A stretch of 43,980 nucleotides of DNA from a virus: the IMG/VR virus record IMGVR_UViG_3300045988_137699, positions 1 to 43,980 of that record. One strand, written 5' to 3'. Both the position numbers and the translations under genes were made by a program. The notes beneath the pieces are model-generated. The model was not told where the DNA came from, made no database searches, and was given only the letters and a program-made list of their open reading frames with translations. Within the stretch, counting starts at the first letter, position 1, and each line of letters opens with the position of its first letter. This document shows, one piece after another, positions 1 to 43,980 of the stretch.

Positions 1-85
1 ATTATATCATAAGAAAGCATAATTTGTAAAGATACTATTTTCAGTATTTTCAAGAGTTTGTTGAACAGTTCAACTCTTTAAAATG
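1..85. repeat. 85-bp direct terminal repeat, left copy, identical to 43896..43980
   Basis: Base-by-base comparison of attatatcataagaaagc...caactctttaaaatg at both window ends shows 85/85 identity. Confidence 0.95.
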
Positions 86-139
86 CTTTAAAAATAGCAC
101 CGTTAGTAACAAGTTAGTAACATGATTTTAAAAAAAAAT

Positions 140-1141
140 TTATTTTAATTTTGCATTTACAATTGATTGTATTGTATTATAATCATAACCTGCTGCTTGA
201 AGTCTTGATTTTCTTTCTGTACCATTTCCCCATAATCCTTTTATGACTTCATTTGCAATTGTATCATTTGATTTTTTATTTGATGTTACAGATTTTGCAC
301 CTAAAATTTCATTAACTTTATTTTGAACTGCATTACCATCATAACCTGCCGCTGCTAATCTATTAAATCTATCTTGTCCATTTCCCCATTGTCCTGCGAT
401 AACTTCTTTTGCAATTTCATCTATGGATTTTAATTTTGGCTTTGATGTTGTTGAATTTCCACTTAATTTTGCATTTACAATTGATTGTATTGTATTATAA
501 TCATAACCTGCATTAGTAAGGGCAATTTTTCTTGTATCACCATTTCCCCATTTACCTGCAATAACTTCTGCTGCAATTTCTTCATTTGATTTGCTTACAT
601 TAGATGGTGTTGATGGTACAGATGAATTCCCTTCTAATATTGAATTTACTGTGTTTGCTAATTCTTGAAATTTACCTTGTAAATATTGACCTGGACAATT
701 AGTATTTGCAAACATATTGTGTCTTGTTAATGAACCATTTGGTGTTCCATCATATGTCAATTTAAAATCATATCTTGTACAAATATCAACACATAATTTT
801 ATCAATGCATTCCAAGCTGCATCAGAAATTTTCCATTTGCCACCAATTTCACAATTTGAAACTTCAATTGTTATTGCTTGGCAATCATTTGAACTTGAAC
901 TTGATGTCCATGCTCTATTATTTTCATCTACACAACCTACTATTCCACCATCATTTCCTATACAATAATTTGCACTAGCTTGTCTATTTGGATTTTGGAA
1001 AATTCTTGCACACTGTTCACCACTTAATACACCAGCCATATGATGTGGTGTAATTTTACAAATTTTATGTCCTTTTCTTCCATTTGTATAATTATTTGCA
1101 GATGCTAACACCTGACTTCTTATTAAACTTGAAAATCCCAT
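140..1141 (-). CDS. Endolysin: N-acetylmuramoyl-L-alanine amidase (Amidase_2/PGRP-like) with three C-terminal CW_7 (Cpl-7-type) wall-binding repeats
   Basis: The N-terminus (ITPHHMAG...ANYCIG...AWTSS...ITIEV) is amidase_2-like. The motif VIxGxWGNGxxRxxxLxxAGYDxxxxQxxVNxxL occurs three times. The gene sits at the end of the late operon next to a holin. Confidence 0.85.
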   Translation of the reverse strand: MGFSSLIRSQVLASANNYTNGRKGHKICKITPHHMAGVLSGEQCARIFQNPNRQASANYCIGNDGGIVGCVDENNRAWTSSSSSNDCQAITIEVSNCEIGGKWKISDAAWNALIKLCVDICTRYDFKLTYDGTPNGSLTRHNMFANTNCPGQYLQGKFQELANTVNSILEGNSSVPSTPSNVSKSNEEIAAEVIAGKWGNGDTRKIALTNAGYDYNTIQSIVNAKLSGNSTTSKPKLKSIDEIAKEVIAGQWGNGQDRFNRLAAAGYDGNAVQNKVNEILGAKSVTSNKKSNDTIANEVIKGLWGNGTERKSRLQAAGYDYNTIQSIVNAKLK

Positions 1142-1218
1142 TATTCTTCATCTCCTTTTCCATTTGAAAATTCTTGTTCCATTTCTTCTGTTAATACAAT
1201 ATCTTTGTTTTCTTCCAT
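1141..1218 (-). CDS. Possible 25-aa acidic micro-ORF (MEENKDIVLTEEMEQEFSNGKGDEE) overlapping the lysin start in a TAATG arrangement
   Basis: Hand translation of the gap between holin and lysin. There is a GGA-containing sequence upstream. The ORF is very short. Confidence 0.2.
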   Translation of the reverse strand: MEENKDIVLTEEMEQEFSNGKGDEE

Positions 1219-1236
1219 AAAAATCATCCTTTCTTT

Positions 1237-1452
1237 TTATAAATTATTATTGTCATTGTCATTGTCATTGTCATCTTCTTTTTTCTGTTTTGCAAAATAA
1301 TAAGTAAATACCGCTGTTATTAAATTAGTAATAAGTATAAGTAAATTTTCAGCAAGTGTTGCACCAAATAAATTTGCTATAACAATTATGAATAATAAAA
1401 TTATCATAGAAATTGTTATAAAACTTTTCAAATCATTCCATGCTTGTTTCAT
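1237..1452 (-). CDS. Holin (small two-TM protein with a charged DN-repeat tail)
   Basis: 71 aa with two hydrophobic helices and the tail KQKKEDDNDNDNDNNNL. It lies immediately upstream of the endolysin. Confidence 0.7.
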   Translation of the reverse strand: MKQAWNDLKSFITISMIILLFIIVIANLFGATLAENLLILITNLITAVFTYYFAKQKKEDDNDNDNDNNNL

Positions 1453-1464
1453 AATTTCACCCCC

Positions 1465-1830
1465 TTATTTCACATATTTTTCCCACCCAGCATGTATATA
1501 TGAATTGCTATGTAAATCTTGGGTGTAATGGTCAAAAACTTCACTAGCTCTTTTCTTTTGAATGTCATCTTTTGAAATGCCATTCTTTGAATCTTCAATA
1601 AATTCAACTAAATAATTCATGCATTGATTTTTATCTAATTTTTTTATATCAAGATTCATATTATCTAGTTTTTCACTGACTGGTTCTAATGCTTCTTTAA
1701 ACTTTTTATCAACTGCATTATCTACTGGTTTTTTAGCTTTTCCAATGAATGTTACAATTACTGATATTGCATTTAAAAAAGTAGCAATAGATATTATAAT
1801 TACTGATATTTTTTCCAATTCTATTTTCAC
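1465..1830 (-). CDS. Membrane-anchored lysis-cassette protein (XhlA-position), function unknown
   Basis: N-terminal TM helix (ISVIIISIATFLNAISVIVTFIG) followed by a coiled-coil-like region. It lies directly upstream of the holin. Confidence 0.45.
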   Translation of the reverse strand: MKIELEKISVIIISIATFLNAISVIVTFIGKAKKPVDNAVDKKFKEALEPVSEKLDNMNLDIKKLDKNQCMNYLVEFIEDSKNGISKDDIQKKRASEVFDHYTQDLHSNSYIHAGWEKYVK

Positions 1831-1841
1831 CCCTTTATCTG

Positions 1842-1900
1842 CTTATGAAAATACCCATATAAACTTATATTTTTGTTTATATGGGTATTTATTTCATAAG
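1842..1900. terminator. Long near-perfect hairpin between the fibre/DGR operon and the lysis cassette
   Basis: cttatgaaaatacccatataaac (1842..1864) pairs with gtttatatgggtatttatttcataag (1875..1900), including a 16-bp perfect core. There is no clean T-tract, so terminator function is inferred. Confidence 0.45.
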
Positions 1901-1910
1901 TAATGTAACT

Positions 1911-2027
1911 TTATTCTTCTGATGTTTCTTCATCCAAAATCTTTTTTACAGCTTTTTTTAATTTATCAGGAACATCATCAATTGTTTTCAATCCTTTTTT
2001 TATAAGGTTAGCATATATTTTTGCCAT
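1911..2027 (-). CDS. 38-aa XkdX-like small tail-associated protein (MAKIYANLIKKGLKTIDDVPDKLKKAVKKILDEETSEE)
   Basis: Hand translation; the ORF is below the ORF-track size cutoff. Its position after the fibre gene and its sequence pattern match small proteins common in PBSX-like clostridial prophages. Confidence 0.5.
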   Translation of the reverse strand: MAKIYANLIKKGLKTIDDVPDKLKKAVKKILDEETSEE

Positions 2028-2030
2028 TGA

Positions 2031-2285
2031 TTACACCCCCAAACTTTCATAAATTTCAACCAAAGCCATTTCGACATCTGTCATTTGATTTGATTGCATT
2101 TCAATATATTCATCTTTGGTGTATTGAATTAAATCATATTCATACATTTCTATTTTTTCATTTGAATCTGAATTTTCACTTTCTACTTCTATTTTATTGA
2201 TATTTTCAGAAATCCAAACAGAATATTCATCAATCACCATTTTTTCAGGTTTTATTGTACTTCTAACTTTACCATGATTTATCAT
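2031..2285 (-). CDS. 84-aa acidic protein (XkdW-position), unknown function, translationally coupled to the RT (ATGA overlap)
   Basis: ORF track. Its start overlaps the RT stop by 4 nt. It is strongly acidic and not Avd-like. Confidence 0.5.
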   Translation of the reverse strand: MINHGKVRSTIKPEKMVIDEYSVWISENINKIEVESENSDSNEKIEMYEYDLIQYTKDEYIEMQSNQMTDVEMALVEIYESLGV

Positions 2286-3373
2286 TTCTTTTCACCCTTC
2301 CTTTTTATATTTTTTAAATAATATTGATTAGAATGAAATTCAAGTGGTTTTATATATTTCTTTTGTAATCTATAACTATCACAATGAATTAACCATCCTT
2401 TATAAGAATTGATTGAACACCATTCTGAATAATTAATTTCATTACCACTTTTTATTTTATTTCTAATTTTATTCATTTTACTTTTAAAATTTTTGCAAGT
2501 TGATTTTCTTAATAACTTGTAATTTAAAAATGTTCTATATCCTACATAATCAATTCCCCTTACAAATGTTGGGAACACTTGCCAATTTTCTTTAATTTTT
2601 AATTTTAATTTTGTTTTAAAATATACATCAATTTCTTTTCTTAATTGATGTAATTTTTCTTTTGATTCGGCTAATATAACTATGTCATCCATATATCTGA
2701 AATAATATTTAATATGCTTTTCTTCTTTTATCCAATGGTCAAATGAAGAAAAATAAAAATTACCACTATATTGTGAAATATAATTTCCAATTGGTATTCC
2801 TGTATCACCTGGTGTTGAATCAATAATTTCATCAAGTAACCAAATCAAATCTTTATCTTTGAACAATTTTCTATACTTATTTTTTAATATTTCATGATTT
2901 ATTGATGGATAATACTTTTTGGCATCAATTTTCAAACAATATTGTGTACCTTTCACATCTGTTTGAATTGCTTTTTCAATTCTGTGTAATGCTTTATGTA
3001 TTCCCCTTCCTGGTATTGCTGAATAAGTATCAGTAATAAAATTTTTAACAAGTATTGGTTCAATTACTTGTAATATTGCCCATTGTGCAATTCTATCAGG
3101 ATAATATGGCAATTTATAAATTTTTCTTTCCTTCCCTGTATCATTCTTCATAAATGTTTCATATTCAGAAGTTTTATAAATTTTATTTATAAGCATATTT
3201 TGTAATTTTTTCAAATAATAATCAGGATTAGCATTAATTTCTTTTACTTCCTTATACCATCCTTTACCCTTTTGTGCATTTTTATGTGCAAGTTTCAAAT
3301 TATCCAAATCGCAAATTTTTTCATATAAATTTCCGTATCTTTTCATAATTTGCACTTCTTTCTTTGTATGCAT
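2282..3373 (-). CDS. DGR reverse transcriptase
   Basis: YMDD catalytic box (YFRYMDDIVILA). The DGR-typical motif IGNYISQ is present (IGxxxSQ). The N-terminus MKRYGNLYEKI is typical of DGR RTs, so the probable true start is 3346. The TR lies about 105 nt upstream. Confidence 0.92.
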   Translation of the reverse strand: MHTKKEVQIMKRYGNLYEKICDLDNLKLAHKNAQKGKGWYKEVKEINANPDYYLKKLQNMLINKIYKTSEYETFMKNDTGKERKIYKLPYYPDRIAQWAILQVIEPILVKNFITDTYSAIPGRGIHKALHRIEKAIQTDVKGTQYCLKIDAKKYYPSINHEILKNKYRKLFKDKDLIWLLDEIIDSTPGDTGIPIGNYISQYSGNFYFSSFDHWIKEEKHIKYYFRYMDDIVILAESKEKLHQLRKEIDVYFKTKLKLKIKENWQVFPTFVRGIDYVGYRTFLNYKLLRKSTCKNFKSKMNKIRNKIKSGNEINYSEWCSINSYKGWLIHCDSYRLQKKYIKPLEFHSNQYYLKNIKRKGEKK

Positions 3374-3477
3374 TTACAAACTAAACTTTCACCTTTTGAT
3401 TTCTCAAATTTACTAATATAGTTCATTGTATTTTTATATTTTGCCAAGTGGCAGGGCGAAAATTTTCACATGTTTAG

Positions 3478-3593
3478 CATTTACTAGGTGACCGCTGATA
3501 TTACGATTACGATTAGAAGTAGCATTATTAAGAATCCAACAGAAAGCACCAGCTGCAGAACCGTCAGACCAATTACCACCAAGATGAGTAACT
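3478..3593 (-). repeat. DGR template repeat (TR), non-coding
   Basis: Aligns without gaps to 3697..3812 at a constant offset of 219. In the target reading frame it contains 7 AAT codons. It is not inside any ORF. Confidence 0.92.
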
Positions 3594-3679
3594 GGTGATA
3601 ATTAAAACCTTTTTTAATTTTCTACTGTGATAATGGTATATCAGCACATTTCGCCCATATATTATTTAATTATTTTACA

Positions 3680-5491
3680 TTAAGCAGCATCAGGTACATA
3701 CACCAGGCGACCGCCGATATGACGATAACGATAAGAAGTAGCACCATTAAGAAACCAACAGAAAGCACCAGCCGCAGAACCGCCAGACCAATAACCACCA
3801 AGAAGAGCAACCTTCCAACCTGGATTGTTATTCCATACATAATCACCAACAGGTGTTGAACTATTTCCATTGTGTTCTGTTGGTATAAATAACCAATCAA
3901 AGTTTTCATTATATCCAAATGCTGAAATATATCCTTCACCAAAAGATGGACAAATTCCTGTTTCTTCATAAGGTGATGCACTTGTATCATCCGTAAATCC
4001 ATGGTCTGCTACATATGTTTTTCCATATTGACCTGCTGCAAATGGTGTTGGATTTTGAATATTTAATCCATCAATCCATTTCCAAATATTTCCCCATGGA
4101 TTTTCTTCACCACGATATGAAACAATTTGAATTCCATTTGCATTAGTTACAACACCTGATGTATTTCCAAGTGATATTGTTGCACCTGTATTTTCTGCCA
4201 TATTAGATGTACCATCATCTGTTTTACTTACTGCACCATTTCCAATTGCAGATTGCATGTTGAAAGTTGCATATTCAATAAGCATTAATAATTGTGTTGC
4301 AGAAACTGATGCTATATAATCTTGTTCCCAACCATTTCCCCTTTTTTGTGCTAATTTTCTTGTGTTTGCTCTTGTTAGATTTTGGGTTAATCCTGACATT
4401 GGTTTTGCATTTGCAATACTACATAACATGTCATTTGCAAAATCTGCAACTTGTGCATCATCAAGTATATATGCATTAGCAGATGCATCATATAATGAAC
4501 CTTCAAATGCACCCCTGTATATATAATCATGTTCTTTACCATTTCTTATAAATGCAGGATGAAGTTTAAATCCTGGTTCAGGTTCATCACATACATAATA
4601 TCTTGCTTTTCTCATATGATGTCCATGATTTTCACCTTCTGTTATTATATCTGTTAATAAAGGAACTACTTTATAATAAAATTTTGGTTGTTCAACCATA
4701 ACTTGTACTTTTGTTCCAACTGGATATGTACCTGCATTTCTTCCTTCTTCAATTGTAACTGCTTGTGTTAATGCACCAGTAGTTGTGAATGCTGCATCAC
4801 CATAATATGCAACAACTTTTCCAGTATCAGTAACATTACATCTTTTTCTACCACCAAAGCAATGAACATTATCAAATGCACTTCCACCAGTTTTTCCAAA
4901 AGCACCAGCTAATCTTGTAAATTTTTTATTTGTAAAATCAACTTCAACACCAAAAATATGGTCATCAACATATCCAATAAATGCTTGTAAATCTGAAATT
5001 TGTTTTTGTAAATCAACAATATCTCCCACTGTTGCTGTTGCTGCTTGGTCAACAGTAAGTGATACATTATTTGAATTTGAAACAGTTGTTGTTAATTTTA
5101 AAAATGCACCTGAAACACTTAATCCATTAAAAGGTGGCATATATGCACCTTTATCAGTTGTTGCAACACTAGCAACTGCATATAATATTTCACCTTCATC
5201 AGGGTCTTTTGCATATAATCCAATAGAATTCATATTATATCCACTTGTTAAATTAGAATTTTCCATTGCTGCTTCAATTTGAACTGCAACATTATTTGTT
5301 CTTGTTATTTTTGATATTTTTACTGTTTGTTTTATATTTGCTAAACTTGTCAAAGCAAGTATTTGTGCTTCTGTATAAACATTTGTTGATGAAGAAACTT
5401 TTGTAAATTCAACAGTTGTTTTTCCTGCAATTAATTTCGCCATTAAGGCTTGACCTTTATTTGTTATTGTTAATTTATTAAATTCAGCCAT
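3680..5491 (-). CDS. Tail fibre / receptor-binding protein with a C-terminal C-type-lectin/FGE-sulfatase-like fold; DGR target
   Basis: 603 aa in the last tail-module position. It carries the motif NPWGNIWKWIDG (the GNxWEW type found in FGE/CLec folds) and the C-terminus GGYWSGGSAAGAFCWFLNGATSYRYRHIGGRLVYV, which is typical of DGR variable proteins. Confidence 0.85.
   Translation of the reverse strand: MAEFNKLTITNKGQALMAKLIAGKTTVEFTKVSSSTNVYTEAQILALTSLANIKQTVKISKITRTNNVAVQIEAAMENSNLTSGYNMNSIGLYAKDPDEGEILYAVASVATTDKGAYMPPFNGLSVSGAFLKLTTTVSNSNNVSLTVDQAATATVGDIVDLQKQISDLQAFIGYVDDHIFGVEVDFTNKKFTRLAGAFGKTGGSAFDNVHCFGGRKRCNVTDTGKVVAYYGDAAFTTTGALTQAVTIEEGRNAGTYPVGTKVQVMVEQPKFYYKVVPLLTDIITEGENHGHHMRKARYYVCDEPEPGFKLHPAFIRNGKEHDYIYRGAFEGSLYDASANAYILDDAQVADFANDMLCSIANAKPMSGLTQNLTRANTRKLAQKRGNGWEQDYIASVSATQLLMLIEYATFNMQSAIGNGAVSKTDDGTSNMAENTGATISLGNTSGVVTNANGIQIVSYRGEENPWGNIWKWIDGLNIQNPTPFAAGQYGKTYVADHGFTDDTSASPYEETGICPSFGEGYISAFGYNENFDWLFIPTEHNGNSSTPVGDYVWNNNPGWKVALLGGYWSGGSAAGAFCWFLNGATSYRYRHIGGRLVYVPDAA
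3697..3812 (-). repeat. DGR variable repeat (VR), covering the last 38 codons before the final VPDAA of the tail-fibre gene
   Basis: 99/116 identical to TR. All 17 differences fall where TR has + strand T, which is A on the coding strand. Confidence 0.92.
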
Positions 5492-5509
5492 TTTATTTCA
5501 TCCTTTCTT

Positions 5510-6205
5510 TTAAATAATTTCTGTCAAATTAACATTTGACCCAATTTTATTTTCACCTTTAATATTAAATGTTTCATTAAAGTTATCTGTAATTTCTATT
5601 GTTAAAGTATCAGTTACACCACCTGCATATTTTGAATCATTATTTATATTCAAATTTTCTTTGAAGTTATCTGTAATTTCTATATAATTACAAAATACAA
5701 TACCACTTGCAATTCTTGTTGTACCATCTGTCATATTTAAAAATATTTTATTTTCAGATGTCAAATCAATATTAGCTGGTATCATATAATCAAGTATATA
5801 ATCCAATTCATCAACTTGTCCAGGTAGTTCAAGATGTGTAGTAATTTTCATTTTATATTCATTAAATTTTTTTTCAATTTCATAATTATCTTTTCCACAT
5901 AATACATCTAATTTTTGACATAAAACAATAAATGTATATGGTGCTGTATCATTCCATCTTGATAATACTCTTGAAATTCTTGATTCTAATGTATCATTTA
6001 TTTCAGGTGTAATTTTCATTAATTCTTCAAATTTTGCAATTCCTTTTAAATTACAACTTTGAATAAATTGGTTATTAAATATTATTTCTGTTTCATCTTC
6101 TAATGATTGAATTTCGGGATTTTCACTTTTCATTATTTCCCTTATTTCTCTATATTCTTGAATAAATAGTGGAAGATGATTCAATAGTTCTACTTCTCTA
6201 ATCAT
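5510..6205 (-). CDS. Baseplate/tail protein (XkdU-like, DUF2313-position)
   Basis: Synteny: it lies directly after the baseplate J-like gene and before the fibre. 231 aa. Confidence 0.5.
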   Translation of the reverse strand: MIREVELLNHLPLFIQEYREIREIMKSENPEIQSLEDETEIIFNNQFIQSCNLKGIAKFEELMKITPEINDTLESRISRVLSRWNDTAPYTFIVLCQKLDVLCGKDNYEIEKKFNEYKMKITTHLELPGQVDELDYILDYMIPANIDLTSENKIFLNMTDGTTRIASGIVFCNYIEITDNFKENLNINNDSKYAGGVTDTLTIEITDNFNETFNIKGENKIGSNVNLTEII

Positions 6206-7266
6206 TGACTAACACCCCCAAAAGTTGGGATTTGATATTCTGTCAATGTTAGGTTTGTTGTTGAATTATTTATTTTTGTATTTTGAATATCAACAATTCC
6301 TTCAATTTGAAGTAATTTTGTTTCTATTTGACTAACCCTAACAACAGTATTGGTTTGATTTGCCCAATTTTTTCTTAAATCTTGCAAATATTTACTTATT
6401 ACATTTTGTATTGTTGTTTTTAATGAATTAAAATTATATCCTTCATCAAATCCAAATGTTGCTTTCACATTAATTGGAACTTCTTCAACTGTTTGTACTG
6501 TTACAACATGACCAATGGGTGCAATACCAAGTCCTGAACCATCTTGTGTTGGGTCAATTTCTTCTTGGACTGTTTTTATTAAGGTATTAGTTGCTTTGTT
6601 AAATTCTGAATTTAAAATTGTTAATAATACTGTTCCCCCACCTTGCCATATTGGTGTAACTTTTGTTGAACCCACACCAGCTATTGCATTAGTTTTTTGA
6701 ATATAATCCTTTTTGTTTCCACCATAAGGTTTAGTTTCAAATGATGAAAAATATCTGTCTCTTAATGATTCCACATCTTCTTCATCTTCACCAGGAATTA
6801 ATAATTCTGTTAATTTTGCTGTTTCTAATCCTTGAATATAATCAATAGGAATTAAATTACCAAAATTAGTATTTCCATCTATCCCCAAAGTTTCACATTT
6901 CAATTGATATTCCCCATCTTGAATTTTTGAAATAACAATATAATTTAAATCATTACAATTGAATCTTGCTCCAATTGGAATTTCTAATGAAGAAGGTGTG
7001 AATGTACCTTTTAAAGTTGCATAAGTTGCTTCAAATGGTTGTATTCCCCTTTCAATTGCCCTTCTTACTAAATAATCTCTTTGGGCTGTGTCTGCAAATG
7101 TTTCCTGTAAAATTGTATCTAATTCAATATACATTAACTGTAATTCAACTGCTGCTGGTGCTAATGCATCATATATAATTGAACCTTCCCTTTTGTCCAT
7201 ATTGTTTGGTACTCTGTCCAACATTCTTTGTAAAATTACTTCATATGTAATATCTTCATAAGCCAT
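6202..7266 (-). CDS. Baseplate J-like protein (XkdT-like)
   Basis: 354 aa. Position and size match the PBSX baseplate order. It has 4-nt overlaps with its neighbours. Confidence 0.65.
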   Translation of the reverse strand: MAYEDITYEVILQRMLDRVPNNMDKREGSIIYDALAPAAVELQLMYIELDTILQETFADTAQRDYLVRRAIERGIQPFEATYATLKGTFTPSSLEIPIGARFNCNDLNYIVISKIQDGEYQLKCETLGIDGNTNFGNLIPIDYIQGLETAKLTELLIPGEDEEDVESLRDRYFSSFETKPYGGNKKDYIQKTNAIAGVGSTKVTPIWQGGGTVLLTILNSEFNKATNTLIKTVQEEIDPTQDGSGLGIAPIGHVVTVQTVEEVPINVKATFGFDEGYNFNSLKTTIQNVISKYLQDLRKNWANQTNTVVRVSQIETKLLQIEGIVDIQNTKINNSTTNLTLTEYQIPTFGGVSQ

Positions 7267-7670
7267 TAATAATTCACCGCCCTTTCTTCTTTAATATCTC
7301 CATATATTGTGTGAACACAAAATGTTACAATTAAAATTCCTTTTTTTGAATAATCAAATTCAAATGAATCAATAGATTCAATTCGGTCATCTTGTAGTAA
7401 TGCTTCGGTGATTCTTCTTTCAATTTCAGGACAAACATAAGAAATTGGTTCGCCATATAAATCAGAAGTTTCAATTCCATAATTCCAAGAATAAATTATA
7501 TATTGGTATCTTTCGGTATTTAATATTTTATAAATTACTTGTTTCATTGCTTCAAGTTCATCAACTTTTCCATTGATAATTTTTTCTGTGAAAAACATTT
7601 TATAATTTTTACTTGATTCTTCTTCAACTTCAATTTCAGTTGTTAATATATTATTTCCACTTGGTATCAT
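7266..7670 (-). CDS. Baseplate wedge protein (XkdS-like, gp25-family position)
   Basis: 134 aa. Synteny between the XkdR-like and J-like genes. Confidence 0.5.
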   Translation of the reverse strand: MIPSGNNILTTEIEVEEESSKNYKMFFTEKIINGKVDELEAMKQVIYKILNTERYQYIIYSWNYGIETSDLYGEPISYVCPEIERRITEALLQDDRIESIDSFEFDYSKKGILIVTFCVHTIYGDIKEERAVNY

Positions 7671-7673
7671 ATT

Positions 7674-8186
7674 TTACACCACCTTATCTATTACAATATA
7701 TTTTTGACCACCCTGCATTCTTAATAAAATAACTTCATCATCAATTTTTAATCCATTATGTATTATTATTTTTTTTCTTCCTGTGATTGAATGTGCATGT
7801 GTCAAATTTATGTTTTTTTGTGAAATTGACATGTTATTGCTTATTTCATTTGAAATAGTGATTTGTTCGTTATCAGGATTTGGGTTAATTGTTGCATTTG
7901 AATCAACAGATATATTTCCATCAATATTATGTGTGTGATTTGCATTTAATTGTGTATCATTTGATGACCATGCAACTGTTGCATCTGTTAAATAATCTGT
8001 TACATTTCTAGTTAAAACTAATTGTGCTGGATGTAGAATCATTTTTTGTTCGACATTTATTTCAAGTGGTGAAACATTTAAAACCTTACCAAATAAAATT
8101 GCAACAGGTTTTGATGCTTCAACCGCTTCATTTGCAGCTTTTTTAATTGTATTTAATAAATCATTTACGTCAAGCAACAAATTCAC
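7674..8186 (-). CDS. Baseplate spike/plug-region protein (XkdR-like, DUF2577-position)
   Basis: 170 aa; assigned by synteny. Confidence 0.45.
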   Translation of the reverse strand: MNLLLDVNDLLNTIKKAANEAVEASKPVAILFGKVLNVSPLEINVEQKMILHPAQLVLTRNVTDYLTDATVAWSSNDTQLNANHTHNIDGNISVDSNATINPNPDNEQITISNEISNNMSISQKNINLTHAHSITGRKKIIIHNGLKIDDEVILLRMQGGQKYIVIDKVV

Positions 8187-9141
8187 CCCCTTTAAGTGTT
8201 AAATCCATAAAATGTTCACTTTCACTAAATTTATGTGTACATTTTTCAACTAGCATTAATTTTAATAAACTAACATCGCCCAAATTTAATTTTACTGGTA
8301 TCATGCATCCTGCTCTTACTCTTACATCACCAATCATATTTTTTATTGAAAGATTTCTTTGTTTTTTATTATATAATTCAAGTAATGCATTTGCTTTCGC
8401 TTGTCCATTTTCCCCTTCTTGTAAAGTATCAAAATATTGTAAAACACCCCATTCATTTATTTTTGATGAGTCTTTTGCCATATATACATCTCTTTTTCCT
8501 GTTTTGTCATTCTCTCTTGTAAGTTTAATTTGGTTATATGTTTCTTCATCAATTGTTGATTTATAATCATAATTTTCTGCTGTTTCTTCATCAATTAAAC
8601 AATCTAACACCATTGATGCAATGTTTCTTAATGCTACCTTTCCAAAATCATCATATAATACATATAATTCTTTTCTATTTTGAACTGTTAAATCTATTGC
8701 ATTTTGAATCATATCAAATAATGTTGTGTTTTCTTCAACTCTTGATTGAATTTTGAATCCAGTATTTTCAATTGTTCCTGTTTGCATATTAAAATCATTT
8801 GCTAACATTTTTACAAGTTCCCCTGCTGTTTTGTTTTCATAGACATATGTGTCTTTATTTTTAAAATATCTTAATTGGTCATATGCTGTAATTGAAATAA
8901 TCTTTTCTTTATCTCTTTTTTTAGAAAAAATGAACCCAAAAAATATGTTTTTTCCATCTTTTCTTAATCTTACTGCATTACCTTCTGTAATATTTTTTAT
9001 TGTATCATCCATTACAATGTCAAATTGTAATTCACCTGGATAACTTTTTCTTTCAGTTTTCCAGGTAATTTCACCAGTCACAACAGGTTGATACACATTA
9101 TTTCCATTTTGAATTAATAATTCATAAGCCATAACATGCAC
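8170..9141 (-). CDS. Baseplate hub protein (XkdQ-like)
   Basis: 323 aa. It follows the LysM protein, as in PBSX-like tails. Confidence 0.55.
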   Translation of the reverse strand: MHVMAYELLIQNGNNVYQPVVTGEITWKTERKSYPGELQFDIVMDDTIKNITEGNAVRLRKDGKNIFFGFIFSKKRDKEKIISITAYDQLRYFKNKDTYVYENKTAGELVKMLANDFNMQTGTIENTGFKIQSRVEENTTLFDMIQNAIDLTVQNRKELYVLYDDFGKVALRNIASMVLDCLIDEETAENYDYKSTIDEETYNQIKLTRENDKTGKRDVYMAKDSSKINEWGVLQYFDTLQEGENGQAKANALLELYNKKQRNLSIKNMIGDVRVRAGCMIPVKLNLGDVSLLKLMLVEKCTHKFSESEHFMDLTLKGGEFVA

Positions 9142-9149
9142 CCCCCTTA

Positions 9150-9830
9150 TTATGCTGGTATTGTCAATACTTGACCTGGATATATTAAATTTGGTCTTTT
9201 TATCTTATTACGATTTGCATTATATATCTTTGTATATTGACTTCCATTTCCATAAAATTTTTTTGCTATGTTCCATAAACAGTCACCCCTAACAACCGTA
9301 TAAGTTTTATTTTGATTTGTAGGTGCTGGTGATGATACTGTTTGTCTTGTAGGTGCTGGTGTTTTTGCCACTGGTTTTTGAGTTTTTGGAAATTCTATTT
9401 TACAAATTTTAGTTCCAAAATCCTTATATTGTTTCAAACTAAAACTAACAACAATATCCATTCCTTCTTTTTGGTCTTCTTTAATAGTGTAATTTTCAAG
9501 AGATACTTTAATATTGGTATTAAATAATCCTTTTCCATTTGGATATGTTCGTGAAACAATAAATTGAAAAGGTTTTTGATTTGTCTTCAATTTTTCTATT
9601 GCTTCAAGAAATGTTTGAGCATTTTGAAATCCATTTTTATAAGTAGCAAAAGGATACTTAACATTTGGAATCATAGCATCAAATTCAATTTCTGTTAATC
9701 CTGCTTTTTTTAAAATGTTAATTTCACCTTCATTTATTTCAACATAAGTTTTATTTTTGTTTTTTATTTTTATTGACATTTTTGAAGGTGTAACAGGTAA
9801 TAATATTTTATCTAAATAAAAATAATACAT
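9150..9830 (-). CDS. LysM-domain tail protein (XkdP-like)
   Basis: C-terminal LysM motif YTVVRGDCLWNIAKKFYGNGSQYTKIYNANRNKIKRPNLIYPGQVLTIP. It lies immediately after the tape measure gene. Confidence 0.75.
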   Translation of the reverse strand: MYYFYLDKILLPVTPSKMSIKIKNKNKTYVEINEGEINILKKAGLTEIEFDAMIPNVKYPFATYKNGFQNAQTFLEAIEKLKTNQKPFQFIVSRTYPNGKGLFNTNIKVSLENYTIKEDQKEGMDIVVSFSLKQYKDFGTKICKIEFPKTQKPVAKTPAPTRQTVSSPAPTNQNKTYTVVRGDCLWNIAKKFYGNGSQYTKIYNANRNKIKRPNLIYPGQVLTIPA

Positions 9831-12124
9831 TATTCATGCACCCCTTCCGCTGCTTTTTCCATGGCTTCATTTACACCACTAGCCAAATAATCTACAACAC
9901 CATCAATGTCCATTTCTGAATTTATATTATTGTTATTATTCATTTCAACTTTTATTTCTGCTGTTGTAAATCTGTTAATTGTTTCTTGTTCTGCTAAATC
10001 TCTTAAATATTTCAAATCTTCTTCTGTTGCACTTAATTTGTCGTTGATTTTTCCAGTATTTGATGCTGTATTTGCTACATCCATTGGTACTGTGTCCATA
10101 TCTAAATTTGCAAATGTGCTATCCATTGTATTTTTTAAATCACTGCCTAAATTTCCAATTGAACTTTCAATGTTTGCACCAAAATTATAACCTGTATTAT
10201 ACGCATCGCCATATTCCCATCTTTTTAAACCTAGACTTTCAGAACTTAAATTTAATTCTTCTGCGACTTTTTCATATGAACCATTTCCATATTGATTTGC
10301 AACTTTTTCAACCATTCCACTTAATCCACTTCGCCATCCTGATACTGCACCTGCAAGATTTGAACCAAAAACTTTATCAAGTGCTTTTGCAATTGTTTCA
10401 ATTACACCAAGGATACTGTCTGCAAAATCACCAAATAAGTGAACAATCGCTCCAATTGGGTCATTGAATAAATTTGCAAAGAAATTTGCAAAAGAAATCC
10501 ATGGATTAACCATTGCATTTATTACCCCAAGTACTAAATCTAATAAACTTAAAAATAAATTCCATATCAATGCTACTGCTGCTGTAATCGCCCCACAAAT
10601 CACACCTGTTGCACTTATTGATGAACCTGTGATTTTATTTATTGCTGCAACAACTAAATATATTGCTGCAATAATAGCAATTATAATTAAAAGAACCCAT
10701 GTAATTGGACTTGCTAATAATGCTGTATTAAATCCAGTTTGTGCAACTGTTGCTTGTGCTGTTGCAACTGCCAAAGCATATTCAGAACTTGTGGCAAGTA
10801 AATTTGCACTTACATTTGCTAATAATGCTTTTGCTTGTGCATAAGTTGCAATACTATGTAACCATTCTGCTGCGGTACTAATTCCAACACAAACTGCATG
10901 AATTCCAAGTGCTGCATTATATAATCCAAATGCAACTGCTATTCCTGTTACTATTGGTGCTATAATTGACCAATTTGAACCTATAAATTCAGCTGTTTGT
11001 TGAATTAGGTGTAATGCTGGTGATAAAAATGTAATTATATTACCTGCTGTATTTCCAACTTTTTTAAGCATTTTTTCAATATTTGTTCCTAAATTTTGAA
11101 TTGAAGTTTGAATTGTTCCAAAACCTGCTTTTGTCATTCCAGTGTTAATTCCTTCAATCATTGAAACAATTCCCCTTGTAACTGCTGATTTCATGTTTGC
11201 AATAGATGTTGCAAAACCACCAGTAGCATTTCTTGCTTGTTGTTCAAAACTTTGGAATCCATTTGCACCTTCTTCATTAAGTCTGATGAAAGTATCCATA
11301 AAATCTGTCATACTAACTTTACCTGCTCTTAAATCTTCACCAAGTTTATTTGCACTTACATATCCCATTGCTTGTGCTACTTGTTTTAATTGAGCTGGCA
11401 TTGCTGTCATTGCTGTTCGCCATTCCATCATGTCAGGTTTTCCTTTTGCATATGATTGTGATAATTGTTCCAAAGCTGATTGTTGCACTTGTGTACTTCC
11501 ACCACCAGCAAGAATTGCATTATTTAATGCTAAAAACATTTTTGTACTTTTTCCAACACTTCCATTTACACTTGTAAAGTTTTGAACTGAACTAACTGCA
11601 TCATTTAATGTAGTTGGTAGTCCTTTTAAATTTTCACTTAACATATGTATTGATGCATTTGCTTGTTCTGAACTTATTCCAAGATTGGACATTACTTTTG
11701 GATAATTATTCATCGTGTCCAATCTATCTATGGCACTACCAAATTGGCTAGTTACAAGACTTAATAATTTTTGAACAACACTAAATCCCATTAAACTATT
11801 AAAGAAGGATGATGATGCTTTTGTTCCTTCATTCAATGAATTATTGAAATATTGTTGTTGATTTGCTGCATCTTCTAAATTATTTTTATAATTATTAGAA
11901 CCTTTACTTGCATTATTCATATTTTCTGTCATCGCATCAATAGATGCATTTGCTTCATCTATTGAAATTCTGGCAGCATTTATTTTTGAATCATCAAAAG
12001 TTTGTCCTAGTGATGATTTAAATTCTTCAAATACACCTAGTGTTGAATCCAAAGCGGAAGTAATTGAATGTAATGGATATGACATTCTATCAGTCAATTC
12101 TATTGCTGTACTAATACCTGCCAT
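9830..12124 (-). CDS. Tail tape measure protein
   Basis: 764 aa with a central block of multiple TM/hydrophobic helices and Ala/Gly-rich helical regions. It follows the chaperone pair. Confidence 0.85.
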   Translation of the reverse strand: MAGISTAIELTDRMSYPLHSITSALDSTLGVFEEFKSSLGQTFDDSKINAARISIDEANASIDAMTENMNNASKGSNNYKNNLEDAANQQQYFNNSLNEGTKASSSFFNSLMGFSVVQKLLSLVTSQFGSAIDRLDTMNNYPKVMSNLGISSEQANASIHMLSENLKGLPTTLNDAVSSVQNFTSVNGSVGKSTKMFLALNNAILAGGGSTQVQQSALEQLSQSYAKGKPDMMEWRTAMTAMPAQLKQVAQAMGYVSANKLGEDLRAGKVSMTDFMDTFIRLNEEGANGFQSFEQQARNATGGFATSIANMKSAVTRGIVSMIEGINTGMTKAGFGTIQTSIQNLGTNIEKMLKKVGNTAGNIITFLSPALHLIQQTAEFIGSNWSIIAPIVTGIAVAFGLYNAALGIHAVCVGISTAAEWLHSIATYAQAKALLANVSANLLATSSEYALAVATAQATVAQTGFNTALLASPITWVLLIIIAIIAAIYLVVAAINKITGSSISATGVICGAITAAVALIWNLFLSLLDLVLGVINAMVNPWISFANFFANLFNDPIGAIVHLFGDFADSILGVIETIAKALDKVFGSNLAGAVSGWRSGLSGMVEKVANQYGNGSYEKVAEELNLSSESLGLKRWEYGDAYNTGYNFGANIESSIGNLGSDLKNTMDSTFANLDMDTVPMDVANTASNTGKINDKLSATEEDLKYLRDLAEQETINRFTTAEIKVEMNNNNNINSEMDIDGVVDYLASGVNEAMEKAAEGVHE

Positions 12125-12147
12125 TTCTTTTCACTTCCTTTCGTTTG

Positions 12148-12339
12148 TTATTTCTTTTTGCTTTTATTTTTTATTTTTGCAGATTCTTTCTTTTCTTTTT
12201 CAGATTTTATTTGAATTGCTGCAATAACAAATGCTTTTTCATTAATATCTAAATCATTAAATTTTGAAGGTAACCAATGAAATTTATGAAGACAATAATA
12301 AGCATAAGATGCTTCATTGTCTTCATTTATTAGTTTTTT
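12148..12339 (-). CDS. -1 frameshift extension of the tail assembly chaperone (G/GT-type long product)
   Basis: Hand translation of the -1 frame from the heptamer gives ...LINEDNEASYAYYCLHKFHWLPSKFNDLDINEKAFVIAAIQIKSEKEKKESAKIKNKSKKK*. This fills the otherwise empty gap up to the tape measure gene. Confidence 0.65.
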   Translation of the reverse strand, partial: KKLINEDNEASYAYYCLHKFHWLPSKFNDLDINEKAFVIAAIQIKSEKEKKESAKIKNKSKKK

Positions 12340-12761
12340 GCTTCTTCAACCTTTTCATTTATCCCTTCATTGAAACCGTTTAATTCATTTAAATATTTAC
12401 CAAAATTGTTATATTCACCTGGGTCATCAACCATTTCTGTAATTAATTCTTCTGGTGTCATTACTCCATATGAATCTTGTAAATCTTTATCATTAAGATT
12501 TGGGAAAACAACTGATGCGACCATCATTTTTTGTAATAATTTTGTTGAATTTATTTTATTTCTAAAAACATTTGGCTTACCTGGCACTTGTTCTTGAAAT
12601 GTACATTCATCTGTTAATCTATTTGTTTCTTTGGATGTTAATGGTCTAATTTCCCAAAGTAATGGTTGTCCTTTCTCATCTGTTAATGATTTTGTTACTG
12701 CATATTGCACATTTTCCTTTAATTTTTTATTTTTCTTTAAAAATCTACTTAAATCTGACAT
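12330..12761 (-). CDS. Tail assembly chaperone (XkdN-like), frame-0 product
   Basis: 143 aa lying between the tube and tape measure genes. It ends in the slippery sequence A AAA AAC TAA. Confidence 0.75.
   Translation of the reverse strand: MSDLSRFLKKNKKLKENVQYAVTKSLTDEKGQPLLWEIRPLTSKETNRLTDECTFQEQVPGKPNVFRNKINSTKLLQKMMVASVVFPNLNDKDLQDSYGVMTPEELITEMVDDPGEYNNFGKYLNELNGFNEGINEKVEEAKN
12333..12339 (-). other. Slippery heptanucleotide A_AAA_AAC for programmed -1 ribosomal frameshifting
   Basis: + strand gtttttt is aaaaaac on the coding strand, directly before the frame-0 stop codon. Confidence 0.6.
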
Positions 12762-12796
12762 TTAAATCAATTCCTTTCTTATGATATTAAAAAATC

Positions 12797-12840
12797 CCCA
12801 AGGCTTATTATATTAAAATAATATATTGATAAGCCTTGGG
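12797..12840 (-). terminator. Rho-independent terminator/attenuator after the tail tube gene
   Basis: 12-bp perfect stem (cccaaggcttat / ataagccttggg). On the minus strand it is followed by gattttttaa. Confidence 0.65.
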
Positions 12841-12859
12841 TAACACTCTAATTTATATT

Positions 12860-13336
12860 TTATAACATACCATCTAGTAATTTGAATGTTTCAGGCATTT
12901 TGAAATCTTCAAAAGTTCCATCACAATCTTCATCTAGGTATTCACCATCAGCATCAAATTTTGCTAATATTCCACCATCGATATTACAATCAATGAATAC
13001 AACAGTTTGTCTTCCAACACTTGATGTTGGGTCTTCGTTTGTTACTTGAATTTCAAAATAAGTATCTTCACCTGTATTTTTGAAATTTTCTAACATTTGT
13101 CTTAATACTGATTGGTTATAATGCATTGTTGCTGAAAATGTTCCTTTCCAGCCTGTTGATTTATTTCCTGTTCCTGTTTTACCAAGGATTGGTACTTCTG
13201 TTTTAGTTTTTTCAAATTGTGCTTCAAAGTTAATCATTTGCATAAAATTATAACGATTATTACCAATTGTGATAAAACATTCAGCTAATTTTGCTGACAA
13301 TGTATCTTTTGCTTTCATTACAACATTATTGTTCAT
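12860..13336 (-). CDS. Tail tube protein (XkdM-like)
   Basis: 158 aa, immediately downstream of the sheath gene. Confidence 0.75.
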   Translation of the reverse strand: MNNNVVMKAKDTLSAKLAECFITIGNNRYNFMQMINFEAQFEKTKTEVPILGKTGTGNKSTGWKGTFSATMHYNQSVLRQMLENFKNTGEDTYFEIQVTNEDPTSSVGRQTVVFIDCNIDGGILAKFDADGEYLDEDCDGTFEDFKMPETFKLLDGML

Positions 13337-13352
13337 TGCAAAATCCCCCTTT

Positions 13353-14660
13353 CTATGCTAATTTTACAGTCATATATAATTTTTCCATTGCATTAATTAT
13401 TGTAACAACATCACTTATTGCAACAGAAGTTTTTGTTTCTCCTGCATTTACTTCAACATCAGAATCTTTGAATTCTTCTATTGCTCCAATTTCTTGAAGA
13501 TTTTCATGGTGTTTTACTATATCTGCCCATAGACTTATTCTTCCACTTTCATTATTTGGAACATTTCCCAAATATTTTGTGTTGAATAATACTGCGACAT
13601 CGTTTGCAATTTGGTCTGCAACTCTGACAGTTTGGTTATTTTTAAATATTTCACCTTTTGTATCAGATGTTGTAACAAGTGAATTTACATCAGTTAATAT
13701 TCTTACTTCACCATTTACATTATGAAGAACTAATTTTCCGCCTTGAATTGCATCTTCTAATTGTGCTTGTGTATAATCTGTATTAACTTCAAATTCACCA
13801 TTATATACTTTATTTAAACATGTTTTATTGATTGCACAATTTGCTTCAATACCAGTCATAAAATATATAATTGCTGATTTATCAAATCCATCAACAACTG
13901 TAACTTCATTTATTACATTAATTACACCTTCATAATCAGCTTCTATATTGTGTAAAACTGCTTGGAATTTTGCACCAACTTCATCACGCATTCTTTTTGT
14001 AAATGCAACTATTAAATTTTTAATAGTATCATCAGTTGTTGCAACACCAATAACATTAAATGTATATGATTCTATTTTATCTAAATATTTTGAATAACTT
14101 GTTCCATTAACTTCTGAATTTGTTCCACCTGCCAATGGTGTACTTGCTGTAACTGCTAATGTTCCATTTGTTTTATAATCAACAAAATCATTAGAAATAA
14201 GTTCAGATGCTTTTTTTACTGTTTGTTCATCAACAATTGTTGTTCCCAAAATAGTTTTAACATCAAATTTTGAATTATCATCTACATTTTTTTGAATAGT
14301 AATTTTTAAATCATTACCCCTTGTTCCAGCATATTTTGCTGTTGCATATGTACAAGTAGCTTTTTCACCGCTTCCATTTAATCTATATGCATATAATTTT
14401 TGGGCATTTAAAAATAAATCCCTTAAACCTTTCATTTTTTCATGACTATAATCATAACCAAATAATTTTAATGCATTTTTTTGAAAATCTGCATTTGTTA
14501 TTTCTATTACTTGGTCACTTACACCCCAATCTAAAACCAAAGGCATTGTGACAATACCCCTATCAGATAAACTTGCATTTGCTTTATTTAATGATACAAA
14601 GTTTATATAAGAACCTGGAAGTATTTTGTTTTGTGCTGTAAATGTTCCACCACCTAACAT
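13353..14660 (-). CDS. Contractile tail sheath protein (XkdK-like)
   Basis: 435 aa. The N-terminus MLGGGTFTAQNKILPGSYINF is typical of sheath proteins. Confidence 0.85.
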   Translation of the reverse strand: MLGGGTFTAQNKILPGSYINFVSLNKANASLSDRGIVTMPLVLDWGVSDQVIEITNADFQKNALKLFGYDYSHEKMKGLRDLFLNAQKLYAYRLNGSGEKATCTYATAKYAGTRGNDLKITIQKNVDDNSKFDVKTILGTTIVDEQTVKKASELISNDFVDYKTNGTLAVTASTPLAGGTNSEVNGTSYSKYLDKIESYTFNVIGVATTDDTIKNLIVAFTKRMRDEVGAKFQAVLHNIEADYEGVINVINEVTVVDGFDKSAIIYFMTGIEANCAINKTCLNKVYNGEFEVNTDYTQAQLEDAIQGGKLVLHNVNGEVRILTDVNSLVTTSDTKGEIFKNNQTVRVADQIANDVAVLFNTKYLGNVPNNESGRISLWADIVKHHENLQEIGAIEEFKDSDVEVNAGETKTSVAISDVVTIINAMEKLYMTVKLA

Positions 14661-14661
14661 T

Positions 14662-14841
14662 TTAGTTCACCTTACCTTTCTTAAAATTTTCGATTCTTCT
14701 AACTGCTTCATCATTTGATATTTTTTCATCATCTTTGACTAAAACAGTTAAAATATCTCTTTCATTCATAAATTTTTTTGAAGTAATTAATTGTTCTTTG
14801 CAAAAAACAATTTCTTTATTTTCTTTTTTATCTTTTCCCAT
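14662..14841 (-). CDS. 59-aa hypothetical protein (MGKDKKENKEIVFCKEQLITSKKFMNERDILTVLVKDDEKISNDEAVRRIENFKKGKVN)
   Basis: Hand translation of the gap upstream of the sheath gene; the ORF is just below the ORF-track cutoff. Confidence 0.45.
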   Translation of the reverse strand: MGKDKKENKEIVFCKEQLITSKKFMNERDILTVLVKDDEKISNDEAVRRIENFKKGKVN

Positions 14842-14848
14842 AATAGAA

Positions 14849-15307
14849 TCATCCTTTCTTTACATCAGTATTGTAATCATAAGAATCCATTGGTGTTTTT
14901 TCTTCTAATTTTTCAACATACATATTATAATTGACAAAGAAATGTAAAACACCATCATCATATTCTGCATTCATTTCTGTTCCCATTACATTACTTTTAA
15001 TTTTATTATCATTAAAAGTTTCTTCAATTTCGATATATTCTAATGCTAAATATAATTTTTCGATTATTTGTTGACATTCTGTTCTTTTCTCTTTTGAAGA
15101 AGGAAAATAATGAATACAAAATGGATTAGTTCTATAATATTTATTTTGTCTAAATAAATTGTTTGTGGGTTTTAAACTTACTATTGAAAAACAAGGTTCA
15201 TTTAAACCTTGTTCAACACCATCTGTATATATTTCATAATTATTACCAAATTCTTTATTGATTGCTTTACTGATTCCATCAACAATTTTATTTATCATGT
15301 GAAGCAT
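14849..15307 (-). CDS. Tail-completion/neck protein (XkdI/J-position)
   Basis: 152 aa; assigned by synteny between the gp10-like gene and the sheath gene. Confidence 0.45.
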   Translation of the reverse strand: MLHMINKIVDGISKAINKEFGNNYEIYTDGVEQGLNEPCFSIVSLKPTNNLFRQNKYYRTNPFCIHYFPSSKEKRTECQQIIEKLYLALEYIEIEETFNDNKIKSNVMGTEMNAEYDDGVLHFFVNYNMYVEKLEEKTPMDSYDYNTDVKKG

Positions 15308-15762
15308 TCCCCCAATAACTTTTTTAATTTATTTTCAAGAACCTTTGGTGCAATGGTTTGAATTTCTTGTTCAGATATAGTCATCATAAACTTTCCTTCA
15401 ACCCATCCTTTATGATTCTTTGTTCTATGACCAAATTCAACATATGATGCATATTCAACTGGATTTGTTATTTCAATTTTATATGCATCACCAATATGTT
15501 GAATTTGTAAAGATTTTGCATAAGCTGTTGCATTTTGATTTTTTCCAGCTGTCCAACCCCTTCTTAATGTACCACCGACTTTACCTGAACCACTTGGATA
15601 TTGTCCAACTGGTGTTCTTTTAATTGCTTTTGCAAGTAATCGTGCTGCAAGTTCTTTGGCACATGCTTCCATGAATTCTTCAACTTTTTTCTGTTCAAGA
15701 TTATCAATTTTTGATTTTAAATCTTTTAATTTATCAAAATTGCAACTGCCATAACTTCCCAA
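15295..15762 (-). CDS. HK97 gp10-like head-tail joining protein
   Basis: 155 aa. The pattern NPVEYASYVEFGHRT resembles the gp10-family EFG motif. Confidence 0.6.
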   Translation of the reverse strand: MGSYGSCNFDKLKDLKSKIDNLEQKKVEEFMEACAKELAARLLAKAIKRTPVGQYPSGSGKVGGTLRRGWTAGKNQNATAYAKSLQIQHIGDAYKIEITNPVEYASYVEFGHRTKNHKGWVEGKFMMTISEQEIQTIAPKVLENKLKKLLGECFT

Positions 15763-16140
15763 TTATGCATACCTTTCAACTAATTCAAGTACAATTTCTT
15801 GATGTGTTTGATACTTTGCAGGTTCGCCACTGCTTTTATATACAGTTACTTCGCCAAAAGCATTAGTCACTTCAATTTTTGAACCTGGTGTAATTGTTAT
15901 ATCAGGTGCAATAAATAATTTGGTAATTTGCATGACATTTGATTTAATATCATCTTCACTATTATTTGAAATAGTTTCAAATGAAAGTTTACATTTTTTA
16001 TTTTCTAAAATTTTGGATTCTTTAAATCCTGTTGATTTATTTTCTTTTATATATTTTGTTTTTTGAAAGACATTACAAGTACAATCATATGTCATTTCAA
16101 TGGCTTTTTTTACTGCTACCACTTGATTTGGCGATAACAT
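15763..16140 (-). CDS. Head closure / head-tail adaptor protein
   Basis: 125 aa; assigned by synteny. Confidence 0.45.
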   Translation of the reverse strand: MLSPNQVVAVKKAIEMTYDCTCNVFQKTKYIKENKSTGFKESKILENKKCKLSFETISNNSEDDIKSNVMQITKLFIAPDITITPGSKIEVTNAFGEVTVYKSSGEPAKYQTHQEIVLELVERYA

Positions 16141-16583
16141 ATAAAATCACTTTCACCATAATTTAATAAATATGAAATTAGTGTGTTCAATTTTGTTTCC
16201 AAAGTTTCTGAACCTTCACCAACTGCAAATGTCACATTTGTGTCACCTGTTTGTACTTGTTTTATTGCCATTTCTAAATCAAAACCATTTTCAGCATTTA
16301 GTTGTCCTGTTTGTTTTTTAGAAAATAAAAATTCACCACAAATTCTATCAATTTCAACTTCTTTTAATTCATTAGGAATTTCAGAAATATTACATGAATT
16401 CTTTATATGATTTTCAACCTTCTGCATACAAAAAGTTATTATCCAGGAATCATTTTCATTTGGTGTATATCCAAATGAAATAAGTCTTTTAAGAATTTCT
16501 TCAATAAATTCTTCATCAACTTCTTCTTTGTTGATTATTACGATGATGTTTTTAATTATAGGTTTTAATTTTTCATCATCCAT
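16116..16583 (-). CDS. Head-tail connector protein (gp6-like position)
   Basis: 155 aa, immediately downstream of the major capsid gene. Confidence 0.45.
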   Translation of the reverse strand: MDDEKLKPIIKNIIVIINKEEVDEEFIEEILKRLISFGYTPNENDSWIITFCMQKVENHIKNSCNISEIPNELKEVEIDRICGEFLFSKKQTGQLNAENGFDLEMAIKQVQTGDTNVTFAVGEGSETLETKLNTLISYLLNYGESDFICYRQIKW

Positions 16584-16609
16584 ATAATTTCACCATCTTT
16601 CTTGTTAGA

Positions 16610-17719
16610 TTATCCCTTTGATATGATTCTTGCTATTGGAATAGCTTTGTGATTTATATATGTTCTGTTTGCTGCAACAGATTCTCCACTGTGAACTAAT
16701 TCCCAGTTTGCACCGTTTTTTAATTCTGCATCTGTTGGAGAATTTGAAGCCATATTTGCTTTTGTGAAAGAAATTCCAAATGGTGCGAATACTTTTCTTT
16801 GTCTTACATATAAAGTATCTTCACCACCATTTTTAGCTGGGTTTCTATCCATTTCATATGGTTTTTTTGCACCAATATTTTCATAATCAATAGCACCATC
16901 ACCTAAAACATATGATGTGTATTTTGTATATGCTTCTTGCGCTGCAACATAATTTGCTTGTCCTTCTGTTCCACTTTCTTTTACTGCTGCAACATTTTCA
17001 ACAGGCATTTCATCATCAATTATAACTATTTTTCCATTCCATGCTGCTAAATCTAATGGTCTTTCTATTCCATCAGCATCTGTATATGTTAAATGTTTTA
17101 CTAATTTTAAATTTTCAAGGTTTGTAGCAACATCACTGTGCATAAATACCATTGAAAATTTCTTTTTATTAGCACCACATGCTTGATTCATGGCTGTATT
17201 TAATGTTGTTTGACCAACTTTTGCTTCATCACCATCTTTACCTGTTATATCATATGTGTGCTTATCAACGAATTCTTTATTTTTTGTTCCTGTCATTGAA
17301 TAAATACCAGCTAATATTGCAAGTATTGTGTTTTGGTCTAAATTATCTAAATATTCAGCAACTTGGTCTTGAACATTATCCATGAAATCTTCATCTGATA
17401 CATCATCAGAAAAGTCTTTTTCTGTCCATGCTTTTGCACGACCAACAACTACTATACCACGATTAAATGTTTTTGTACTTGTTGCTGTAATATCTGTTTG
17501 ACCATCATAGTTTACTGCATCCCCATCTAATAAACCTTTCATTGCTATTTCAGCATAAACAGTTCCATTTTGTGATGTGAATACATCTCTAATATCTTTA
17601 CTTCCTTTTAATGCTTTTGATTTTTTTAATTCATTTGTTTTTAAGTTTGGTATTCTTGGATGCTCAACACCATACTTAAATGCTTTTTCGTTAAAACTCT
17701 TTGAATCGAATTTTCCCAT
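16610..17719 (-). CDS. Major capsid protein
   Basis: About 369 aa, following the scaffold gene. The ATG at 17719 has the RBS AAGGTGA 5 nt upstream; the ORF-track start at 17728 is a GTG. Confidence 0.8.
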   Translation of the reverse strand: MGKFDSKSFNEKAFKYGVEHPRIPNLKTNELKKSKALKGSKDIRDVFTSQNGTVYAEIAMKGLLDGDAVNYDGQTDITATSTKTFNRGIVVVGRAKAWTEKDFSDDVSDEDFMDNVQDQVAEYLDNLDQNTILAILAGIYSMTGTKNKEFVDKHTYDITGKDGDEAKVGQTTLNTAMNQACGANKKKFSMVFMHSDVATNLENLKLVKHLTYTDADGIERPLDLAAWNGKIVIIDDEMPVENVAAVKESGTEGQANYVAAQEAYTKYTSYVLGDGAIDYENIGAKKPYEMDRNPAKNGGEDTLYVRQRKVFAPFGISFTKANMASNSPTDAELKNGANWELVHSGESVAANRTYINHKAIPIARIISKG

Positions 17720-17743
17720 TTTAATCACCTTTTCCTTTCTTTT

Positions 17744-17761
17744 TGTATCTTTAAAGATACA
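17744..17761. promoter_or_regulatory. Perfect 18-bp palindrome TGTATCTTTAAAGATACA (copy a of a 4-member family) upstream of the capsid gene
   Basis: Read directly. It has the same arms as the sites at 40930, 41162 and 41622. Confidence 0.8.
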
Positions 17762-17789
17762 TTAAATTTAAAAAAATTTTAGACTTCAA
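17761..17789 (-). promoter_or_regulatory. Candidate sigma-70-type promoter for the capsid gene: TTGAAG-17 nt-TTTAAT
   Basis: On the minus strand the -35 is at 17784..17789 and the -10 at 17761..17766. The palindrome begins at the last base of the -10. Confidence 0.4.
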
Positions 17790-18414
17790 TTTCTGGGTGT
17801 TCTTCTAAATAAGCAGCCCTTTCATCATAAGTCATTTTTGACAAATCAACTTTGTCTTCACTTCCATCATCAGTATCACCTTTTCCAGGTTCAGCACCTT
17901 TGATTTTAGTTGTTTTCTTTTCAGAATCAAATAAGAATTTAGTATCATCACCTTTAACAAGTGTATCAAGTTGATTTTTTAATGCATCACCTTTTATATT
18001 TCCATTTTCATCAATTTCAAGTTTATCCAAATCATTTAATAATGCTTTTACTGCTTTATTATTTTTTGCTTTGGCATTTGAAAGTGCAGCATCTATTGCA
18101 GCATCTATTTTCATTTGTTTTATTTCTGCTGCATGTGCTTCTGCATTTGCTTTGTTTTCAGTTTGCAATGTTTCAATTTGTTTCTTTAATTCATCAATAT
18201 CACCTGTTGATTTTTTCAAAGTTTCAAGTTGACCATCTCTTTCTGAAACTTGACCTTTTAATGTTTCAACTTCTTTTTTACTTTCAGTAAGTTGTGTTTG
18301 AACTGTTTCCAATTCACCTTTTGCTTTTCCAATGTCTGTTGAATTTTCATCAAGTATCTTATCAATTGTTTCCTTGTCTTTAATTCCTAAATCTTCTAAA
18401 AATTTTCTTTGCAT
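17779..18414 (-). CDS. Capsid scaffolding protein (DUF4355-like)
   Basis: Helical and E/K/Q-rich, lying upstream of the capsid gene. The probable start is MQRKFLEDLG at 18414, or 18423. The ORF-track start at 18504 is probably too long. Confidence 0.65.
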   Translation of the reverse strand: MQRKFLEDLGIKDKETIDKILDENSTDIGKAKGELETVQTQLTESKKEVETLKGQVSERDGQLETLKKSTGDIDELKKQIETLQTENKANAEAHAAEIKQMKIDAAIDAALSNAKAKNNKAVKALLNDLDKLEIDENGNIKGDALKNQLDTLVKGDDTKFLFDSEKKTTKIKGAEPGKGDTDDGSEDKVDLSKMTYDERAAYLEEHPEIEV

Positions 18415-18633
18415 ATTTATCATCCTTTCTTCGCTTTTTCTCGTGGGTCGCATCCACATAAAATTTTGATATTGTTGTCTTTTCTCGACATCCAACCAGG
18501 TCATTTATGTAAAAATTGACAATAAAAAAGAAACTACAAAAATCTTGTAATTTCTTTAAAATAGGCAATTTTTTCACCTTATATAATGCCCATATAAGCA
18601 TTTAAAATCAGTGGGTAATATACTTTTATACCC

Positions 18634-19062
18634 TTATTTTAAGCCAACTTGGGCTTTTCCAACTACTTTTCCATTTTGAAAAGTTACATTTGCATTTCCA
18701 CCTGTTATTGTGTTACCATACCACATATAAATTTGTGTGTGATATTTTTCATCACCAATACTAACATCAGAAGTAAGTGTTCCATCTGAACCAATTATTT
18801 CTTTTACTTGTTCATATGTCATATCACTTTCAATTTTATTAAATTCTTCTAATGTTATAAGTTCTGATTTTTGGTTTGCTGAATTATTTTCAATGTTATT
18901 TGATGTATTCAATATTATTGAACCAAAAATACATATGAAAATAAAAACACATAAGAAAACATATATTCCTATATGATTCTTTTGAACCATTTTACAATTA
19001 GGACATATTTTTGCTTTTGGGTCTATTTCTGTTTTACAATATTTACATTTTTTCTTTTTCAT
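18634..19062 (-). CDS. Moron: zinc-ribbon, one TM helix, then an extracellular DUF3862/BLIP-like domain
   Basis: MKKKKCKYCKTEIDPKAKICPNCK, followed by the TM helix IGIYVFLCVFIFICIFGSIIL, followed by TLEEFNKIESDMTYEQVKEIIG...VTFQNGKVVGKAQVGL. The start at 19062 has the RBS AAAGGGGG. Confidence 0.55.
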   Translation of the reverse strand: MKKKKCKYCKTEIDPKAKICPNCKMVQKNHIGIYVFLCVFIFICIFGSIILNTSNNIENNSANQKSELITLEEFNKIESDMTYEQVKEIIGSDGTLTSDVSIGDEKYHTQIYMWYGNTITGGNANVTFQNGKVVGKAQVGLK

Positions 19063-19083
19063 TATAAAACCCCCTTTAATAAG

Positions 19084-19112
19084 AGTATATAACAATTTTT
19101 TATAAAAATCAA
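19084..19112 (-). promoter_or_regulatory. Candidate promoter for the moron: TTGATT-17 nt-TATACT
   Basis: On the minus strand the -35 is at 19107..19112, the -10 at 19084..19089, and the spacer is exactly 17 nt. Confidence 0.5.
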
Positions 19113-19321
19113 TTGTTTCTATCTTTGAAAAATTCTTTCCAATATGGATTTTCTTTATCAAATATTTCTTTTTGTTCTTTGGTTAAATTATATGGATAAT
19201 CTTCAAATAAATTATAAATTTTTTTCTTATCAAAGGTAAATAAGTGTTCCCCAATTTTTTCAGGATTATCAACCCACCATATTTGGTCAGTATCATTATT
19301 CTTATAAAAATTATTTTTCAC
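19109..19321 (-). CDS. 70-aa hypothetical protein directly downstream of the MuF gene (candidate immunity/partner protein)
   Basis: ORF track. Its start overlaps the MuF stop. Confidence 0.45.
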   Translation of the reverse strand: MKNNFYKNNDTDQIWWVDNPEKIGEHLFTFDKKKIYNLFEDYPYNLTKEQKEIFDKENPYWKEFFKDRNN

Positions 19322-21035
19322 TACCTTTTACCCCCTTTATTTGTTTATTTTCAGATGTATTTATATAACCCATTATTTCTTCAAATTCTGAATTATCTTT
19401 AAATGAATCAACTTCCATTAAAATATTTTTAGTTTTAAATTTTATTCCTTGTATTGAATGTGTTTGTTTACAATGAAATCTATTTTTCAAAATGTTAGTT
19501 GTTAATTGTTTAAATCCATTTTCTTTTGGTGATTGTAATTCTAAAAATTCATAAGTATTTTCTATTTTTCTTACAATTGCTGCATGACTTCCAGTTGCCA
19601 AATAATATTCTTTTCCTTCTTCCAATGTTTTTAATAGACTTGTAGTTGCCATAATATCATTAGTATTTTCAGCAACTATACTTTTAACACCAGGAAGTTG
19701 TGAAATCTTATAAATATTTGAAGTTGTTGAAAAGAAATCTTGACTTGAACCACCCCTAAAATCAAGTACATCTAATCCATTTTTATTTGCAATATATGCA
19801 AAACCTAATGATGAACATGAACCTTTTGTCATATCACCACCACTAATTTTTTGTACTATTTCATCAGTTGTTAATGATTCATCTAATTTTTGAACTGGAT
19901 TATATTCGATTTTTAAATCTTTCAACTGTTTTATAATTTCATTATTACTTATATTTATTTTATCATTTTTTGGTGTATTTTTCAAATTTACTTCATCTTG
20001 TACATATTTATTATACCAATCTTCATATTTCATTTTATCTGAAACATAATATGTTTTACCATCTTCACCTTTGGCTGCTCTTTCACCTTCATCATCAAAA
20101 TCATCATCAAAATGTGGAACTGTTGTACTTCTACAATAATTATGAAATGGTGGTGCTGTTATTCCTGGTTGATAATCTTTCATATCATATACTTTACCAT
20201 CTTGTTCCTTACATATTTCAGAAGTGTGTGAATCAAGTGTTGCAACAATTTCATATTTTTCAACATCTAATGCATTAAAACAATCTTTTTGTGCTAATTG
20301 TGAAAAATATGCATTTTCTGTCATTATTAAATTACCTGCTTGTGCTTTTGATGTATTAAATTTTTTTGATAAATATTTAATACTTTCATCAGGTGATTTT
20401 CCTGTTAAACACATTTTAGTTAATTCGTTGTGTAATTCATTTATAAGTTTTGTTTTATTTCCCCATATTCTTTCACTAAAATTCTTTTCATCTACTGCCC
20501 AAGGTTTATTAACAATTTTTGATAATTTATTTTGGTCTATATTTGTAACATTGAAACCAACATTAAAACCTTTTTGATATTCAAACATTGTGTGAAAATA
20601 ATTATTTATATATGAATTTTTTGTTAAATTATCAACTTCATCAAGTTCATTTCCAAATAATTTTTCCATCGTTTGTTGTGTTTGAATTTTTAAGGCTTCA
20701 AGTCTTGAAATATGATATTTAGTTGATGCATTTTCAAGTTCTTTCATCCAATGTTCATTTAATTCATTTTCATGTCCATATTTTATATATTCCTGAACAT
20801 TCCATTTAAATTCTTTTAATTCATTTGAATTTAATAACTTTTTTGCTTCATTTATTGTTATTTCATTATTATTTGCAAATCTTACATACCAACTATTTAT
20901 TTTATTTTCAATTTCTCTTTGTGCTTGATAAAAAGATTCTTCAATTCTTGAATATACTGTCATTGCTTCTTGATGTGATGCATTTTCTAACTGTCCAAAT
21001 CGCTGTTGCCAATATTCCTTATTCTTTTTCGCCAT
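19311..21035 (-). CDS. Minor head protein, SPP1 gp7 / Mu F family, with a C-terminal extension of about 240 aa and unknown function
   Basis: MuF core TLDSHTSEICKEQDGKVYDM...PPFHNYCRSTTVP at about aa 265-308. A further roughly 240 aa follow an acidic linker (DDDFDDEGE). Confidence 0.75.
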   Translation of the reverse strand: MAKKNKEYWQQRFGQLENASHQEAMTVYSRIEESFYQAQREIENKINSWYVRFANNNEITINEAKKLLNSNELKEFKWNVQEYIKYGHENELNEHWMKELENASTKYHISRLEALKIQTQQTMEKLFGNELDEVDNLTKNSYINNYFHTMFEYQKGFNVGFNVTNIDQNKLSKIVNKPWAVDEKNFSERIWGNKTKLINELHNELTKMCLTGKSPDESIKYLSKKFNTSKAQAGNLIMTENAYFSQLAQKDCFNALDVEKYEIVATLDSHTSEICKEQDGKVYDMKDYQPGITAPPFHNYCRSTTVPHFDDDFDDEGERAAKGEDGKTYYVSDKMKYEDWYNKYVQDEVNLKNTPKNDKINISNNEIIKQLKDLKIEYNPVQKLDESLTTDEIVQKISGGDMTKGSCSSLGFAYIANKNGLDVLDFRGGSSQDFFSTTSNIYKISQLPGVKSIVAENTNDIMATTSLLKTLEEGKEYYLATGSHAAIVRKIENTYEFLELQSPKENGFKQLTTNILKNRFHCKQTHSIQGIKFKTKNILMEVDSFKDNSEFEEIMGYINTSENKQIKGVKGSEK

Positions 21036-22548
21036 CTTCTACATCACCGCCTTCATCATTTGGTTTTGTTTTTGATGGGTCATTATTACCAAATTGATTT
21101 GGAAAAGGATATTGTTCAATTTCTTTTTGTTTTTCTTTTTCAATTCTTTCAAGTTCTGCATTGACATCATCAACCCATGGATGATTTGCAAGTCTTGATT
21201 CAAGTGATAAGTCTTGTGATTTATTAATATTGTCAATAATATCAGATTCAGATATAAGCATATCACGATTGAATATAATATCAACATCTTCATTTTCAAA
21301 ATTTCCACAACCTGTATTTGCCAAGTGACAATTTACAAACCATAAAATTTCTTCAAATGCTGCTTGATATTCTGTTTCTGTTCCATTTGCATCAAGGTCA
21401 ATATCTGAAAAGATTGATTGAATGTTCATTTGATTTGGATTGTTTCCAAGTCTATCATCTTTTGCATCATAACCCCTAGCATTTTCTATTATTGCTTTTT
21501 TAAATAAATCAATTATTACTTTGTAATTTTCACTATTTACTTCAATTTGTAAAGTTTTTAAATCACCTGGTGCGCCATCAATTGTTTTTACTTTTACTGT
21601 TCCATATTCTGCTAAATTTTTTCTAAATTCAGCAAGATTTTGACCATCATAATTTACTAAAACTAAAATTGTATTTCTAACATCTTCTTCCATTTGATTT
21701 AAGAAATTGGATTCAATTAAATTTAAACCATCTTGTAATGATTTTAATTTTCTTATTAAAGGTATTTCTTTTGCATTAAATTTAAATGGAACAAGTGGAA
21801 TCTTTAACCAATTATATCCTTGAATATTTCCTTTTGAATCTGTTATTGTAAAGTAGTTTTCAAAAGGTTTTTTTTCATCAGGAATTAATTTTCCACCTTC
21901 ATATATAAAATAATAAATACCATCTTGATTATAAACTTCAACATGGTCAATGAATTTCTTTTTATTATTTTTTCCAATTTTAATTGTTGTATATACTCTT
22001 ATAACATAATTCAATTCAGTGTGTTCAGAATCTTTCCAAATTGGTATTATTTCATATGGCTTAAATCTTTTGAAGGTGAATTGTCCATGTTCATCATAAT
22101 AAATAAACAACCAACCAATACCATCATTCAATGAATCTTCACCTATATTTTTTAATAATTTTCTGAATTTTCTATTAAATATGTTTTTTAATAATTCTGC
22201 ATAGGTTTCATTGTTTGTTTGAATTGAAAATGGTTGTCCAAGTAAGTAATTGTTCTTTTGGTCAACCATTTTTTGATATTGATTATCTACAATTCTATTG
22301 TTAGGTAAATTTTTAACTTCTTCAAGTTCTCCTTTTTTACCAATTACCATTCTTTTTCTTAATAGAATATCATGTCTTCCATCATAATATTTTTCACCTG
22401 TTATCATGTCTTTTCTTCTTTTTGATGCCATGAAATCTTTAATTTCATTTATGACATTTTTTTCATCAAGTGATAAATCTTCATCACTTTCTTTAACAAT
22501 TGTATTTCTTTTAAATCTACCGAATAAACTTTCAAACATGTCATTCAC
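21019..22548 (-). CDS. Portal protein (SPP1 gp6-like)
   Basis: 509 aa, lying between the large terminase and the MuF protein. The start at 22548 is a GTG; an alternative ATG is at 22539. Confidence 0.8.
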   Translation of the reverse strand: MNDMFESLFGRFKRNTIVKESDEDLSLDEKNVINEIKDFMASKRRKDMITGEKYYDGRHDILLRKRMVIGKKGELEEVKNLPNNRIVDNQYQKMVDQKNNYLLGQPFSIQTNNETYAELLKNIFNRKFRKLLKNIGEDSLNDGIGWLFIYYDEHGQFTFKRFKPYEIIPIWKDSEHTELNYVIRVYTTIKIGKNNKKKFIDHVEVYNQDGIYYFIYEGGKLIPDEKKPFENYFTITDSKGNIQGYNWLKIPLVPFKFNAKEIPLIRKLKSLQDGLNLIESNFLNQMEEDVRNTILVLVNYDGQNLAEFRKNLAEYGTVKVKTIDGAPGDLKTLQIEVNSENYKVIIDLFKKAIIENARGYDAKDDRLGNNPNQMNIQSIFSDIDLDANGTETEYQAAFEEILWFVNCHLANTGCGNFENEDVDIIFNRDMLISESDIIDNINKSQDLSLESRLANHPWVDDVNAELERIEKEKQKEIEQYPFPNQFGNNDPSKTKPNDEGGDVEDGEKE

Positions 22549-22699
22549 CCCCTTTCACTTCAAAACCTATTTTATTTTTTGGTCTTGTTTTATCTAATAT
22601 ATAAGTATCATCCTTTGTATTTATTTTTACATAAACATTTTCATAATCTATTTGATTAATTACTTTACTAATTTTATCTAAACTTTTTAATATCTCCAT
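22541..22699 (-). CDS. 52-aa hypothetical protein between terminase and portal
   Basis: Hand translation gives MEILKSLDKISKVINQIDYENVYVKINTKDDTYILDKTRPKNKIGFEVKGGE. It fills a 160-nt gap. Confidence 0.35.
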   Translation of the reverse strand: MEILKSLDKISKVINQIDYENVYVKINTKDDTYILDKTRPKNKIGFEVKGGE

Positions 22700-22708
22700 A
22701 TCATCACC

Positions 22709-24127
22709 TTAATCAAAACTAAATCTATCACCTTGTCCAATTTTTTCTGCAATTCCTGTTGTGGCATCTTGTGCATCATCATGTGCATTTTTACCTTCTT
22801 TTTGGTATCTAATCATTGAATCATAATAATCAGGAAATCTGTCAGCCCAATTAACAGGGAAATATATGTGATTCATTACCCATGTTGAATTTGATAATAT
22901 TCTTGATTGTTTATTTTTACTCTGATAGAAGGTATTTATTATACATCTATTTGAATTAAATTTTTGTAATAATAATGTTTCAACATTCCTTGCAAATCCA
23001 CGACCACCATTATTTGATTCAATATCTGCTTCATTAACTTTATCATCAAATAACATTTTTGCGACTGCTGGTTCTGTGATTTCCATTCCATCCTTTGTAA
23101 AAATAACATTAATAATATATGCTTCTTGATTATATTCAACATAATCAATTGAACATAAATAATCATCACCTGTGTCTGCGGTATCTGTATAATTTTTAAC
23201 TTTACTATATACAGGATTACCATTTTCATCAGTTGGCAATTTTGTATATGTTTTGAAACTTGAATATAATCTTCCTTTAATATCAATAGGTTCTTGTTGA
23301 TAGTTTGCTGCTGCAATTTCTTTTGACATTGATTTTGTTTTTATTTCATAACTTCTTCTTGAAAGTATTTGTGAACAAAGCATTGTTCCATCATCTTGTA
23401 ATGCTTTATAACAAATATGTCTTACTTTCATACCAAGTTTTGTGAAATGTCTTAATGCACGACCTGCTAAATCATCACTGTGCCATCTTGTCATTATTAT
23501 GATGATTTTTCCACCTTCTTCAAGTCTTGAAAGCATTGTGTCTGTAAACCATGTCCATTGTTGTTCAAGAACATCTGCATTATTTGCTTCAAGTGCTGAT
23601 TTTATTAAGTCATCTATAATCATAAGTGTTGCACCAAATCCAGTTGATGTTCCTTTTGGTGATGTTGCTAAATAATTATTATATCCATTAACTAATGACC
23701 ATTTATTCATTGCTGAATCACCATATTTTATTGCAACATTAGGAAATATTTCAGAATATACAATTTTATCTTCATCACCTTTTTGTTCTGTTATTGTATC
23801 CCTGACATTTTTAGAAAATGTTGTTGATAATGCTTCATTATATGAACCTAACATTATTTTTTCATTTTGATTGTTACCCAAAACCCATTCAACAAAGCAT
23901 CCTGCTGTTCTTGATTTTCCATGTCTTGGTGGCATGTTTAAAACCAAAACATCTTCATCTGATTCATAAAAACTTTGAAAATCATTACATACTTTATTTA
24001 AAAACACCCTGTCTTCACGATAGAATTCAGGGGCTTTTAAATTACAATACGAAAAGAAATCCATTGCTGCATAAGCAATTTTTGCATCTTTTAAATCAAC
24101 ATCATCAATGCTTATCATTCGCAACAC
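22709..24127 (-). CDS. terL: Terminase large subunit
   Basis: Walker A-like PPRHGKS and Walker B-like LMIIDDL, plus a C-terminal nuclease region. 472 aa. It overlaps the small subunit gene. Confidence 0.85.
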   Translation of the reverse strand: MLRMISIDDVDLKDAKIAYAAMDFFSYCNLKAPEFYREDRVFLNKVCNDFQSFYESDEDVLVLNMPPRHGKSRTAGCFVEWVLGNNQNEKIMLGSYNEALSTTFSKNVRDTITEQKGDEDKIVYSEIFPNVAIKYGDSAMNKWSLVNGYNNYLATSPKGTSTGFGATLMIIDDLIKSALEANNADVLEQQWTWFTDTMLSRLEEGGKIIIIMTRWHSDDLAGRALRHFTKLGMKVRHICYKALQDDGTMLCSQILSRRSYEIKTKSMSKEIAAANYQQEPIDIKGRLYSSFKTYTKLPTDENGNPVYSKVKNYTDTADTGDDYLCSIDYVEYNQEAYIINVIFTKDGMEITEPAVAKMLFDDKVNEADIESNNGGRGFARNVETLLLQKFNSNRCIINTFYQSKNKQSRILSNSTWVMNHIYFPVNWADRFPDYYDSMIRYQKEGKNAHDDAQDATTGIAEKIGQGDRFSFD

Positions 24128-24833
24128 TTTCTTCTTTCATTTTTATTAAGTTTTTCAATTCATCTTTGGTTAAGCCTTTATATGGGTTTGGCACATTGTT
24201 ATTTACAATTACAGGTTGATTATTTTTAAACATTCCTAAATGTTGACCAAGTAAATGTAATGCTTCAACTTTGTTACATTGTTCAATTGCAATTCCATGT
24301 TTTGTATTTTTTATTGATGAAATTGCTGCTTTTTGGTCATCTGTTAATGATTTTGTATCTTTAAGGATGATGTCTTGTTCATAAACATCACCTTCTTCAT
24401 AAACATATTTTTCTTTTTCTTTATCCCATATTCTATGAATTGTTGGTCTTGTTACAACTTCAACATAATCTGTGGCATTACTAAAAGCAATCTTTGCAAG
24501 TTCTTCAACAATTTTGTCTTGTGTTATTTTTGTTCTGTCTTGTATTTCTTGTTGTCCTTTTTCAATTTGTTTCTGTACCTTAACATTTCTTAACAGTCTA
24601 CTACTTGCTGCATTAGCTGCTTCATCACTTTTACACTTGGGATATACTGCTTTATATGCTCGTGTTGCATTTAAATCAATCAAATATTCATCAACAAATT
24701 TTTGTTGTTTTGCTGTTAACTTTTTATCATTTTTGTTAGAAACTTTTTCATTTTTGTTCATTTTTTGTTCATTTTCGTTAACTTTTGTGTCGTTTTGACT
24801 CAAAGTTTCATCATTTTGTTTCATTTTTGACAT
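24105..24833 (-). CDS. terS: Terminase small subunit (Terminase_2-like)
   Basis: LTAKQQKFVDEYLIDLNATRAYKAVYP matches the terminase small-subunit signature. The probable start is MSKMKQ at 24833 with the RBS AAAGGAAG. Confidence 0.8.
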   Translation of the reverse strand: MSKMKQNDETLSQNDTKVNENEQKMNKNEKVSNKNDKKLTAKQQKFVDEYLIDLNATRAYKAVYPKCKSDEAANAASSRLLRNVKVQKQIEKGQQEIQDRTKITQDKIVEELAKIAFSNATDYVEVVTRPTIHRIWDKEKEKYVYEEGDVYEQDIILKDTKSLTDDQKAAISSIKNTKHGIAIEQCNKVEALHLLGQHLGMFKNNQPVIVNNNVPNPYKGLTKDELKNLIKMKEESVANDKH

Positions 24834-24866
24834 AATTTGCAACACTTCCTTTCTTTTTTCTTGTAT

Positions 24867-24894
24867 AAAAAATACACACATCAAAATGTGTGTA
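24867..24894 (-). terminator. Rho-independent terminator between the late regulator and terS
   Basis: On the minus strand: TACACACAT-tttg-ATGTGTGTA (9-bp stem, 24873..24894) followed by TTTTTT (24867..24872). Confidence 0.6.
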
Positions 24895-24907
24895 CTTAAT
24901 TAATTTT

Positions 24908-24930
24908 TTATATTATATACTATAATATAA
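24908..24930. promoter_or_regulatory. AT-rich inverted repeat TTATATTATA-3 nt-TATAATATAA upstream of the terminator and terS
   Basis: Read directly. It contains TATAAT. It could be a late promoter or an activator site. Confidence 0.35.
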
Positions 24931-24962
24931 AAACAAATGGCATACAAGGGCATTGAATGACA

Positions 24963-25385
24963 TCAAGTGCCACTTTTATCAAAAGGTACTTTCACCTTTT
25001 CAAGTGCTGAATCATGAATTCGGTACATTTGCCTTTTTGAATAATTCATCTTCACACATATTTCATCCCATTGTAAAAATATTAAGTATCTATATTTTAA
25101 AACTAATTTTTCATTAACATCTTCGATTTGATTTATTACATCACGAATTTGTTTTTTTAATGCAATAAAATCTTCAATTTCTGCATCAATCTCATTTTCT
25201 AAATCTATTATTTGAGAAATAATATCAATTATTCTATCATTTGAAGGACTTCCTTGAACTCTTTCTTGGGTCATATTTCCTGATATTGATGTTGACAATG
25301 CTCTTAATGCTTCAAGTTCTTCTTTGTCACATTCAATTTGTTCATTTAATTTATAAGCCTGTTTCAAATATTGTTTAGCATTCAT
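24963..25385 (-). CDS. Putative late-gene transcriptional activator (DUF1492 / sigma-70 region-4-like, RinA/ArpU-position)
   Basis: 140 aa immediately upstream of terS. The C-terminus (KLVLKYRYLIFLQWDEICVKMNYSKRQMYRIHDSALEKV) resembles a sigma region-4 HTH. Confidence 0.55.
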   Translation of the reverse strand: MNAKQYLKQAYKLNEQIECDKEELEALRALSTSISGNMTQERVQGSPSNDRIIDIISQIIDLENEIDAEIEDFIALKKQIRDVINQIEDVNEKLVLKYRYLIFLQWDEICVKMNYSKRQMYRIHDSALEKVKVPFDKSGT

Positions 25386-25410
25386 ATTTTCACCTTCCTA
25401 TTAACTTTTG

Positions 25411-25730
25411 TGATTTCACCTTGAACCTTGAACTTTCACTTTGAACCTTTTAAAACTTTGATTTTTCAATACTTAAATAAAAAATTATTTTAAAAAAGGT
25501 TCAAGGTTCAAGGTTATTCTTATATTATTTATTTTTTATAAAAACATTAAAATTTAATGATTTTATAAAATACTATTTTAGTTATTAAATTGACATTATC
25601 TTGAACCACCTTGAACTTACACTCTACATTTATTGATTTTACTATGTTTCAAGGGGTTCAATGTTACTATATTTCACCTTGAACCTACCTTGAACCACTT
25701 CTACTGTTCAATACTGTTCAGAACTGTTCA
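25411..25730 (-). repeat. Module A: intergenic array of about 11 CCTTGAACC/GGTTCAAGG motifs plus 3 phased ACTGTTCA repeats; paralogous and inverted relative to 42228..42466
   Basis: Motif copies (0-1 mismatch) start at 25419, 25426, 25439, 25498, 25505, 25599, 25609, 25646, 25655, 25677 and 25688. ACTGTTCA is at 25703, 25713 and 25723. Confidence 0.85.
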
Positions 25731-26213
25731 TATTTTTATAATATAAGGTTCTTTTTTGTTATATTCAGTTATTAAATTGTTATATATTTTTTGTAATGTG
25801 TCTGTATTTCCTTCAACATTTTCCTTTATCATTTTTGCCCTTACTCTACAATATATCTTGTAATAATCAAAAGGCATATCTATAAAAACTCTTTGACCAA
25901 TTTTAGGTATATAATTTATAATTCTTTTATCTTCATTCCAATCTGTGTGTTGCATATGTCCATCACATTTTTCACAATTTATCATAAAAGGTGTTACACC
26001 ATCTCTACTATTCCAAAGTATTTCTGTTTTCCTACATTTTTCACATTTGTATTTCATTAAACAATATGCTTCTGCATGTTTATATTTTGATTCCATGTTT
26101 TTCATATTCCTTCCATACACAATTCTTTTCAGCAAAACAATAATTTTCATCTTTATTAAATTTCCATCTATTTTTATGTCTTTCACAATTTTTCTTATTA
26201 TCACATTCATCAT
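25728..26213 (-). CDS. Zinc-ribbon protein, unknown function
   Basis: CEKCRKTEILWNSRDGVTPFMINCEKCDGH contains two CxxC pairs. The true start may be internal (MKNMESKY). Confidence 0.4.
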   Translation of the reverse strand: MMNVIIRKIVKDIKIDGNLIKMKIIVLLKRIVYGRNMKNMESKYKHAEAYCLMKYKCEKCRKTEILWNSRDGVTPFMINCEKCDGHMQHTDWNEDKRIINYIPKIGQRVFIDMPFDYYKIYCRVRAKMIKENVEGNTDTLQKIYNNLITEYNKKEPYIIKI

Positions 26214-26230
26214 TTACACAATATGTCACA

Positions 26231-26557
26231 TCATGTTTTGCTTTCTTCAATTCCATTTCCTTTTTTCCCTTCTATTAACCTTAATACAAATTTACATTCT
26301 TCAATTCTTCCTAAATAATATGTATTGTGATTAATGTCGTACATTTTTTCATAAAATTTAACATCTGCATTCATAATAATCTTTAAACTGTCTTTGAAAT
26401 CACCTGATGAATTCTGAATATTATTTATAGCATCCATAAATTGTGGTTCATCATTTTCTTTGGCTGCAACAAGTAATGCTGCTATTGTATAACCAATTAC
26501 TACTCCTAAAAATAAACAAATTATATATCCCATTTTAATCACCTTACCTTTCATCAT
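26231..26557 (-). CDS. Hypothetical protein with an N-terminal TM helix
   Basis: ORF track; hydrophobic segment GYIICLFLGVVIGYTIAALLVAA. Confidence 0.4.
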   Translation of the reverse strand: MMKGKVIKMGYIICLFLGVVIGYTIAALLVAAKENDEPQFMDAINNIQNSSGDFKDSLKIIMNADVKFYEKMYDINHNTYYLGRIEECKFVLRLIEGKKGNGIEESKT

Positions 26558-26889
26558 AAGTATTTAATTTCATTTGCATTAAATATTTCTTTTAATATTT
26601 CATCAATTTTATCCTTATGTAATTCAACTACATAACTTTTATCTTCTTCATAATATCCTGCAATCAATGCTTTTTCTGTAATATTTTTACCTAACATTGT
26701 AAGTTGAATATATGATTGATTATCAATTTTCATCAAATCTGAAAGATTAGTTTTACTTGCTGTTTCACCTGAATGAAAATAAACAAATGCTGAATCTCCA
26801 TCTATTCTTTTAATTTTTCCTATTTCACATTTATATATGTTTCCATTTGAATCTTTTGGAACATAAACAACTAAATCACCATTATTCAT
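26554..26889 (-). CDS. Hypothetical protein
   Basis: ORF track; 4-nt overlap with the downstream gene. Confidence 0.4.
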   Translation of the reverse strand: MNNGDLVVYVPKDSNGNIYKCEIGKIKRIDGDSAFVYFHSGETASKTNLSDLMKIDNQSYIQLTMLGKNITEKALIAGYYEEDKSYVVELHKDKIDEILKEIFNANEIKYL

Positions 26890-26902
26890 AATTACCTTCT
26901 TT

Positions 26903-27496
26903 CTATGTATTTTTTACTTTACTTGTATACATATCAGCTGTGTGTGTAAATAATACATTTTCATATTTTCTTATTGCTTTATCATAATTATCCCATTGGT
27001 CTTGTCCTTCATAAGCTCCCATATGAAATCTAATACAAAATAATTCTTCTTCTGTAAGTGTTATAAATTGGGATAATAACATTATTGATTTTTCGCCATG
27101 TCCTTTTAAAACAGTATTTGAATTGTATTCAAAATGAACTTCTTTTCCTTTAACTTCATTAGTTCCCATCATTGTTTCACCTGGTTCATCAACAATTGTT
27201 AAATAATTATCAATTTTACACAAATCATGAAACATACCTATTATATAAGGACTTTCAGGTCTTTTCCATTTTAAATTTAATCTGTCAGTCATATCCAATA
27301 GCACCTGTGTTACTTCATATGAATGGTCAAACAACCCACCTTCATATGCACCATGATATTTTGTAGATGCTGGTTGTGTAAAAAATTTATTTTCAATTAA
27401 CCAATTATAAAAATCTTTGGTAATTATTTCTTTCATTAATCCATCAAATAATTCTATTCTTCTATTGGTTGTCAAATTTTTTTCATATTCTAACAT
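26903..27496 (-). CDS. HD-domain phosphohydrolase
   Basis: YHGAYEGGLFDHSYEV and GMFHDLCK provide the H...HD...D metal-binding pattern. Confidence 0.65.
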   Translation of the reverse strand: MLEYEKNLTTNRRIELFDGLMKEIITKDFYNWLIENKFFTQPASTKYHGAYEGGLFDHSYEVTQVLLDMTDRLNLKWKRPESPYIIGMFHDLCKIDNYLTIVDEPGETMMGTNEVKGKEVHFEYNSNTVLKGHGEKSIMLLSQFITLTEEELFCIRFHMGAYEGQDQWDNYDKAIRKYENVLFTHTADMYTSKVKNT

Positions 27497-27513
27497 TTAA
27501 TTTCACCATCCTA

Positions 27514-27726
27514 TCAAACTTCTTTTACTTCTATTTCAATTACATTAATTTCTAAATTAAATGTCATTTTGTTATTTACTCTTTCATATTCAACAGAATC
27601 ATGAACATAATTTGTTAATTCATTTGCAACCATTATTGCATCTTGAACATCTCCATTTACTTCAAATTCTGTTATGTATTCATCATTTTCCACATCTTTT
27701 AATTGTATAATCATTAATAATCCCAC
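27514..27726 (-). CDS. Hypothetical protein (70 aa, acidic)
   Basis: ORF track; same orientation as the operon. Confidence 0.35.
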   Translation of the reverse strand: MGLLMIIQLKDVENDEYITEFEVNGDVQDAIMVANELTNYVHDSVEYERVNNKMTFNLEINVIEIEVKEV

Positions 27727-27965
27727 CTTTTTTCTTTATTTTTGTTTTCTATTACTGAAAGAATATCAGTAAAAGTAATATGTAAGTTTTCTTTTCCTGT
27801 CTGTTCTTGTTCTAGTGTAAAAGCTGTCATTAAATAAAATTTATTATGAAATTTTATTATAAAGTCATTTCCATCAACTAATACAGGTGTTGATACTTTA
27901 AAACCTATTAATTTATATAATAATTTAATTAATAATTTTTTCATAACTAATTCCTTTCTAATCAT
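27714..27965 (-). CDS. Hypothetical protein
   Basis: ORF track. The probable start is MKKLLIKL at 27944 with the RBS AAAGGAA. Confidence 0.35.
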   Translation of the reverse strand: MIRKELVMKKLLIKLLYKLIGFKVSTPVLVDGNDFIIKFHNKFYLMTAFTLEQEQTGKENLHITFTDILSVIENKNKEKRWDY

Positions 27966-28086
27966 TACTAGATAAAAATGTAATCATTGCAACAATAAAT
28001 CCCCATACATATTGCCAATTGGCTGGTATATAATTATTTATTATTGCACCAATTGTGCAGCATAGTATTATTTTTAAAATAGTCAT
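27958..28086 (-). CDS. 42-aa hydrophobic micro-protein (MTILKIILCCTIGAIINNYIPANWQYVWGFIVAMITFLSSND)
   Basis: Hand translation of the gap; two hydrophobic stretches. Confidence 0.3.
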   Translation of the reverse strand: MTILKIILCCTIGAIINNYIPANWQYVWGFIVAMITFLSSND

Positions 28087-28098
28087 ATTAAATCCTTT

Positions 28099-28518
28099 CT
28101 ATGCAACTGAATCAGCAAATGCAATCGCCATTCGTTTTGCATCTTCCAATGTTTCTGCTTTGAAACCAACTGGAAGTGATAAATTTTCATCAGGATGTTC
28201 TTGTAAATATTCATCCGTAAATCCACTTTCTGCACAACATGAACCTTCTTCTACAACTGAACCTATTCCAAAACCAAAGATTGCACGATGTGACCAACCA
28301 TACCATTTTTGTTCTTTTTTATTAAATCCTATTGAACAAACTTTGTTATCCTTATATGTTTGGATTTGTGAAAGTCCATATTTTTCAACATACATTTCAA
28401 AATCTTTAAGTGTTCCAATATATTTGTCATCCTTGTTATATACAAAAATCATCTTAATACCTTGTGATTCTTCAATTTTAATTTTATATTCTTCTAATAT
28501 TTCAGATTTTATTTCCAA
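28099..28518 (-). CDS. Hypothetical protein
   Basis: ORF track. Preferred over the antisense ORF 28055..28543 on composition and operon orientation. Confidence 0.45.
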   Translation of the reverse strand: MEIKSEILEEYKIKIEESQGIKMIFVYNKDDKYIGTLKDFEMYVEKYGLSQIQTYKDNKVCSIGFNKKEQKWYGWSHRAIFGFGIGSVVEEGSCCAESGFTDEYLQEHPDENLSLPVGFKAETLEDAKRMAIAFADSVA

Positions 28519-28925
28519 CCTAATTCACCTACTTTCTTTATAAAATATTCTTTTATTCCTTTTTCTGTATCCCACATTTTTGCATGGTCATATTCAAATT
28601 TTGATTTTTCTGTATCTAATCTCAATATTTCTTTTGCCATTAAATCAATTATTTTATCTTTATTTTTCATTTTTTCTTTATCATAAGAATGCATACTAAT
28701 TAAATTTAACATTTTATTACTTCGTTTAAATTCATTTCTTGTAAATCTTTTTATTTCTCTTTGTTGGCTTTCTATTAGATTTAATAATAAATAAATTTCA
28801 TTATATGTTAATCTTGCATAACTTCTGTCTTTAACAATAAAATGTATTTTTCCCCATTCTTTTAAAGAATTTACTATCTTAATAGCTTTCTTTTCTTCTT
28901 CACTCATTGGCATCTTCTTCACCAT
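28509..28925 (-). CDS. Hypothetical protein
   Basis: ORF track. Confidence 0.4.
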   Translation of the reverse strand: MVKKMPMSEEEKKAIKIVNSLKEWGKIHFIVKDRSYARLTYNEIYLLLNLIESQQREIKRFTRNEFKRSNKMLNLISMHSYDKEKMKNKDKIIDLMAKEILRLDTEKSKFEYDHAKMWDTEKGIKEYFIKKVGELGWK

Positions 28926-29154
28926 CAGCTAACACACTATTTGCTGAAACTGCCATTGGTGCAAGTGTTTGTCCTTCCTGTTGAATATATATTTTTCTTG
29001 TTTTCTTGATTTTTTCAAGTTCAATATCATCTAATTCCCAACATGTTTCAATTGCTGGTGTTTCATCTTCATATTTATATCTTGTACCTGGTAAATCATA
29101 ACAATCAGGTCTTTTAAAAGTTGTGTTTGTTGTTTTTCTTTTTATTGGTTTCAT
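28900..29154 (-). CDS. Hypothetical protein
   Basis: ORF track. Confidence 0.35.
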   Translation of the reverse strand: MKPIKRKTTNTTFKRPDCYDLPGTRYKYEDETPAIETCWELDDIELEKIKKTRKIYIQQEGQTLAPMAVSANSVLADGEEDANE

Positions 29155-29500
29155 AATTTACTACCACCTTTCTTAATTTACTTGTAATTTCATCAATAGT
29201 TTTAAAAATATCAATCATATAGTTTGCAACAAAATCTGCAACAATTTCATCATTCCAATCCACTTGTAATAATCCATAACTTTCAATATATGCATGTGTT
29301 ATTTCATGATATAAAGTATATTTAAGTGAATCATCATTCAAATCATTCCTGATGTATATATTTTTTGTCACAAAATCTGTTACACCACTATGTGTTTCAC
29401 CATCATCCATAATTAAATATTTGGAATGTTCATCTATTAAGTGAACATTATATGTATTATTATGAATTTTTATTTGTATTGTTGTTTGTAACTCTAACAT
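29114..29500 (-). CDS. Small putative zinc metallopeptidase (HExxH)
   Basis: LYHEITHAYIESYG contains HEITH. Confidence 0.45.
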   Translation of the reverse strand: MLELQTTIQIKIHNNTYNVHLIDEHSKYLIMDDGETHSGVTDFVTKNIYIRNDLNDDSLKYTLYHEITHAYIESYGLLQVDWNDEIVADFVANYMIDIFKTIDEITSKLRKVVVNYETNKKKNNKHNF

Positions 29501-29762
29501 TTTTGATTTCCTTTCTTAACATTTCCAACAAAATCATCCATTCTTGCTTGTCACATTCATCACCATATGAAATTGCTGTTTCTATATCTCTAATCATAAC
29601 CGCTTTGTCTTTACCTGATAACAAATGCATATTTTTCTTTATAATTTCACAAGTCCACCCAACGATGTATGTTCTTCTTCCTAGTGCATATCTTTCTGCG
29701 GATACTAATATCATTGATATATCTTCCACTTCACCATTAAATTTTATTTGCATTTTTATCAC
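29460..29762 (-). CDS. Hypothetical protein
   Basis: ORF track; contains the motif ERYALGRRTYIVGW. Confidence 0.4.
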   Translation of the reverse strand: MIKMQIKFNGEVEDISMILVSAERYALGRRTYIVGWTCEIIKKNMHLLSGKDKAVMIRDIETAISYGDECDKQEWMILLEMLRKEIKNVRVTNNNTNKNS

Positions 29763-30038
29763 CTATTTACAATGTTTTGTTATTTCTTCCATGTCAACAT
29801 CATTATCATTTAATTCATCATCAAAACCTTCCTTGATAATTTCTAATGTTTCAAGTTTTGTTTCTAATTTTTCAATTTCATTTTCTGTTTCAATTGTGCT
29901 TTTATTATGTTTTTCATTTATTTTAAGCAAATCATTCTGATATGCAATATCTTTCTTTACTTGTTCTATACTTTCAATTAAATATTCATTATGGTTATAT
30001 ATCACTTGAATCAAATCATCTTTTTCCACCTTTTTCAC
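29763..30038 (-). CDS. Hypothetical coiled-coil protein
   Basis: ORF track. Confidence 0.35.
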   Translation of the reverse strand: MKKVEKDDLIQVIYNHNEYLIESIEQVKKDIAYQNDLLKINEKHNKSTIETENEIEKLETKLETLEIIKEGFDDELNDNDVDMEEITKHCK

Positions 30039-30720
30039 CTTCTTTCTTGAATTTTTCTTCTAATTGTTCAACACTATAATCTGCCCTGAATTGGTTATAT
30101 GATTTTTTGTCCATTTCTTTTAATTCCTGCCATAATTCAGGATAGTATGTATATAAAATTTTTAATTCTTTAAGATTTTTTAATGGACAACACCAACAAC
30201 TTAATCTGTCAAAATGTTCATATAATCCATCCCAATAAAATCCTTTTTCATAACAACATTTTAGGCAATCTGCTTCTGTCATTTCATATTCAACTAATGG
30301 GTATCTTTTATCCCTAATTCTTTTTGGTTCATCATAAGCAATTCCAATATATTCTGTGTAACCTTCGTTTTTATATTTCTTTAAATAATCATTGATAACT
30401 TTGGTTTTTAAATTACTTGTACACCATCTGCAAAGCATCGTTGCCCAACCATATCCTTTTTTACCTTTGTTTTTTCCTTTTGTTTTTTCGTGTTCAAACA
30501 TATAATAATCAAAACTTTTTTCTGCTTTTATTCTAGTAATTTTCTTGTTATAATGTTTTTGAATATAATCATCAAATTTATTTATATGGTCAATCATTTG
30601 TGGAAAATCTTTACCTGTATCAGCAAAAATAATTTCATCAACCCACCATCCATCTTCTAGCATTTTCAATGTCATTGCTGTGCTATCTTTACCACCACTA
30701 AAATTGATTATATGTTTCAT
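30016..30720 (-). CDS. PAPS-reductase-family PP-loop ATPase
   Basis: The N-terminus NFSGGKDSTAM is the SGGKDS PP-loop. There is a C-terminal Cys cluster, RLSCWCCPLKN. Confidence 0.7.
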   Translation of the reverse strand: MKHIINFSGGKDSTAMTLKMLEDGWWVDEIIFADTGKDFPQMIDHINKFDDYIQKHYNKKITRIKAEKSFDYYMFEHEKTKGKNKGKKGYGWATMLCRWCTSNLKTKVINDYLKKYKNEGYTEYIGIAYDEPKRIRDKRYPLVEYEMTEADCLKCCYEKGFYWDGLYEHFDRLSCWCCPLKNLKELKILYTYYPELWQELKEMDKKSYNQFRADYSVEQLEEKFKKEGEKGGKR

Positions 30721-31595
30721 TGCACATCACCTTCTTTCAATCCTTTAAAAATATGTGCAATTACATCAACTGTCCAACCATCACCAATTACATTTGATGC
30801 TTGATGTTTTGTAAGCATTTTTGTATAACCAATAGGTAATGTCTGACCTTGTTCTAATTCTTCGGTTGTTAAATATCTGCAAAAATCTTCAAATTCAATT
30901 AGTCCTGCATTTTTCCATCTGTCTTGCCTTGTGGTTATACAATTTATTTTGGTTGCATTTGTTATATTTGGACAATTTCCATTTATACCATCACCCCACA
31001 TTTTAATTCTTGAAGGTGTTTTGTTAACTTTAAATTCCTTGCATTTTTCATAGTCTTTGCATATGTAATCTTGAAAATTTATATGTCTATCTTGTGGCTG
31101 TGTTACATTTGGAATGTTTGTCCAATAATATCTATTGCGATTTTGATAACTAACCAAATTTGAATTTATTTCAATTGGTTCAACACCAAGAATACTGCTA
31201 ATAAGCTGTTTGTCTTGTTTACTCATATTTGCAACATTTTCTAATAAAAAATATTTTGGTTTTAATTGTTTCAATATTCTTACATATTCATAAAACAAAC
31301 TACTTTTTTGACCATCCAATCCTTCCCTTTTATCTTTTACCATTACAACTGCAATTGATAAATCTTGACAAGGACTTCCACCAATCAATAAATCAATTTT
31401 ATCCAACTTACTTAAATCTAATTTTGTAACATCACCAATTTGAATTGTGTTTGGGAAGTTTTCTTGTGTGCATTTAATTGCTGATGGTTTTATTTCACTT
31501 GCATAATATTTGTCAACTTTCATTCCTGCCCTTTGAAGTGCAATTTGTCCACAACTTATTCCATCAAATAGACTTAACACATTCATGCTTATCAT
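30717..31595 (-). CDS. DNA (cytosine-5)-methyltransferase
   Basis: Motif I LFDGISCG, motif IV GGSPCQDLS, motif VI LLENV. The probable start is MNVLSLF at 31586. Confidence 0.85.
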   Translation of the reverse strand: MISMNVLSLFDGISCGQIALQRAGMKVDKYYASEIKPSAIKCTQENFPNTIQIGDVTKLDLSKLDKIDLLIGGSPCQDLSIAVVMVKDKREGLDGQKSSLFYEYVRILKQLKPKYFLLENVANMSKQDKQLISSILGVEPIEINSNLVSYQNRNRYYWTNIPNVTQPQDRHINFQDYICKDYEKCKEFKVNKTPSRIKMWGDGINGNCPNITNATKINCITTRQDRWKNAGLIEFEDFCRYLTTEELEQGQTLPIGYTKMLTKHQASNVIGDGWTVDVIAHIFKGLKEGDVQ

Positions 31596-31791
31596 TTCCT
31601 TCCTTTACTTTTTCCCAATTAAATTTGGAATATTTTGATTTGGCTTGTCTTTCCCTTCCAATCAATCTTCCGCTTCTTGTACAAATTTGATACCACCATA
31701 AAATATCAGTTCTATATCTTACACACATTATCCAATTTTTAATGAATGGGTTATATGTTATTTTATTTACATGAAATTCTGTTTTTGGCAT
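31564..31791 (-). CDS. Hypothetical protein (75 aa, basic)
   Basis: ORF track. Confidence 0.35.
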   Translation of the reverse strand: MPKTEFHVNKITYNPFIKNWIMCVRYRTDILWWYQICTRSGRLIGRERQAKSKYSKFNWEKVKEGNDKHECVKSI

Positions 31792-31817
31792 ATCAATTCC
31801 CCCTTATCTTTTGTATT

Positions 31818-33719
31818 TTATTGACCTTCTGCTTTTATGAATATTCTGCATTTTTTACCTTGTATTTTCTTATCAATAATTACAAAATTAAAATATTTTT
31901 TGACTTGTTTTGAAAATTCCCCACTTGATAATTCTTGAAGACTATTTCTAATACAAAATTCTTTATATTTTGTATAAACTTGATTTGTTGGTTCATTTTC
32001 AATATTTATATCTTCTGCTTCACATTCTTTGAAGAATCCTATAATTGGATTATTTGTTTCTTCATATTCATTCAATTCATTTTCAATTTTTGCTGATGTT
32101 GTGAATTTTCTGTTTTTTAGAACTCTTTTCAATCCTGCAATACCTAATGTAATTAAATATTCCATTGATTCTTGACCTTGAAGTGAATCCCCAATGAATG
32201 GTCTGAAATTTGGATTATCAGAAGTGAATTTTGCATTGAATGGTACAATTACAAGCCTTCTTAATATTGCACTTGAATCCCTTCCTTTTCCTATTCTTGG
32301 AATAGTGTTTGCACTAAATACTAATTTCACATAAGGTTCAAAATCAAATTTTGGCTGTCCTTTTTGTTCAGCATCTATTGTTTCACCTGTTACTATCTTT
32401 TTGAATTCTGCTGCATCTGTTATAAATTCATCAGAAATATCATCACCTATATTTGCAAGTTTTCCAAATAACATTACAGTTGAAAATCTATCATTCAATT
32501 TCTTTAAATCAAGAACAGAAATATTTTTCTTTCCTAACATTGCTTTTATTAAATTCAAATATGTACTTTTACCATTTGAACCTGTTCCAGTTAATATGAA
32601 TGCTTTTCCAAGTTCATTTCTTCTATACATACAATAACCAACCAATTCTTCAAGTAATGACCTGATTTCTTTATCATCACATGCAATGTTATTTAACACT
32701 TCATCTGTTAATTCAAAATAAGCATTTGGGTTATAATCCCAATCAATTTTATTTGTAATAACAAATTCAGGTGAAAATTGAAAAAACTTGTCTTCTAATA
32801 TGTCATATATTCCATTTCTAAATGCAATTAAATTTGCTGGTGCTGGTCTTGTATTTTCTCTTATCATAATATCTAAATATGACATTACTTCTGTTCTTTT
32901 GGCTCTGTTTAGTTGTGGTATATGTTTTATCATTGCTGATTCAATTTCCTGTTGTCCTGCAACATATATTCCATCTTTGTATAAATGCAATTGATTGTTT
33001 ATTCTTACAATGTGATGATTATTTTTCAAAAATACTGCAAATTTATCAAATAAGAACGATGAACCTTTGAAAAATACAGGTTTTGCAAATGCTTCATCAC
33101 GAATTATGACATCAACTTCATCATCTGTTAATGGCTCTTTTAAAACATATTTATTAATAAGTTTTATTGTTTCTCTTGCTTCTTCTTTTGAAAAGTCATT
33201 TGCTTGTAAAGTTAATATATAATTAAATAATGCTTGATTTCTTCCATCACCTGCTGACATATTCAAAAAATCCATTGTTGTTTTTATTGGCATCAACCAT
33301 TTTGGAAGTTCTTGTGCTTCTTCTTTTTTTCCTGTTGTGTCATATAAAATTGGTCTATCTTCATTATTAAATTTCAAGATTGAATATGCATTTCGTTTTC
33401 CAATTTTAATATCTGATGTAATTCCAAGTGCAAGTGTTGCATGTGTGCGATTACTTTCAACATTTGTATTTTTGAATAAGAAATGTTTTCCCCTAGTTGT
33501 TTTATATACTCTACATTTAAGTTTTAAATCCTGAACAATTTTAAATAATATTTCACTTTCATCAAAATCATCAATATCAATTAGTATTGTATCTGTTGCA
33601 AGAATACCAGCAAATTCAGGTAATGATTGAACTTGTTTATAATTTTTGAAATCTGTTCTTCCTTTGAACTTTTCCATACATTTTTTATTTTTGGTTTCAA
33701 CATATCCTTTGAAGAACAT
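31818..33719 (-). CDS. Primase-polymerase / D5-P4-type SF3 helicase fusion
   Basis: N-terminal prim-pol-like region (ILIDIDDFDE) and Walker A LTGTGSNGKSTYLNLI, typical of the P4/D5 family. 633 aa. Confidence 0.75.
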   Translation of the reverse strand: MFFKGYVETKNKKCMEKFKGRTDFKNYKQVQSLPEFAGILATDTILIDIDDFDESEILFKIVQDLKLKCRVYKTTRGKHFLFKNTNVESNRTHATLALGITSDIKIGKRNAYSILKFNNEDRPILYDTTGKKEEAQELPKWLMPIKTTMDFLNMSAGDGRNQALFNYILTLQANDFSKEEARETIKLINKYVLKEPLTDDEVDVIIRDEAFAKPVFFKGSSFLFDKFAVFLKNNHHIVRINNQLHLYKDGIYVAGQQEIESAMIKHIPQLNRAKRTEVMSYLDIMIRENTRPAPANLIAFRNGIYDILEDKFFQFSPEFVITNKIDWDYNPNAYFELTDEVLNNIACDDKEIRSLLEELVGYCMYRRNELGKAFILTGTGSNGKSTYLNLIKAMLGKKNISVLDLKKLNDRFSTVMLFGKLANIGDDISDEFITDAAEFKKIVTGETIDAEQKGQPKFDFEPYVKLVFSANTIPRIGKGRDSSAILRRLVIVPFNAKFTSDNPNFRPFIGDSLQGQESMEYLITLGIAGLKRVLKNRKFTTSAKIENELNEYEETNNPIIGFFKECEAEDINIENEPTNQVYTKYKEFCIRNSLQELSSGEFSKQVKKYFNFVIIDKKIQGKKCRIFIKAEGQ

Positions 33720-33739
33720 AATTCAATCACCCCCCTTCT

Positions 33740-33952
33740 TTATTTGTTATCCCATCGCAAATAATTTTCAATAAATTCTTCAAGTTGTGGTGTTAGCATA
33801 TTTTGTCTTGCTAATTCTCTTTTAAAACTTGCAACATCTTCAATTTTTTCCCTGTCATCATATTCAACATCAAAATCACTATCAAAGACAAAATCTTCAA
33901 AGCCATCATCACCAACTAATAAATGTAATACACTTTTATTATTTTCATTCAT
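33740..33952 (-). CDS. Hypothetical acidic protein
   Basis: ORF track. Confidence 0.35.
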   Translation of the reverse strand: MNENNKSVLHLLVGDDGFEDFVFDSDFDVEYDDREKIEDVASFKRELARQNMLTPQLEEFIENYLRWDNK

Positions 33953-33954
33953 AT

Positions 33955-35670
33955 CTATATCACCCCAAAATCCTTTAATCTTTTTTGTGCAAGGTCAACA
34001 TACCATGCTTTGTCCAATTTCTTTGGAACTTTCACACCATTTACTTCATCATTATAAATAAAGCAATGTTCAGGTGAATTTGATATTTTTGCAGGTCTTC
34101 CTGTTGTTGCATGTATTTTTGTAACACCCTTGTCTTCTTCATTTGTTGATGCAAATATCCTGATGCATTTCTCTTTTATATATTCATCACCATGTAAAAT
34201 GTGTGTATATTTATTTGAAATTTTTGTTACCAATTGAAATTCTTTCAAATCATCACATTCATTGATTGTTTGTTCAACTGGAATATTGTGAACCATGTAT
34301 TCAACTAATGCTTTGTTAATAATTGGTAAATCATAATCAAGATTATTTAATTTCTTAACATATGCACCTTTTGATTTGTATTTTCCATTAGCATCAACAA
34401 TTATGTAATTGTTAACATCTTTCTGAAATACTTTTCTATATTCATCAAATTCCAATGTTAGATGTGTTCTTTGTTCCCATTCATATGCAATATCATCAAT
34501 CATGTCAAAATCTTCATATTTGTTCATTTTTACAAGAATACCATCAGTATTTGATTGGATAATTTGGCAATGTGGTTCTAATTTTTCAATCAAATCTAGT
34601 AATAACAATTGACCATATACACAAACTCTATTTGCTTGAAGTGGGTCATATAATCCATTGTTTTTATCTTTCATTACACCATATGTTGAATTTAATACTA
34701 ATTTTAATGGTGCTTGTAATGGGTTCTTTTCTTTTTTGTATTTCAACCTTGTATGATAAATTTCTTCATATTTTTTTGGGTCTTTCATGTTTCTGCTATG
34801 TAAATTATATTGAATCATAAGTGATGGATATAGTGATGCAACATCCATGTTTAGGAAATAACCTTCACCACTATATTGTGGAATTGCACCATGGACACCA
34901 CCCCAACCAAATTGATGTGGAACACCTGCAATCATAATGTCTAGTTGATTCTTTTTTCCATTCTTTTCATAACATCTGTTGTCTTCATTTTTATACCAAT
35001 CAACAACTTCTTTATATTTTTCAATTTTTAAAGTTGAAGGGAAATCAATATCAAATTCATCATCATGTTCTTTTGGTGTTGCTTCAAGTATTATTGCAGC
35101 CAATTGTGATTTTGTTTTTGAAATTAATGAAAGATTCAATGGTTTTCCTTGACATGCTAGTTTTACCAATCCCATACATGCTTCAAAATCTTCTTTTCTT
35201 TGTAAAAATACTTCAATTGTTTGTTCAACATCGTGTCTACAATATTTTACAGTTTCTTGAATTTCTTCTTCTGTCAATTTTCTATCTATATCAAAAGGAA
35301 CTGATGATTCCTTAATGTTATTTCCCATAAAACCTTCAAATGATTTCAAACCCCTATCTATATTTGACATTACATCATAATTATTAAGTGGTATATTTCT
35401 AAATAATGATGAAAATTTCCATCCTGGATTACCTTTGACAATGATGTAATCATTTATTCTTTTTGGGTCAAAACCACAAAGGATGCCTTTCAGAATGTAT
35501 TGGTCATAATGTCTTGAATTAAATCCAACCCAAATATCATTTACATTTTCATTGTAAATTCTTTCTAATTCATCAGGATTATTAATGATGACATGTTCCT
35601 TCTTTTTAGTCATATCAATAATCACAACCAACCAATCTTCTTTGAATACTTCAAAGTCATAAAATAACAT
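33955..35670 (-). CDS. Family B DNA polymerase
   Basis: Exo I FYDFEVF, motif A DVASLYPSLM, motif B KLVLNSTYGVM, motif C SNTDGILV. Confidence 0.8.
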   Translation of the reverse strand: MLFYDFEVFKEDWLVVIIDMTKKKEHVIINNPDELERIYNENVNDIWVGFNSRHYDQYILKGILCGFDPKRINDYIIVKGNPGWKFSSLFRNIPLNNYDVMSNIDRGLKSFEGFMGNNIKESSVPFDIDRKLTEEEIQETVKYCRHDVEQTIEVFLQRKEDFEACMGLVKLACQGKPLNLSLISKTKSQLAAIILEATPKEHDDEFDIDFPSTLKIEKYKEVVDWYKNEDNRCYEKNGKKNQLDIMIAGVPHQFGWGGVHGAIPQYSGEGYFLNMDVASLYPSLMIQYNLHSRNMKDPKKYEEIYHTRLKYKKEKNPLQAPLKLVLNSTYGVMKDKNNGLYDPLQANRVCVYGQLLLLDLIEKLEPHCQIIQSNTDGILVKMNKYEDFDMIDDIAYEWEQRTHLTLEFDEYRKVFQKDVNNYIIVDANGKYKSKGAYVKKLNNLDYDLPIINKALVEYMVHNIPVEQTINECDDLKEFQLVTKISNKYTHILHGDEYIKEKCIRIFASTNEEDKGVTKIHATTGRPAKISNSPEHCFIYNDEVNGVKVPKKLDKAWYVDLAQKRLKDFGVI

Positions 35671-35728
35671 TCCTAGTCACACCCTTTCTTATTTTGAAGG
35701 GTGGAATTTCACCACCCTATTTATTCAA

Positions 35729-36223
35729 TTAATCTTCTAATGTGAAAACTTCTGTAATTTCGTATTTGCTGAAATCACCTTTACCTTTTTTGTAATCAAG
35801 TGCAAATTCAAAATTATCATCTATTGCTTCAAATACATCCATAATTAAATTACTATATTGTTTATATGTTTTGAATTCAATTACTGGTGCATCATCACCC
35901 ATTTCTGAAACCATCATTCTTAATAATTCATTTACAATATGTATTTGGAATCCTTGTGTAATTACTTGATTCATAAATATCATTGAACCTTTGTATTCTC
36001 CATCTGATACTATTTTGAACCAAATTGAAACCATTGGGTCACCTTTTGAACTTGGTTTTAATTCCATTTGTTGAATTGCAACTTCATATTCTCCATGTGG
36101 CACTTCTTTATATGTAGTTTGTCCACCATTTTCTGCTGCTTCTGCAACATCTTTTGCTAATCCTTCCACATCAACTTCTTTATCCCATTTATCAAATATA
36201 TTTTTTTCTGACATAATAATCAC
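35729..36223 (-). CDS. DUF669-like putative ssDNA-binding protein
   Basis: 164 aa. Its position next to an AAA_24-type ATPase is the usual Sak4/DUF669 pairing. Confidence 0.5.
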   Translation of the reverse strand: MIIMSEKNIFDKWDKEVDVEGLAKDVAEAAENGGQTTYKEVPHGEYEVAIQQMELKPSSKGDPMVSIWFKIVSDGEYKGSMIFMNQVITQGFQIHIVNELLRMMVSEMGDDAPVIEFKTYKQYSNLIMDVFEAIDDNFEFALDYKKGKGDFSKYEITEVFTLED

Positions 36224-36249
36224 CTTTTAACCTTTCTTTTATTTAAAAT

Positions 36250-36459
36250 TTATCTTCCATTTGCTGCTGAAACTATTTGAATCGCTTGTTCAGGTGTAAA
36301 ACCTGCTTTTATATGTGCATCAAATAATTCCTTATTTGTTTTTGCTAAATCTTGCATAGCTTTTTGCTTTTCTTGTTCTTTTTCTTCTTTGCTTTTTGAT
36401 GATGTTTTGAATAATTCTTCAACTAATTCATCAAAAGCTGATTTTTCAATTCTTGGCAT
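36250..36459 (-). CDS. Hypothetical protein (69 aa)
   Basis: ORF track. Confidence 0.35.
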   Translation of the reverse strand: MPRIEKSAFDELVEELFKTSSKSKEEKEQEKQKAMQDLAKTNKELFDAHIKAGFTPEQAIQIVSAANGR

Positions 36460-36462
36460 ATT

Positions 36463-38340
36463 TTATTCACCCCTTCTTTTTCTTGTTCTTGTTGCCTTTG
36501 GTGCTTCTTCTTTCTTTTCTTCTGTTGTTTCTTCAACCGCTTCTGCATTTTCTTTGTCTATTTCATTTCTTGCATCAACTTCTTTATTCTCTGCTTCATC
36601 TTCTGCAAAAGGTATATTGTCAATCATTTCTTCTGTTGTCATTTCTTCTGATTTTTTATTTCTTCTGCTTCTTGTTTTTGGTTGTTCAGATTCTTCATTT
36701 TCTGTTTTTTCTTCATTTTCTTCTTTTGAAGTTGTTTTTGGTTTTTCTTCTTCTTTTAATCTTGCTACTGCTGTTTTATTTGCTTCTTCATATACTTCAA
36801 GGAATGTGTCATAATCTAAATCGATTTCATTTACTGATGTAGTTAATCTTCCACCACCAAATACAACTTCATCTGATTTAAATGATAATGTTCTTTTATT
36901 ATCATCTGCAATTATTCTTGCAACCATGTCAACCATTCCTGCAACTTTGTTCGCTGCCTTTTCTTGAAGATTTGGTTTTATTGCTGTAATTTTATCACCA
37001 CCCCTTTTTGTAATGTCTTTTGATGTATCTTCATGTGATATTAAAATTATGTTTTCATAATCTAAATTCATAAGTCTTTTTAATGTTGATAAAAATTCAG
37101 TTCTAACCTTGTCCCATGCTCTAAATGAATCATCACTTTCATGTGTAATTCCCATTTGGTCATACATATAAAGTCTACAATATTCATATGTATCTTCAAG
37201 TAAATCAACTATAATTGTTTTGAATGTATTTTCTTTCTTTTCTAATTCTGCAATAGCTTCTTTGAATACTTCCCATGCAAATTTTCTTTGTGTCATTCTT
37301 CCTGTGACTTTTACTTCATCCTTAATTGGAATAAATGGTGCATCAACAAATTTGATATTTCCATCAGTATTAAGCATTAATGGGTCAGGAAATTTATTAG
37401 CAAAAGTTGTTTTTCCACTAAATGGTGAACCATATAACCAAATTGTTTTCTTTTCAATTTTTTCAATATTTCTTCTTTTATTTTCAGGTAAATTCATAAA
37501 ATAATCATATCCTTTCTTACAATATTCTTGATATTCACACCAACTACATAACCAACCTTCATTTTTTTCAAATTCTGTTTCTTCTAACATTCTTTTTGTT
37601 TTAGTTAAAAAGTTAATTATATATTCAGGGTTATAATCAATATTTAAAAATTTAATTTCTGTTTTCTTTAATTCTTCATCAAGTCTTTGTCTAAAATCAT
37701 TTAAGGTTTCTGTTTTCTTTTGTCTTATTCCTACTTTTGGAACAATTACAAATTTCATATTTCTTATTTTTTCATTAGGATGTGTTTTTTCAAAATAATA
37801 TTTATATAAATGTAATTGTGGAGATTCTTTATAATGATAAATATTATTTGAATATTTAAAGTCATATAAATCATAATATTTTGTTGGATTCTTTCGATTT
37901 ATCATCTTTTTGCATACAATTCCACTATTTGCATAATTACAATCACAATTTTTTTCACAATTATTACAAACTTCATCCATTTCTTCCATTGTTAATTCAT
38001 GCTGAACTGGTACTAATAAATCAATAAAACCAATAAAATCTTCATCTTTAATTTGAACTTCATATTCGCCTTGTGGTAGAATGTTTTTAGCCTTTGAAAT
38101 TTGATATGCAAGTTTAATTGCTTCATTAATGTGTTCATCAGATATAATTGGATACTGTGCAAAATATTCTTTAATAGCTGTATTCACATCTTTTTCAATT
38201 CCAGTGTGTAATGCTGTTCCAAGAAACAATGGATTGTCTGCATTATCAGGTTTCAAGGTTTCATATTTATCTATATATCTTAATTTATATCTATATGGAC
38301 AACCTTCAAAACATTCTATTCTTGAATGGGATATTTGCAT
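36463..38340 (-). CDS. Fusion of a Cas4/RecB-like PD-(D/E)XK nuclease and an AAA_24 (Sak4-like) ATPase, with a charged tail of about 100 aa
   Basis: N-terminus SRIECFEGCPYRYKLRY; GFIDLLV; YDLYDFKYS; LHLYKYY; Cys triad CSWCEYQEYC. Next comes Walker A LYGSPFSGKTTF, then an E/K-rich tail. Confidence 0.7.
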   Translation of the reverse strand: MQISHSRIECFEGCPYRYKLRYIDKYETLKPDNADNPLFLGTALHTGIEKDVNTAIKEYFAQYPIISDEHINEAIKLAYQISKAKNILPQGEYEVQIKDEDFIGFIDLLVPVQHELTMEEMDEVCNNCEKNCDCNYANSGIVCKKMINRKNPTKYYDLYDFKYSNNIYHYKESPQLHLYKYYFEKTHPNEKIRNMKFVIVPKVGIRQKKTETLNDFRQRLDEELKKTEIKFLNIDYNPEYIINFLTKTKRMLEETEFEKNEGWLCSWCEYQEYCKKGYDYFMNLPENKRRNIEKIEKKTIWLYGSPFSGKTTFANKFPDPLMLNTDGNIKFVDAPFIPIKDEVKVTGRMTQRKFAWEVFKEAIAELEKKENTFKTIIVDLLEDTYEYCRLYMYDQMGITHESDDSFRAWDKVRTEFLSTLKRLMNLDYENIILISHEDTSKDITKRGGDKITAIKPNLQEKAANKVAGMVDMVARIIADDNKRTLSFKSDEVVFGGGRLTTSVNEIDLDYDTFLEVYEEANKTAVARLKEEEKPKTTSKEENEEKTENEESEQPKTRSRRNKKSEEMTTEEMIDNIPFAEDEAENKEVDARNEIDKENAEAVEETTEEKKEEAPKATRTRKRRGE

Positions 38341-38699
38341 TATTTTTTCACCCCCTTATCAAATTTGAATTGTTCTTCATATGTAATAAATTGTTTACAT
38401 GTTGGTCTTTCTTTTAGTTTTAAAATGAATTTTTTAAATTCTTCAAATTGATTTGGATATAATACAAAACCAATTCCATTGGCTTGTCTTATTTTTTCAA
38501 TATTCCAAAGTTGTAATTCTGATGGCTTACCATGTTCACCTTTTAGTTCAATACCTAAAAAATAACCATTACAACAAATTAATAAATCAGGTATTCCACT
38601 TTTGGTATATGCTGCACCACCCCAATATTTGATGAACCAACATTTTTCATTTTCAAGAAATTTTTTAACCTTATTTTCAAATTGTTTTTCTGTTGCCAT
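38340..38699 (-). CDS. VRR-NUC domain nuclease
   Basis: GIPDLLICCNGYFLGIELKGEHGKPSELQ gives the D...ExK nuclease core. 119 aa. Confidence 0.7.
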   Translation of the reverse strand: MATEKQFENKVKKFLENEKCWFIKYWGGAAYTKSGIPDLLICCNGYFLGIELKGEHGKPSELQLWNIEKIRQANGIGFVLYPNQFEEFKKFILKLKERPTCKQFITYEEQFKFDKGVKK

Positions 38700-39148
38700 T
38701 ATTTATCACCTGCTTTCACTTCAATTTTTATATAAGATTTTTTATTTGAAGTTTTTGAATATTCTTTTGCAATATCAGGTTGTTCTTTTTTTAATCTTAT
38801 ACTATCTATTGATGTTGAAGTTGAAGGTGCAAAATAAGTAATTTTCATTATGTCATTATCAAATTTTGTAACACCATATTTTTCCATTGCTTCAAGTAGT
38901 TTTTCTTTCATTGTTTTTTCTTGTTCTTCTATCTGTTTTTTTGCAATTGAAATTTGTGCAATAGTATTTATAATTTCTATATTTGCATTTTCAAAGACTT
39001 GTAAACTTGTTTCACCATTCATTTCTGAATTTCCACAAGAAATTGGTTTTAAATTACAAGATGATGTACAATGTTCTAATTCTTCACATTCTATACAGCA
39101 ATGTTCATATTCAAATGGACAACCAGCTTGTTTACATTTAATTCCCAT
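38699..39148 (-). CDS. Cys-rich N-terminus plus coiled-coil protein (possibly Gp157-like)
   Basis: The first 40 aa contain 10 Cys. The C-terminal half is helical. It lies between the helicase and the nuclease. Confidence 0.35.
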   Translation of the reverse strand: MGIKCKQAGCPFEYEHCCIECEELEHCTSSCNLKPISCGNSEMNGETSLQVFENANIEIINTIAQISIAKKQIEEQEKTMKEKLLEAMEKYGVTKFDNDIMKITYFAPSTSTSIDSIRLKKEQPDIAKEYSKTSNKKSYIKIEVKAGDK

Positions 39149-39149
39149 T

Positions 39150-40502
39150 TTATTCCCCCCTTTCTATTTCTAAAATTTCATATTGTTTAAACAATTCATC
39201 ATTAAAGTCTTTTCGTTTTTGTAATGTTTCATAAATTGCTTCTTCAATGCTATTTTTACAAATCATTAAATAATAAAAACAATTTTGATTTTGACCAATT
39301 CTGTGTATTCTTTTTTTGCTTTGTTCAAACAATTCAGATTTATCTGTTAAAGTAAAATAAACAATTTTGTTAGCTTTTTGAAGATTTAACCCCATTGAAC
39401 CTGCTTGATATTGTATTAATGTAACTGAATTATCTTCATTTTCATATGCTGTTAAATCTTTCGTTTCTCCATTTACAATTGAAAGTGGTTTTTTATATTG
39501 CTTAACTATGTTTTTTAATTTTTTAAGTTCTTCATTATAATTGTAAAAAACAATTAATCTATCATTAGTTGATTCTAATAATTCTTTAAATGCTTGAAAT
39601 TTTTGTTTATTATATTGACCACATAACTGTCTTGCATATAATCTTTTTGTAAGTGGTGTATCTCCAACTAATTCAATTCTTGGTGTTATATCTTCACCTT
39701 CCCAATCTGAATGGTCTTCAAATTCTTTATAATTTAAGGTATCAAATACTATTATTGAGTTTTTCATAAATTTTCTATATTCTTTTGATGTAGGAATATT
39801 TATTGGAATTTCTATTTGTTCAGGTAAATCAAAGCATTCTTCTGTTTTCATAAATACTGCACCATGTTGTCTTAATTTTTCTTTCAATCTATCAACATTT
39901 TTATATGGTTCTTTTTTGTCCACATACCAAAATGGTGTACCACCTAGATTTTGTTTTTTCCAATTCACATATTGTTTGTTGTATAATTGTTCTGATATAT
40001 TCCAACCTAATAAATGAATTTGTGACCATAAATTTTCATATTTTCCTGATGATGGTGTTCCTGATAACAAAATTACATTTTTAGGTTTCATTTTTAACAC
40101 ATATTTTGTTCTTTCTGCTTTTGTATTTTGTACAATGGAACTTTCATCAAGCATCAATGTAAAATCTTCTAATTCTCTAAAATATGACCTTCTAAATATC
40201 AAATCATAATTTATTACACCAACTTTTTTAATATGTAATCCAATTCCTTCCTTAAAATATTTTAATTGTAATTTATCTGTTAAATCATAAATTGAATAAT
40301 CTTTATAATATTTTACAAAGTGGTCAATCCAATCTTGAATTTTTGATTTTTGGCATATAATAATGTTTGTATTACTTCCAAGTTCATTCATTTTTTCAGA
40401 ACCAACAAATGTTTTTCCAAGTCCCATATCAAGATAATATGCTACATTATTAAATTGTTTTGTTAATTCTAATGCTTTCTTTTGATGTTCATATAATTTC
40501 AT
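39150..40502 (-). CDS. SNF2-family helicase
   Basis: Motif I DMGLGKT, motif II LMLDESS, motif VI KKRIHRIGQ. Confidence 0.8.
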   Translation of the reverse strand: MKLYEHQKKALELTKQFNNVAYYLDMGLGKTFVGSEKMNELGSNTNIIICQKSKIQDWIDHFVKYYKDYSIYDLTDKLQLKYFKEGIGLHIKKVGVINYDLIFRRSYFRELEDFTLMLDESSIVQNTKAERTKYVLKMKPKNVILLSGTPSSGKYENLWSQIHLLGWNISEQLYNKQYVNWKKQNLGGTPFWYVDKKEPYKNVDRLKEKLRQHGAVFMKTEECFDLPEQIEIPINIPTSKEYRKFMKNSIIVFDTLNYKEFEDHSDWEGEDITPRIELVGDTPLTKRLYARQLCGQYNKQKFQAFKELLESTNDRLIVFYNYNEELKKLKNIVKQYKKPLSIVNGETKDLTAYENEDNSVTLIQYQAGSMGLNLQKANKIVYFTLTDKSELFEQSKKRIHRIGQNQNCFYYLMICKNSIEEAIYETLQKRKDFNDELFKQYEILEIERGE

Positions 40503-40948
40503 TATTCGTTCCTTTCTTCATATTCACCAACATATTCCTTAAATTTTTTAGGACTAATATGATATGACCATTTACTTTTTTTCTTTGAAGCAAACCCAAA
40601 AGGTGCTGTTCCCATTTGTAATGCAACTCTAACAAATTCTTCTGATTTACCAAGTATCATTGCAGCTTTCCAAATTGGTATATTATTGCAAGTATTTATA
40701 TTTAAATCTTGTGTGGATTCTTTCTCTAAATCTTCAACTGTGCAATTGAGAAAGTTTGCAATATCTTCTTTTACATTTTGTTGTGGAATATGTTTTCCTG
40801 TTAAATATTGACTAATTGATGATTTACCTTTATTTATTCCTTTTGCTAAATCCACTTGTGAAATTTCTAATTCATTCATTTTCTGTTTTAAATTACTTGC
40901 AAAGCTCAATTTCTTCATTCCTTTCATTATGTATCTTTTAAGATACAA
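40502..40948 (-). CDS. XRE-family HTH DNA-binding protein with a C-terminal extension
   Basis: ISQVDLAKGINKGKSSISQYLTGK is an HTH_3-type motif. The 5' end is uncertain because the annotated first codons overlap palindrome copy b. Confidence 0.6.
   Translation of the reverse strand: MYLKRYIMKGMKKLSFASNLKQKMNELEISQVDLAKGINKGKSSISQYLTGKHIPQQNVKEDIANFLNCTVEDLEKESTQDLNINTCNNIPIWKAAMILGKSEEFVRVALQMGTAPFGFASKKKSKWSYHISPKKFKEYVGEYEERNE
40930..40947. promoter_or_regulatory. Palindrome copy b: TGTATCTT-tt-AAGATACA
   Basis: Read directly; 8-bp arms. Confidence 0.8.
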
Positions 40949-41141
40949 GCAAATTAAAAAATTTTATTATTTTTCTTTTTAATATTCTTTTATCTTCTTT
41001 ACTCCAATATCTGATGCTTGATATACCAAATATTATCATATAAATTGAACATTTAATTATAGCATCCTTAAAACTAATAGTGTCATTTTCTAATGCTCCA
41101 ACTGTTCCCAACATCATTATAAAACTTAAAAAACAAATCAT
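40938..41141 (-). CDS. 67-aa membrane protein
   Basis: Two hydrophobic helices (ICFLSFIMMLGTVGAL and IIKCSIYMIIFGISSI). Confidence 0.4.
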   Translation of the reverse strand: MICFLSFIMMLGTVGALENDTISFKDAIIKCSIYMIIFGISSIRYWSKEDKRILKRKIIKFFNLLVS

Positions 41142-41161
41142 TTTATTTTCCTTCTTTCTTT

Positions 41162-41179
41162 TGTATCTTTCAAGATACA
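41162..41179. promoter_or_regulatory. Palindrome copy c: TGTATCTT-tc-AAGATACA
   Basis: Read directly; 8-bp arms. Confidence 0.8.
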
Positions 41180-41180
41180 G

Positions 41181-41393
41181 TTAACTTAAAAAAATTTCAA
41201 CCACTTCTTGGTCTGTTAAATTATATCTTTCTTTTATTATTTGAATTTCACTTTGTGTGAATTCTGCCCCATTTGTACTGTTTCTTTTGGCTGATAATCT
41301 TTGTTGTGATAAATCCAATGCTTTTGATAATGTTTCGTTGGTATCACCATATAATGCCATTTTTGAATTTAATAAATTCAAATTAACTTTCAT
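41181..41393 (-). CDS. Cro-like small HTH regulator
   Basis: MKVNLNLLNSKMALYGDTNETLSKALDLSQQRLSAKRN...FTQSEIQIIKERYNL resembles lactococcal and streptococcal phage Cro-type proteins. The RBS GAAAGGGGTGA precedes the ATG at 41393. Confidence 0.5.
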   Translation of the reverse strand: MKVNLNLLNSKMALYGDTNETLSKALDLSQQRLSAKRNSTNGAEFTQSEIQIIKERYNLTDQEVVEIFLS

Positions 41394-41595
41394 TATTTTC
41401 ACCCCTTTCAATAAACTTATTATTGTTATACTGTTTCATAATTTTAATTGTAACTTTTCCATCAGGCTCTTTTGCTTTTTCTTTTAAAATAAATTCTTGA
41501 TTATTTCTTTGTAATTTTGAAATATAATCTTCAAATTCTTTTTCATCATCAAACTGTATCATCTGATAAATAGCTGCTGAAATTACTTTTTTCAA
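41383..41595 (-). CDS. First early ORF (hypothetical); probable TTG start at 41595 after the RBS GGAAGGTGA
   Basis: The ORF-track start at 41640 lies upstream of the predicted transcription start, so a downstream start is more plausible. Confidence 0.35.
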   Translation of the reverse strand: MKKVISAAIYQMIQFDDEKEFEDYISKLQRNNQEFILKEKAKEPDGKVTIKIMKQYNNNKFIERGENNES

Positions 41596-41621
41596 TTTTT
41601 TCACCTTCCTTCGATTTGTTT

Positions 41622-41639
41622 TGTATCTCATAAGATACA
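41622..41639. promoter_or_regulatory. Palindrome copy d: TGTATCT-cata-AGATACA, at about +1 of the early promoter
   Basis: Read directly; it lies 3 nt downstream of the -10 element. Confidence 0.8.
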
Positions 41640-41642
41640 CAT

Positions 41643-41671
41643 ATAATATATCAAACTTTTTCTGTTGTCAA
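41643..41671 (-). promoter_or_regulatory. Early lytic promoter: TTGACA-17 nt-TATTAT
   Basis: On the minus strand the -35 is at 41666..41671 and the -10 at 41643..41648; near-consensus. Confidence 0.7.
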
Positions 41672-41674
41672 TAC

Positions 41675-41707
41675 TTTTTGAAAAAAAATTTTACATTTTT
41701 TCAAAAA
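41675..41707. promoter_or_regulatory. Inverted repeat TTTTTGAAAAAA-9 nt-TTTTTTCAAAAA between the divergent promoters (candidate operator)
   Basis: Read directly; 12-bp arms. The sequence is low complexity. Confidence 0.4.
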
Positions 41708-41711
41708 AACT

Positions 41712-41739
41712 TTCAAATGCTGAATAAATATGCTAAAAT
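41712..41739 (+). promoter_or_regulatory. Candidate repressor-gene promoter: TTCAAA-16 nt-(TGc)TAAAAT
   Basis: -35 at 41712..41717 and an extended -10 at 41731..41739, about 35 nt upstream of the cI-like ATG, which has the RBS AAAGGAG. Confidence 0.5.
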
Positions 41740-41772
41740 AATGATATAAATAAATATGAAAGGAGAAAAAAT

Positions 41773-42183
41773 ATGACAACTGCTGAAATAATTTACAAAT
41801 ACCGTAAAGAACATAATAACATGTCACAAGAAGAATTTGGTCAAAAAGTAGGTGTTAATCGTGCTGCTGTTTCCAAATGGGAAAAAGGTCATGTTAAAGA
41901 AATGAAAGGTAAAACAATTTTAAATGTTTGCAGATTAATTGGTTGTACACCCTATGAACTCATGGGATGGGATGAAGAATTTAATTCATTTAATAAATTA
42001 AGTAATGAAGTAAAATTGATTGAAACTATTCAATTACAATATGGGAAAGATTCAGTTGAATTATTAAATTATTTTACAAAACTTAATTCAATTGGAAAAG
42101 AAAAAGCCATTGAAAATATAATTGATTTAACTTCTATTCCCAAATATATAATACAAGAAAAAAGGGATGCCAAGGTACTATAA
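41773..42183 (+). CDS. cI-like XRE-family repressor
   Basis: HTH_3 motif MSQEEFGQKVGVNRAAVSKWEKG. It is divergent from the early operon. Confidence 0.8.
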   Translation: MTTAEIIYKYRKEHNNMSQEEFGQKVGVNRAAVSKWEKGHVKEMKGKTILNVCRLIGCTPYELMGWDEEFNSFNKLSNEVKLIETIQLQYGKDSVELLNYFTKLNSIGKEKAIENIIDLTSIPKYIIQEKRDAKVL

Positions 42184-42227
42184 TTTATTATGATTTTAGA
42201 AAAAAGAAGAAATAAAAGTTCCAAGTT

Positions 42228-42466
42228 GGTTCATGGTTAAGGTTCAAAGTGAAACTCGCTTGGCTGTAAGTGGTTCAAAGTGGTTCAAGGCAAATTAAAC
42301 TTAATAACTAAATTAAAAAATTAAATCATTGTAATTTTACGATGTTTTATAAAAAATAAATAATATAGTAAAAGCCTTGAACCCTTGAACCCTAAATTTT
42401 AAAAATGTTGATTTTTCAATACTTTAATGTGGTTCAATGTTAGAAGAAAGGTTCAAGGTGAAAATT
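42228..42466 (+). repeat. Module B: GGTTCAAGG/CCTTGAACC array upstream of the orf-integrase pair; paralog of module A in the opposite orientation
   Basis: Motif copies start at 42228, 42241, 42272, 42282, 42375, 42383, 42431 and 42450. A block of about 75 bp (42300..42374) is about 75-80% identical to the reverse complement of 25514..25590. Confidence 0.85.
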
Positions 42467-42793
42467 ATGAAATATCCAATTAAGTATTCCACAAACCCAC
42501 CTTCAAAAATATTTGAAGTAAATGATTTGGAAGAACAATTTTTTAATACTTTATATTTAAAATTATCTAATGATATAAACGAAAAAATATATTTATTACG
42601 ATTATCAGATGGAACATTAAATGTTGAATATAAAAATGGTTTATATATTGGAAAAATAAAATTACAAGGAAGAAAACATTCAATGCAAATCTTAAAATCA
42701 TTATACAAAAGTTATACAGTATATGATGATTTTAATGAACATATTAGTGAATGGATTAATTATTTTGATAAATATTTAAGAAAGGAAATGTAA
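42467..42793 (+). CDS. Hypothetical 108-aa protein translationally linked to the integrase gene (possible directionality factor or other accessory protein)
   Basis: The ATG at 42467 has the RBS AAGGTGA. Its stop is 1 nt before the int ATG (TAAAATG). Confidence 0.5.
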   Translation: MKYPIKYSTNPPSKIFEVNDLEEQFFNTLYLKLSNDINEKIYLLRLSDGTLNVEYKNGLYIGKIKLQGRKHSMQILKSLYKSYTVYDDFNEHISEWINYFDKYLRKEM

Positions 42794-42794
42794 A

Positions 42795-43823
42795 ATGAAA
42801 AATCCAAATGGATATGGAACTGTTGTTAAATTATCAGGTAACAGAAGAAAGCCATATGCTGTAAGAAAAACGATTGGCTTTAATAAAAAAGGTCATCCTA
42901 TTTATCAGTCAATTGGTTATACAGAAACAAGAGAAAAAGGGATGGAAATGTTGGCATTATATAATCACGAACCTTGGAATGTTGACAGAGATAAAATAAC
43001 ATTAAAAATGTTATATGAAAAATGGAAAGAAGTTAAATCACCAAGTGTTAATGAAGGAACAAGAAGGTCACTTCAATCAGCATATAAACATTGTGATAAA
43101 TATTATGATACTGTTTACAGAAAATTAAGGTCTTTTGATATGCAAGATTGTATTGATAATTGTGGTTGTCAATATTCTACACAATGGTCAATTAAGAATT
43201 TATTTGGTCATCTTGATAAATTTGCATTTGAAATTGATATTATTAATAAAATGTATTCGCTTATAACTACTGCCCCACCTGTTCCTGAAACAACCAAAGA
43301 ACCATTTACAGATGAAGAAATTAAAAAAGTATATGAAAATAAAAACGATGAATGGATTGAAACATTGATTTTATATTTATTTACTGGTTTTAGACTTAAT
43401 GAATTACTTTCAATGGAATTAACACAAATAAATTTAGAAACTGGTTTTTTTAATGGTGGTTCAAAAAGTAAATCTGGAAAAAACAGATTTGTTCCAATTC
43501 ATTCTTATATTCAATATATTGTTAAAAAAAGAATAAAATCAAACAAAAAATATTTAATCGAATGGGATGGAAAAAAACTTTCTAAAAGTCAATATTATAT
43601 TTTTTGGAATGAAATGATGGAAAAACTTCAAATGAATCATACCCCACATGAATGTAGACATACTTTCAGAAGTAAATTAGATTCTGCCAAAGCAAATAAG
43701 AAATGTATTGATTTAATGATGGGACATAAATCAAAAGATGTTGGTGAACGAACTTACACCCACAAAACTTTTGAAGAATTAAAAGAAGCAATTGAACTTA
43801 TAAAATTTGATTTTTGGGTTTGA
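42795..43823 (+). CDS. int: Tyrosine integrase with an N-terminal arm-type DNA-binding domain
   Basis: Catalytic pattern: R (FTGFRLNEL), HxxR (HECRHTFRS), H (MMGHKS), Y (ERTYTH). The N-terminus GTVVKLSGNRRKPYAVRK is an AP2-like arm-binding domain. Confidence 0.9.
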   Translation: MKNPNGYGTVVKLSGNRRKPYAVRKTIGFNKKGHPIYQSIGYTETREKGMEMLALYNHEPWNVDRDKITLKMLYEKWKEVKSPSVNEGTRRSLQSAYKHCDKYYDTVYRKLRSFDMQDCIDNCGCQYSTQWSIKNLFGHLDKFAFEIDIINKMYSLITTAPPVPETTKEPFTDEEIKKVYENKNDEWIETLILYLFTGFRLNELLSMELTQINLETGFFNGGSKSKSGKNRFVPIHSYIQYIVKKRIKSNKKYLIEWDGKKLSKSQYYIFWNEMMEKLQMNHTPHECRHTFRSKLDSAKANKKCIDLMMGHKSKDVGERTYTHKTFEELKEAIELIKFDFWV

Positions 43824-43846
43824 ACTAATAACAAATTAGTAACAGA

Positions 43847-43886
43847 AAATCGCTATTGTGCCTATTTATAAGCATAATAGCGATTT
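43847..43886 (+). terminator. Hairpin terminator after int
   Basis: AAATCGCTATT / AATAGCGATTT form an 11-bp perfect stem with an 18-nt loop, followed by a T-rich stretch. Confidence 0.6.
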
Positions 43887-43895
43887 GATGTTTAT

Positions 43896-43980
43896 ATTAT
43901 ATCATAAGAAAGCATAATTTGTAAAGATACTATTTTCAGTATTTTCAAGAGTTTGTTGAACAGTTCAACTCTTTAAAATG
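43896..43980. repeat. 85-bp direct terminal repeat, right copy
   Basis: Identical to 1..85. Confidence 0.95.

Follow-up and report, generated by a model that had tools for sequence, protein, structure and literature searches.

A probable accessory-free diversity-generating retroelement targets the tail-fibre C-terminus in a temperate phage of human-gut Clostridia

The 43,980-nt sequence analysed here in full (the window; IMG/VR record IMGVR_UViG_3300045988_137699) is a complete 43.9-kb circular phage genome. It most probably belongs to a temperate phage that has a contractile tail and infects human-gut Clostridia, and carries in its tail module a functional diversity-generating retroelement (DGR) without accessory genes, with the order target-VR-TR-RT (architecture A1 in Wu et al. 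2018, PMC5758913); we put the probability of this joint reading at about 0.92. DGRs lacking Avd form a large group known from earlier work; the element is typical of it and, a few details aside, unremarkable. As one more gut-phage tail-fibre DGR in a class that has been surveyed in hundreds, it leaves existing knowledge unchanged. Its value is that of a clean, complete and compact example, with one VR, a TR-to-duplex spacing of 16 nt and a dense set of natural relatives, and because of this compactness and these relatives it offers a convenient system for studying the action of a DGR reverse transcriptase (RT) without Avd.

The original prediction, made from the letters of the window alone, had proposed a DGR whose target is the C-terminus of the tail fibre. 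This is supported by the TR/VR pair, the type of the RT, the CLec fold of the target, the layout conserved in the family and the VR changes in sister phages. The proposed carrier, a temperate phage with a PBSX-like contractile tail and a low-GC host, agrees with the integrase and HTH repressors that are encoded in the window and indicate a temperate phage, with the PBSX-like contractile tail genes (sheath initiator, XkdN-like chaperone, DUF2001 tube and baseplate J) and with a GC content of 27.4%. Relatives of the phage were found in Clostridia MAGs, and none of the GenBank phages matched at the DNA level.

All parts of the element are encoded on the minus strand in the order target-VR-TR-RT. 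The template repeat (TR, 3478..3593; 116 nt with 26 adenines) is non-coding and lies beside the RT gene, inside the 306-nt gap between the stop codon of the fibre gene and the RT start. A script run on the window aligned TR with VR (3697..3812) without gaps over 116 bp at an offset of 219, and one other copy of TR only, that is, a single VR, is present in the 44-kb window. The two repeats differ at 17 positions, each of which is a T on the plus strand of TR and thus an A on the coding strand. Offset, length, the 17 mismatch coordinates and the adenine restriction were reproduced as originally described, and the sequences also yield both peptides, the seven AAT codons in frame and the 12 changed amino acids, six of which are at AAT. 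Non-adenine mismatches between TR and VR, named beforehand as evidence against a DGR, were looked for on a careful alignment and amounted to 0/90, the mismatches affecting 17 of the 26 adenines and none of the 90 other bases.

An ordinary tandem-like duplication that diverged normally, its A-bias arising by chance or from an AT-rich mutational bias, might be considered in a genome of 27% GC, in which A/T-directed change is common. However, all 17 differences fall among 26 A sites, on a single strand of just one of the two copies (hypergeometric P = 3.1e-14). The changes run from A to G (10), T (6) or C (1), opposing the compositional bias, and VR has 50% GC within the 27% GC genome. Moreover, the same asymmetry is found next to an RT in 73 related loci. 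The statistics together with the family-wide pattern already refute a duplication, the probability of which we regard as negligible.

Judged by comparison with the relatives, not all of the 17 mismatches are products of mutagenesis. VR ends with the G-rich GCGGTCGCCTGGTGTATG (IMH, 3697..3714), which is constant across the family, and TR ends with GCGGTCACCTAGTAAATG within its IMH* (repeat nt 99-116, 3478..3495); the differences between these ends are fixed across dozens of divergent loci. The 3'-most mismatches are alike in nearly every VR/TR pair of these relatives, synonymous sites (CTA/CTG, GTA/GTG) included. Repeat nt 105, 109, 112 and 113 (plus-strand positions 3489, 3485, 3482 and 3481) are fixed in this way, and nt 98 (3496) probably is as well. 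Hence 4-5 of the 17 mismatches belong to a fixed distinction between IMH and IMH*, which was overlooked when all 17 were ascribed to mutagenesis. This ascription stands for the 12-13 A-site mismatches in the truly rewritten part of VR (repeat nt 1-98, 3715..3812, encoding fibre residues about 561-593), since the 3'-most ones are the fixed differences. Taken alone, the rewritten part has 12/12 mismatches on 19 adenines among 94 nt (P = 1e-10).

The DGR of Bordetella phage BPP-1 (mtd-VR, avd, TR, brt) is the experimental prototype with which the window can be compared. Both share adenine-specific TR-to-VR differences, a VR located 3' in the gene of a phage receptor-binding protein with an FGE-type CLec fold, and a G-rich IMH in VR versus IMH* in TR. 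In contrast to BPP-1, the TR of the window follows directly after VR at a distance of only 103 nt, the host is a Gram-positive gut anaerobe, the virion is that of a PBSX-like myovirus and no inverted repeat follows the IMH. The AT-rich 103-nt gap contains neither a GC-rich inverted repeat after the IMH nor a terminator-like site. Efficient homing depends on such a repeat in Bordetella and Legionella, yet only 34% of DGRs possess one (PMC5758913).

The RT gene (2282..3373, minus strand) is an intact open reading frame for a protein of 363 aa with a pI of 9.6, in which all catalytic motifs are kept and which matches Pfam RVT_1 and phrog_1423 (1e-129). Its top PDB match and closest solved structure is the Bordetella bRT (8ub7, 114 bits, E = 7e-32); group II and retron-type RTs in the PDB reach at most 59 bits, and the next class has E = 5e-15. 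The YMDD and DGR-type IGNYISQ motifs that had been read from the letters are located at residues 227 and 195, respectively. The segment IPIGNYISQ aligns with IPIGSLTSQ of bRT, RYMDDIV is common to both, and the pair IG..SQ and YMDD is thus shared with BPP-1. Absence of the DGR motif 4 had been listed in advance as an argument against a DGR, and this motif ([ILV]GxxxSQ) is the IGNYISQ found at residue 195. By these sequence criteria the RT is of the DGR type.

It is very improbable that the RT derives from a retron, a group II intron or an Abi/DRT system and is placed beside the repeat incidentally. Its top NCBIfam match is a group II intron RT/maturase model (110 bits) and PADLOC lists generic RT and UG/DRT models, but these matches are far under the family cut-offs (110 vs 300, 63 vs 200 and 40 vs 235). 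Against such an origin also stand the score of bRT, which is twice that of any group II or retron-type RT, the single RNA match of Rfam in the window, RT-17, which lies between TR and RT, and the TR/VR pairs that accompany the RT across the family. A group II intron RT/maturase was rejected as a specific candidate at 110 bits against the NCBIfam cut-off of 300, and no group II intron RNA was found in the Rfam scan of the window. Retron or defence RTs were rejected likewise (Retron St85, 40 vs 235; Drt3a, 63 vs 200; Drt2, 53 vs 390), the top PADLOC match being only the generic RT model and the Rfam scan of the window returning no retron RNA.

The target gene (3680..5491, minus strand) encodes a 603-aa tail-fibre protein with an N-terminal tail-collar fibre domain (Pfam PF12571, Phage_tail_fib, residues 6-151) and a full-length match to phrog_5302 'tail protein' (1e-180); 4438 homologues were found. 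VR encodes residues 561-598, close to the end of the C-terminal 300 residues (3683..4582), for which AF2 gave a model with pLDDT 93.4 and pTM 0.90. This region is confidently predicted to be a ligand-binding domain with an FGE-type C-type-lectin (CLec) fold, its top Foldseek matches being TaqVP (5vf4, E = 3e-10), Mtd (1yu*, prob 0.99) and TvpA (2y3c). The comparison with Mtd and TvpA that had been suggested at the outset was thereby carried out, and the GNIWKW that had been taken as a CLec/FGE-like signature was located at residue 467 (plus-strand 4076..4093), within the predicted fold.

TaqVP, the variable protein of a Thermus aquaticus prophage DGR (PDB 5VF4), is the best structural match in the PDB and the sole entry there to be retrieved by a sequence profile (E = 1e-4, its VR included). 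In both proteins the VR forms C-terminal strands of an FGE-type CLec fold and GNvWEW aligns with GNIWKW, at an identity of 14-17%. TaqVP, whose DGR contains Avd, is monomeric and consists of one domain, whereas the CLec domain of the window caps a 603-aa tail fibre. The tail-fibre C-terminal domains of human-gut phage DGRs have the same fold as that of the window (BFVD, TM 0.7-0.8).

The RNA surrounding TR contains conserved structural elements. An 8-bp helix encloses TR, formed by GGGCGAAA (3649..3656), 56 nt upstream of TR, and UUUCGCCC (3454..3461), 16 nt beyond its end, both on the minus strand. The MFE fold of the 307-nt RNA recovers this helix unaided. Across 31 sequences, 84.5% of cells are paired and 13/16 pairs show compensatory changes, giving a covariation score of 0.461 versus 0.164 for shuffled and at most 0.136 for slid alignments (0/500 shuffles as high). 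Directly after the helix follow a 4-bp hairpin, UGCC-ACUU-GGCA, and an A-rich tail (3428..3453, minus strand), the hairpin having 100% of cells paired and compensatory changes in 3/4 pairs. This order of helix, hairpin and A-tract resembles the Bordetella cPRT Stop. In BPP-1, too, a distal duplex of an upstream and a downstream strand is followed by a short stem-loop and adenosines, a duplex-hairpin-adenosine element that cryo-EM has defined there. The Bordetella pairing Sp53-56:TR118-121 suggests by analogy GUGA (3466..3469, minus strand) as a candidate primer strand that could pair with TR U103-C106; compensatory variants of this pairing occur in three relatives (L026, L053 and L054), and the 4-bp pairing showed no energy excess over non-cognate pairs.

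The spacer between TR and RT matches the Rfam RNA RT-17 (RF03020) over its full length (3364..3458, minus strand; 63.3 bits vs a gathering score of 40.4, E = 3.7e-10), whereas the RT-10 motif has been reported for BPP-1. The helix, hairpin and A-tract element overlaps this match, and the orphan motif RT-17 likely gains a function.

The Pfam scan of the 37 window proteins returned no 23S_rRNA_IVP/Avd match, and no avd, HRDC, MSL or CH1 gene is present at the DGR. Unlike BPP-1, the window has neither an Avd gene nor room for the Avd-binding stem-loop that follows the Bordetella TR, the distance from the TR end to the duplex strand being 16 nt in the window and 58 nt in Bordetella. Avd is present in about 68% of DGRs and is essential in Bordetella. 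To our knowledge, Avd-independent cDNA synthesis has been biochemically demonstrated for no DGR. Avd is nevertheless not defining for all DGRs, since Architecture A, which comprises 75 of 372 DGRs, is devoid of accessory genes (PMC5758913). RT Lineage 3 lacks avd, the accessory-free Architecture A1 consists of a TR-RT core with target-VR-TR-RT on one strand, which is the gene order of the window, and an Avd-independent variant of retrohoming was suggested (Wu et al. 2018, PMC5758913). The family-wide covariation shows that the duplex-hairpin-adenosine element is kept in the Avd-less group, in which the Avd-binding stem-loop is missing. The missing Avd, the conserved DGR RNA structure and the partial erosion of TR described below had been overlooked in the original prediction.

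Downstream of the RT lies an acidic 84-aa ORF (2031..2285, minus strand; phrog_18126), which shares 4 nt with the RT gene at the stop codon of the latter. It is different from CH1 of Wu et al., which has 160-169 aa. In about 59 loci a homologue of this ORF immediately follows the RT, including loci whose RT identity is as low as 52%; membership of this ORF in the element is uncertain.

In the mechanism that we propose, transcription of the minus strand would run through the fibre gene and on across TR and the RT, and the RNA would fold with the two helix strands pairing around TR and the hairpin and adenosine tract directly after. As in Bordetella, the RT would then bind this RNA and prime cDNA in cis, starting from the spacer, where GUGA on TR U103-C106 is the likely primer and G102 would be the first templated base. 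The RT would copy towards the 5' end of TR, misincorporating opposite adenines, and by analogy with Bordetella retrohoming the cDNA would replace the first 98 or so nt of VR, which precede the G-rich IMH. At the receptor-binding tip of the fibre, some 12 codons for the ligand-binding face of its CLec domain might thus be rewritten and the host range changed.

Activity of the element was assessed in its relatives. Of 81 viral loci with RT homologues, 73 have an A-biased repeat pair arranged VR-TR-RT as in the window, and seven of the eight loci lacking it have less than 600 nt upstream of the RT. In sister phages VR diversifies at TR-A sites while TR stays constant: among three lineages with identical TRs from different samples, 15/15, 22/23 and 15/15 VR polymorphisms (52/53) fall on these sites. 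Non-A substitutions in a TR reappear in its own VR. Among 65 close homologues of the fibre, residues 560-598 have a column entropy of 0.94 bits, and the remaining residues one of 0.035. Close relatives (RT 87-97% identical) are found only as uncultivated IMG/VR and metagenome contigs. Among GenBank phages the closest RT is that of Psychrobacillus phage Perkons (58.6%), which has the same VR-TR-RT layout with 32/32 A mismatches; homologous RTs with 40-59% identity occur in the crAss-like phages cr55_1, cr6_1 and cr7_1, in Lactobacillus phage LBR48 and in Faecalibacterium phages.

The TR of the window contains a VR-like patch (repeat nt 17-60, 3534..3577) in which 11 adenines of the sister phages are replaced. 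Compared with the TR of the sister loci L002/L090, the patch has 12 differences, 11 of them at adenines of that TR (P = 1e-5), and its flanks have 0 in 207 nt. Of the 37 adenines that the TR has in sister phages, 11 are thus missing from the window TR, and its theoretical repertoire is about 1e10 proteins versus about 5e16. The codons of the 44-nt patch specify Gly, Gly, Ala, Ala and Cys at structurally fixed positions, like a selected VR allele, and an independent patch was found in the L004/L084 lineage. A VR/TR hybrid repeat, in which mutagenised sequence is joined to a TR-type 3' end exactly at the normal information-transfer boundary (nt 99-104), is present in other assemblies of this phage. 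One further allele, with nine TR-A-site differences from the window VR, was seen only inside this hybrid repeat in the other assemblies and indirectly points to templating by the window's own TR.

With 11 TR adenines lost, the element could be decaying. In the extreme case the DGR would be a relic, dead or declining in this phage, and the TR/VR pattern a fossil of past mutagenic homing. The theoretical repertoire is over six orders of magnitude smaller than in sister phages, the window TR was found in exact form in no other sample of three collections, and the hybrid would delete the TR 5' flank and truncate the native C-terminus of the fibre. We nevertheless consider a relic improbable. The RT ORF and its catalytic motifs are intact, as are the RNA elements, which match without change those in sister phages that carry different VRs in different samples. 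Moreover, four A sites within the converted patch of TR have other bases in VR, which places homing after the origin of the patch, and the further allele indirectly attributed to the window TR adds to these arguments for a functional DGR.

Eroded TR and hybrid repeat hint that templates are less invariant than in the textbook model. It is conceivable, though we consider it rather unlikely, that sequence information in this Avd-less lineage can also pass in reverse, from VR into TR, and, as a separate point, that the RT, alone or together with the small acidic ORF, could assemble the priming RNP on the conserved cPRT-Stop-like RNA without the Avd-binding stem-loop. If patch and hybrid stemmed from mis-homing of cDNA into TR, allowed by the weak distinction between IMH and IMH* (only 4-5 A/G differences), or from VR-to-TR conversion, DGR templates would erode their own adenines, and the repertoire would be a decaying resource in need of continual renewal by selection.

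The window holds a real diversity-generating retroelement (DGR) that has almost certainly been active recently. Its template repeat (TR, + 3478..3593) and variable repeat (VR, + 3697..3812) form an ungapped 116-bp alignment at a fixed offset of 219, with differences at 17 positions; on its 5' side TR is flanked by ATTATCACC. Direct extraction and comparison at this offset reproduced exactly the 17 mismatch coordinates listed in the original prediction, and all of them are a T on the plus strand of TR, that is an adenine on the coding minus strand, as had been claimed. Of the TR bases, 26 are adenines, and at the other 90 the two repeats never differ (0/90; P = 3e-14 for all 17 mismatches landing on the 26 adenines). 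The replacement bases in VR (ten G, six T and one C) run counter to the composition of this genome, which has a GC content of 27.4%. The TR and VR peptides, the seven AAT codons and the motifs YMDD and IGNYISQ in the reverse transcriptase and GNIWKW in the tail fibre likewise agreed with the sequence. A low-stringency search with TR found no third repeat copy in the window.

All relevant DGR genes lie on the minus strand. The 363-aa reverse transcriptase (RT, 3373..2282) has the Bordetella DGR RT (8ub7, 114 bits) as its best relative of solved structure, with group II and retron-type RTs reaching at most 59 bits; NCBIfam and PADLOC returned sub-threshold or generic RT matches only. Its IPIGNYISQ segment aligns with IPIGSLTSQ of the Bordetella enzyme (bRT), and RYMDDIV is common to both. 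For this IG..SQ motif in bRT, Handa et al. report contacts of I181, G182 and Q187 with the template base and with the nucleotide being added. The target is a 603-aa tail-fibre protein (5491..3680, minus strand) with a tail-collar fibre N-terminus, which matches phrog_5302 ("tail protein") over its full length. Searches of PDB with the single fibre sequence and of Pfam with the C-terminal domain of 34 family members gave nothing relevant, and a full-length AF2 model from 81 close homologues was unusable (pLDDT 35.9) and was discarded. A profile built from 34 diverse family C-termini had a sole match in PDB, TaqVP (5VF4, E = 1e-4), a Thermus DGR variable protein with an FGE-type CLec fold, and this match takes in both the GN(I/V)W(K/E)W segment and VR itself. 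The same profile was used to gather more diverse homologues, and AF2 on the resulting alignment modelled the last 300 residues with a pLDDT of 93.4 and a pTM of 0.90. Foldseek placed TaqVP first (E = 3e-10), followed by five Mtd variants (probability 0.98-0.99) and then PvdO and TvpA; the best BFVD matches were tail-collar fibre proteins from gut phages that are uncultivated, crAss-like phages among them. The assignment of the fibre C-terminus to CLec is therefore based on both the profile search and the fold search.

An exact 59-mer of the window TR had 0 matches in each of the viral, genome and metagenome collections, and the comparison of different VRs under the same TR was replaced by an analysis of sister lineages together with an exact look-up of the RT sequence. 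Within three sister lineages, whose members have an identical TR and come from different samples, VR polymorphisms fell on TR-adenine sites in 15/15, 22/23 and 15/15 cases. Rare non-canonical events were seen in relatives: one non-adenine polymorphism (T to G) at nt 53 of the VR of locus L091, and a two-codon deletion within VR (YRY--IGG) in the fibre homologue P0046. Non-adenine substitutions that separate the TRs of different lineages are mirrored in the cognate VR, which implies that transfer from TR to VR took place after the lineages had split. At the protein level, 603-aa fibres about 91% identical to the query fall into more than 60 distinct clusters (90% identity) in the database. Column entropy in 65 of these fibre sequences was 0.94 bits at residues 560-598 and 0.035 bits elsewhere, with thirteen hypervariable columns that take up to 15 different residues each; in these sequences, the variation of the fibre is confined to VR. 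The exact RT sequence led to the same phage in run ERR414351. One record of this phage, L096 (NCBI ULTU01011030.1), is 100% identical to the window, TR included, and begins in VR at the conserved core (1..75); a contig break inside VR is of the type expected where VR is heterogeneous in the sampled population.

Not all of the 17 mismatches reflect diversification. Across dozens of divergent loci the final ~18 nt of VR, the G-rich IMH, read GCGGTCGCCTGGTGTATG, and the TR counterpart, IMH*, reads GC(G/A)GTCACCTAGTAAATG. The A-to-G differences between them include synonymous third positions (CTA/CTG, GTA/GTG), so that protein selection cannot account for them. These positions are never overwritten, and nt 105, 109, 112 and 113, four of the 17 mismatches in the original prediction, represent the fixed IMH/IMH* distinction. 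A fifth fixed difference may be nt 98 (AGC to GGC), whose codon in VR encodes an invariant Gly; the A is kept in one relative. A search for a terminator or an inverted repeat downstream of VR was negative.

The TR of the window seems to have been altered itself. The closest relatives, L002 (identical to L085) and L090, have VR-TR and TR-RT intergenic sequences that are 100% identical to those of the window, and their TRs differ from the window TR at 12 positions, against 0 differences in 207 nt of flanks. At 11 of these 12 positions the sister TRs have an adenine (P = 1e-5), and all eleven are located within nt 17-60 (3534..3577). The replaced codons of the window TR read G-N-W-S-D-G-S-A-A-G-A-F-C-W-I. 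At positions with a conservation of 90% or more among VRs, this patch has Gly, Gly, Ala and Ala, as against Ser, Ser, Thr and Thr in the sister TRs; at position 578 it has Cys, where VRs have mostly Cys or Tyr and the sister TRs Tyr. Adenines lost at random would not rebuild a VR allele that had been under selection; on the simplest reading of these sequences, part of TR was overwritten by a patch that came from VR. A chimeric assembly as the source of the window TR was judged unlikely, because the independent record L096 has an identical TR; it is also disfavoured by the fact that both known VR-type alleles match TR at all 11 changed positions. An independent patch (codons 561-574) is found in the TR of L004/L084, and the two patches together suggest VR-to-TR back-conversion or self-homing. 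Homing must have gone on after the window TR was overwritten, as the window VR differs from TR at four adenines within the patch. With the eroded TR, the theoretical repertoire falls from ~10^16.7 to 10^10.1 proteins.

Outside the repeats, two independent assemblies from run ERR414351, L095 and L097, match the window exactly; they lack 219 bp and contain a single hybrid VR/TR repeat each (L095 2781..2896; L097 24..139). In these, the fibre 5' flank is followed by a mutagenised repeat, a TR-type 3' end and the spacer. The hybrid allele has non-TR bases at ten TR-adenine sites; its 9 differences from the window VR are all at TR-adenine sites. The join falls inside GCGGTC (nt 99-104), where information transfer normally has its 3' limit, and the junction k-mers are in neither parental repeat, so the junction must occur in reads. 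The hybrid could be a real variant with a 219-bp VR x TR deletion; it could also represent cDNA that homed into TR, with the assemblers joining alleles via a shared 38-nt core, or it could be a chimera.

The spacer between TR and RT (3364..3458, minus strand) matched the Rfam motif RT-17 with 63.3 bits (gathering score 40.4). The motifs RT-1 to RT-19 were found near RT genes; only RT-10 was tied to a DGR (BPP-1), and the other motifs were speculated to serve other DGRs (Weinberg et al. 2017). In the Avd-less DGR group to which the window belongs, the TR-RT spacer is the counterpart of the orphan motif RT-17, Avd being the accessory protein of the Bordetella DGR. TR is flanked in the window RNA by two complementary strands, GGGCGAAA at 56 nt upstream and UUUCGCCC at 16 nt downstream, and the latter is directly followed by a hairpin (UGCC-ACUU-GGCA) and an A-rich tract. 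Free RNAduplex predictions between the TR flanks were noisy and over-extended with poor z-scores, and were replaced by anchored and column-based tests. MFE folding of the 307-nt region without constraints recovered the helix, and in the anchored test on 57 non-redundant loci the contiguous helix had a median of 10 bp for cognate and 5 bp for non-cognate flanks. Column-based counts on an unfitted MAFFT alignment of 31 sequences gave 84.5% paired cells (66.7% shuffled, 32-48% slid) and compensatory changes at 13 of the 16 pairs, with a covariation score reached by 0 of 500 shuffles.

The order of these elements is that of the Bordetella cPRT Stop, for which cryo-EM revealed an upstream:spacer duplex, a short stem-loop and adenosines with A-minor contacts; Handa et al. 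surveyed this element only in Avd-bearing DGRs, whereas the window group is Avd-less. The window RNA has no counterpart of the Bordetella stem-loop Sp3-33, which lies after TR and binds Avd, as the distance from TR to the duplex strand is only 16 nt. Just 5' of this strand lies a conserved AUGUGAAA, whose GUGA can pair with TR U103-C106, and compensatory variants are found in L026 (UCGC:GCGA) and L053/L054 (CCAC:GUGG). The energy of this short TR:spacer duplex was no better for cognate (-4.8) than for non-cognate (-4.4) pairs. By analogy with Bordetella Sp53-56:TR118-121, we infer a primer-template pairing of GUGA with TR in which cDNA would start at G102. A98 would then be the first mutable adenine and A105 onward would be left uncopied, which would agree with the fixed IMH/IMH* positions.

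A scan of IMG/VR with the RT yielded 279 relatives, of which 80 loci were kept and joined by phage Perkons. A self-comparison script detected an A-biased repeat pair in 73 of these 81 loci, always in the layout VR, ~100 nt, TR, ~100-250 nt, RT; seven of the eight loci without a pair have less than 600 nt upstream of RT. The element thus belongs to a large and uniform group. The absence of Avd from the window is strongly, if not absolutely, shown: the Avd family had no match among the 37 window proteins scanned, with ~25 small ORFs outside the scan, and the VR-TR gap of 103 nt is too short for a gene. The same accessory-free organisation was described as Architecture A (75 of 372 DGRs) by Wu et al. 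(2018, PMC5758913), who also noted an RT lineage without avd. The window element is a typical member of this known accessory-free class of phage tail-fibre DGRs. Its notable points are the fixed IMH/IMH* positions, the cPRT-Stop-like RNA, which has no Avd-binding element and is tied to RT-17, the erosion of TR and the hybrid repeat.

An acidic 84-aa ORF (2031..2285, minus strand; pI 4.2; phrog_18126) overlaps the RT stop codon by 4 nt, and its homologues are located directly downstream of RT in ~59 related loci, with RT identities as low as 52%. It had no match in Pfam, in PADLOC or by tblastn against GenBank phages. Its identification as CH1 was rejected on size, CH1 being 160-169 aa. The ORF could encode a DGR accessory factor in place of Avd, or a tail-fibre chaperone.

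An exact terminal direct repeat of 85 nt (1..85 = 43896..43980) indicates that the window is a complete phage genome, assembled as a circle of 43,895 bp. Among its products are an integrase, HTH regulators, an SNF2 helicase, a PD-(D/E)XK/AAA_24 protein, a PolB-like protein, a D5-type primase-helicase, a C5 methylase, a terminase and a lysin with Amidase_2 and CW_7 domains. The tail module includes a sheath initiator, an XkdN-like chaperone, a DUF2001 tube protein, baseplate J and a Mu gp48-like protein. Megablast found no nucleotide match to 2000..5600 among GenBank phages. Two relatives with the same spacer sequence reside in MAGs labelled Clostridia and Clostridium, and the remaining ones are human-gut metagenome contigs. 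The description as a temperate, PBSX-like, contractile-tailed phage of a low-GC host is supported by the integrase and HTH genes, the tail module, the low GC content and the Clostridia relatives. In the replication module, a PAPS-reductase-domain protein (234 aa) adjoins the C5 cytosine DNA methylase (292 aa), and the two (together 30016..31595, minus strand) may form a DNA-modification or anti-restriction pair.

Follow-up and report, generated by a model that had tools for sequence, protein, structure and literature searches.

The analysed stretch of DNA, called the window below, was 43,980 bases long and had a G+C content of 27% (AT 72.6%) over its whole length. Positions 1-85 were identical to positions 43896-43980, and these identical 85-base ends indicated a circular assembly of 43,895 bp. 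The window represents a siphovirus-like, temperate phage whose hosts are gut Clostridia, and it is no satellite. The late genes and the early genes were located on the minus strand, and the cI-like gene, orf42467 and the tyrosine integrase gene (int) on the plus strand (Table 1). The gene labels given in an earlier note on this DNA were found to be correct for the DUF1492/phrog_36 late regulator and for the tyrosine integrase. Accessory genes, such as those for an anti-Thoeris protein (Tad6) and a cytosine methylase, were situated between the primase gene and module A. The sole Rfam 15 match in the window was RT-17 at 3364-3458.

Table 1. Genes, repeat blocks and AT-rich centres of the window
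Feature	Coordinates	Strand	Details
Late genes	24884 down to 140	-	
TerL	22709-24127	-	late gene block
TerS	24105-24884	-	late gene block
Late transcription regulator	24963-25385	-	DUF1492/phrog_36, LtrB type; downstream of module A
Module A, origin-like	25386-25727	-	between last early gene and late regulator gene; 11 GGTTCAAGG-type repeats
Module A, putative iteron block IV	25419-25447	-	3 direct copies (gene orientation); the block closest to the late regulator gene
Module A, putative iteron block III	25498-25513	-	2 overlapping copies, inverted in gene orientation; beside the AT-rich centre
Module A, AT-rich centre	25514-25598		85 bp, 91.8% AT; candidate DNA-unwinding element
Module A, putative iteron block II	25599-25617	-	2 copies, period 10; opposite direction to block III
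Module A, putative iteron block I	25646-25696	-	2 direct and 2 inverted copies
CTGTTCA repeats	25703-25732	-	3 direct repeats, period 10; outer edge of module A
Early genes	25728 to 41640	-	
Primase-helicase	31818-33719	-	Pri-Rep type, 633 aa; proposed repeat-binding initiator
Primase-helicase, C-terminal winged-helix region	31821-32063	-	residues ~553-632; helix FSKQVKKYF, wing IIDKKIQGKKCRIF
Dual-HTH protein	40502-40948		
cI-like HTH gene	41773-42183	+	
Module B, paralogous, origin-like	42184-42466	+	between cI-like gene and orf42467-int; 8 repeats, homologous to module A
Module B, putative iteron blocks I and II	42228-42290	+	4 direct copies
Module B, AT-rich centre	42291-42374		84 bp, 88.1% AT
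Module B, putative iteron block III	42375-42391	+	2 inverted copies
Module B, putative iteron block IV	42431-42458	+	2 direct copies, the last overlapping the orf42467 Shine-Dalgarno sequence
orf42467	42467-42793	+	unknown fold; downstream of module B
Tyrosine integrase	42795-43823	+	follows orf42467

Two intergenic gaps, designated modules A and B, were rich in one short repeat. When 0-1 mismatch was allowed, the GGTTCAAGG/CCTTGAACC word was found 26 times in the window, against an expectation of 4.32 (sd 2.26; no more than 13 in any of 100 shuffles). Of these matches, eleven lay in 25419-25696, eight in 42228-42458, and the remaining seven were scattered singles; hence, the mismatch scan confirmed the numbers proposed previously for the two gaps, which were about 11 and 8. 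The consensus of the repeat unit was 9 nt long, with a core of 7 nt. Column identity was 74% when gap A was reverse-complemented and aligned to gap B, and the longest inverted repeat of the window (39 nt, 90%) joined 25505-25543 to 42345-42383 and included the runs TTAATAACTAAA and TTTTATAAAAAATAAATAATATA. Both observations bore out the proposal that the gaps are homologous modules in opposite orientation.

In both modules, blocks II and III, each with at least two repeats and running in opposite directions, were placed on the two sides of a centre of 84-85 bp. The centre of module A contained the stretch that was the most conserved between the two modules. A conserved -10-like hexamer, TAATAT, was located in the AT-rich centre at a fixed distance of 8 nt before block III, and this arrangement was also observed in diverged modules. 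It had been stated that each module ends in a repeat beside the ribosome-binding site of the following gene. This was accurate for module B, where the terminal repeat overlapped the site, but not for module A, in which ~20 nt separated the end of the last GGTTCAAGGTGAAA from the real Shine-Dalgarno sequence, GGAAGGTGA. The CTGTTCA repeats at the outer edge of module A overlapped the stop codon of the upstream gene, and six copies were present at the corresponding repeat set of a relative (L003). These repeats may represent a second or a relic iteron type.

Conservation of the module layout

A scan with a module-specific pattern resulted in 13 IMG/VR stretches and in one of 185,579 species genomes, where the match was a prophage in an uncultured Clostridia MAG. 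Since the lone match among species genomes belonged to a prophage, the repeats were not a dispersed host repeat, an option that the earlier note had raised against itself. When the two regions were searched at the nucleotide level in 50,697 deposited phage genomes, no match was obtained, and a literature search for the motif returned chance matches only.

Conservation of the array in related phages had been named as a test of the original proposal, and the same layout was indeed found to recur. The layout of module A upstream of the late regulator gene was preserved in relatives. The constant order started with block I (2-3 direct and 1-2 inverted copies), which was followed by block II with two direct copies, ~85 nt of AT-rich sequence and block III with two inverted copies. 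A spacer of ~50 nt, block IV with 1-3 direct copies and the Shine-Dalgarno sequence completed the module. The gene after the module was always a DUF1492 late regulator gene, an orf42467 homologue or one of two singletons. In one of the latter (L010), the module preceded an ArpU-like late regulator, after which came TerS and TerL, and in the other (L019) it preceded a different small gene ahead of int.

In all relatives examined, the order of direct repeats, AT-rich centre and inverted repeats was the same, and the more distant relatives used other repeat words. The word was GGTAGAC in L006, GGTTACG in L033 and in 52 IMG/VR stretches, TGTTCAAG in L034 and TGTTACA in L237; other loci carried AAGTCAAG, CATTCAAG, GTTGAAGG, TACTGAT, GTTACGC and TGTCACG. 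The words of L006 and L033 were not regarded as separate specificities because L408 carried both of them together within one array with a common ACGGT core. Scans for GGTAGAC-N0-4-GGTAGAC and for triple GTAACA were unspecific, as among the matches listed mostly unrelated phages were found. The linked polymerase-like and AAA_24 proteins had thousands of close homologues each, whose hosts included Enterocloster, Coprococcus and Anaerobutyricum; a related prophage was also noted in [Clostridium] asparagiforme DSM 15981. The L237-type loci contained an AAA_24 protein of 585-641 aa that was distinct from the primase. An invertible segment formed by recombination between modules A and B was also considered and rejected, as the inverted arrangement was present in no relative.

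Both stems that had been suggested for the modules were reproduced by folding prediction. The stem of module A was 16 bp long (dG -32.3 kcal/mol, z -4.5), and the stem of module B comprised 10+7 bp (dG -24.4 kcal/mol, z -3.8) and covered the AAGG of the Shine-Dalgarno sequence. The strength of these predicted stems and the partial coverage of the Shine-Dalgarno sequence in module B would suit an RNA element. Blocks III and IV could pair into a 5'-UTR hairpin that masks the ribosome-binding site or makes the transcript more stable, or blocks II and III could form a long hairpin in read-through transcripts that serves as an insulator or as an RNase III site. However, the direct copies of block IV were missing in L031, L006, L033, L034 and L237, so that the 5'-UTR stem was not conserved among relatives, and control by an RNA stem, as previously suggested, is a weak reading. 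In L237 the units were perfect and the spacers between them were not complementary, which pointed to a sequence-specific reader of double-stranded DNA and not to an RNA structure; in L033 the unit period was unequal between the two arms. In addition, one and the same repeat word was used in all stems and in both modules, which a structure does not need, but which is expected of inverted binding sites. No Rfam 15 family was detected at or above the gathering score in gap A or gap B, and the repeat word tracked the winged helix of a protein, as described below. An RNA element was thus judged very unlikely.

Covariation of repeat words with DNA-binding proteins

The primase-helicase of the window matched SaPI5 PriRep5 (PDB 7OLA) with an E value of 1.8e-40 (residues 243-609), and its C-terminal 140 aa were aligned to the C-terminal domain of 7OLA (residues 637-746). 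The Pfam families D5_N, DUF5906 and Pox_D5 were recognized in the protein, together with a weak RFX winged-helix match at residues 576-610.

Metagenomes were scanned with the primase C-terminus, and 80 loci were retrieved. A downstream array was present in 51 of them, and in 34 of these 51 an ORF with the late-regulator signature was found within 160 nt after the array. The repeat word of the 51 loci was predicted by the wing, the last ~14 residues of the C-terminal winged helix ahead of the final R-I/V-F motif. Wings of the DKK[IV]xG[KT]K.R[IV][FY] type were associated with GTTCAAG at 22 loci, which comprised 11 distinct wings including IIDKKIQGKKCRIF of the window; one locus had DRK in place of DKK. 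One more DKK-type wing, DKKIDGKKRRVF of L458, was scored with TCTTGAA. The wing VVNKTI[QK]NKKYRIF was paired with AAGTCAA at 5 loci, [ND]KWLNG[RK]KHRIF with CATTCAAG at 8 loci, DKWI[SP]R[LF]GKCRVF with GTTGAAGG at 5 loci and DKTIKGKKYRIF with TCAAGAT at 5 loci. Wings of the V[VK]KxNG...RIF type accompanied the GTAAC/ACGGTT types, and the remaining pairings were several single cases.

The helix SKQVNRILNM was common to the AAGTCAA loci, the CATTCAAG loci and a 9-locus subset of GTTCAAG, and it was essentially the wing that differed among them. In near-identical backgrounds, the wing variants NKTIQNKKYRIF, KWLNGKKHRIF and DKKISGKKYRIF were found with the words AAGTCAAG, CATTCAAG and GGTTCAAG, which have a common TCAAG core. 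These three variants and three words form a natural specificity series that could show how DNA is read by the winged helix of an SF3 initiator. Among pairs of proteins that were near-identical before the wing, the same wing was accompanied by the same repeat in 10 of 11 cases and a different wing by a different repeat in 26 of 31 (Fisher p 1.9e-5, for pairs that are non-independent). The p-values of this covariation overstate independence, because the array is linked to the primase gene (0-6.5 kb) and the loci are phylogenetically related. The scaffold of the module and the late regulator gene were nearly the same in L431 and L427, while the units (AAGTCAAG vs GGTTCAAG) and the wing differed.

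Measured from the stop codon of the primase gene, the array lay 4 nt away in L454, 169 nt away in L420 and up to 6.5 kb away elsewhere, with a median of ~2.5 kb over the 51 loci. This range makes it plausible that the array originally stood immediately behind the initiator gene, which is also the arrangement of SaPIs. The primase gene of the window was located ~6 kb from module A and ~8.5 kb from module B and adjoined neither of them. On the strength of the sequence covariation, the reader of the repeats is most likely the C-terminal winged helix of the primase-helicase of the phage.

Other DNA-binding candidates were judged by discordance, which was defined as the same DNA-reading surface occurring with different repeats, or the converse. 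The cI-like protein failed in both directions: L283 and L241 shared the helix QKSAIRKYE and carried GGTTCAA and TGTAACA, respectively, and more than 10 different recognition helices were found with GTTCAAG. Discordance of helix and repeat extended over more than 30 loci. In L033, L034 and L181, the cI helix instead went with GTAGA palindromes of the switch region. No repeats were present in 41641-41772 of the window, where CI/Cro operators would be expected, and a reading of the repeats as such operators was rejected. The dual-HTH protein was 88-90% identical and the DUF739-like protein 91% identical across repeat classes, and both were rejected.

The orf42467 family comprised 279 homologues and had no Pfam match, and the AlphaFold model of the protein, although confident (pLDDT 92.6), gave no fold match in PDB or BFVD. 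This protein was dropped as a binder because several lineages that keep the module lack the gene (L019, L181-type loci and L210/L211). The p85 family, which was not universal, showed no covariation signal.

The late regulator was also excluded, since differing helices (the window vs L003 and L013) and the ArpU-type protein of L010 all occurred with the same repeats. Its own candidate sites were four TGNCA repeats of period 10 that started just before the stop codon and continued into the gap before terS. In L003 and L013, these sites became TGTTA and the helix differed, and the upstream GGTTCAAGG was unchanged. The position of the TGNCA set after the late regulator gene agrees with that published for the repeats bound by late regulators (PMC3753634). 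The repeats of RinA, ArpU, LtrB and LtrC are likewise short (7 nt) and are located beside the late regulator gene in Gram-positive phages, but they are direct only and lie after that gene, before terS (PMC3753634). In contrast, the GGTTCAAGG repeats were situated before the late regulator gene, were present in both orientations and did not covary with the late regulator.

These results also bear on an operator function of the modules. A phage DNA-binding protein, possibly the initiator acting as a repressor, might occupy the arrays to the left and right of an internal promoter. By looping or occlusion, it would gate the late regulator promoter and that of orf42467-int, and it would insulate them from read-through of the early and cI operons. 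The modules are located exactly where early-to-late and cI-to-int read-through needs control, and across mosaic relatives they kept their place ahead of the late regulator gene and int. The repeats reach the Shine-Dalgarno sequence, and the fixed spacing of TAATAT to block III in diverged modules would fit a promoter. RinA was once reported to activate the int promoter of phi11, which would favour such control, but this activation was unconfirmed in vivo (PMC3152322). However, the cI-like, dual-HTH, DUF739-like and late regulator proteins all failed to covary with the repeats, and the late regulator possessed the separate TGNCA set, which changed with it. In a consensus promoter scan, promoter-like sites were no commoner in gap A than in shuffled sequence. 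Moreover, the only covarying protein was an initiator from a family that uses this layout as an origin. An operator function was therefore considered improbable, although it retained more weight than an RNA element.

Hence, the idea that one factor acts on both modules was kept in part: a single trans-acting reader fits the data, but the protein that covaries is a replication initiator and not a transcription regulator. No evidence was obtained for the proposed joint control of the late regulator gene and int by the modules, whose layout corresponds to a SaPI-type origin. A secondary regulatory effect is conceivable in view of the TAATAT hexamer and the repeats near the start codons: the centre may contain a promoter, and the bound initiator may influence int or the late regulator gene.

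The last set of candidates concerned integration and packaging. The modules might be arm-type integrase sites (attP), a pac site of the terminase or a mobile repeat of the MITE kind: their repeats occur in both orientations over ~290 bp, similarly to attP arms or pac sites, module A precedes the terminase genes, and module B is close to int. Neither of the two relevant proteins tracked the repeats: the N-terminal domain of Int was almost identical in L248 and L228 despite different repeats, and TerS of L408 belonged to an unrelated family, yet the repeats were the same as in L169. In L030, L031, L034 and L490, host genes followed directly after int, which places attP after int; module B is thus not attP. 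Conserved TTAGTAACA pairs flanked the int-lysin gap regardless of the repeat type and represent candidate Int arm sites. A mobile repeat is opposed by the occurrence of the pattern in a single species genome, within a prophage. All these functions were regarded as the least credible of the explanations considered.

Comparison with SaPI origins and the possible roles of the two modules

In SaPI Reps, a winged helix in the C-terminal domain recognises short iterons, and the origin consists of six to twelve iterons of 5-6 nt; its centre is AT-rich and is flanked on either side by two or more iterons, with the two sides in opposite directions (PMC9371898). The initiator of the phage is homologous to those of the SaPI/PICI elements (SaPIbov1, SaPI1, SaPI5; PDB 7OLA, 7PDS), including the C-terminal winged-helix domain. 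[quoted passage not shown] As in SaPIs, specificity appeared to reside in a C-terminal domain that differs between elements, which was indicated here by covariation and for module A only. Thus, four lines of observation were available: the layout, the homology of the initiator, its covariation with the repeats and the lack of covariation of the other DNA-binding proteins tested.

Several differences from SaPI origins were also recorded. Two copies were present per genome, inverted and 17 kb apart. The SaPI origin directly follows rep, whereas the copies of the window were not adjacent to the initiator gene; the array downstream of the primase gene in L454 and L420 was. The units measured 7-9 nt instead of the 5-6 nt in SaPIs, and the outer blocks I and IV were additional to the minimal SaPI layout. 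Finally, SaPIs are satellites, while the element studied here is a temperate phage.

We propose that the two gaps are SaPI-type origin modules with iterons read by the phage primase-helicase, and we consider this proposal probable. The repeats are best read as iterons and module A as a SaPI-type phage origin, judging from the sequence comparisons. The GGTTCAAGG units would be bound by the winged-helix domain of the primase-helicase, and each module would be built as an origin of this type around its AT-rich centre of 84-85 bp. In the manner of SaPIs, the initiator would occupy both sides, melt the centre and load itself as the helicase; we infer that the initiator binds the modules, melts them and fires replication there. 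Module A would be the origin of the phage, which in compact relatives is placed directly after the primase gene and which in the window would have become parted from that gene by ~6 kb of accessory genes.

A SaPI-type origin with a Rep/Pri-Rep initiator is an already known kind of element, and the modules are probably no new switch of late genes or integrase. What is new here is best read as a duplicated and inverted origin that is located away from the initiator gene, occurs in a large prophage family and has a readable code from wing to iteron. A testable location of the origin is thereby offered for a very common family of gut Clostridia prophages. With regard to annotation, the repeat-rich gaps before late regulator and integrase genes of these phages should not be called operators. 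The second origin-like copy beside int, which is sometimes non-cognate, raises the question of origin duplication, pairing or phage competition.

Module B is best read as a second, paralogous origin-like module; it would be a further copy within the lysogeny cassette, beside cI and int. It may serve as a second origin, as a helper site similar to crr of P4, or as a site that titrates the initiator or pairs with it. P4 alpha is a primase-helicase with a C-terminal origin-binding domain that reads one short repeat, TGTTCACC. P4 contains two cis regions, ori and crr, which lie several kb apart and flank the initiator gene, and the initiator can bridge them; crr does not duplicate ori but is made up of two 120-bp direct repeats. 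Ori and crr provide a precedent for the long-range loop that had been suggested for the modules. Two modules with one repeat word, which may be comparable to ori and crr, were present in the window and in five other genomes, and two genomes differed in this respect. Unlike in P4, the two modules described here are full paralogues, each with an AT-rich centre, and module B is sometimes non-cognate.

Plasmid iteron loci provide another possible parallel. The incA locus of plasmid P1 and incC of F are extra iteron arrays outside the origin that bind the same initiator. Plasmid iterons can also overlap promoters, in which case the initiator is a repressor as well; these initiators are of the RepA/RepE type and are not SF3 helicases. 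Such control loci and Rep autoregulation could be compared with module B and with the repeats proximal to the start codons.

The words of modules A and B were the same in six of eight genomes, namely the window, three IMG/VR genomes, L408 (ACGGTT type) and L493. The other two, L490 and L492, combined a wing of the AAGTCAA type with an identical module A, and their module B carried GTTCAAG (L490) or CATTCAAG (L492). In these two genomes, module B changed together with the cI/int cassette. The discordance implied that module A follows the initiator and that module B is exchanged with the lysogeny module. As module B was discordant with the resident initiator in two of the eight genomes, the case for an origin is less strong for module B than for module A. 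Module B may be cross-bound more weakly, or may act as a helper or control site or as a decoy.

It was further considered that module B, instead of being a redundant origin, is a functional iteron locus of the lysogeny cassette that binds the initiator and couples replication to int expression and to the promoter of the late regulator at module A, and that acts as a decoy origin in L490 and L492. Such coupling could, for example, rely on handcuffing or on origin pairing as in P4, spanning the 17 kb of the early region. This elaborate role was rated as rather unlikely. If it were true, a module B of a sister type would titrate the initiator of competing phages and thereby provide superinfection exclusion at the level of replication. 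All three module B words, which share the TCAAG core, were cognate words of known sister wings.

Genome ends and the int neighbourhood

The 85 bases at the two ends of the window (1-85 and 43896-43980) were identical, which indicates a circular assembly overlap and thus a real genome length of 43,895 bp. The attP site was probably located between the integrase gene (int) and the lysin gene. Paired direct repeats of the TTAGTAACA type were found in this interval, enclosing a hairpin as well as a conserved ATTATATCATA core, and the same pairs were present 3' of int in four related loci (L030, L031, L033 and L006). In the integrated copies, the host genes started directly past these pairs. In some relatives int was preceded by a conserved leader (L181, 4600-4715; L006, 3290-3420), which encoded or contained ...IWTMQ..Y.HS(F)L...KGM and might function as a leader peptide or as a structured RNA.

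The orf42467 family comprised 279 homologues, usually located between cI and int, and gave no match in Pfam. The AlphaFold model of orf42467 was confident (pLDDT 92.6), and no similar structure was found for it in PDB or BFVD. An IGKIKLQGRKH hairpin was conserved within the family.

Repeats near the proposed origin, the late regulator gene and ribosome-binding sites

The outer edge of module A, the iteron-rich proposed origin, carried CTGTTCA direct repeats, three in the window versus six in the related locus L003. Since their TGTTCA core is the iteron word of two other loci (L034 and L286), these repeats might be relics or might form a second set of iterons. Accessory early genes were located between the primase gene and module A. 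Their products included a Tad6 anti-Thoeris protein (E 3e-49), a C-5 cytosine methylase and also a PAPS-reductase-like protein.

IMG/VR contigs of unrelated phages (L292, L318, L330, L336, L348 and L359) also contained GTAACA units, with three on one side of a 65-180-bp interval and three inverted ones on the other. The origin-like layout may be widespread outside this phage family.

An array of TGNCA direct units began shortly ahead of the late regulator stop codon, and a TATAAT-like box lay between the array and terS. The units are likely the binding repeats of the late regulator; in L003 and L013, TGNCA was replaced by TGTTA and the late regulator helix also differed.

All four GTATCT-N4-AGATAC palindromes were situated closely 5' of a ribosome-binding site, at the transcript start of the early promoter, ahead of two early genes and ahead of gene 16610-17728. 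They might serve as operators or fold as hairpins in RNA.

The retroelement and the lysin

The window also contained a diversity-generating retroelement; the tail-fibre gene carried the variable repeat at its 3' end. The lysin gene carried internal direct repeats spaced 156-162 nt apart, because the enzyme has three CW_7 repeats.

Positions of the features in the window
Feature	Position	Details
attP interval, probable	43824-43895 and 1-139	
TTAGTAACA-type pairs	about 43826-43845 and 117-136	
orf42467	42467-42793	
CTGTTCA direct repeats	25703-25732	period 10
Accessory early genes	28099-28518; 30717-31595; 30016-30720	
TGNCA direct units	24925-24968	four (TGGCA, TGTCA, TGCCC, TGCCA); exact 10-nt period
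GTATCT-N4-AGATAC palindromes	17745; 40931; 41163; 41623	
Retroelement	2282-5491	
Reverse transcriptase	2282-3373	RVT_1
RT-17 RNA (Rfam)	3364-3458	minus strand; 63 bits
Template repeat	3478-3592	
Variable repeat	3697-3811	86% identical to the template repeat
Tail-fibre gene	3680-5491	
Lysin	140-1141	Amidase_2 enzyme; three CW_7 cell-wall-binding repeats
Direct repeats in the lysin gene	145-592

What the first reader, a model, noticed from the sequence alone, without database searches (positions are those of the whole stretch)
40930..41639. Family of 18-bp palindromes TGTATCTT-NN-AAGATACA preceding each of the first three early genes
Three near-identical palindromes occur within 710 bp:
- 41622..41639 (TGTATCT-cata-AGATACA)
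- 41162..41179 (TGTATCTT-tc-AAGATACA)
- 40930..40947 (TGTATCTT-tt-AAGATACA)

The first begins 3 nt downstream of the near-consensus early promoter (TTGACA-17-TATTAT), at about the transcription start. Each copy lies roughly 10-25 nt upstream of the RBS of the next minus-strand gene.

Copies b and c share extended flanks (AAATTTTTTAA...palindrome...AAAGAAAG). A 14-16-nt motif recurring this way cannot be chance in 44 kb.

Two readings are possible. It may be a DNA operator for one of the phage HTH proteins (the cI-like 41773..42183, the Cro-like 41181..41393, or the XRE protein 40502..40948). Alternatively it may be a 7-8-bp RNA stem-loop placed before each cistron, acting as a processing or stabiliser signal or as a protein-binding hairpin.
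Basis: seen in the sequence. Interest (0 to 1): 0.62.

Follow-up and report, generated by a model that had tools for sequence, protein, structure and literature searches.

The report
Repressor operators of a CI–MOR phage switch
The repeated 18-bp palindrome is most likely the DNA docking site of this gut Clostridia phage's own lysogeny repressor, laid out like the known switch of Lactococcus phage TP901-1, so it is a fairly ordinary feature with a few unusual extra copies.

Summary
TGTATCT-N4-AGATACA occurs four times, all exact, in this complete 43,980-bp phage; shuffles give none. The fourth copy (17744..17761) lies between the scaffold and major-capsid genes.

The palindromes are best read as DNA operators of the cI-like repressor (41773..42183).
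- The "Cro-like" gene is a homologue of TP901-1 MOR (PDB 6to6, E 7e-6; Pfam DUF739).
- Copy a sits at +1 of the early promoter, like TP901-1 OL. Copy b sits at the 3' end of mor, like OD.
- In TP901-1's own sequence OD overlaps the mor stop codon and follows a T7 run by exactly 8 nt, as copy b follows its T7 run.
- In 79 non-redundant sites from relatives the arms are invariant and the spacer is free, with no compensatory change and no G·U strand bias.
- Relatives carry extra half-sites in untranscribed promoter DNA.
- In a 2.9-Mb host genome every copy lies inside the prophage.

The RNA-hairpin reading is poorly supported (-5.3 kcal/mol).

Unusual points:
- extra copies c and d;
- a one-sided T5-8 run exactly 8 bp upstream of every non-promoter copy;
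- N4 spacing in this clade against N5 elsewhere.

The scan noted a relative before (e1-1167564). No binding has been shown experimentally.

The parts
41622..41639 (.). Copy a: operator at the transcription start of the early (lytic) promoter, the OL equivalent
   Evidence: Exact palindrome. It begins 3 nt after the -10 hexamer. Relatives carry a copy at the same place.
41643..41671 (-). Early promoter TTGACA-17-TATTAT
   Evidence: 11 of 12 matches, the best in the region. TTGACA-17-(-10) precedes copy a in the relatives.
41162..41179 (.). Copy b: operator just past the stop codon of the mor homologue, the OD equivalent
   Evidence: TP901-1 OD lies at the same place relative to mor and to the T7 run (PMC7250872).
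41188..41194 (-). T7 run ending 8 nt upstream of copy b (codons I-F-L of the MOR C-terminus)
40930..40947 (.). Copy c: a second distal operator, overlapping the stop codon of the 67-aa ORF and preceding the XRE gene's RBS
   Evidence: It is kept in the close relatives. Relatives G006 and G008 lack the 67-aa ORF and have a single site here.
40956..40961 (-). T6 run ending 8 nt upstream of copy c (codons K-F-F of the 67-aa ORF)
17744..17761 (.). Copy d: fourth exact copy, in the gap between the scaffold gene and the major capsid gene
   Evidence: It is kept in G004, G005, L019 and L020, and with one extra spacer base (GTATCT-N5-AGATAC) in L022. Capsid relatives at 69% identity or less lack it.
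17770..17776 (-). Non-coding T7 run ending 8 nt upstream of copy d
41773..42183 (+). cI-like repressor gene (136 aa): an XRE/P22-c2-like HTH domain plus an all-helical C-terminal domain; the proposed binder
   Evidence: Pfam HTH_3, E 1.3e-10. Model pLDDT 82; the N-terminal domain matches P22 c2 at rmsd 1.5 A. In the recognition-helix stretch R-A-A, K and E are unchanged in every homologue listed, down to 30% identity.
   Evidence: Profile A2 against PDB 6to6/6tri 'MOR': E 7.1e-6 over nearly the full length. Pfam DUF739 in 14 of 20 homologues. K36 and the C-terminal IFF/YFF are conserved.
41383..41595 (-). First early ORF (70 aa, TTG start), function unknown
   Evidence: no family hit.
40938..41141 (-). 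67-aa hydrophobic ORF flanked by copies b and c. Its C-terminus KFFNLLVS* resembles the MOR C-terminus IFFxxxVS*.
40502..40909 (-). XRE-HTH protein gene (probable TTG start at 40909); unlikely to be the binder
   Evidence: Pfam HTH_3. G009 keeps a 47% homologue but has no motif. The Ihubacter homologue lacks the HTH but that prophage keeps the motif.
17779..18504 (-). Scaffold protein gene upstream of copy d
   Evidence: Pfam PF06810, E 5e-38.
16610..17719 (-). Major capsid protein gene downstream of copy d (probable ATG start at 17719)
   Evidence: PHROG 247 major head protein, E 6e-80. Sequence read.

Best explanation
The four palindromes are double-stranded DNA operators for dimers of the phage's cI-like repressor. 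They belong to a lysogeny switch of the TP901-1/phi13 (CI plus MOR antirepressor) type.

Copy a covers the transcription start of the early promoter, so bound repressor blocks early transcription. It is the OL equivalent. Copy b, at the 3' end of the mor homologue, is the OD equivalent. Copy c is a duplicate of that module, created when a 67-aa ORF was inserted.

Copies b and c most likely strengthen repression by cooperative binding with DNA looping over 460 and 690 bp, by a repressor that oligomerises through its helical C-terminal domain. This clade has no OR-type site, so a, b and c may be the three sites of one oligomer.

Copy d (before the capsid gene) and similar extra copies in relatives (before the DNA polymerase gene, after a methyltransferase gene) are further repressor sites. 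Their role is either long-range looping or blocking of read-through transcription.

Shown here: sequence, positions, conservation, protein homologies and layout identity with TP901-1.
Inferred: which protein binds, looping and oligomer state.
Not tested: any binding.
For: 1. Four exact copies against 0.00 expected.

2. The mor homology is solid: A2 against PDB MOR gives E 7e-6 over nearly the full length, and DUF739 is found in 14 of 20 homologues. TP901-1 mor is itself annotated as DUF739.

3. TP901-1's own DNA has the same layout. PL is TTGACA-17-TATACT. OL lies 9 nt later with 8-N3-8 geometry. OD overlaps the mor stop codon and is preceded by T7 plus 8 nt. PMC7250872 states that OL overlaps PL, that OD lies in the distal part of mor, and that this topology is shared although operator consensus sequences differ.

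4. In 79 non-redundant sites, arm positions 2-6 are nearly invariant and the spacer is free. There are 0 compensatory changes, and G·U-compatible changes number 4 in the sense strand against 4 in the antisense strand. This is the signature of major-groove DNA reading, not of an RNA stem.

5. Relatives carry half-sites or whole sites in untranscribed switch DNA. These overlap or centre on the -35 hexamer, lie in the promoter spacer, or sit next to the cI promoter.

6. Spacing is uniform within a genome: N4 at all four sites in this clade, N5 at all sites in the others.

7. The motif goes with cI plus mor. All 25 loci with these genes have the motif, most with 2-4 sites. The 55 loci without them have mostly one copy (two have two), as chance would give. 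G009, which has a different repressor and a different cro, has no motif.

8. In the cI recognition-helix stretch R-A-A, K and E are unchanged down to 30% identity. MOR helix 3 varies.

9. In the complete 2.9-Mb Ihubacter genome all 4 matches lie within 14 kb of the prophage.

10. The cI N-terminal domain matches the P22 c2 repressor fold. From my own knowledge, P22 c2 binds 18-bp operators with an uncontacted centre.
Against:
- No chain named as TP901-1 CI appears among the PDB sequence or fold matches to cI. The family link therefore rests on MOR and on the layout.
- This clade has no OR-type site between the promoters, unlike TP901-1.
- Copy d, 23 kb away in the late operon, has no counterpart in the TP901-1 model.
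- The one-sided T run 8 bp upstream of every non-promoter copy (94-96% T at -9 to -13) is not explained by simple operator function.
- G006 carries the same asymmetric variant (right arm AGCGTACA) at both of its sites.
Confidence: 0.8

Rival explanations
1. The downstream copies (b, c, d) act mainly as repressor-dependent transcription roadblocks, not as looping partners. RNA polymerase arriving from upstream stalls against bound cI while it is on, or just entering, the T5-8 run 8 bp upstream, and is released there. This would be a dimeric-repressor analogue of mycobacteriophage stoperators and of the Reb1 plus T-rich element of RNA polymerase I terminators. It is compatible with the best explanation for copy a.
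For: - Every non-promoter copy has the T run ending exactly 8 bp upstream, whether the run is coding or non-coding. This holds in at least 7 independent gene contexts and in genomes up to 60% GC, while the 8-nt spacer between them diverges.
- Promoter copies lack the run.
- The run is one-sided, with no mirrored A run downstream.
- The extra copies sit at gene junctions deep in operons: capsid, DNA polymerase, methyltransferase.
- Precedents: stoperators (PMC9283540); LacI, CcpA and CodY roadblocks with release by Mfd (PMC4132739); Pol I pausing in a T-rich sequence 15 bp upstream of the roadblock site, where the T-rich element reduces read-through (PMC12366685).
Against: - The T run at copy b is explained by the conserved MOR C-terminus (IFF/YFF codons) and is also present at TP901-1 OD. 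The other copies could have inherited it when the module was duplicated.
- Because OL always lies upstream, a bend-prone A/T tract inside the loop would show the same one-sidedness.
- A stall about 14-15 bp before the block would put the RNA 3' end at the start of the T run, not at its end. This geometry is from memory for bacterial polymerase and is unverified.
- There are only four sites, not the 20-30 of stoperators.
Confidence: 0.25
2. The palindromes work as RNA: a 7-bp stem-loop at the 5' end of the primary transcript and before the RBS of later cistrons. It would act as a stabiliser, a processing signal or a site for an RNA-binding protein.
For: - Each copy lies a few nt before an RBS in this phage.
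- Copy a lies at about +1, so the transcript could begin with the hairpin.
- A U run upstream could be an RNase cleavage region.
- Folding of the b, c and d contexts pairs the U run with the purine-rich RBS.
Against: - The hairpin is weak, -5.3 kcal/mol, and the context folds are not better than shuffles (z -1.1 to -1.5).
- The stem sequence is invariant and the loop is free, the reverse of known hairpin-protein recognition. There are 0 compensatory changes in 79 sites, and single changes give G·U no more often on the mRNA strand than on the other strand.
- Relatives have half-sites in DNA upstream of the -35 hexamer, which the early mRNA does not contain.
- RBS adjacency is not universal: 25-45 nt in L141, L143 and L148, and one site is followed by a terminator-like hairpin instead of a gene start.
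- The homologous TP901-1 and phi13 sites are experimentally shown DNA-binding sites for CI (PMC8516035, PMC4941734).
- No Rfam match.
Confidence: 0.07
3. The binder is the MOR homologue or the XRE protein rather than cI.
For: - Both carry HTH motifs.
- mor co-occurs with the motif in every family locus.
- In TP901-1 a CI:MOR complex is proposed to contact DNA at OM sites next to OR (PMC7250872).
Against: - MOR helix 3 is highly variable while the half-site never changes.
- An XRE homologue is present without the motif in G009, and the motif is present in the Ihubacter prophage although its homologue lacks the HTH.
Confidence: 0.06
4. Copies c and d are functionless leftovers of recombination between OD modules. 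They would be module-boundary sequences that moved genes in and out, and are kept only because they are recent.
For: - Copies b and c flank the inserted 67-aa ORF, whose C-terminus (KFFNLLVS*) copies the MOR C-terminus FFxxxVS*.
- The extra copies carry the T run and an RBS-like flank as if copied as one block.
Against: - Copies c and d stay exact or within one mismatch across relatives whose cI is only 81-85% identical, while the flanking 8-nt spacers diverge.
- The DNA-polymerase copy is kept in relatives as far apart as G008 and the Ihubacter prophage.
Confidence: 0.1

Closest known systems
Lactococcus phage TP901-1 CI/MOR genetic switch (operators OR, OL, OD) and Staphylococcus phage phi13
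   Same: - Divergent cI and mor genes, with a MOR homologue (DUF739).
- One palindromic operator over the start of the lytic promoter.
- A second palindromic operator at the distal end of mor, overlapping or abutting its stop codon, preceded by the T run of the FF codons by exactly 8 nt, and followed by the next gene's RBS.
- A 19-bp 8-N3-8 geometry in most relatives.
- Both short (no peptidase) and long (S24 peptidase) CI forms use the same operators, as with TP901-1 versus phi13 (PMC8516035).
   Different: - The half-site is TGTATCT(T), not AGTTCAYR.
- No chain named as TP901-1 CI appears among the PDB matches to this cI.
- This clade has no OR site between the promoters, uses 18-bp (N4) sites, and has two extra copies (c, and d before the capsid gene).
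- The hosts are gut Clostridia.
Mycobacteriophage L5 / cluster A operators and stoperators
   Same: One repressor-site family is used both at the early promoter and at short gene junctions far inside operons. There is a directional feature relative to transcription (here the one-sided T run).
   Different: Stoperators are asymmetric 13-bp sites bound by a monomer with two DNA-binding domains, and there are more than 20 per genome (PMC9283540). Here the sites are symmetric palindromes for a presumed dimer, and there are only four.
Lambda OL-OR and phage 186 FL/FR distal operators (looping by CI oligomers)
   Same: Identical operators far from the regulated promoter increase repression by looping.
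   Different: The protein families and spacing differ, and lambda uses triple tandem operators. No oligomer state is known here.
P22 c2 repressor and its 18-bp operators
   Same: The best structural match of the cI N-terminal domain (rmsd 1.5 A). From my own knowledge, P22 c2 also uses an 18-bp symmetric site with an uncontacted central spacer.
   Different: Sequence identity is only about 28%. The half-site sequence and the C-terminal domain are different.

Membership tests
TP901-1/phi13-type CI-MOR lysogeny switch | A MOR (DUF739) antirepressor gene transcribed divergently from cI | tested here: met
   Profile A2 against PDB 6to6/6tri MOR: E 7.1e-6, residues 5-71 against 9-73. DUF739 in 14 of 20 homologues. 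The window's own copy alone gave no Pfam hit. The gene order is divergent.
TP901-1/phi13-type CI-MOR lysogeny switch | CI with an N-terminal XRE-type HTH and either a helical or a peptidase C-terminal domain | tested here: met
   HTH_3. The model has a five-helix N-terminal domain plus three C-terminal helices. Long relatives have S24-like C-terminal domains.
TP901-1/phi13-type CI-MOR lysogeny switch | CI sequence homology to TP901-1 CI | tested here: not met
   No chain named as TP901-1 CI appears among the 56 PDB matches at E up to 5 or among the 50 listed fold matches. The nearest are PezA and P22 c2.
TP901-1/phi13-type CI-MOR lysogeny switch | A palindromic operator overlapping the lytic promoter or its start (OL) | tested here: met
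   Copy a begins 3 nt after the -10 hexamer. Relatives show the same arrangement. TP901-1 OL lies 9 nt after its -10.
TP901-1/phi13-type CI-MOR lysogeny switch | A distal operator at the end of mor (OD) | tested here: met
   Copy b starts 1 nt after the mor stop codon. In N5 relatives and in TP901-1 the operator overlaps the stop codon, and T7 plus 8 nt lies upstream in both. PMC7250872 places OD in the distal part of mor.
TP901-1/phi13-type CI-MOR lysogeny switch | A central operator between the divergent promoters (OR), with flanking OM sites | tested here: not met
   No half-site with up to 1 mismatch in 41640..41772. Relatives do have half-sites or whole sites there.
TP901-1/phi13-type CI-MOR lysogeny switch | CI binds the operators and forms hexamers; MOR binds CI | not testable with these tools
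   This needs EMSA or footprinting, SEC or native mass spectrometry, and pull-down assays.
Mycobacteriophage stoperators | An asymmetric 13-bp site read by a monomeric two-domain repressor, with more than 20 sites per genome | tested here: not met
   The sites are perfect palindromes, there are four per genome, and cI has a single HTH domain.
Mycobacteriophage stoperators | Sites inside operons that halt elongation in an orientation-dependent way | not testable with these tools
   Copies b, c and d lie at gene junctions and have a one-sided T run. Any effect on elongation is untested.
Protein-binding RNA hairpins (boxB/nut, MS2-operator type) or structural 5' stabilisers | The stem is kept by compensatory changes; the loop or bulge is conserved; strand-specific G·U tolerance | tested here: not met
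   0 compensatory changes. The spacer is free and the arms are invariant. G·U changes number 4 sense against 4 antisense. Hairpin energy is -5.3 kcal/mol.
Intrinsic terminators | A GC-rich hairpin followed by a U tract | tested here: not met
   0 terminator-like sites in either region. The T run lies upstream of the hairpin, not downstream.

The most novel reading that the evidence does not exclude
The non-promoter copies, together with their invariant one-sided T5-8 tract exactly 8 bp upstream, form a dedicated element: a repressor-dependent roadblock terminator. In the lysogen, cI bound at gene junctions (mor/early genes, DNA polymerase, capsid) stops stray polymerases on a weak rU:dA hybrid. 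This would extend the stoperator principle to ordinary dimeric CI repressors of Firmicute phages, TP901-1 OD included.

A second, independent possibility is that this clade gained a new immunity specificity only by shortening the half-site spacing from N5 to N4, with the recognition helix unchanged.
Probability: 0.22. Interest if true: 0.65.

Novelty: new member of a known kind. Interest (0 to 1): 0.33.

Why it matters
It places an uncultivated family of gut and rumen Clostridia phages, together with prophages in Lachnospiraceae and Ihubacter, in the CI-MOR switch class. Until now that class has been studied in lactococcal, streptococcal and staphylococcal phages.

It also gives the likely operator sequence, TGTATCT-N4/5-AGATACA. 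This makes immunity groups predictable from sequence and supplies a ready repressor/operator pair for genetic tools in Clostridia.

The extra copies and the fixed T run are cheap to test. They could show that distal CI operators, including the long-known OD of TP901-1, do more than loop DNA.

Tried and rejected
- **Host-genome repeat:** rejected. All matches in a complete 2.9-Mb host genome lie inside the prophage, and the window is a complete phage with only four copies.
- **Feature of the capsid module:** rejected. Capsid relatives at 69% identity or less have no palindrome there.
- **Sigma-70 promoters at b, c, d:** not supported. It is not listed by the scan, its -35 is lost in G005 (L017), and no consistent -10 exists across relatives. 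The TTGAAA-17-TATCTT match at b is not conserved.
- **Intrinsic terminators:** none found.
- **Known RNA family:** none found.
- **Nut-like boxA-8 nt-boxB reading:** considered because of the T run-N8-hairpin geometry. Dropped because the stem, not the loop, is conserved, and there is no N-like protein.
- **Link between the N4/N5 spacing and the cI C-terminal domain type or the 2-residue PP insertion before helix 3:** rejected. Short cI proteins without the insertion also use N5.
- **Half-site enrichment across the window:** only marginal, 124 against 99 +/- 10.
- **Close isolated phage:** none. The best has 34% cI identity, and the DNA search found nothing relevant.
- **Lysogen-expressed promoter upstream of copy d (18400..19400):** promoter-like matches there are no more frequent than chance.
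Full report
**1. The observation**

The three palindromes are exact at 40930..40947, 41162..41179 and 41622..41639. A fourth exact copy lies at 17744..17761. Shuffled sequence gives 0.00 exact matches, and no further copy appears at up to 2 mismatches.

The window is a complete IMG/VR phage record of 43,980 bp with direct terminal repeats, so four is the whole count.

The promoter TTGACA-17-TATTAT (41671..41643) is the best sigma-70-like match in the region and ends 3 nt before copy a.

On the minus (coding) strand, copies b, c and d each follow a T6-7 run by exactly 8 nt, and each precedes a purine-rich RBS.

Copy d sits in the 50-nt gap between a scaffold gene (PF06810) and the major head protein gene (PHROG 247).

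**2. Relatives**

The cI protein found seven close relatives in viral contigs. All four positions a, b, c and d are kept in those that cover them.

More distant relatives came from several searches:
- through the XRE protein;
- through a cI profile in bacterial genomes, which gave Clostridia MAGs from goat, sheep and yak gut, Lachnospiraceae, and Ihubacter sp. rT4E-8;
- through a pattern scan.

These relatives carry the same arms with one more spacer base, TGTATCT-N5-AGATACA.

Of 80 loci from the pattern scan, 25 encode cI and/or the small 'Cro-like' protein, and most of these have 2-4 sites. The other 55 have mostly one copy (two have two) and no such genes.

In the complete 2.9-Mb Ihubacter genome all four matches lie within 14 kb of one prophage. 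The motif is therefore phage-specific and not a host repeat.

**3. What the small gene is**

A profile of 20 homologues of the 70-aa 'Cro-like' protein (A2) matches the solved structure of MOR, the modulator of repression of Lactococcus phage TP901-1. The match is to PDB 6to6/6tri, E 7.1e-6, over almost the whole length. Fourteen of the 20 homologues hit Pfam DUF739, which is the family TP901-1 mor is annotated with. K36 and the C-terminal (I/Y)FF are shared.

The cI-like protein has an XRE HTH domain. Its model (pLDDT 82) has an N-terminal domain that superposes on P22 c2 repressor at 1.5 A, followed by three C-terminal helices and no peptidase domain.

Relatives have either this short form or a long S24-peptidase form, and both go with the same operator. 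The literature describes the same pairing for TP901-1 versus phi13 (PMC8516035, PMC11149083).

**4. The layout equals TP901-1**

I read the TP901-1 switch directly:
- PL is TTGACA-17-TATACT.
- OL (AAGTTCATG-AAA-CGTGAACTT, an 8-N3-8 site) starts 9 nt later.
- OD (AAGTTCATTAAACATGAACTT) overlaps the mor stop codon.
- OD follows a T7 run (the YFF codons) by exactly 8 nt, and is followed by the RBS of the next gene.

PMC7250872 says that OL overlaps PL and that OD lies in the distal part of mor. It adds that this topology is shared among switches whose operator consensus differs.

Copy a therefore corresponds to OL and copy b to OD. For TP901-1 and phi13, binding of CI to these sites has been shown by EMSA and native mass spectrometry (PMC4941734, PMC8516035).

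**5. DNA or RNA?**

I collected 79 non-redundant sites with at most one mismatch, oriented in the sense of the early genes.
- Arm positions 2-6 are nearly invariant, and the spacer is free.
- There is not one compensatory double change.
- Single changes give G·U on the mRNA strand 4 times, G·U on the other strand 4 times, and a mismatch on both strands 19 times.

This is what a major-groove reader of duplex DNA produces, and it is the reverse of known RNA hairpin-protein sites.

Relatives also have half-sites where the early mRNA does not reach:
- an everted pair and a site overlapping the -35 hexamer in G006;
- a full palindrome centred on the -35 hexamer in L130;
- a third site upstream of the -35 hexamer in L146 and L177;
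- a half-site in the promoter spacer in many relatives;
- a half-site just after the TGnTAAAAT of the presumed cI promoter.

The hairpin itself is worth only -5.3 kcal/mol, and its contexts fold no better than shuffles. Rfam finds nothing.

**6. Which protein binds**

G009 keeps a 47% XRE homologue but has a different repressor (HTH plus ImmA-type partner) and a different cro. It has no motif. The Ihubacter homologue of the XRE protein lacks the HTH half, yet that prophage has four sites. The XRE protein is therefore out.

cI and mor always co-occur with the motif. In the cI recognition-helix stretch R-A-A, K and E are unchanged in every homologue listed, down to 30% identity. Helix 3 of the MOR homologues varies freely. 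[quoted passage not shown] This is an inference.

**7. Copies c and d**

Relatives G006 and G008 have one site between mor and the XRE gene. In the window's clade a 67-aa hydrophobic ORF sits there, flanked by copies b and c. That ORF ends KFFNLLVS* with its stop codon inside the palindrome, just as MOR of the N5 relatives ends IFFxxxVS*. Copies b and c therefore look like a duplicated OD module left by the insertion.

This clade has no OR-type half-site between the promoters. Copies a, b and c could then be the three sites of one repressor oligomer. This is speculation by analogy with the TP901-1 hexamer.

Copy d is kept only in the closest relatives. It is absent from capsid relatives at 69% identity or less, so it belongs with the immunity system and not with the capsid module.

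Other lineages have extra copies elsewhere: before the DNA polymerase gene (G008, Ihubacter, L186, L191, L196) and after a methyltransferase gene. The minimal set in many complete relatives is a plus b.

**8. The unexplained part**

All 53 non-promoter sites have T at -9 to -13 in 94-96% of cases, and almost never at -8 (2%). The 26 promoter sites lack the run, and there is no mirrored A run downstream.

At OD the run is the FF codons of MOR. It is equally present in non-coding DNA (copy d and the polymerase copies) and in a 60% GC contig, while the 8 nt between the run and the palindrome diverge.

Two readings fit:
- an intrinsically bent A/T tract inside the loop toward OL;
- a U tract on which polymerase stalled by bound cI is released.

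The second has precedents: stoperators (PMC9283540), LacI roadblocks resolved by Mfd (PMC4132739), and the T-rich element 15 bp before the Reb1 roadblock of Pol I (PMC12366685). I cannot decide between the two, and the exact stall geometry for bacterial polymerase is from memory.

**9. Spacing**

All sites in this clade are N4 (18 bp). All sites in every other relative are N5 (19 bp, as in TP901-1), with the same arms and the same recognition helix. A concerted change at every site of a genome again points to one trans-acting reader. It suggests a change of immunity specificity by spacing alone. I found no protein feature that tracks it.

**10. Verdict**

The finding is real and non-random. 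Its first interpretation (an operator) is right in kind, and its second (an RNA hairpin) is unsupported. It is a new member of the known CI-MOR switch class, found in uncultivated Clostridia phages; the nearest isolated phage has 34% cI identity.

It has three features worth a bench test: the extra distal copies, the fixed T run and the N4 spacing. The scan had already noted a relative with three copies spaced 231 and 461 bp apart (e1-1167564).

No binding, looping or roadblock has been shown.

Noticed in passing
window 17770..17776, 40956..40961, 41188..41194; relatives: Every non-promoter copy of the operator has a T5-8 run ending exactly 8 bp upstream, on the upstream side only. T is 94-96% at -9 to -13 and 2% at -8 in 53 sites. 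This holds in both coding and non-coding contexts. TP901-1 OD has the same T7 plus 8 nt arrangement. The function is unknown.
   Followed up: partly
window, all four copies, versus L115-L120, L129, L173 and others: The window's clade uses N4 spacing at all sites. All more distant relatives use N5 with identical arms and the same cI recognition helix. This may be an immunity change by spacing alone.
   Followed up: partly
window 40938..41141: The 67-aa hydrophobic ORF is flanked by operator copies b and c. It ends KFFNLLVS*, mimicking the MOR C-terminus IFFxxxVS* of relatives. It looks like an insertion into the mor-OD junction that duplicated the module.
   Followed up: partly
L084 (G006) 948..966 and 2452..2470: Both full sites of G006 carry the same asymmetric right arm (TGTATCTT-RAA-AGCGTACA). 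The loose half-sites in its switch region are canonical. A concerted asymmetric variant is unexplained.
   Followed up: no
L130 4855..4873; L146 2860..2939; L177 3022..3101: In some relatives the -35 hexamer TTGACA is the centre of a full operator (ATCTTGACAAGAT), or a third site lies upstream of the -35 hexamer. These are OR-like sites that the window's clade lacks.
   Followed up: partly
L113 1519..1580 (G008); L129 7448..7490 (Ihubacter prophage): An operator copy directly precedes the DNA polymerase gene in several relatives. In G008 an 11-bp GC-rich hairpin sits just upstream, with the T run in its loop.
   Followed up: no
window 40502..40948: The XRE gene most likely starts at TTG 40909 (MSFASNLK...), as in relatives, not at 40948. 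Its C-terminal half (PHROG 6058) exists as a separate 67-aa protein without the HTH in the Ihubacter prophage.
   Followed up: partly
loci L141, L143, L152, L169, L173, L120 versus the window: Short (120-145 aa, helical C-terminal domain) and long (200-245 aa, S24 peptidase-like C-terminal domain) cI forms share the same operator arms and the same mor partner. This parallels TP901-1 versus phi13.
   Followed up: partly
L146 11564..11582; L177 11747..11765: One operator copy with its T run is followed not by a gene start but by a strong terminator-like hairpin (CAGCGGTGTG...CACACCGCTG).
   Followed up: no
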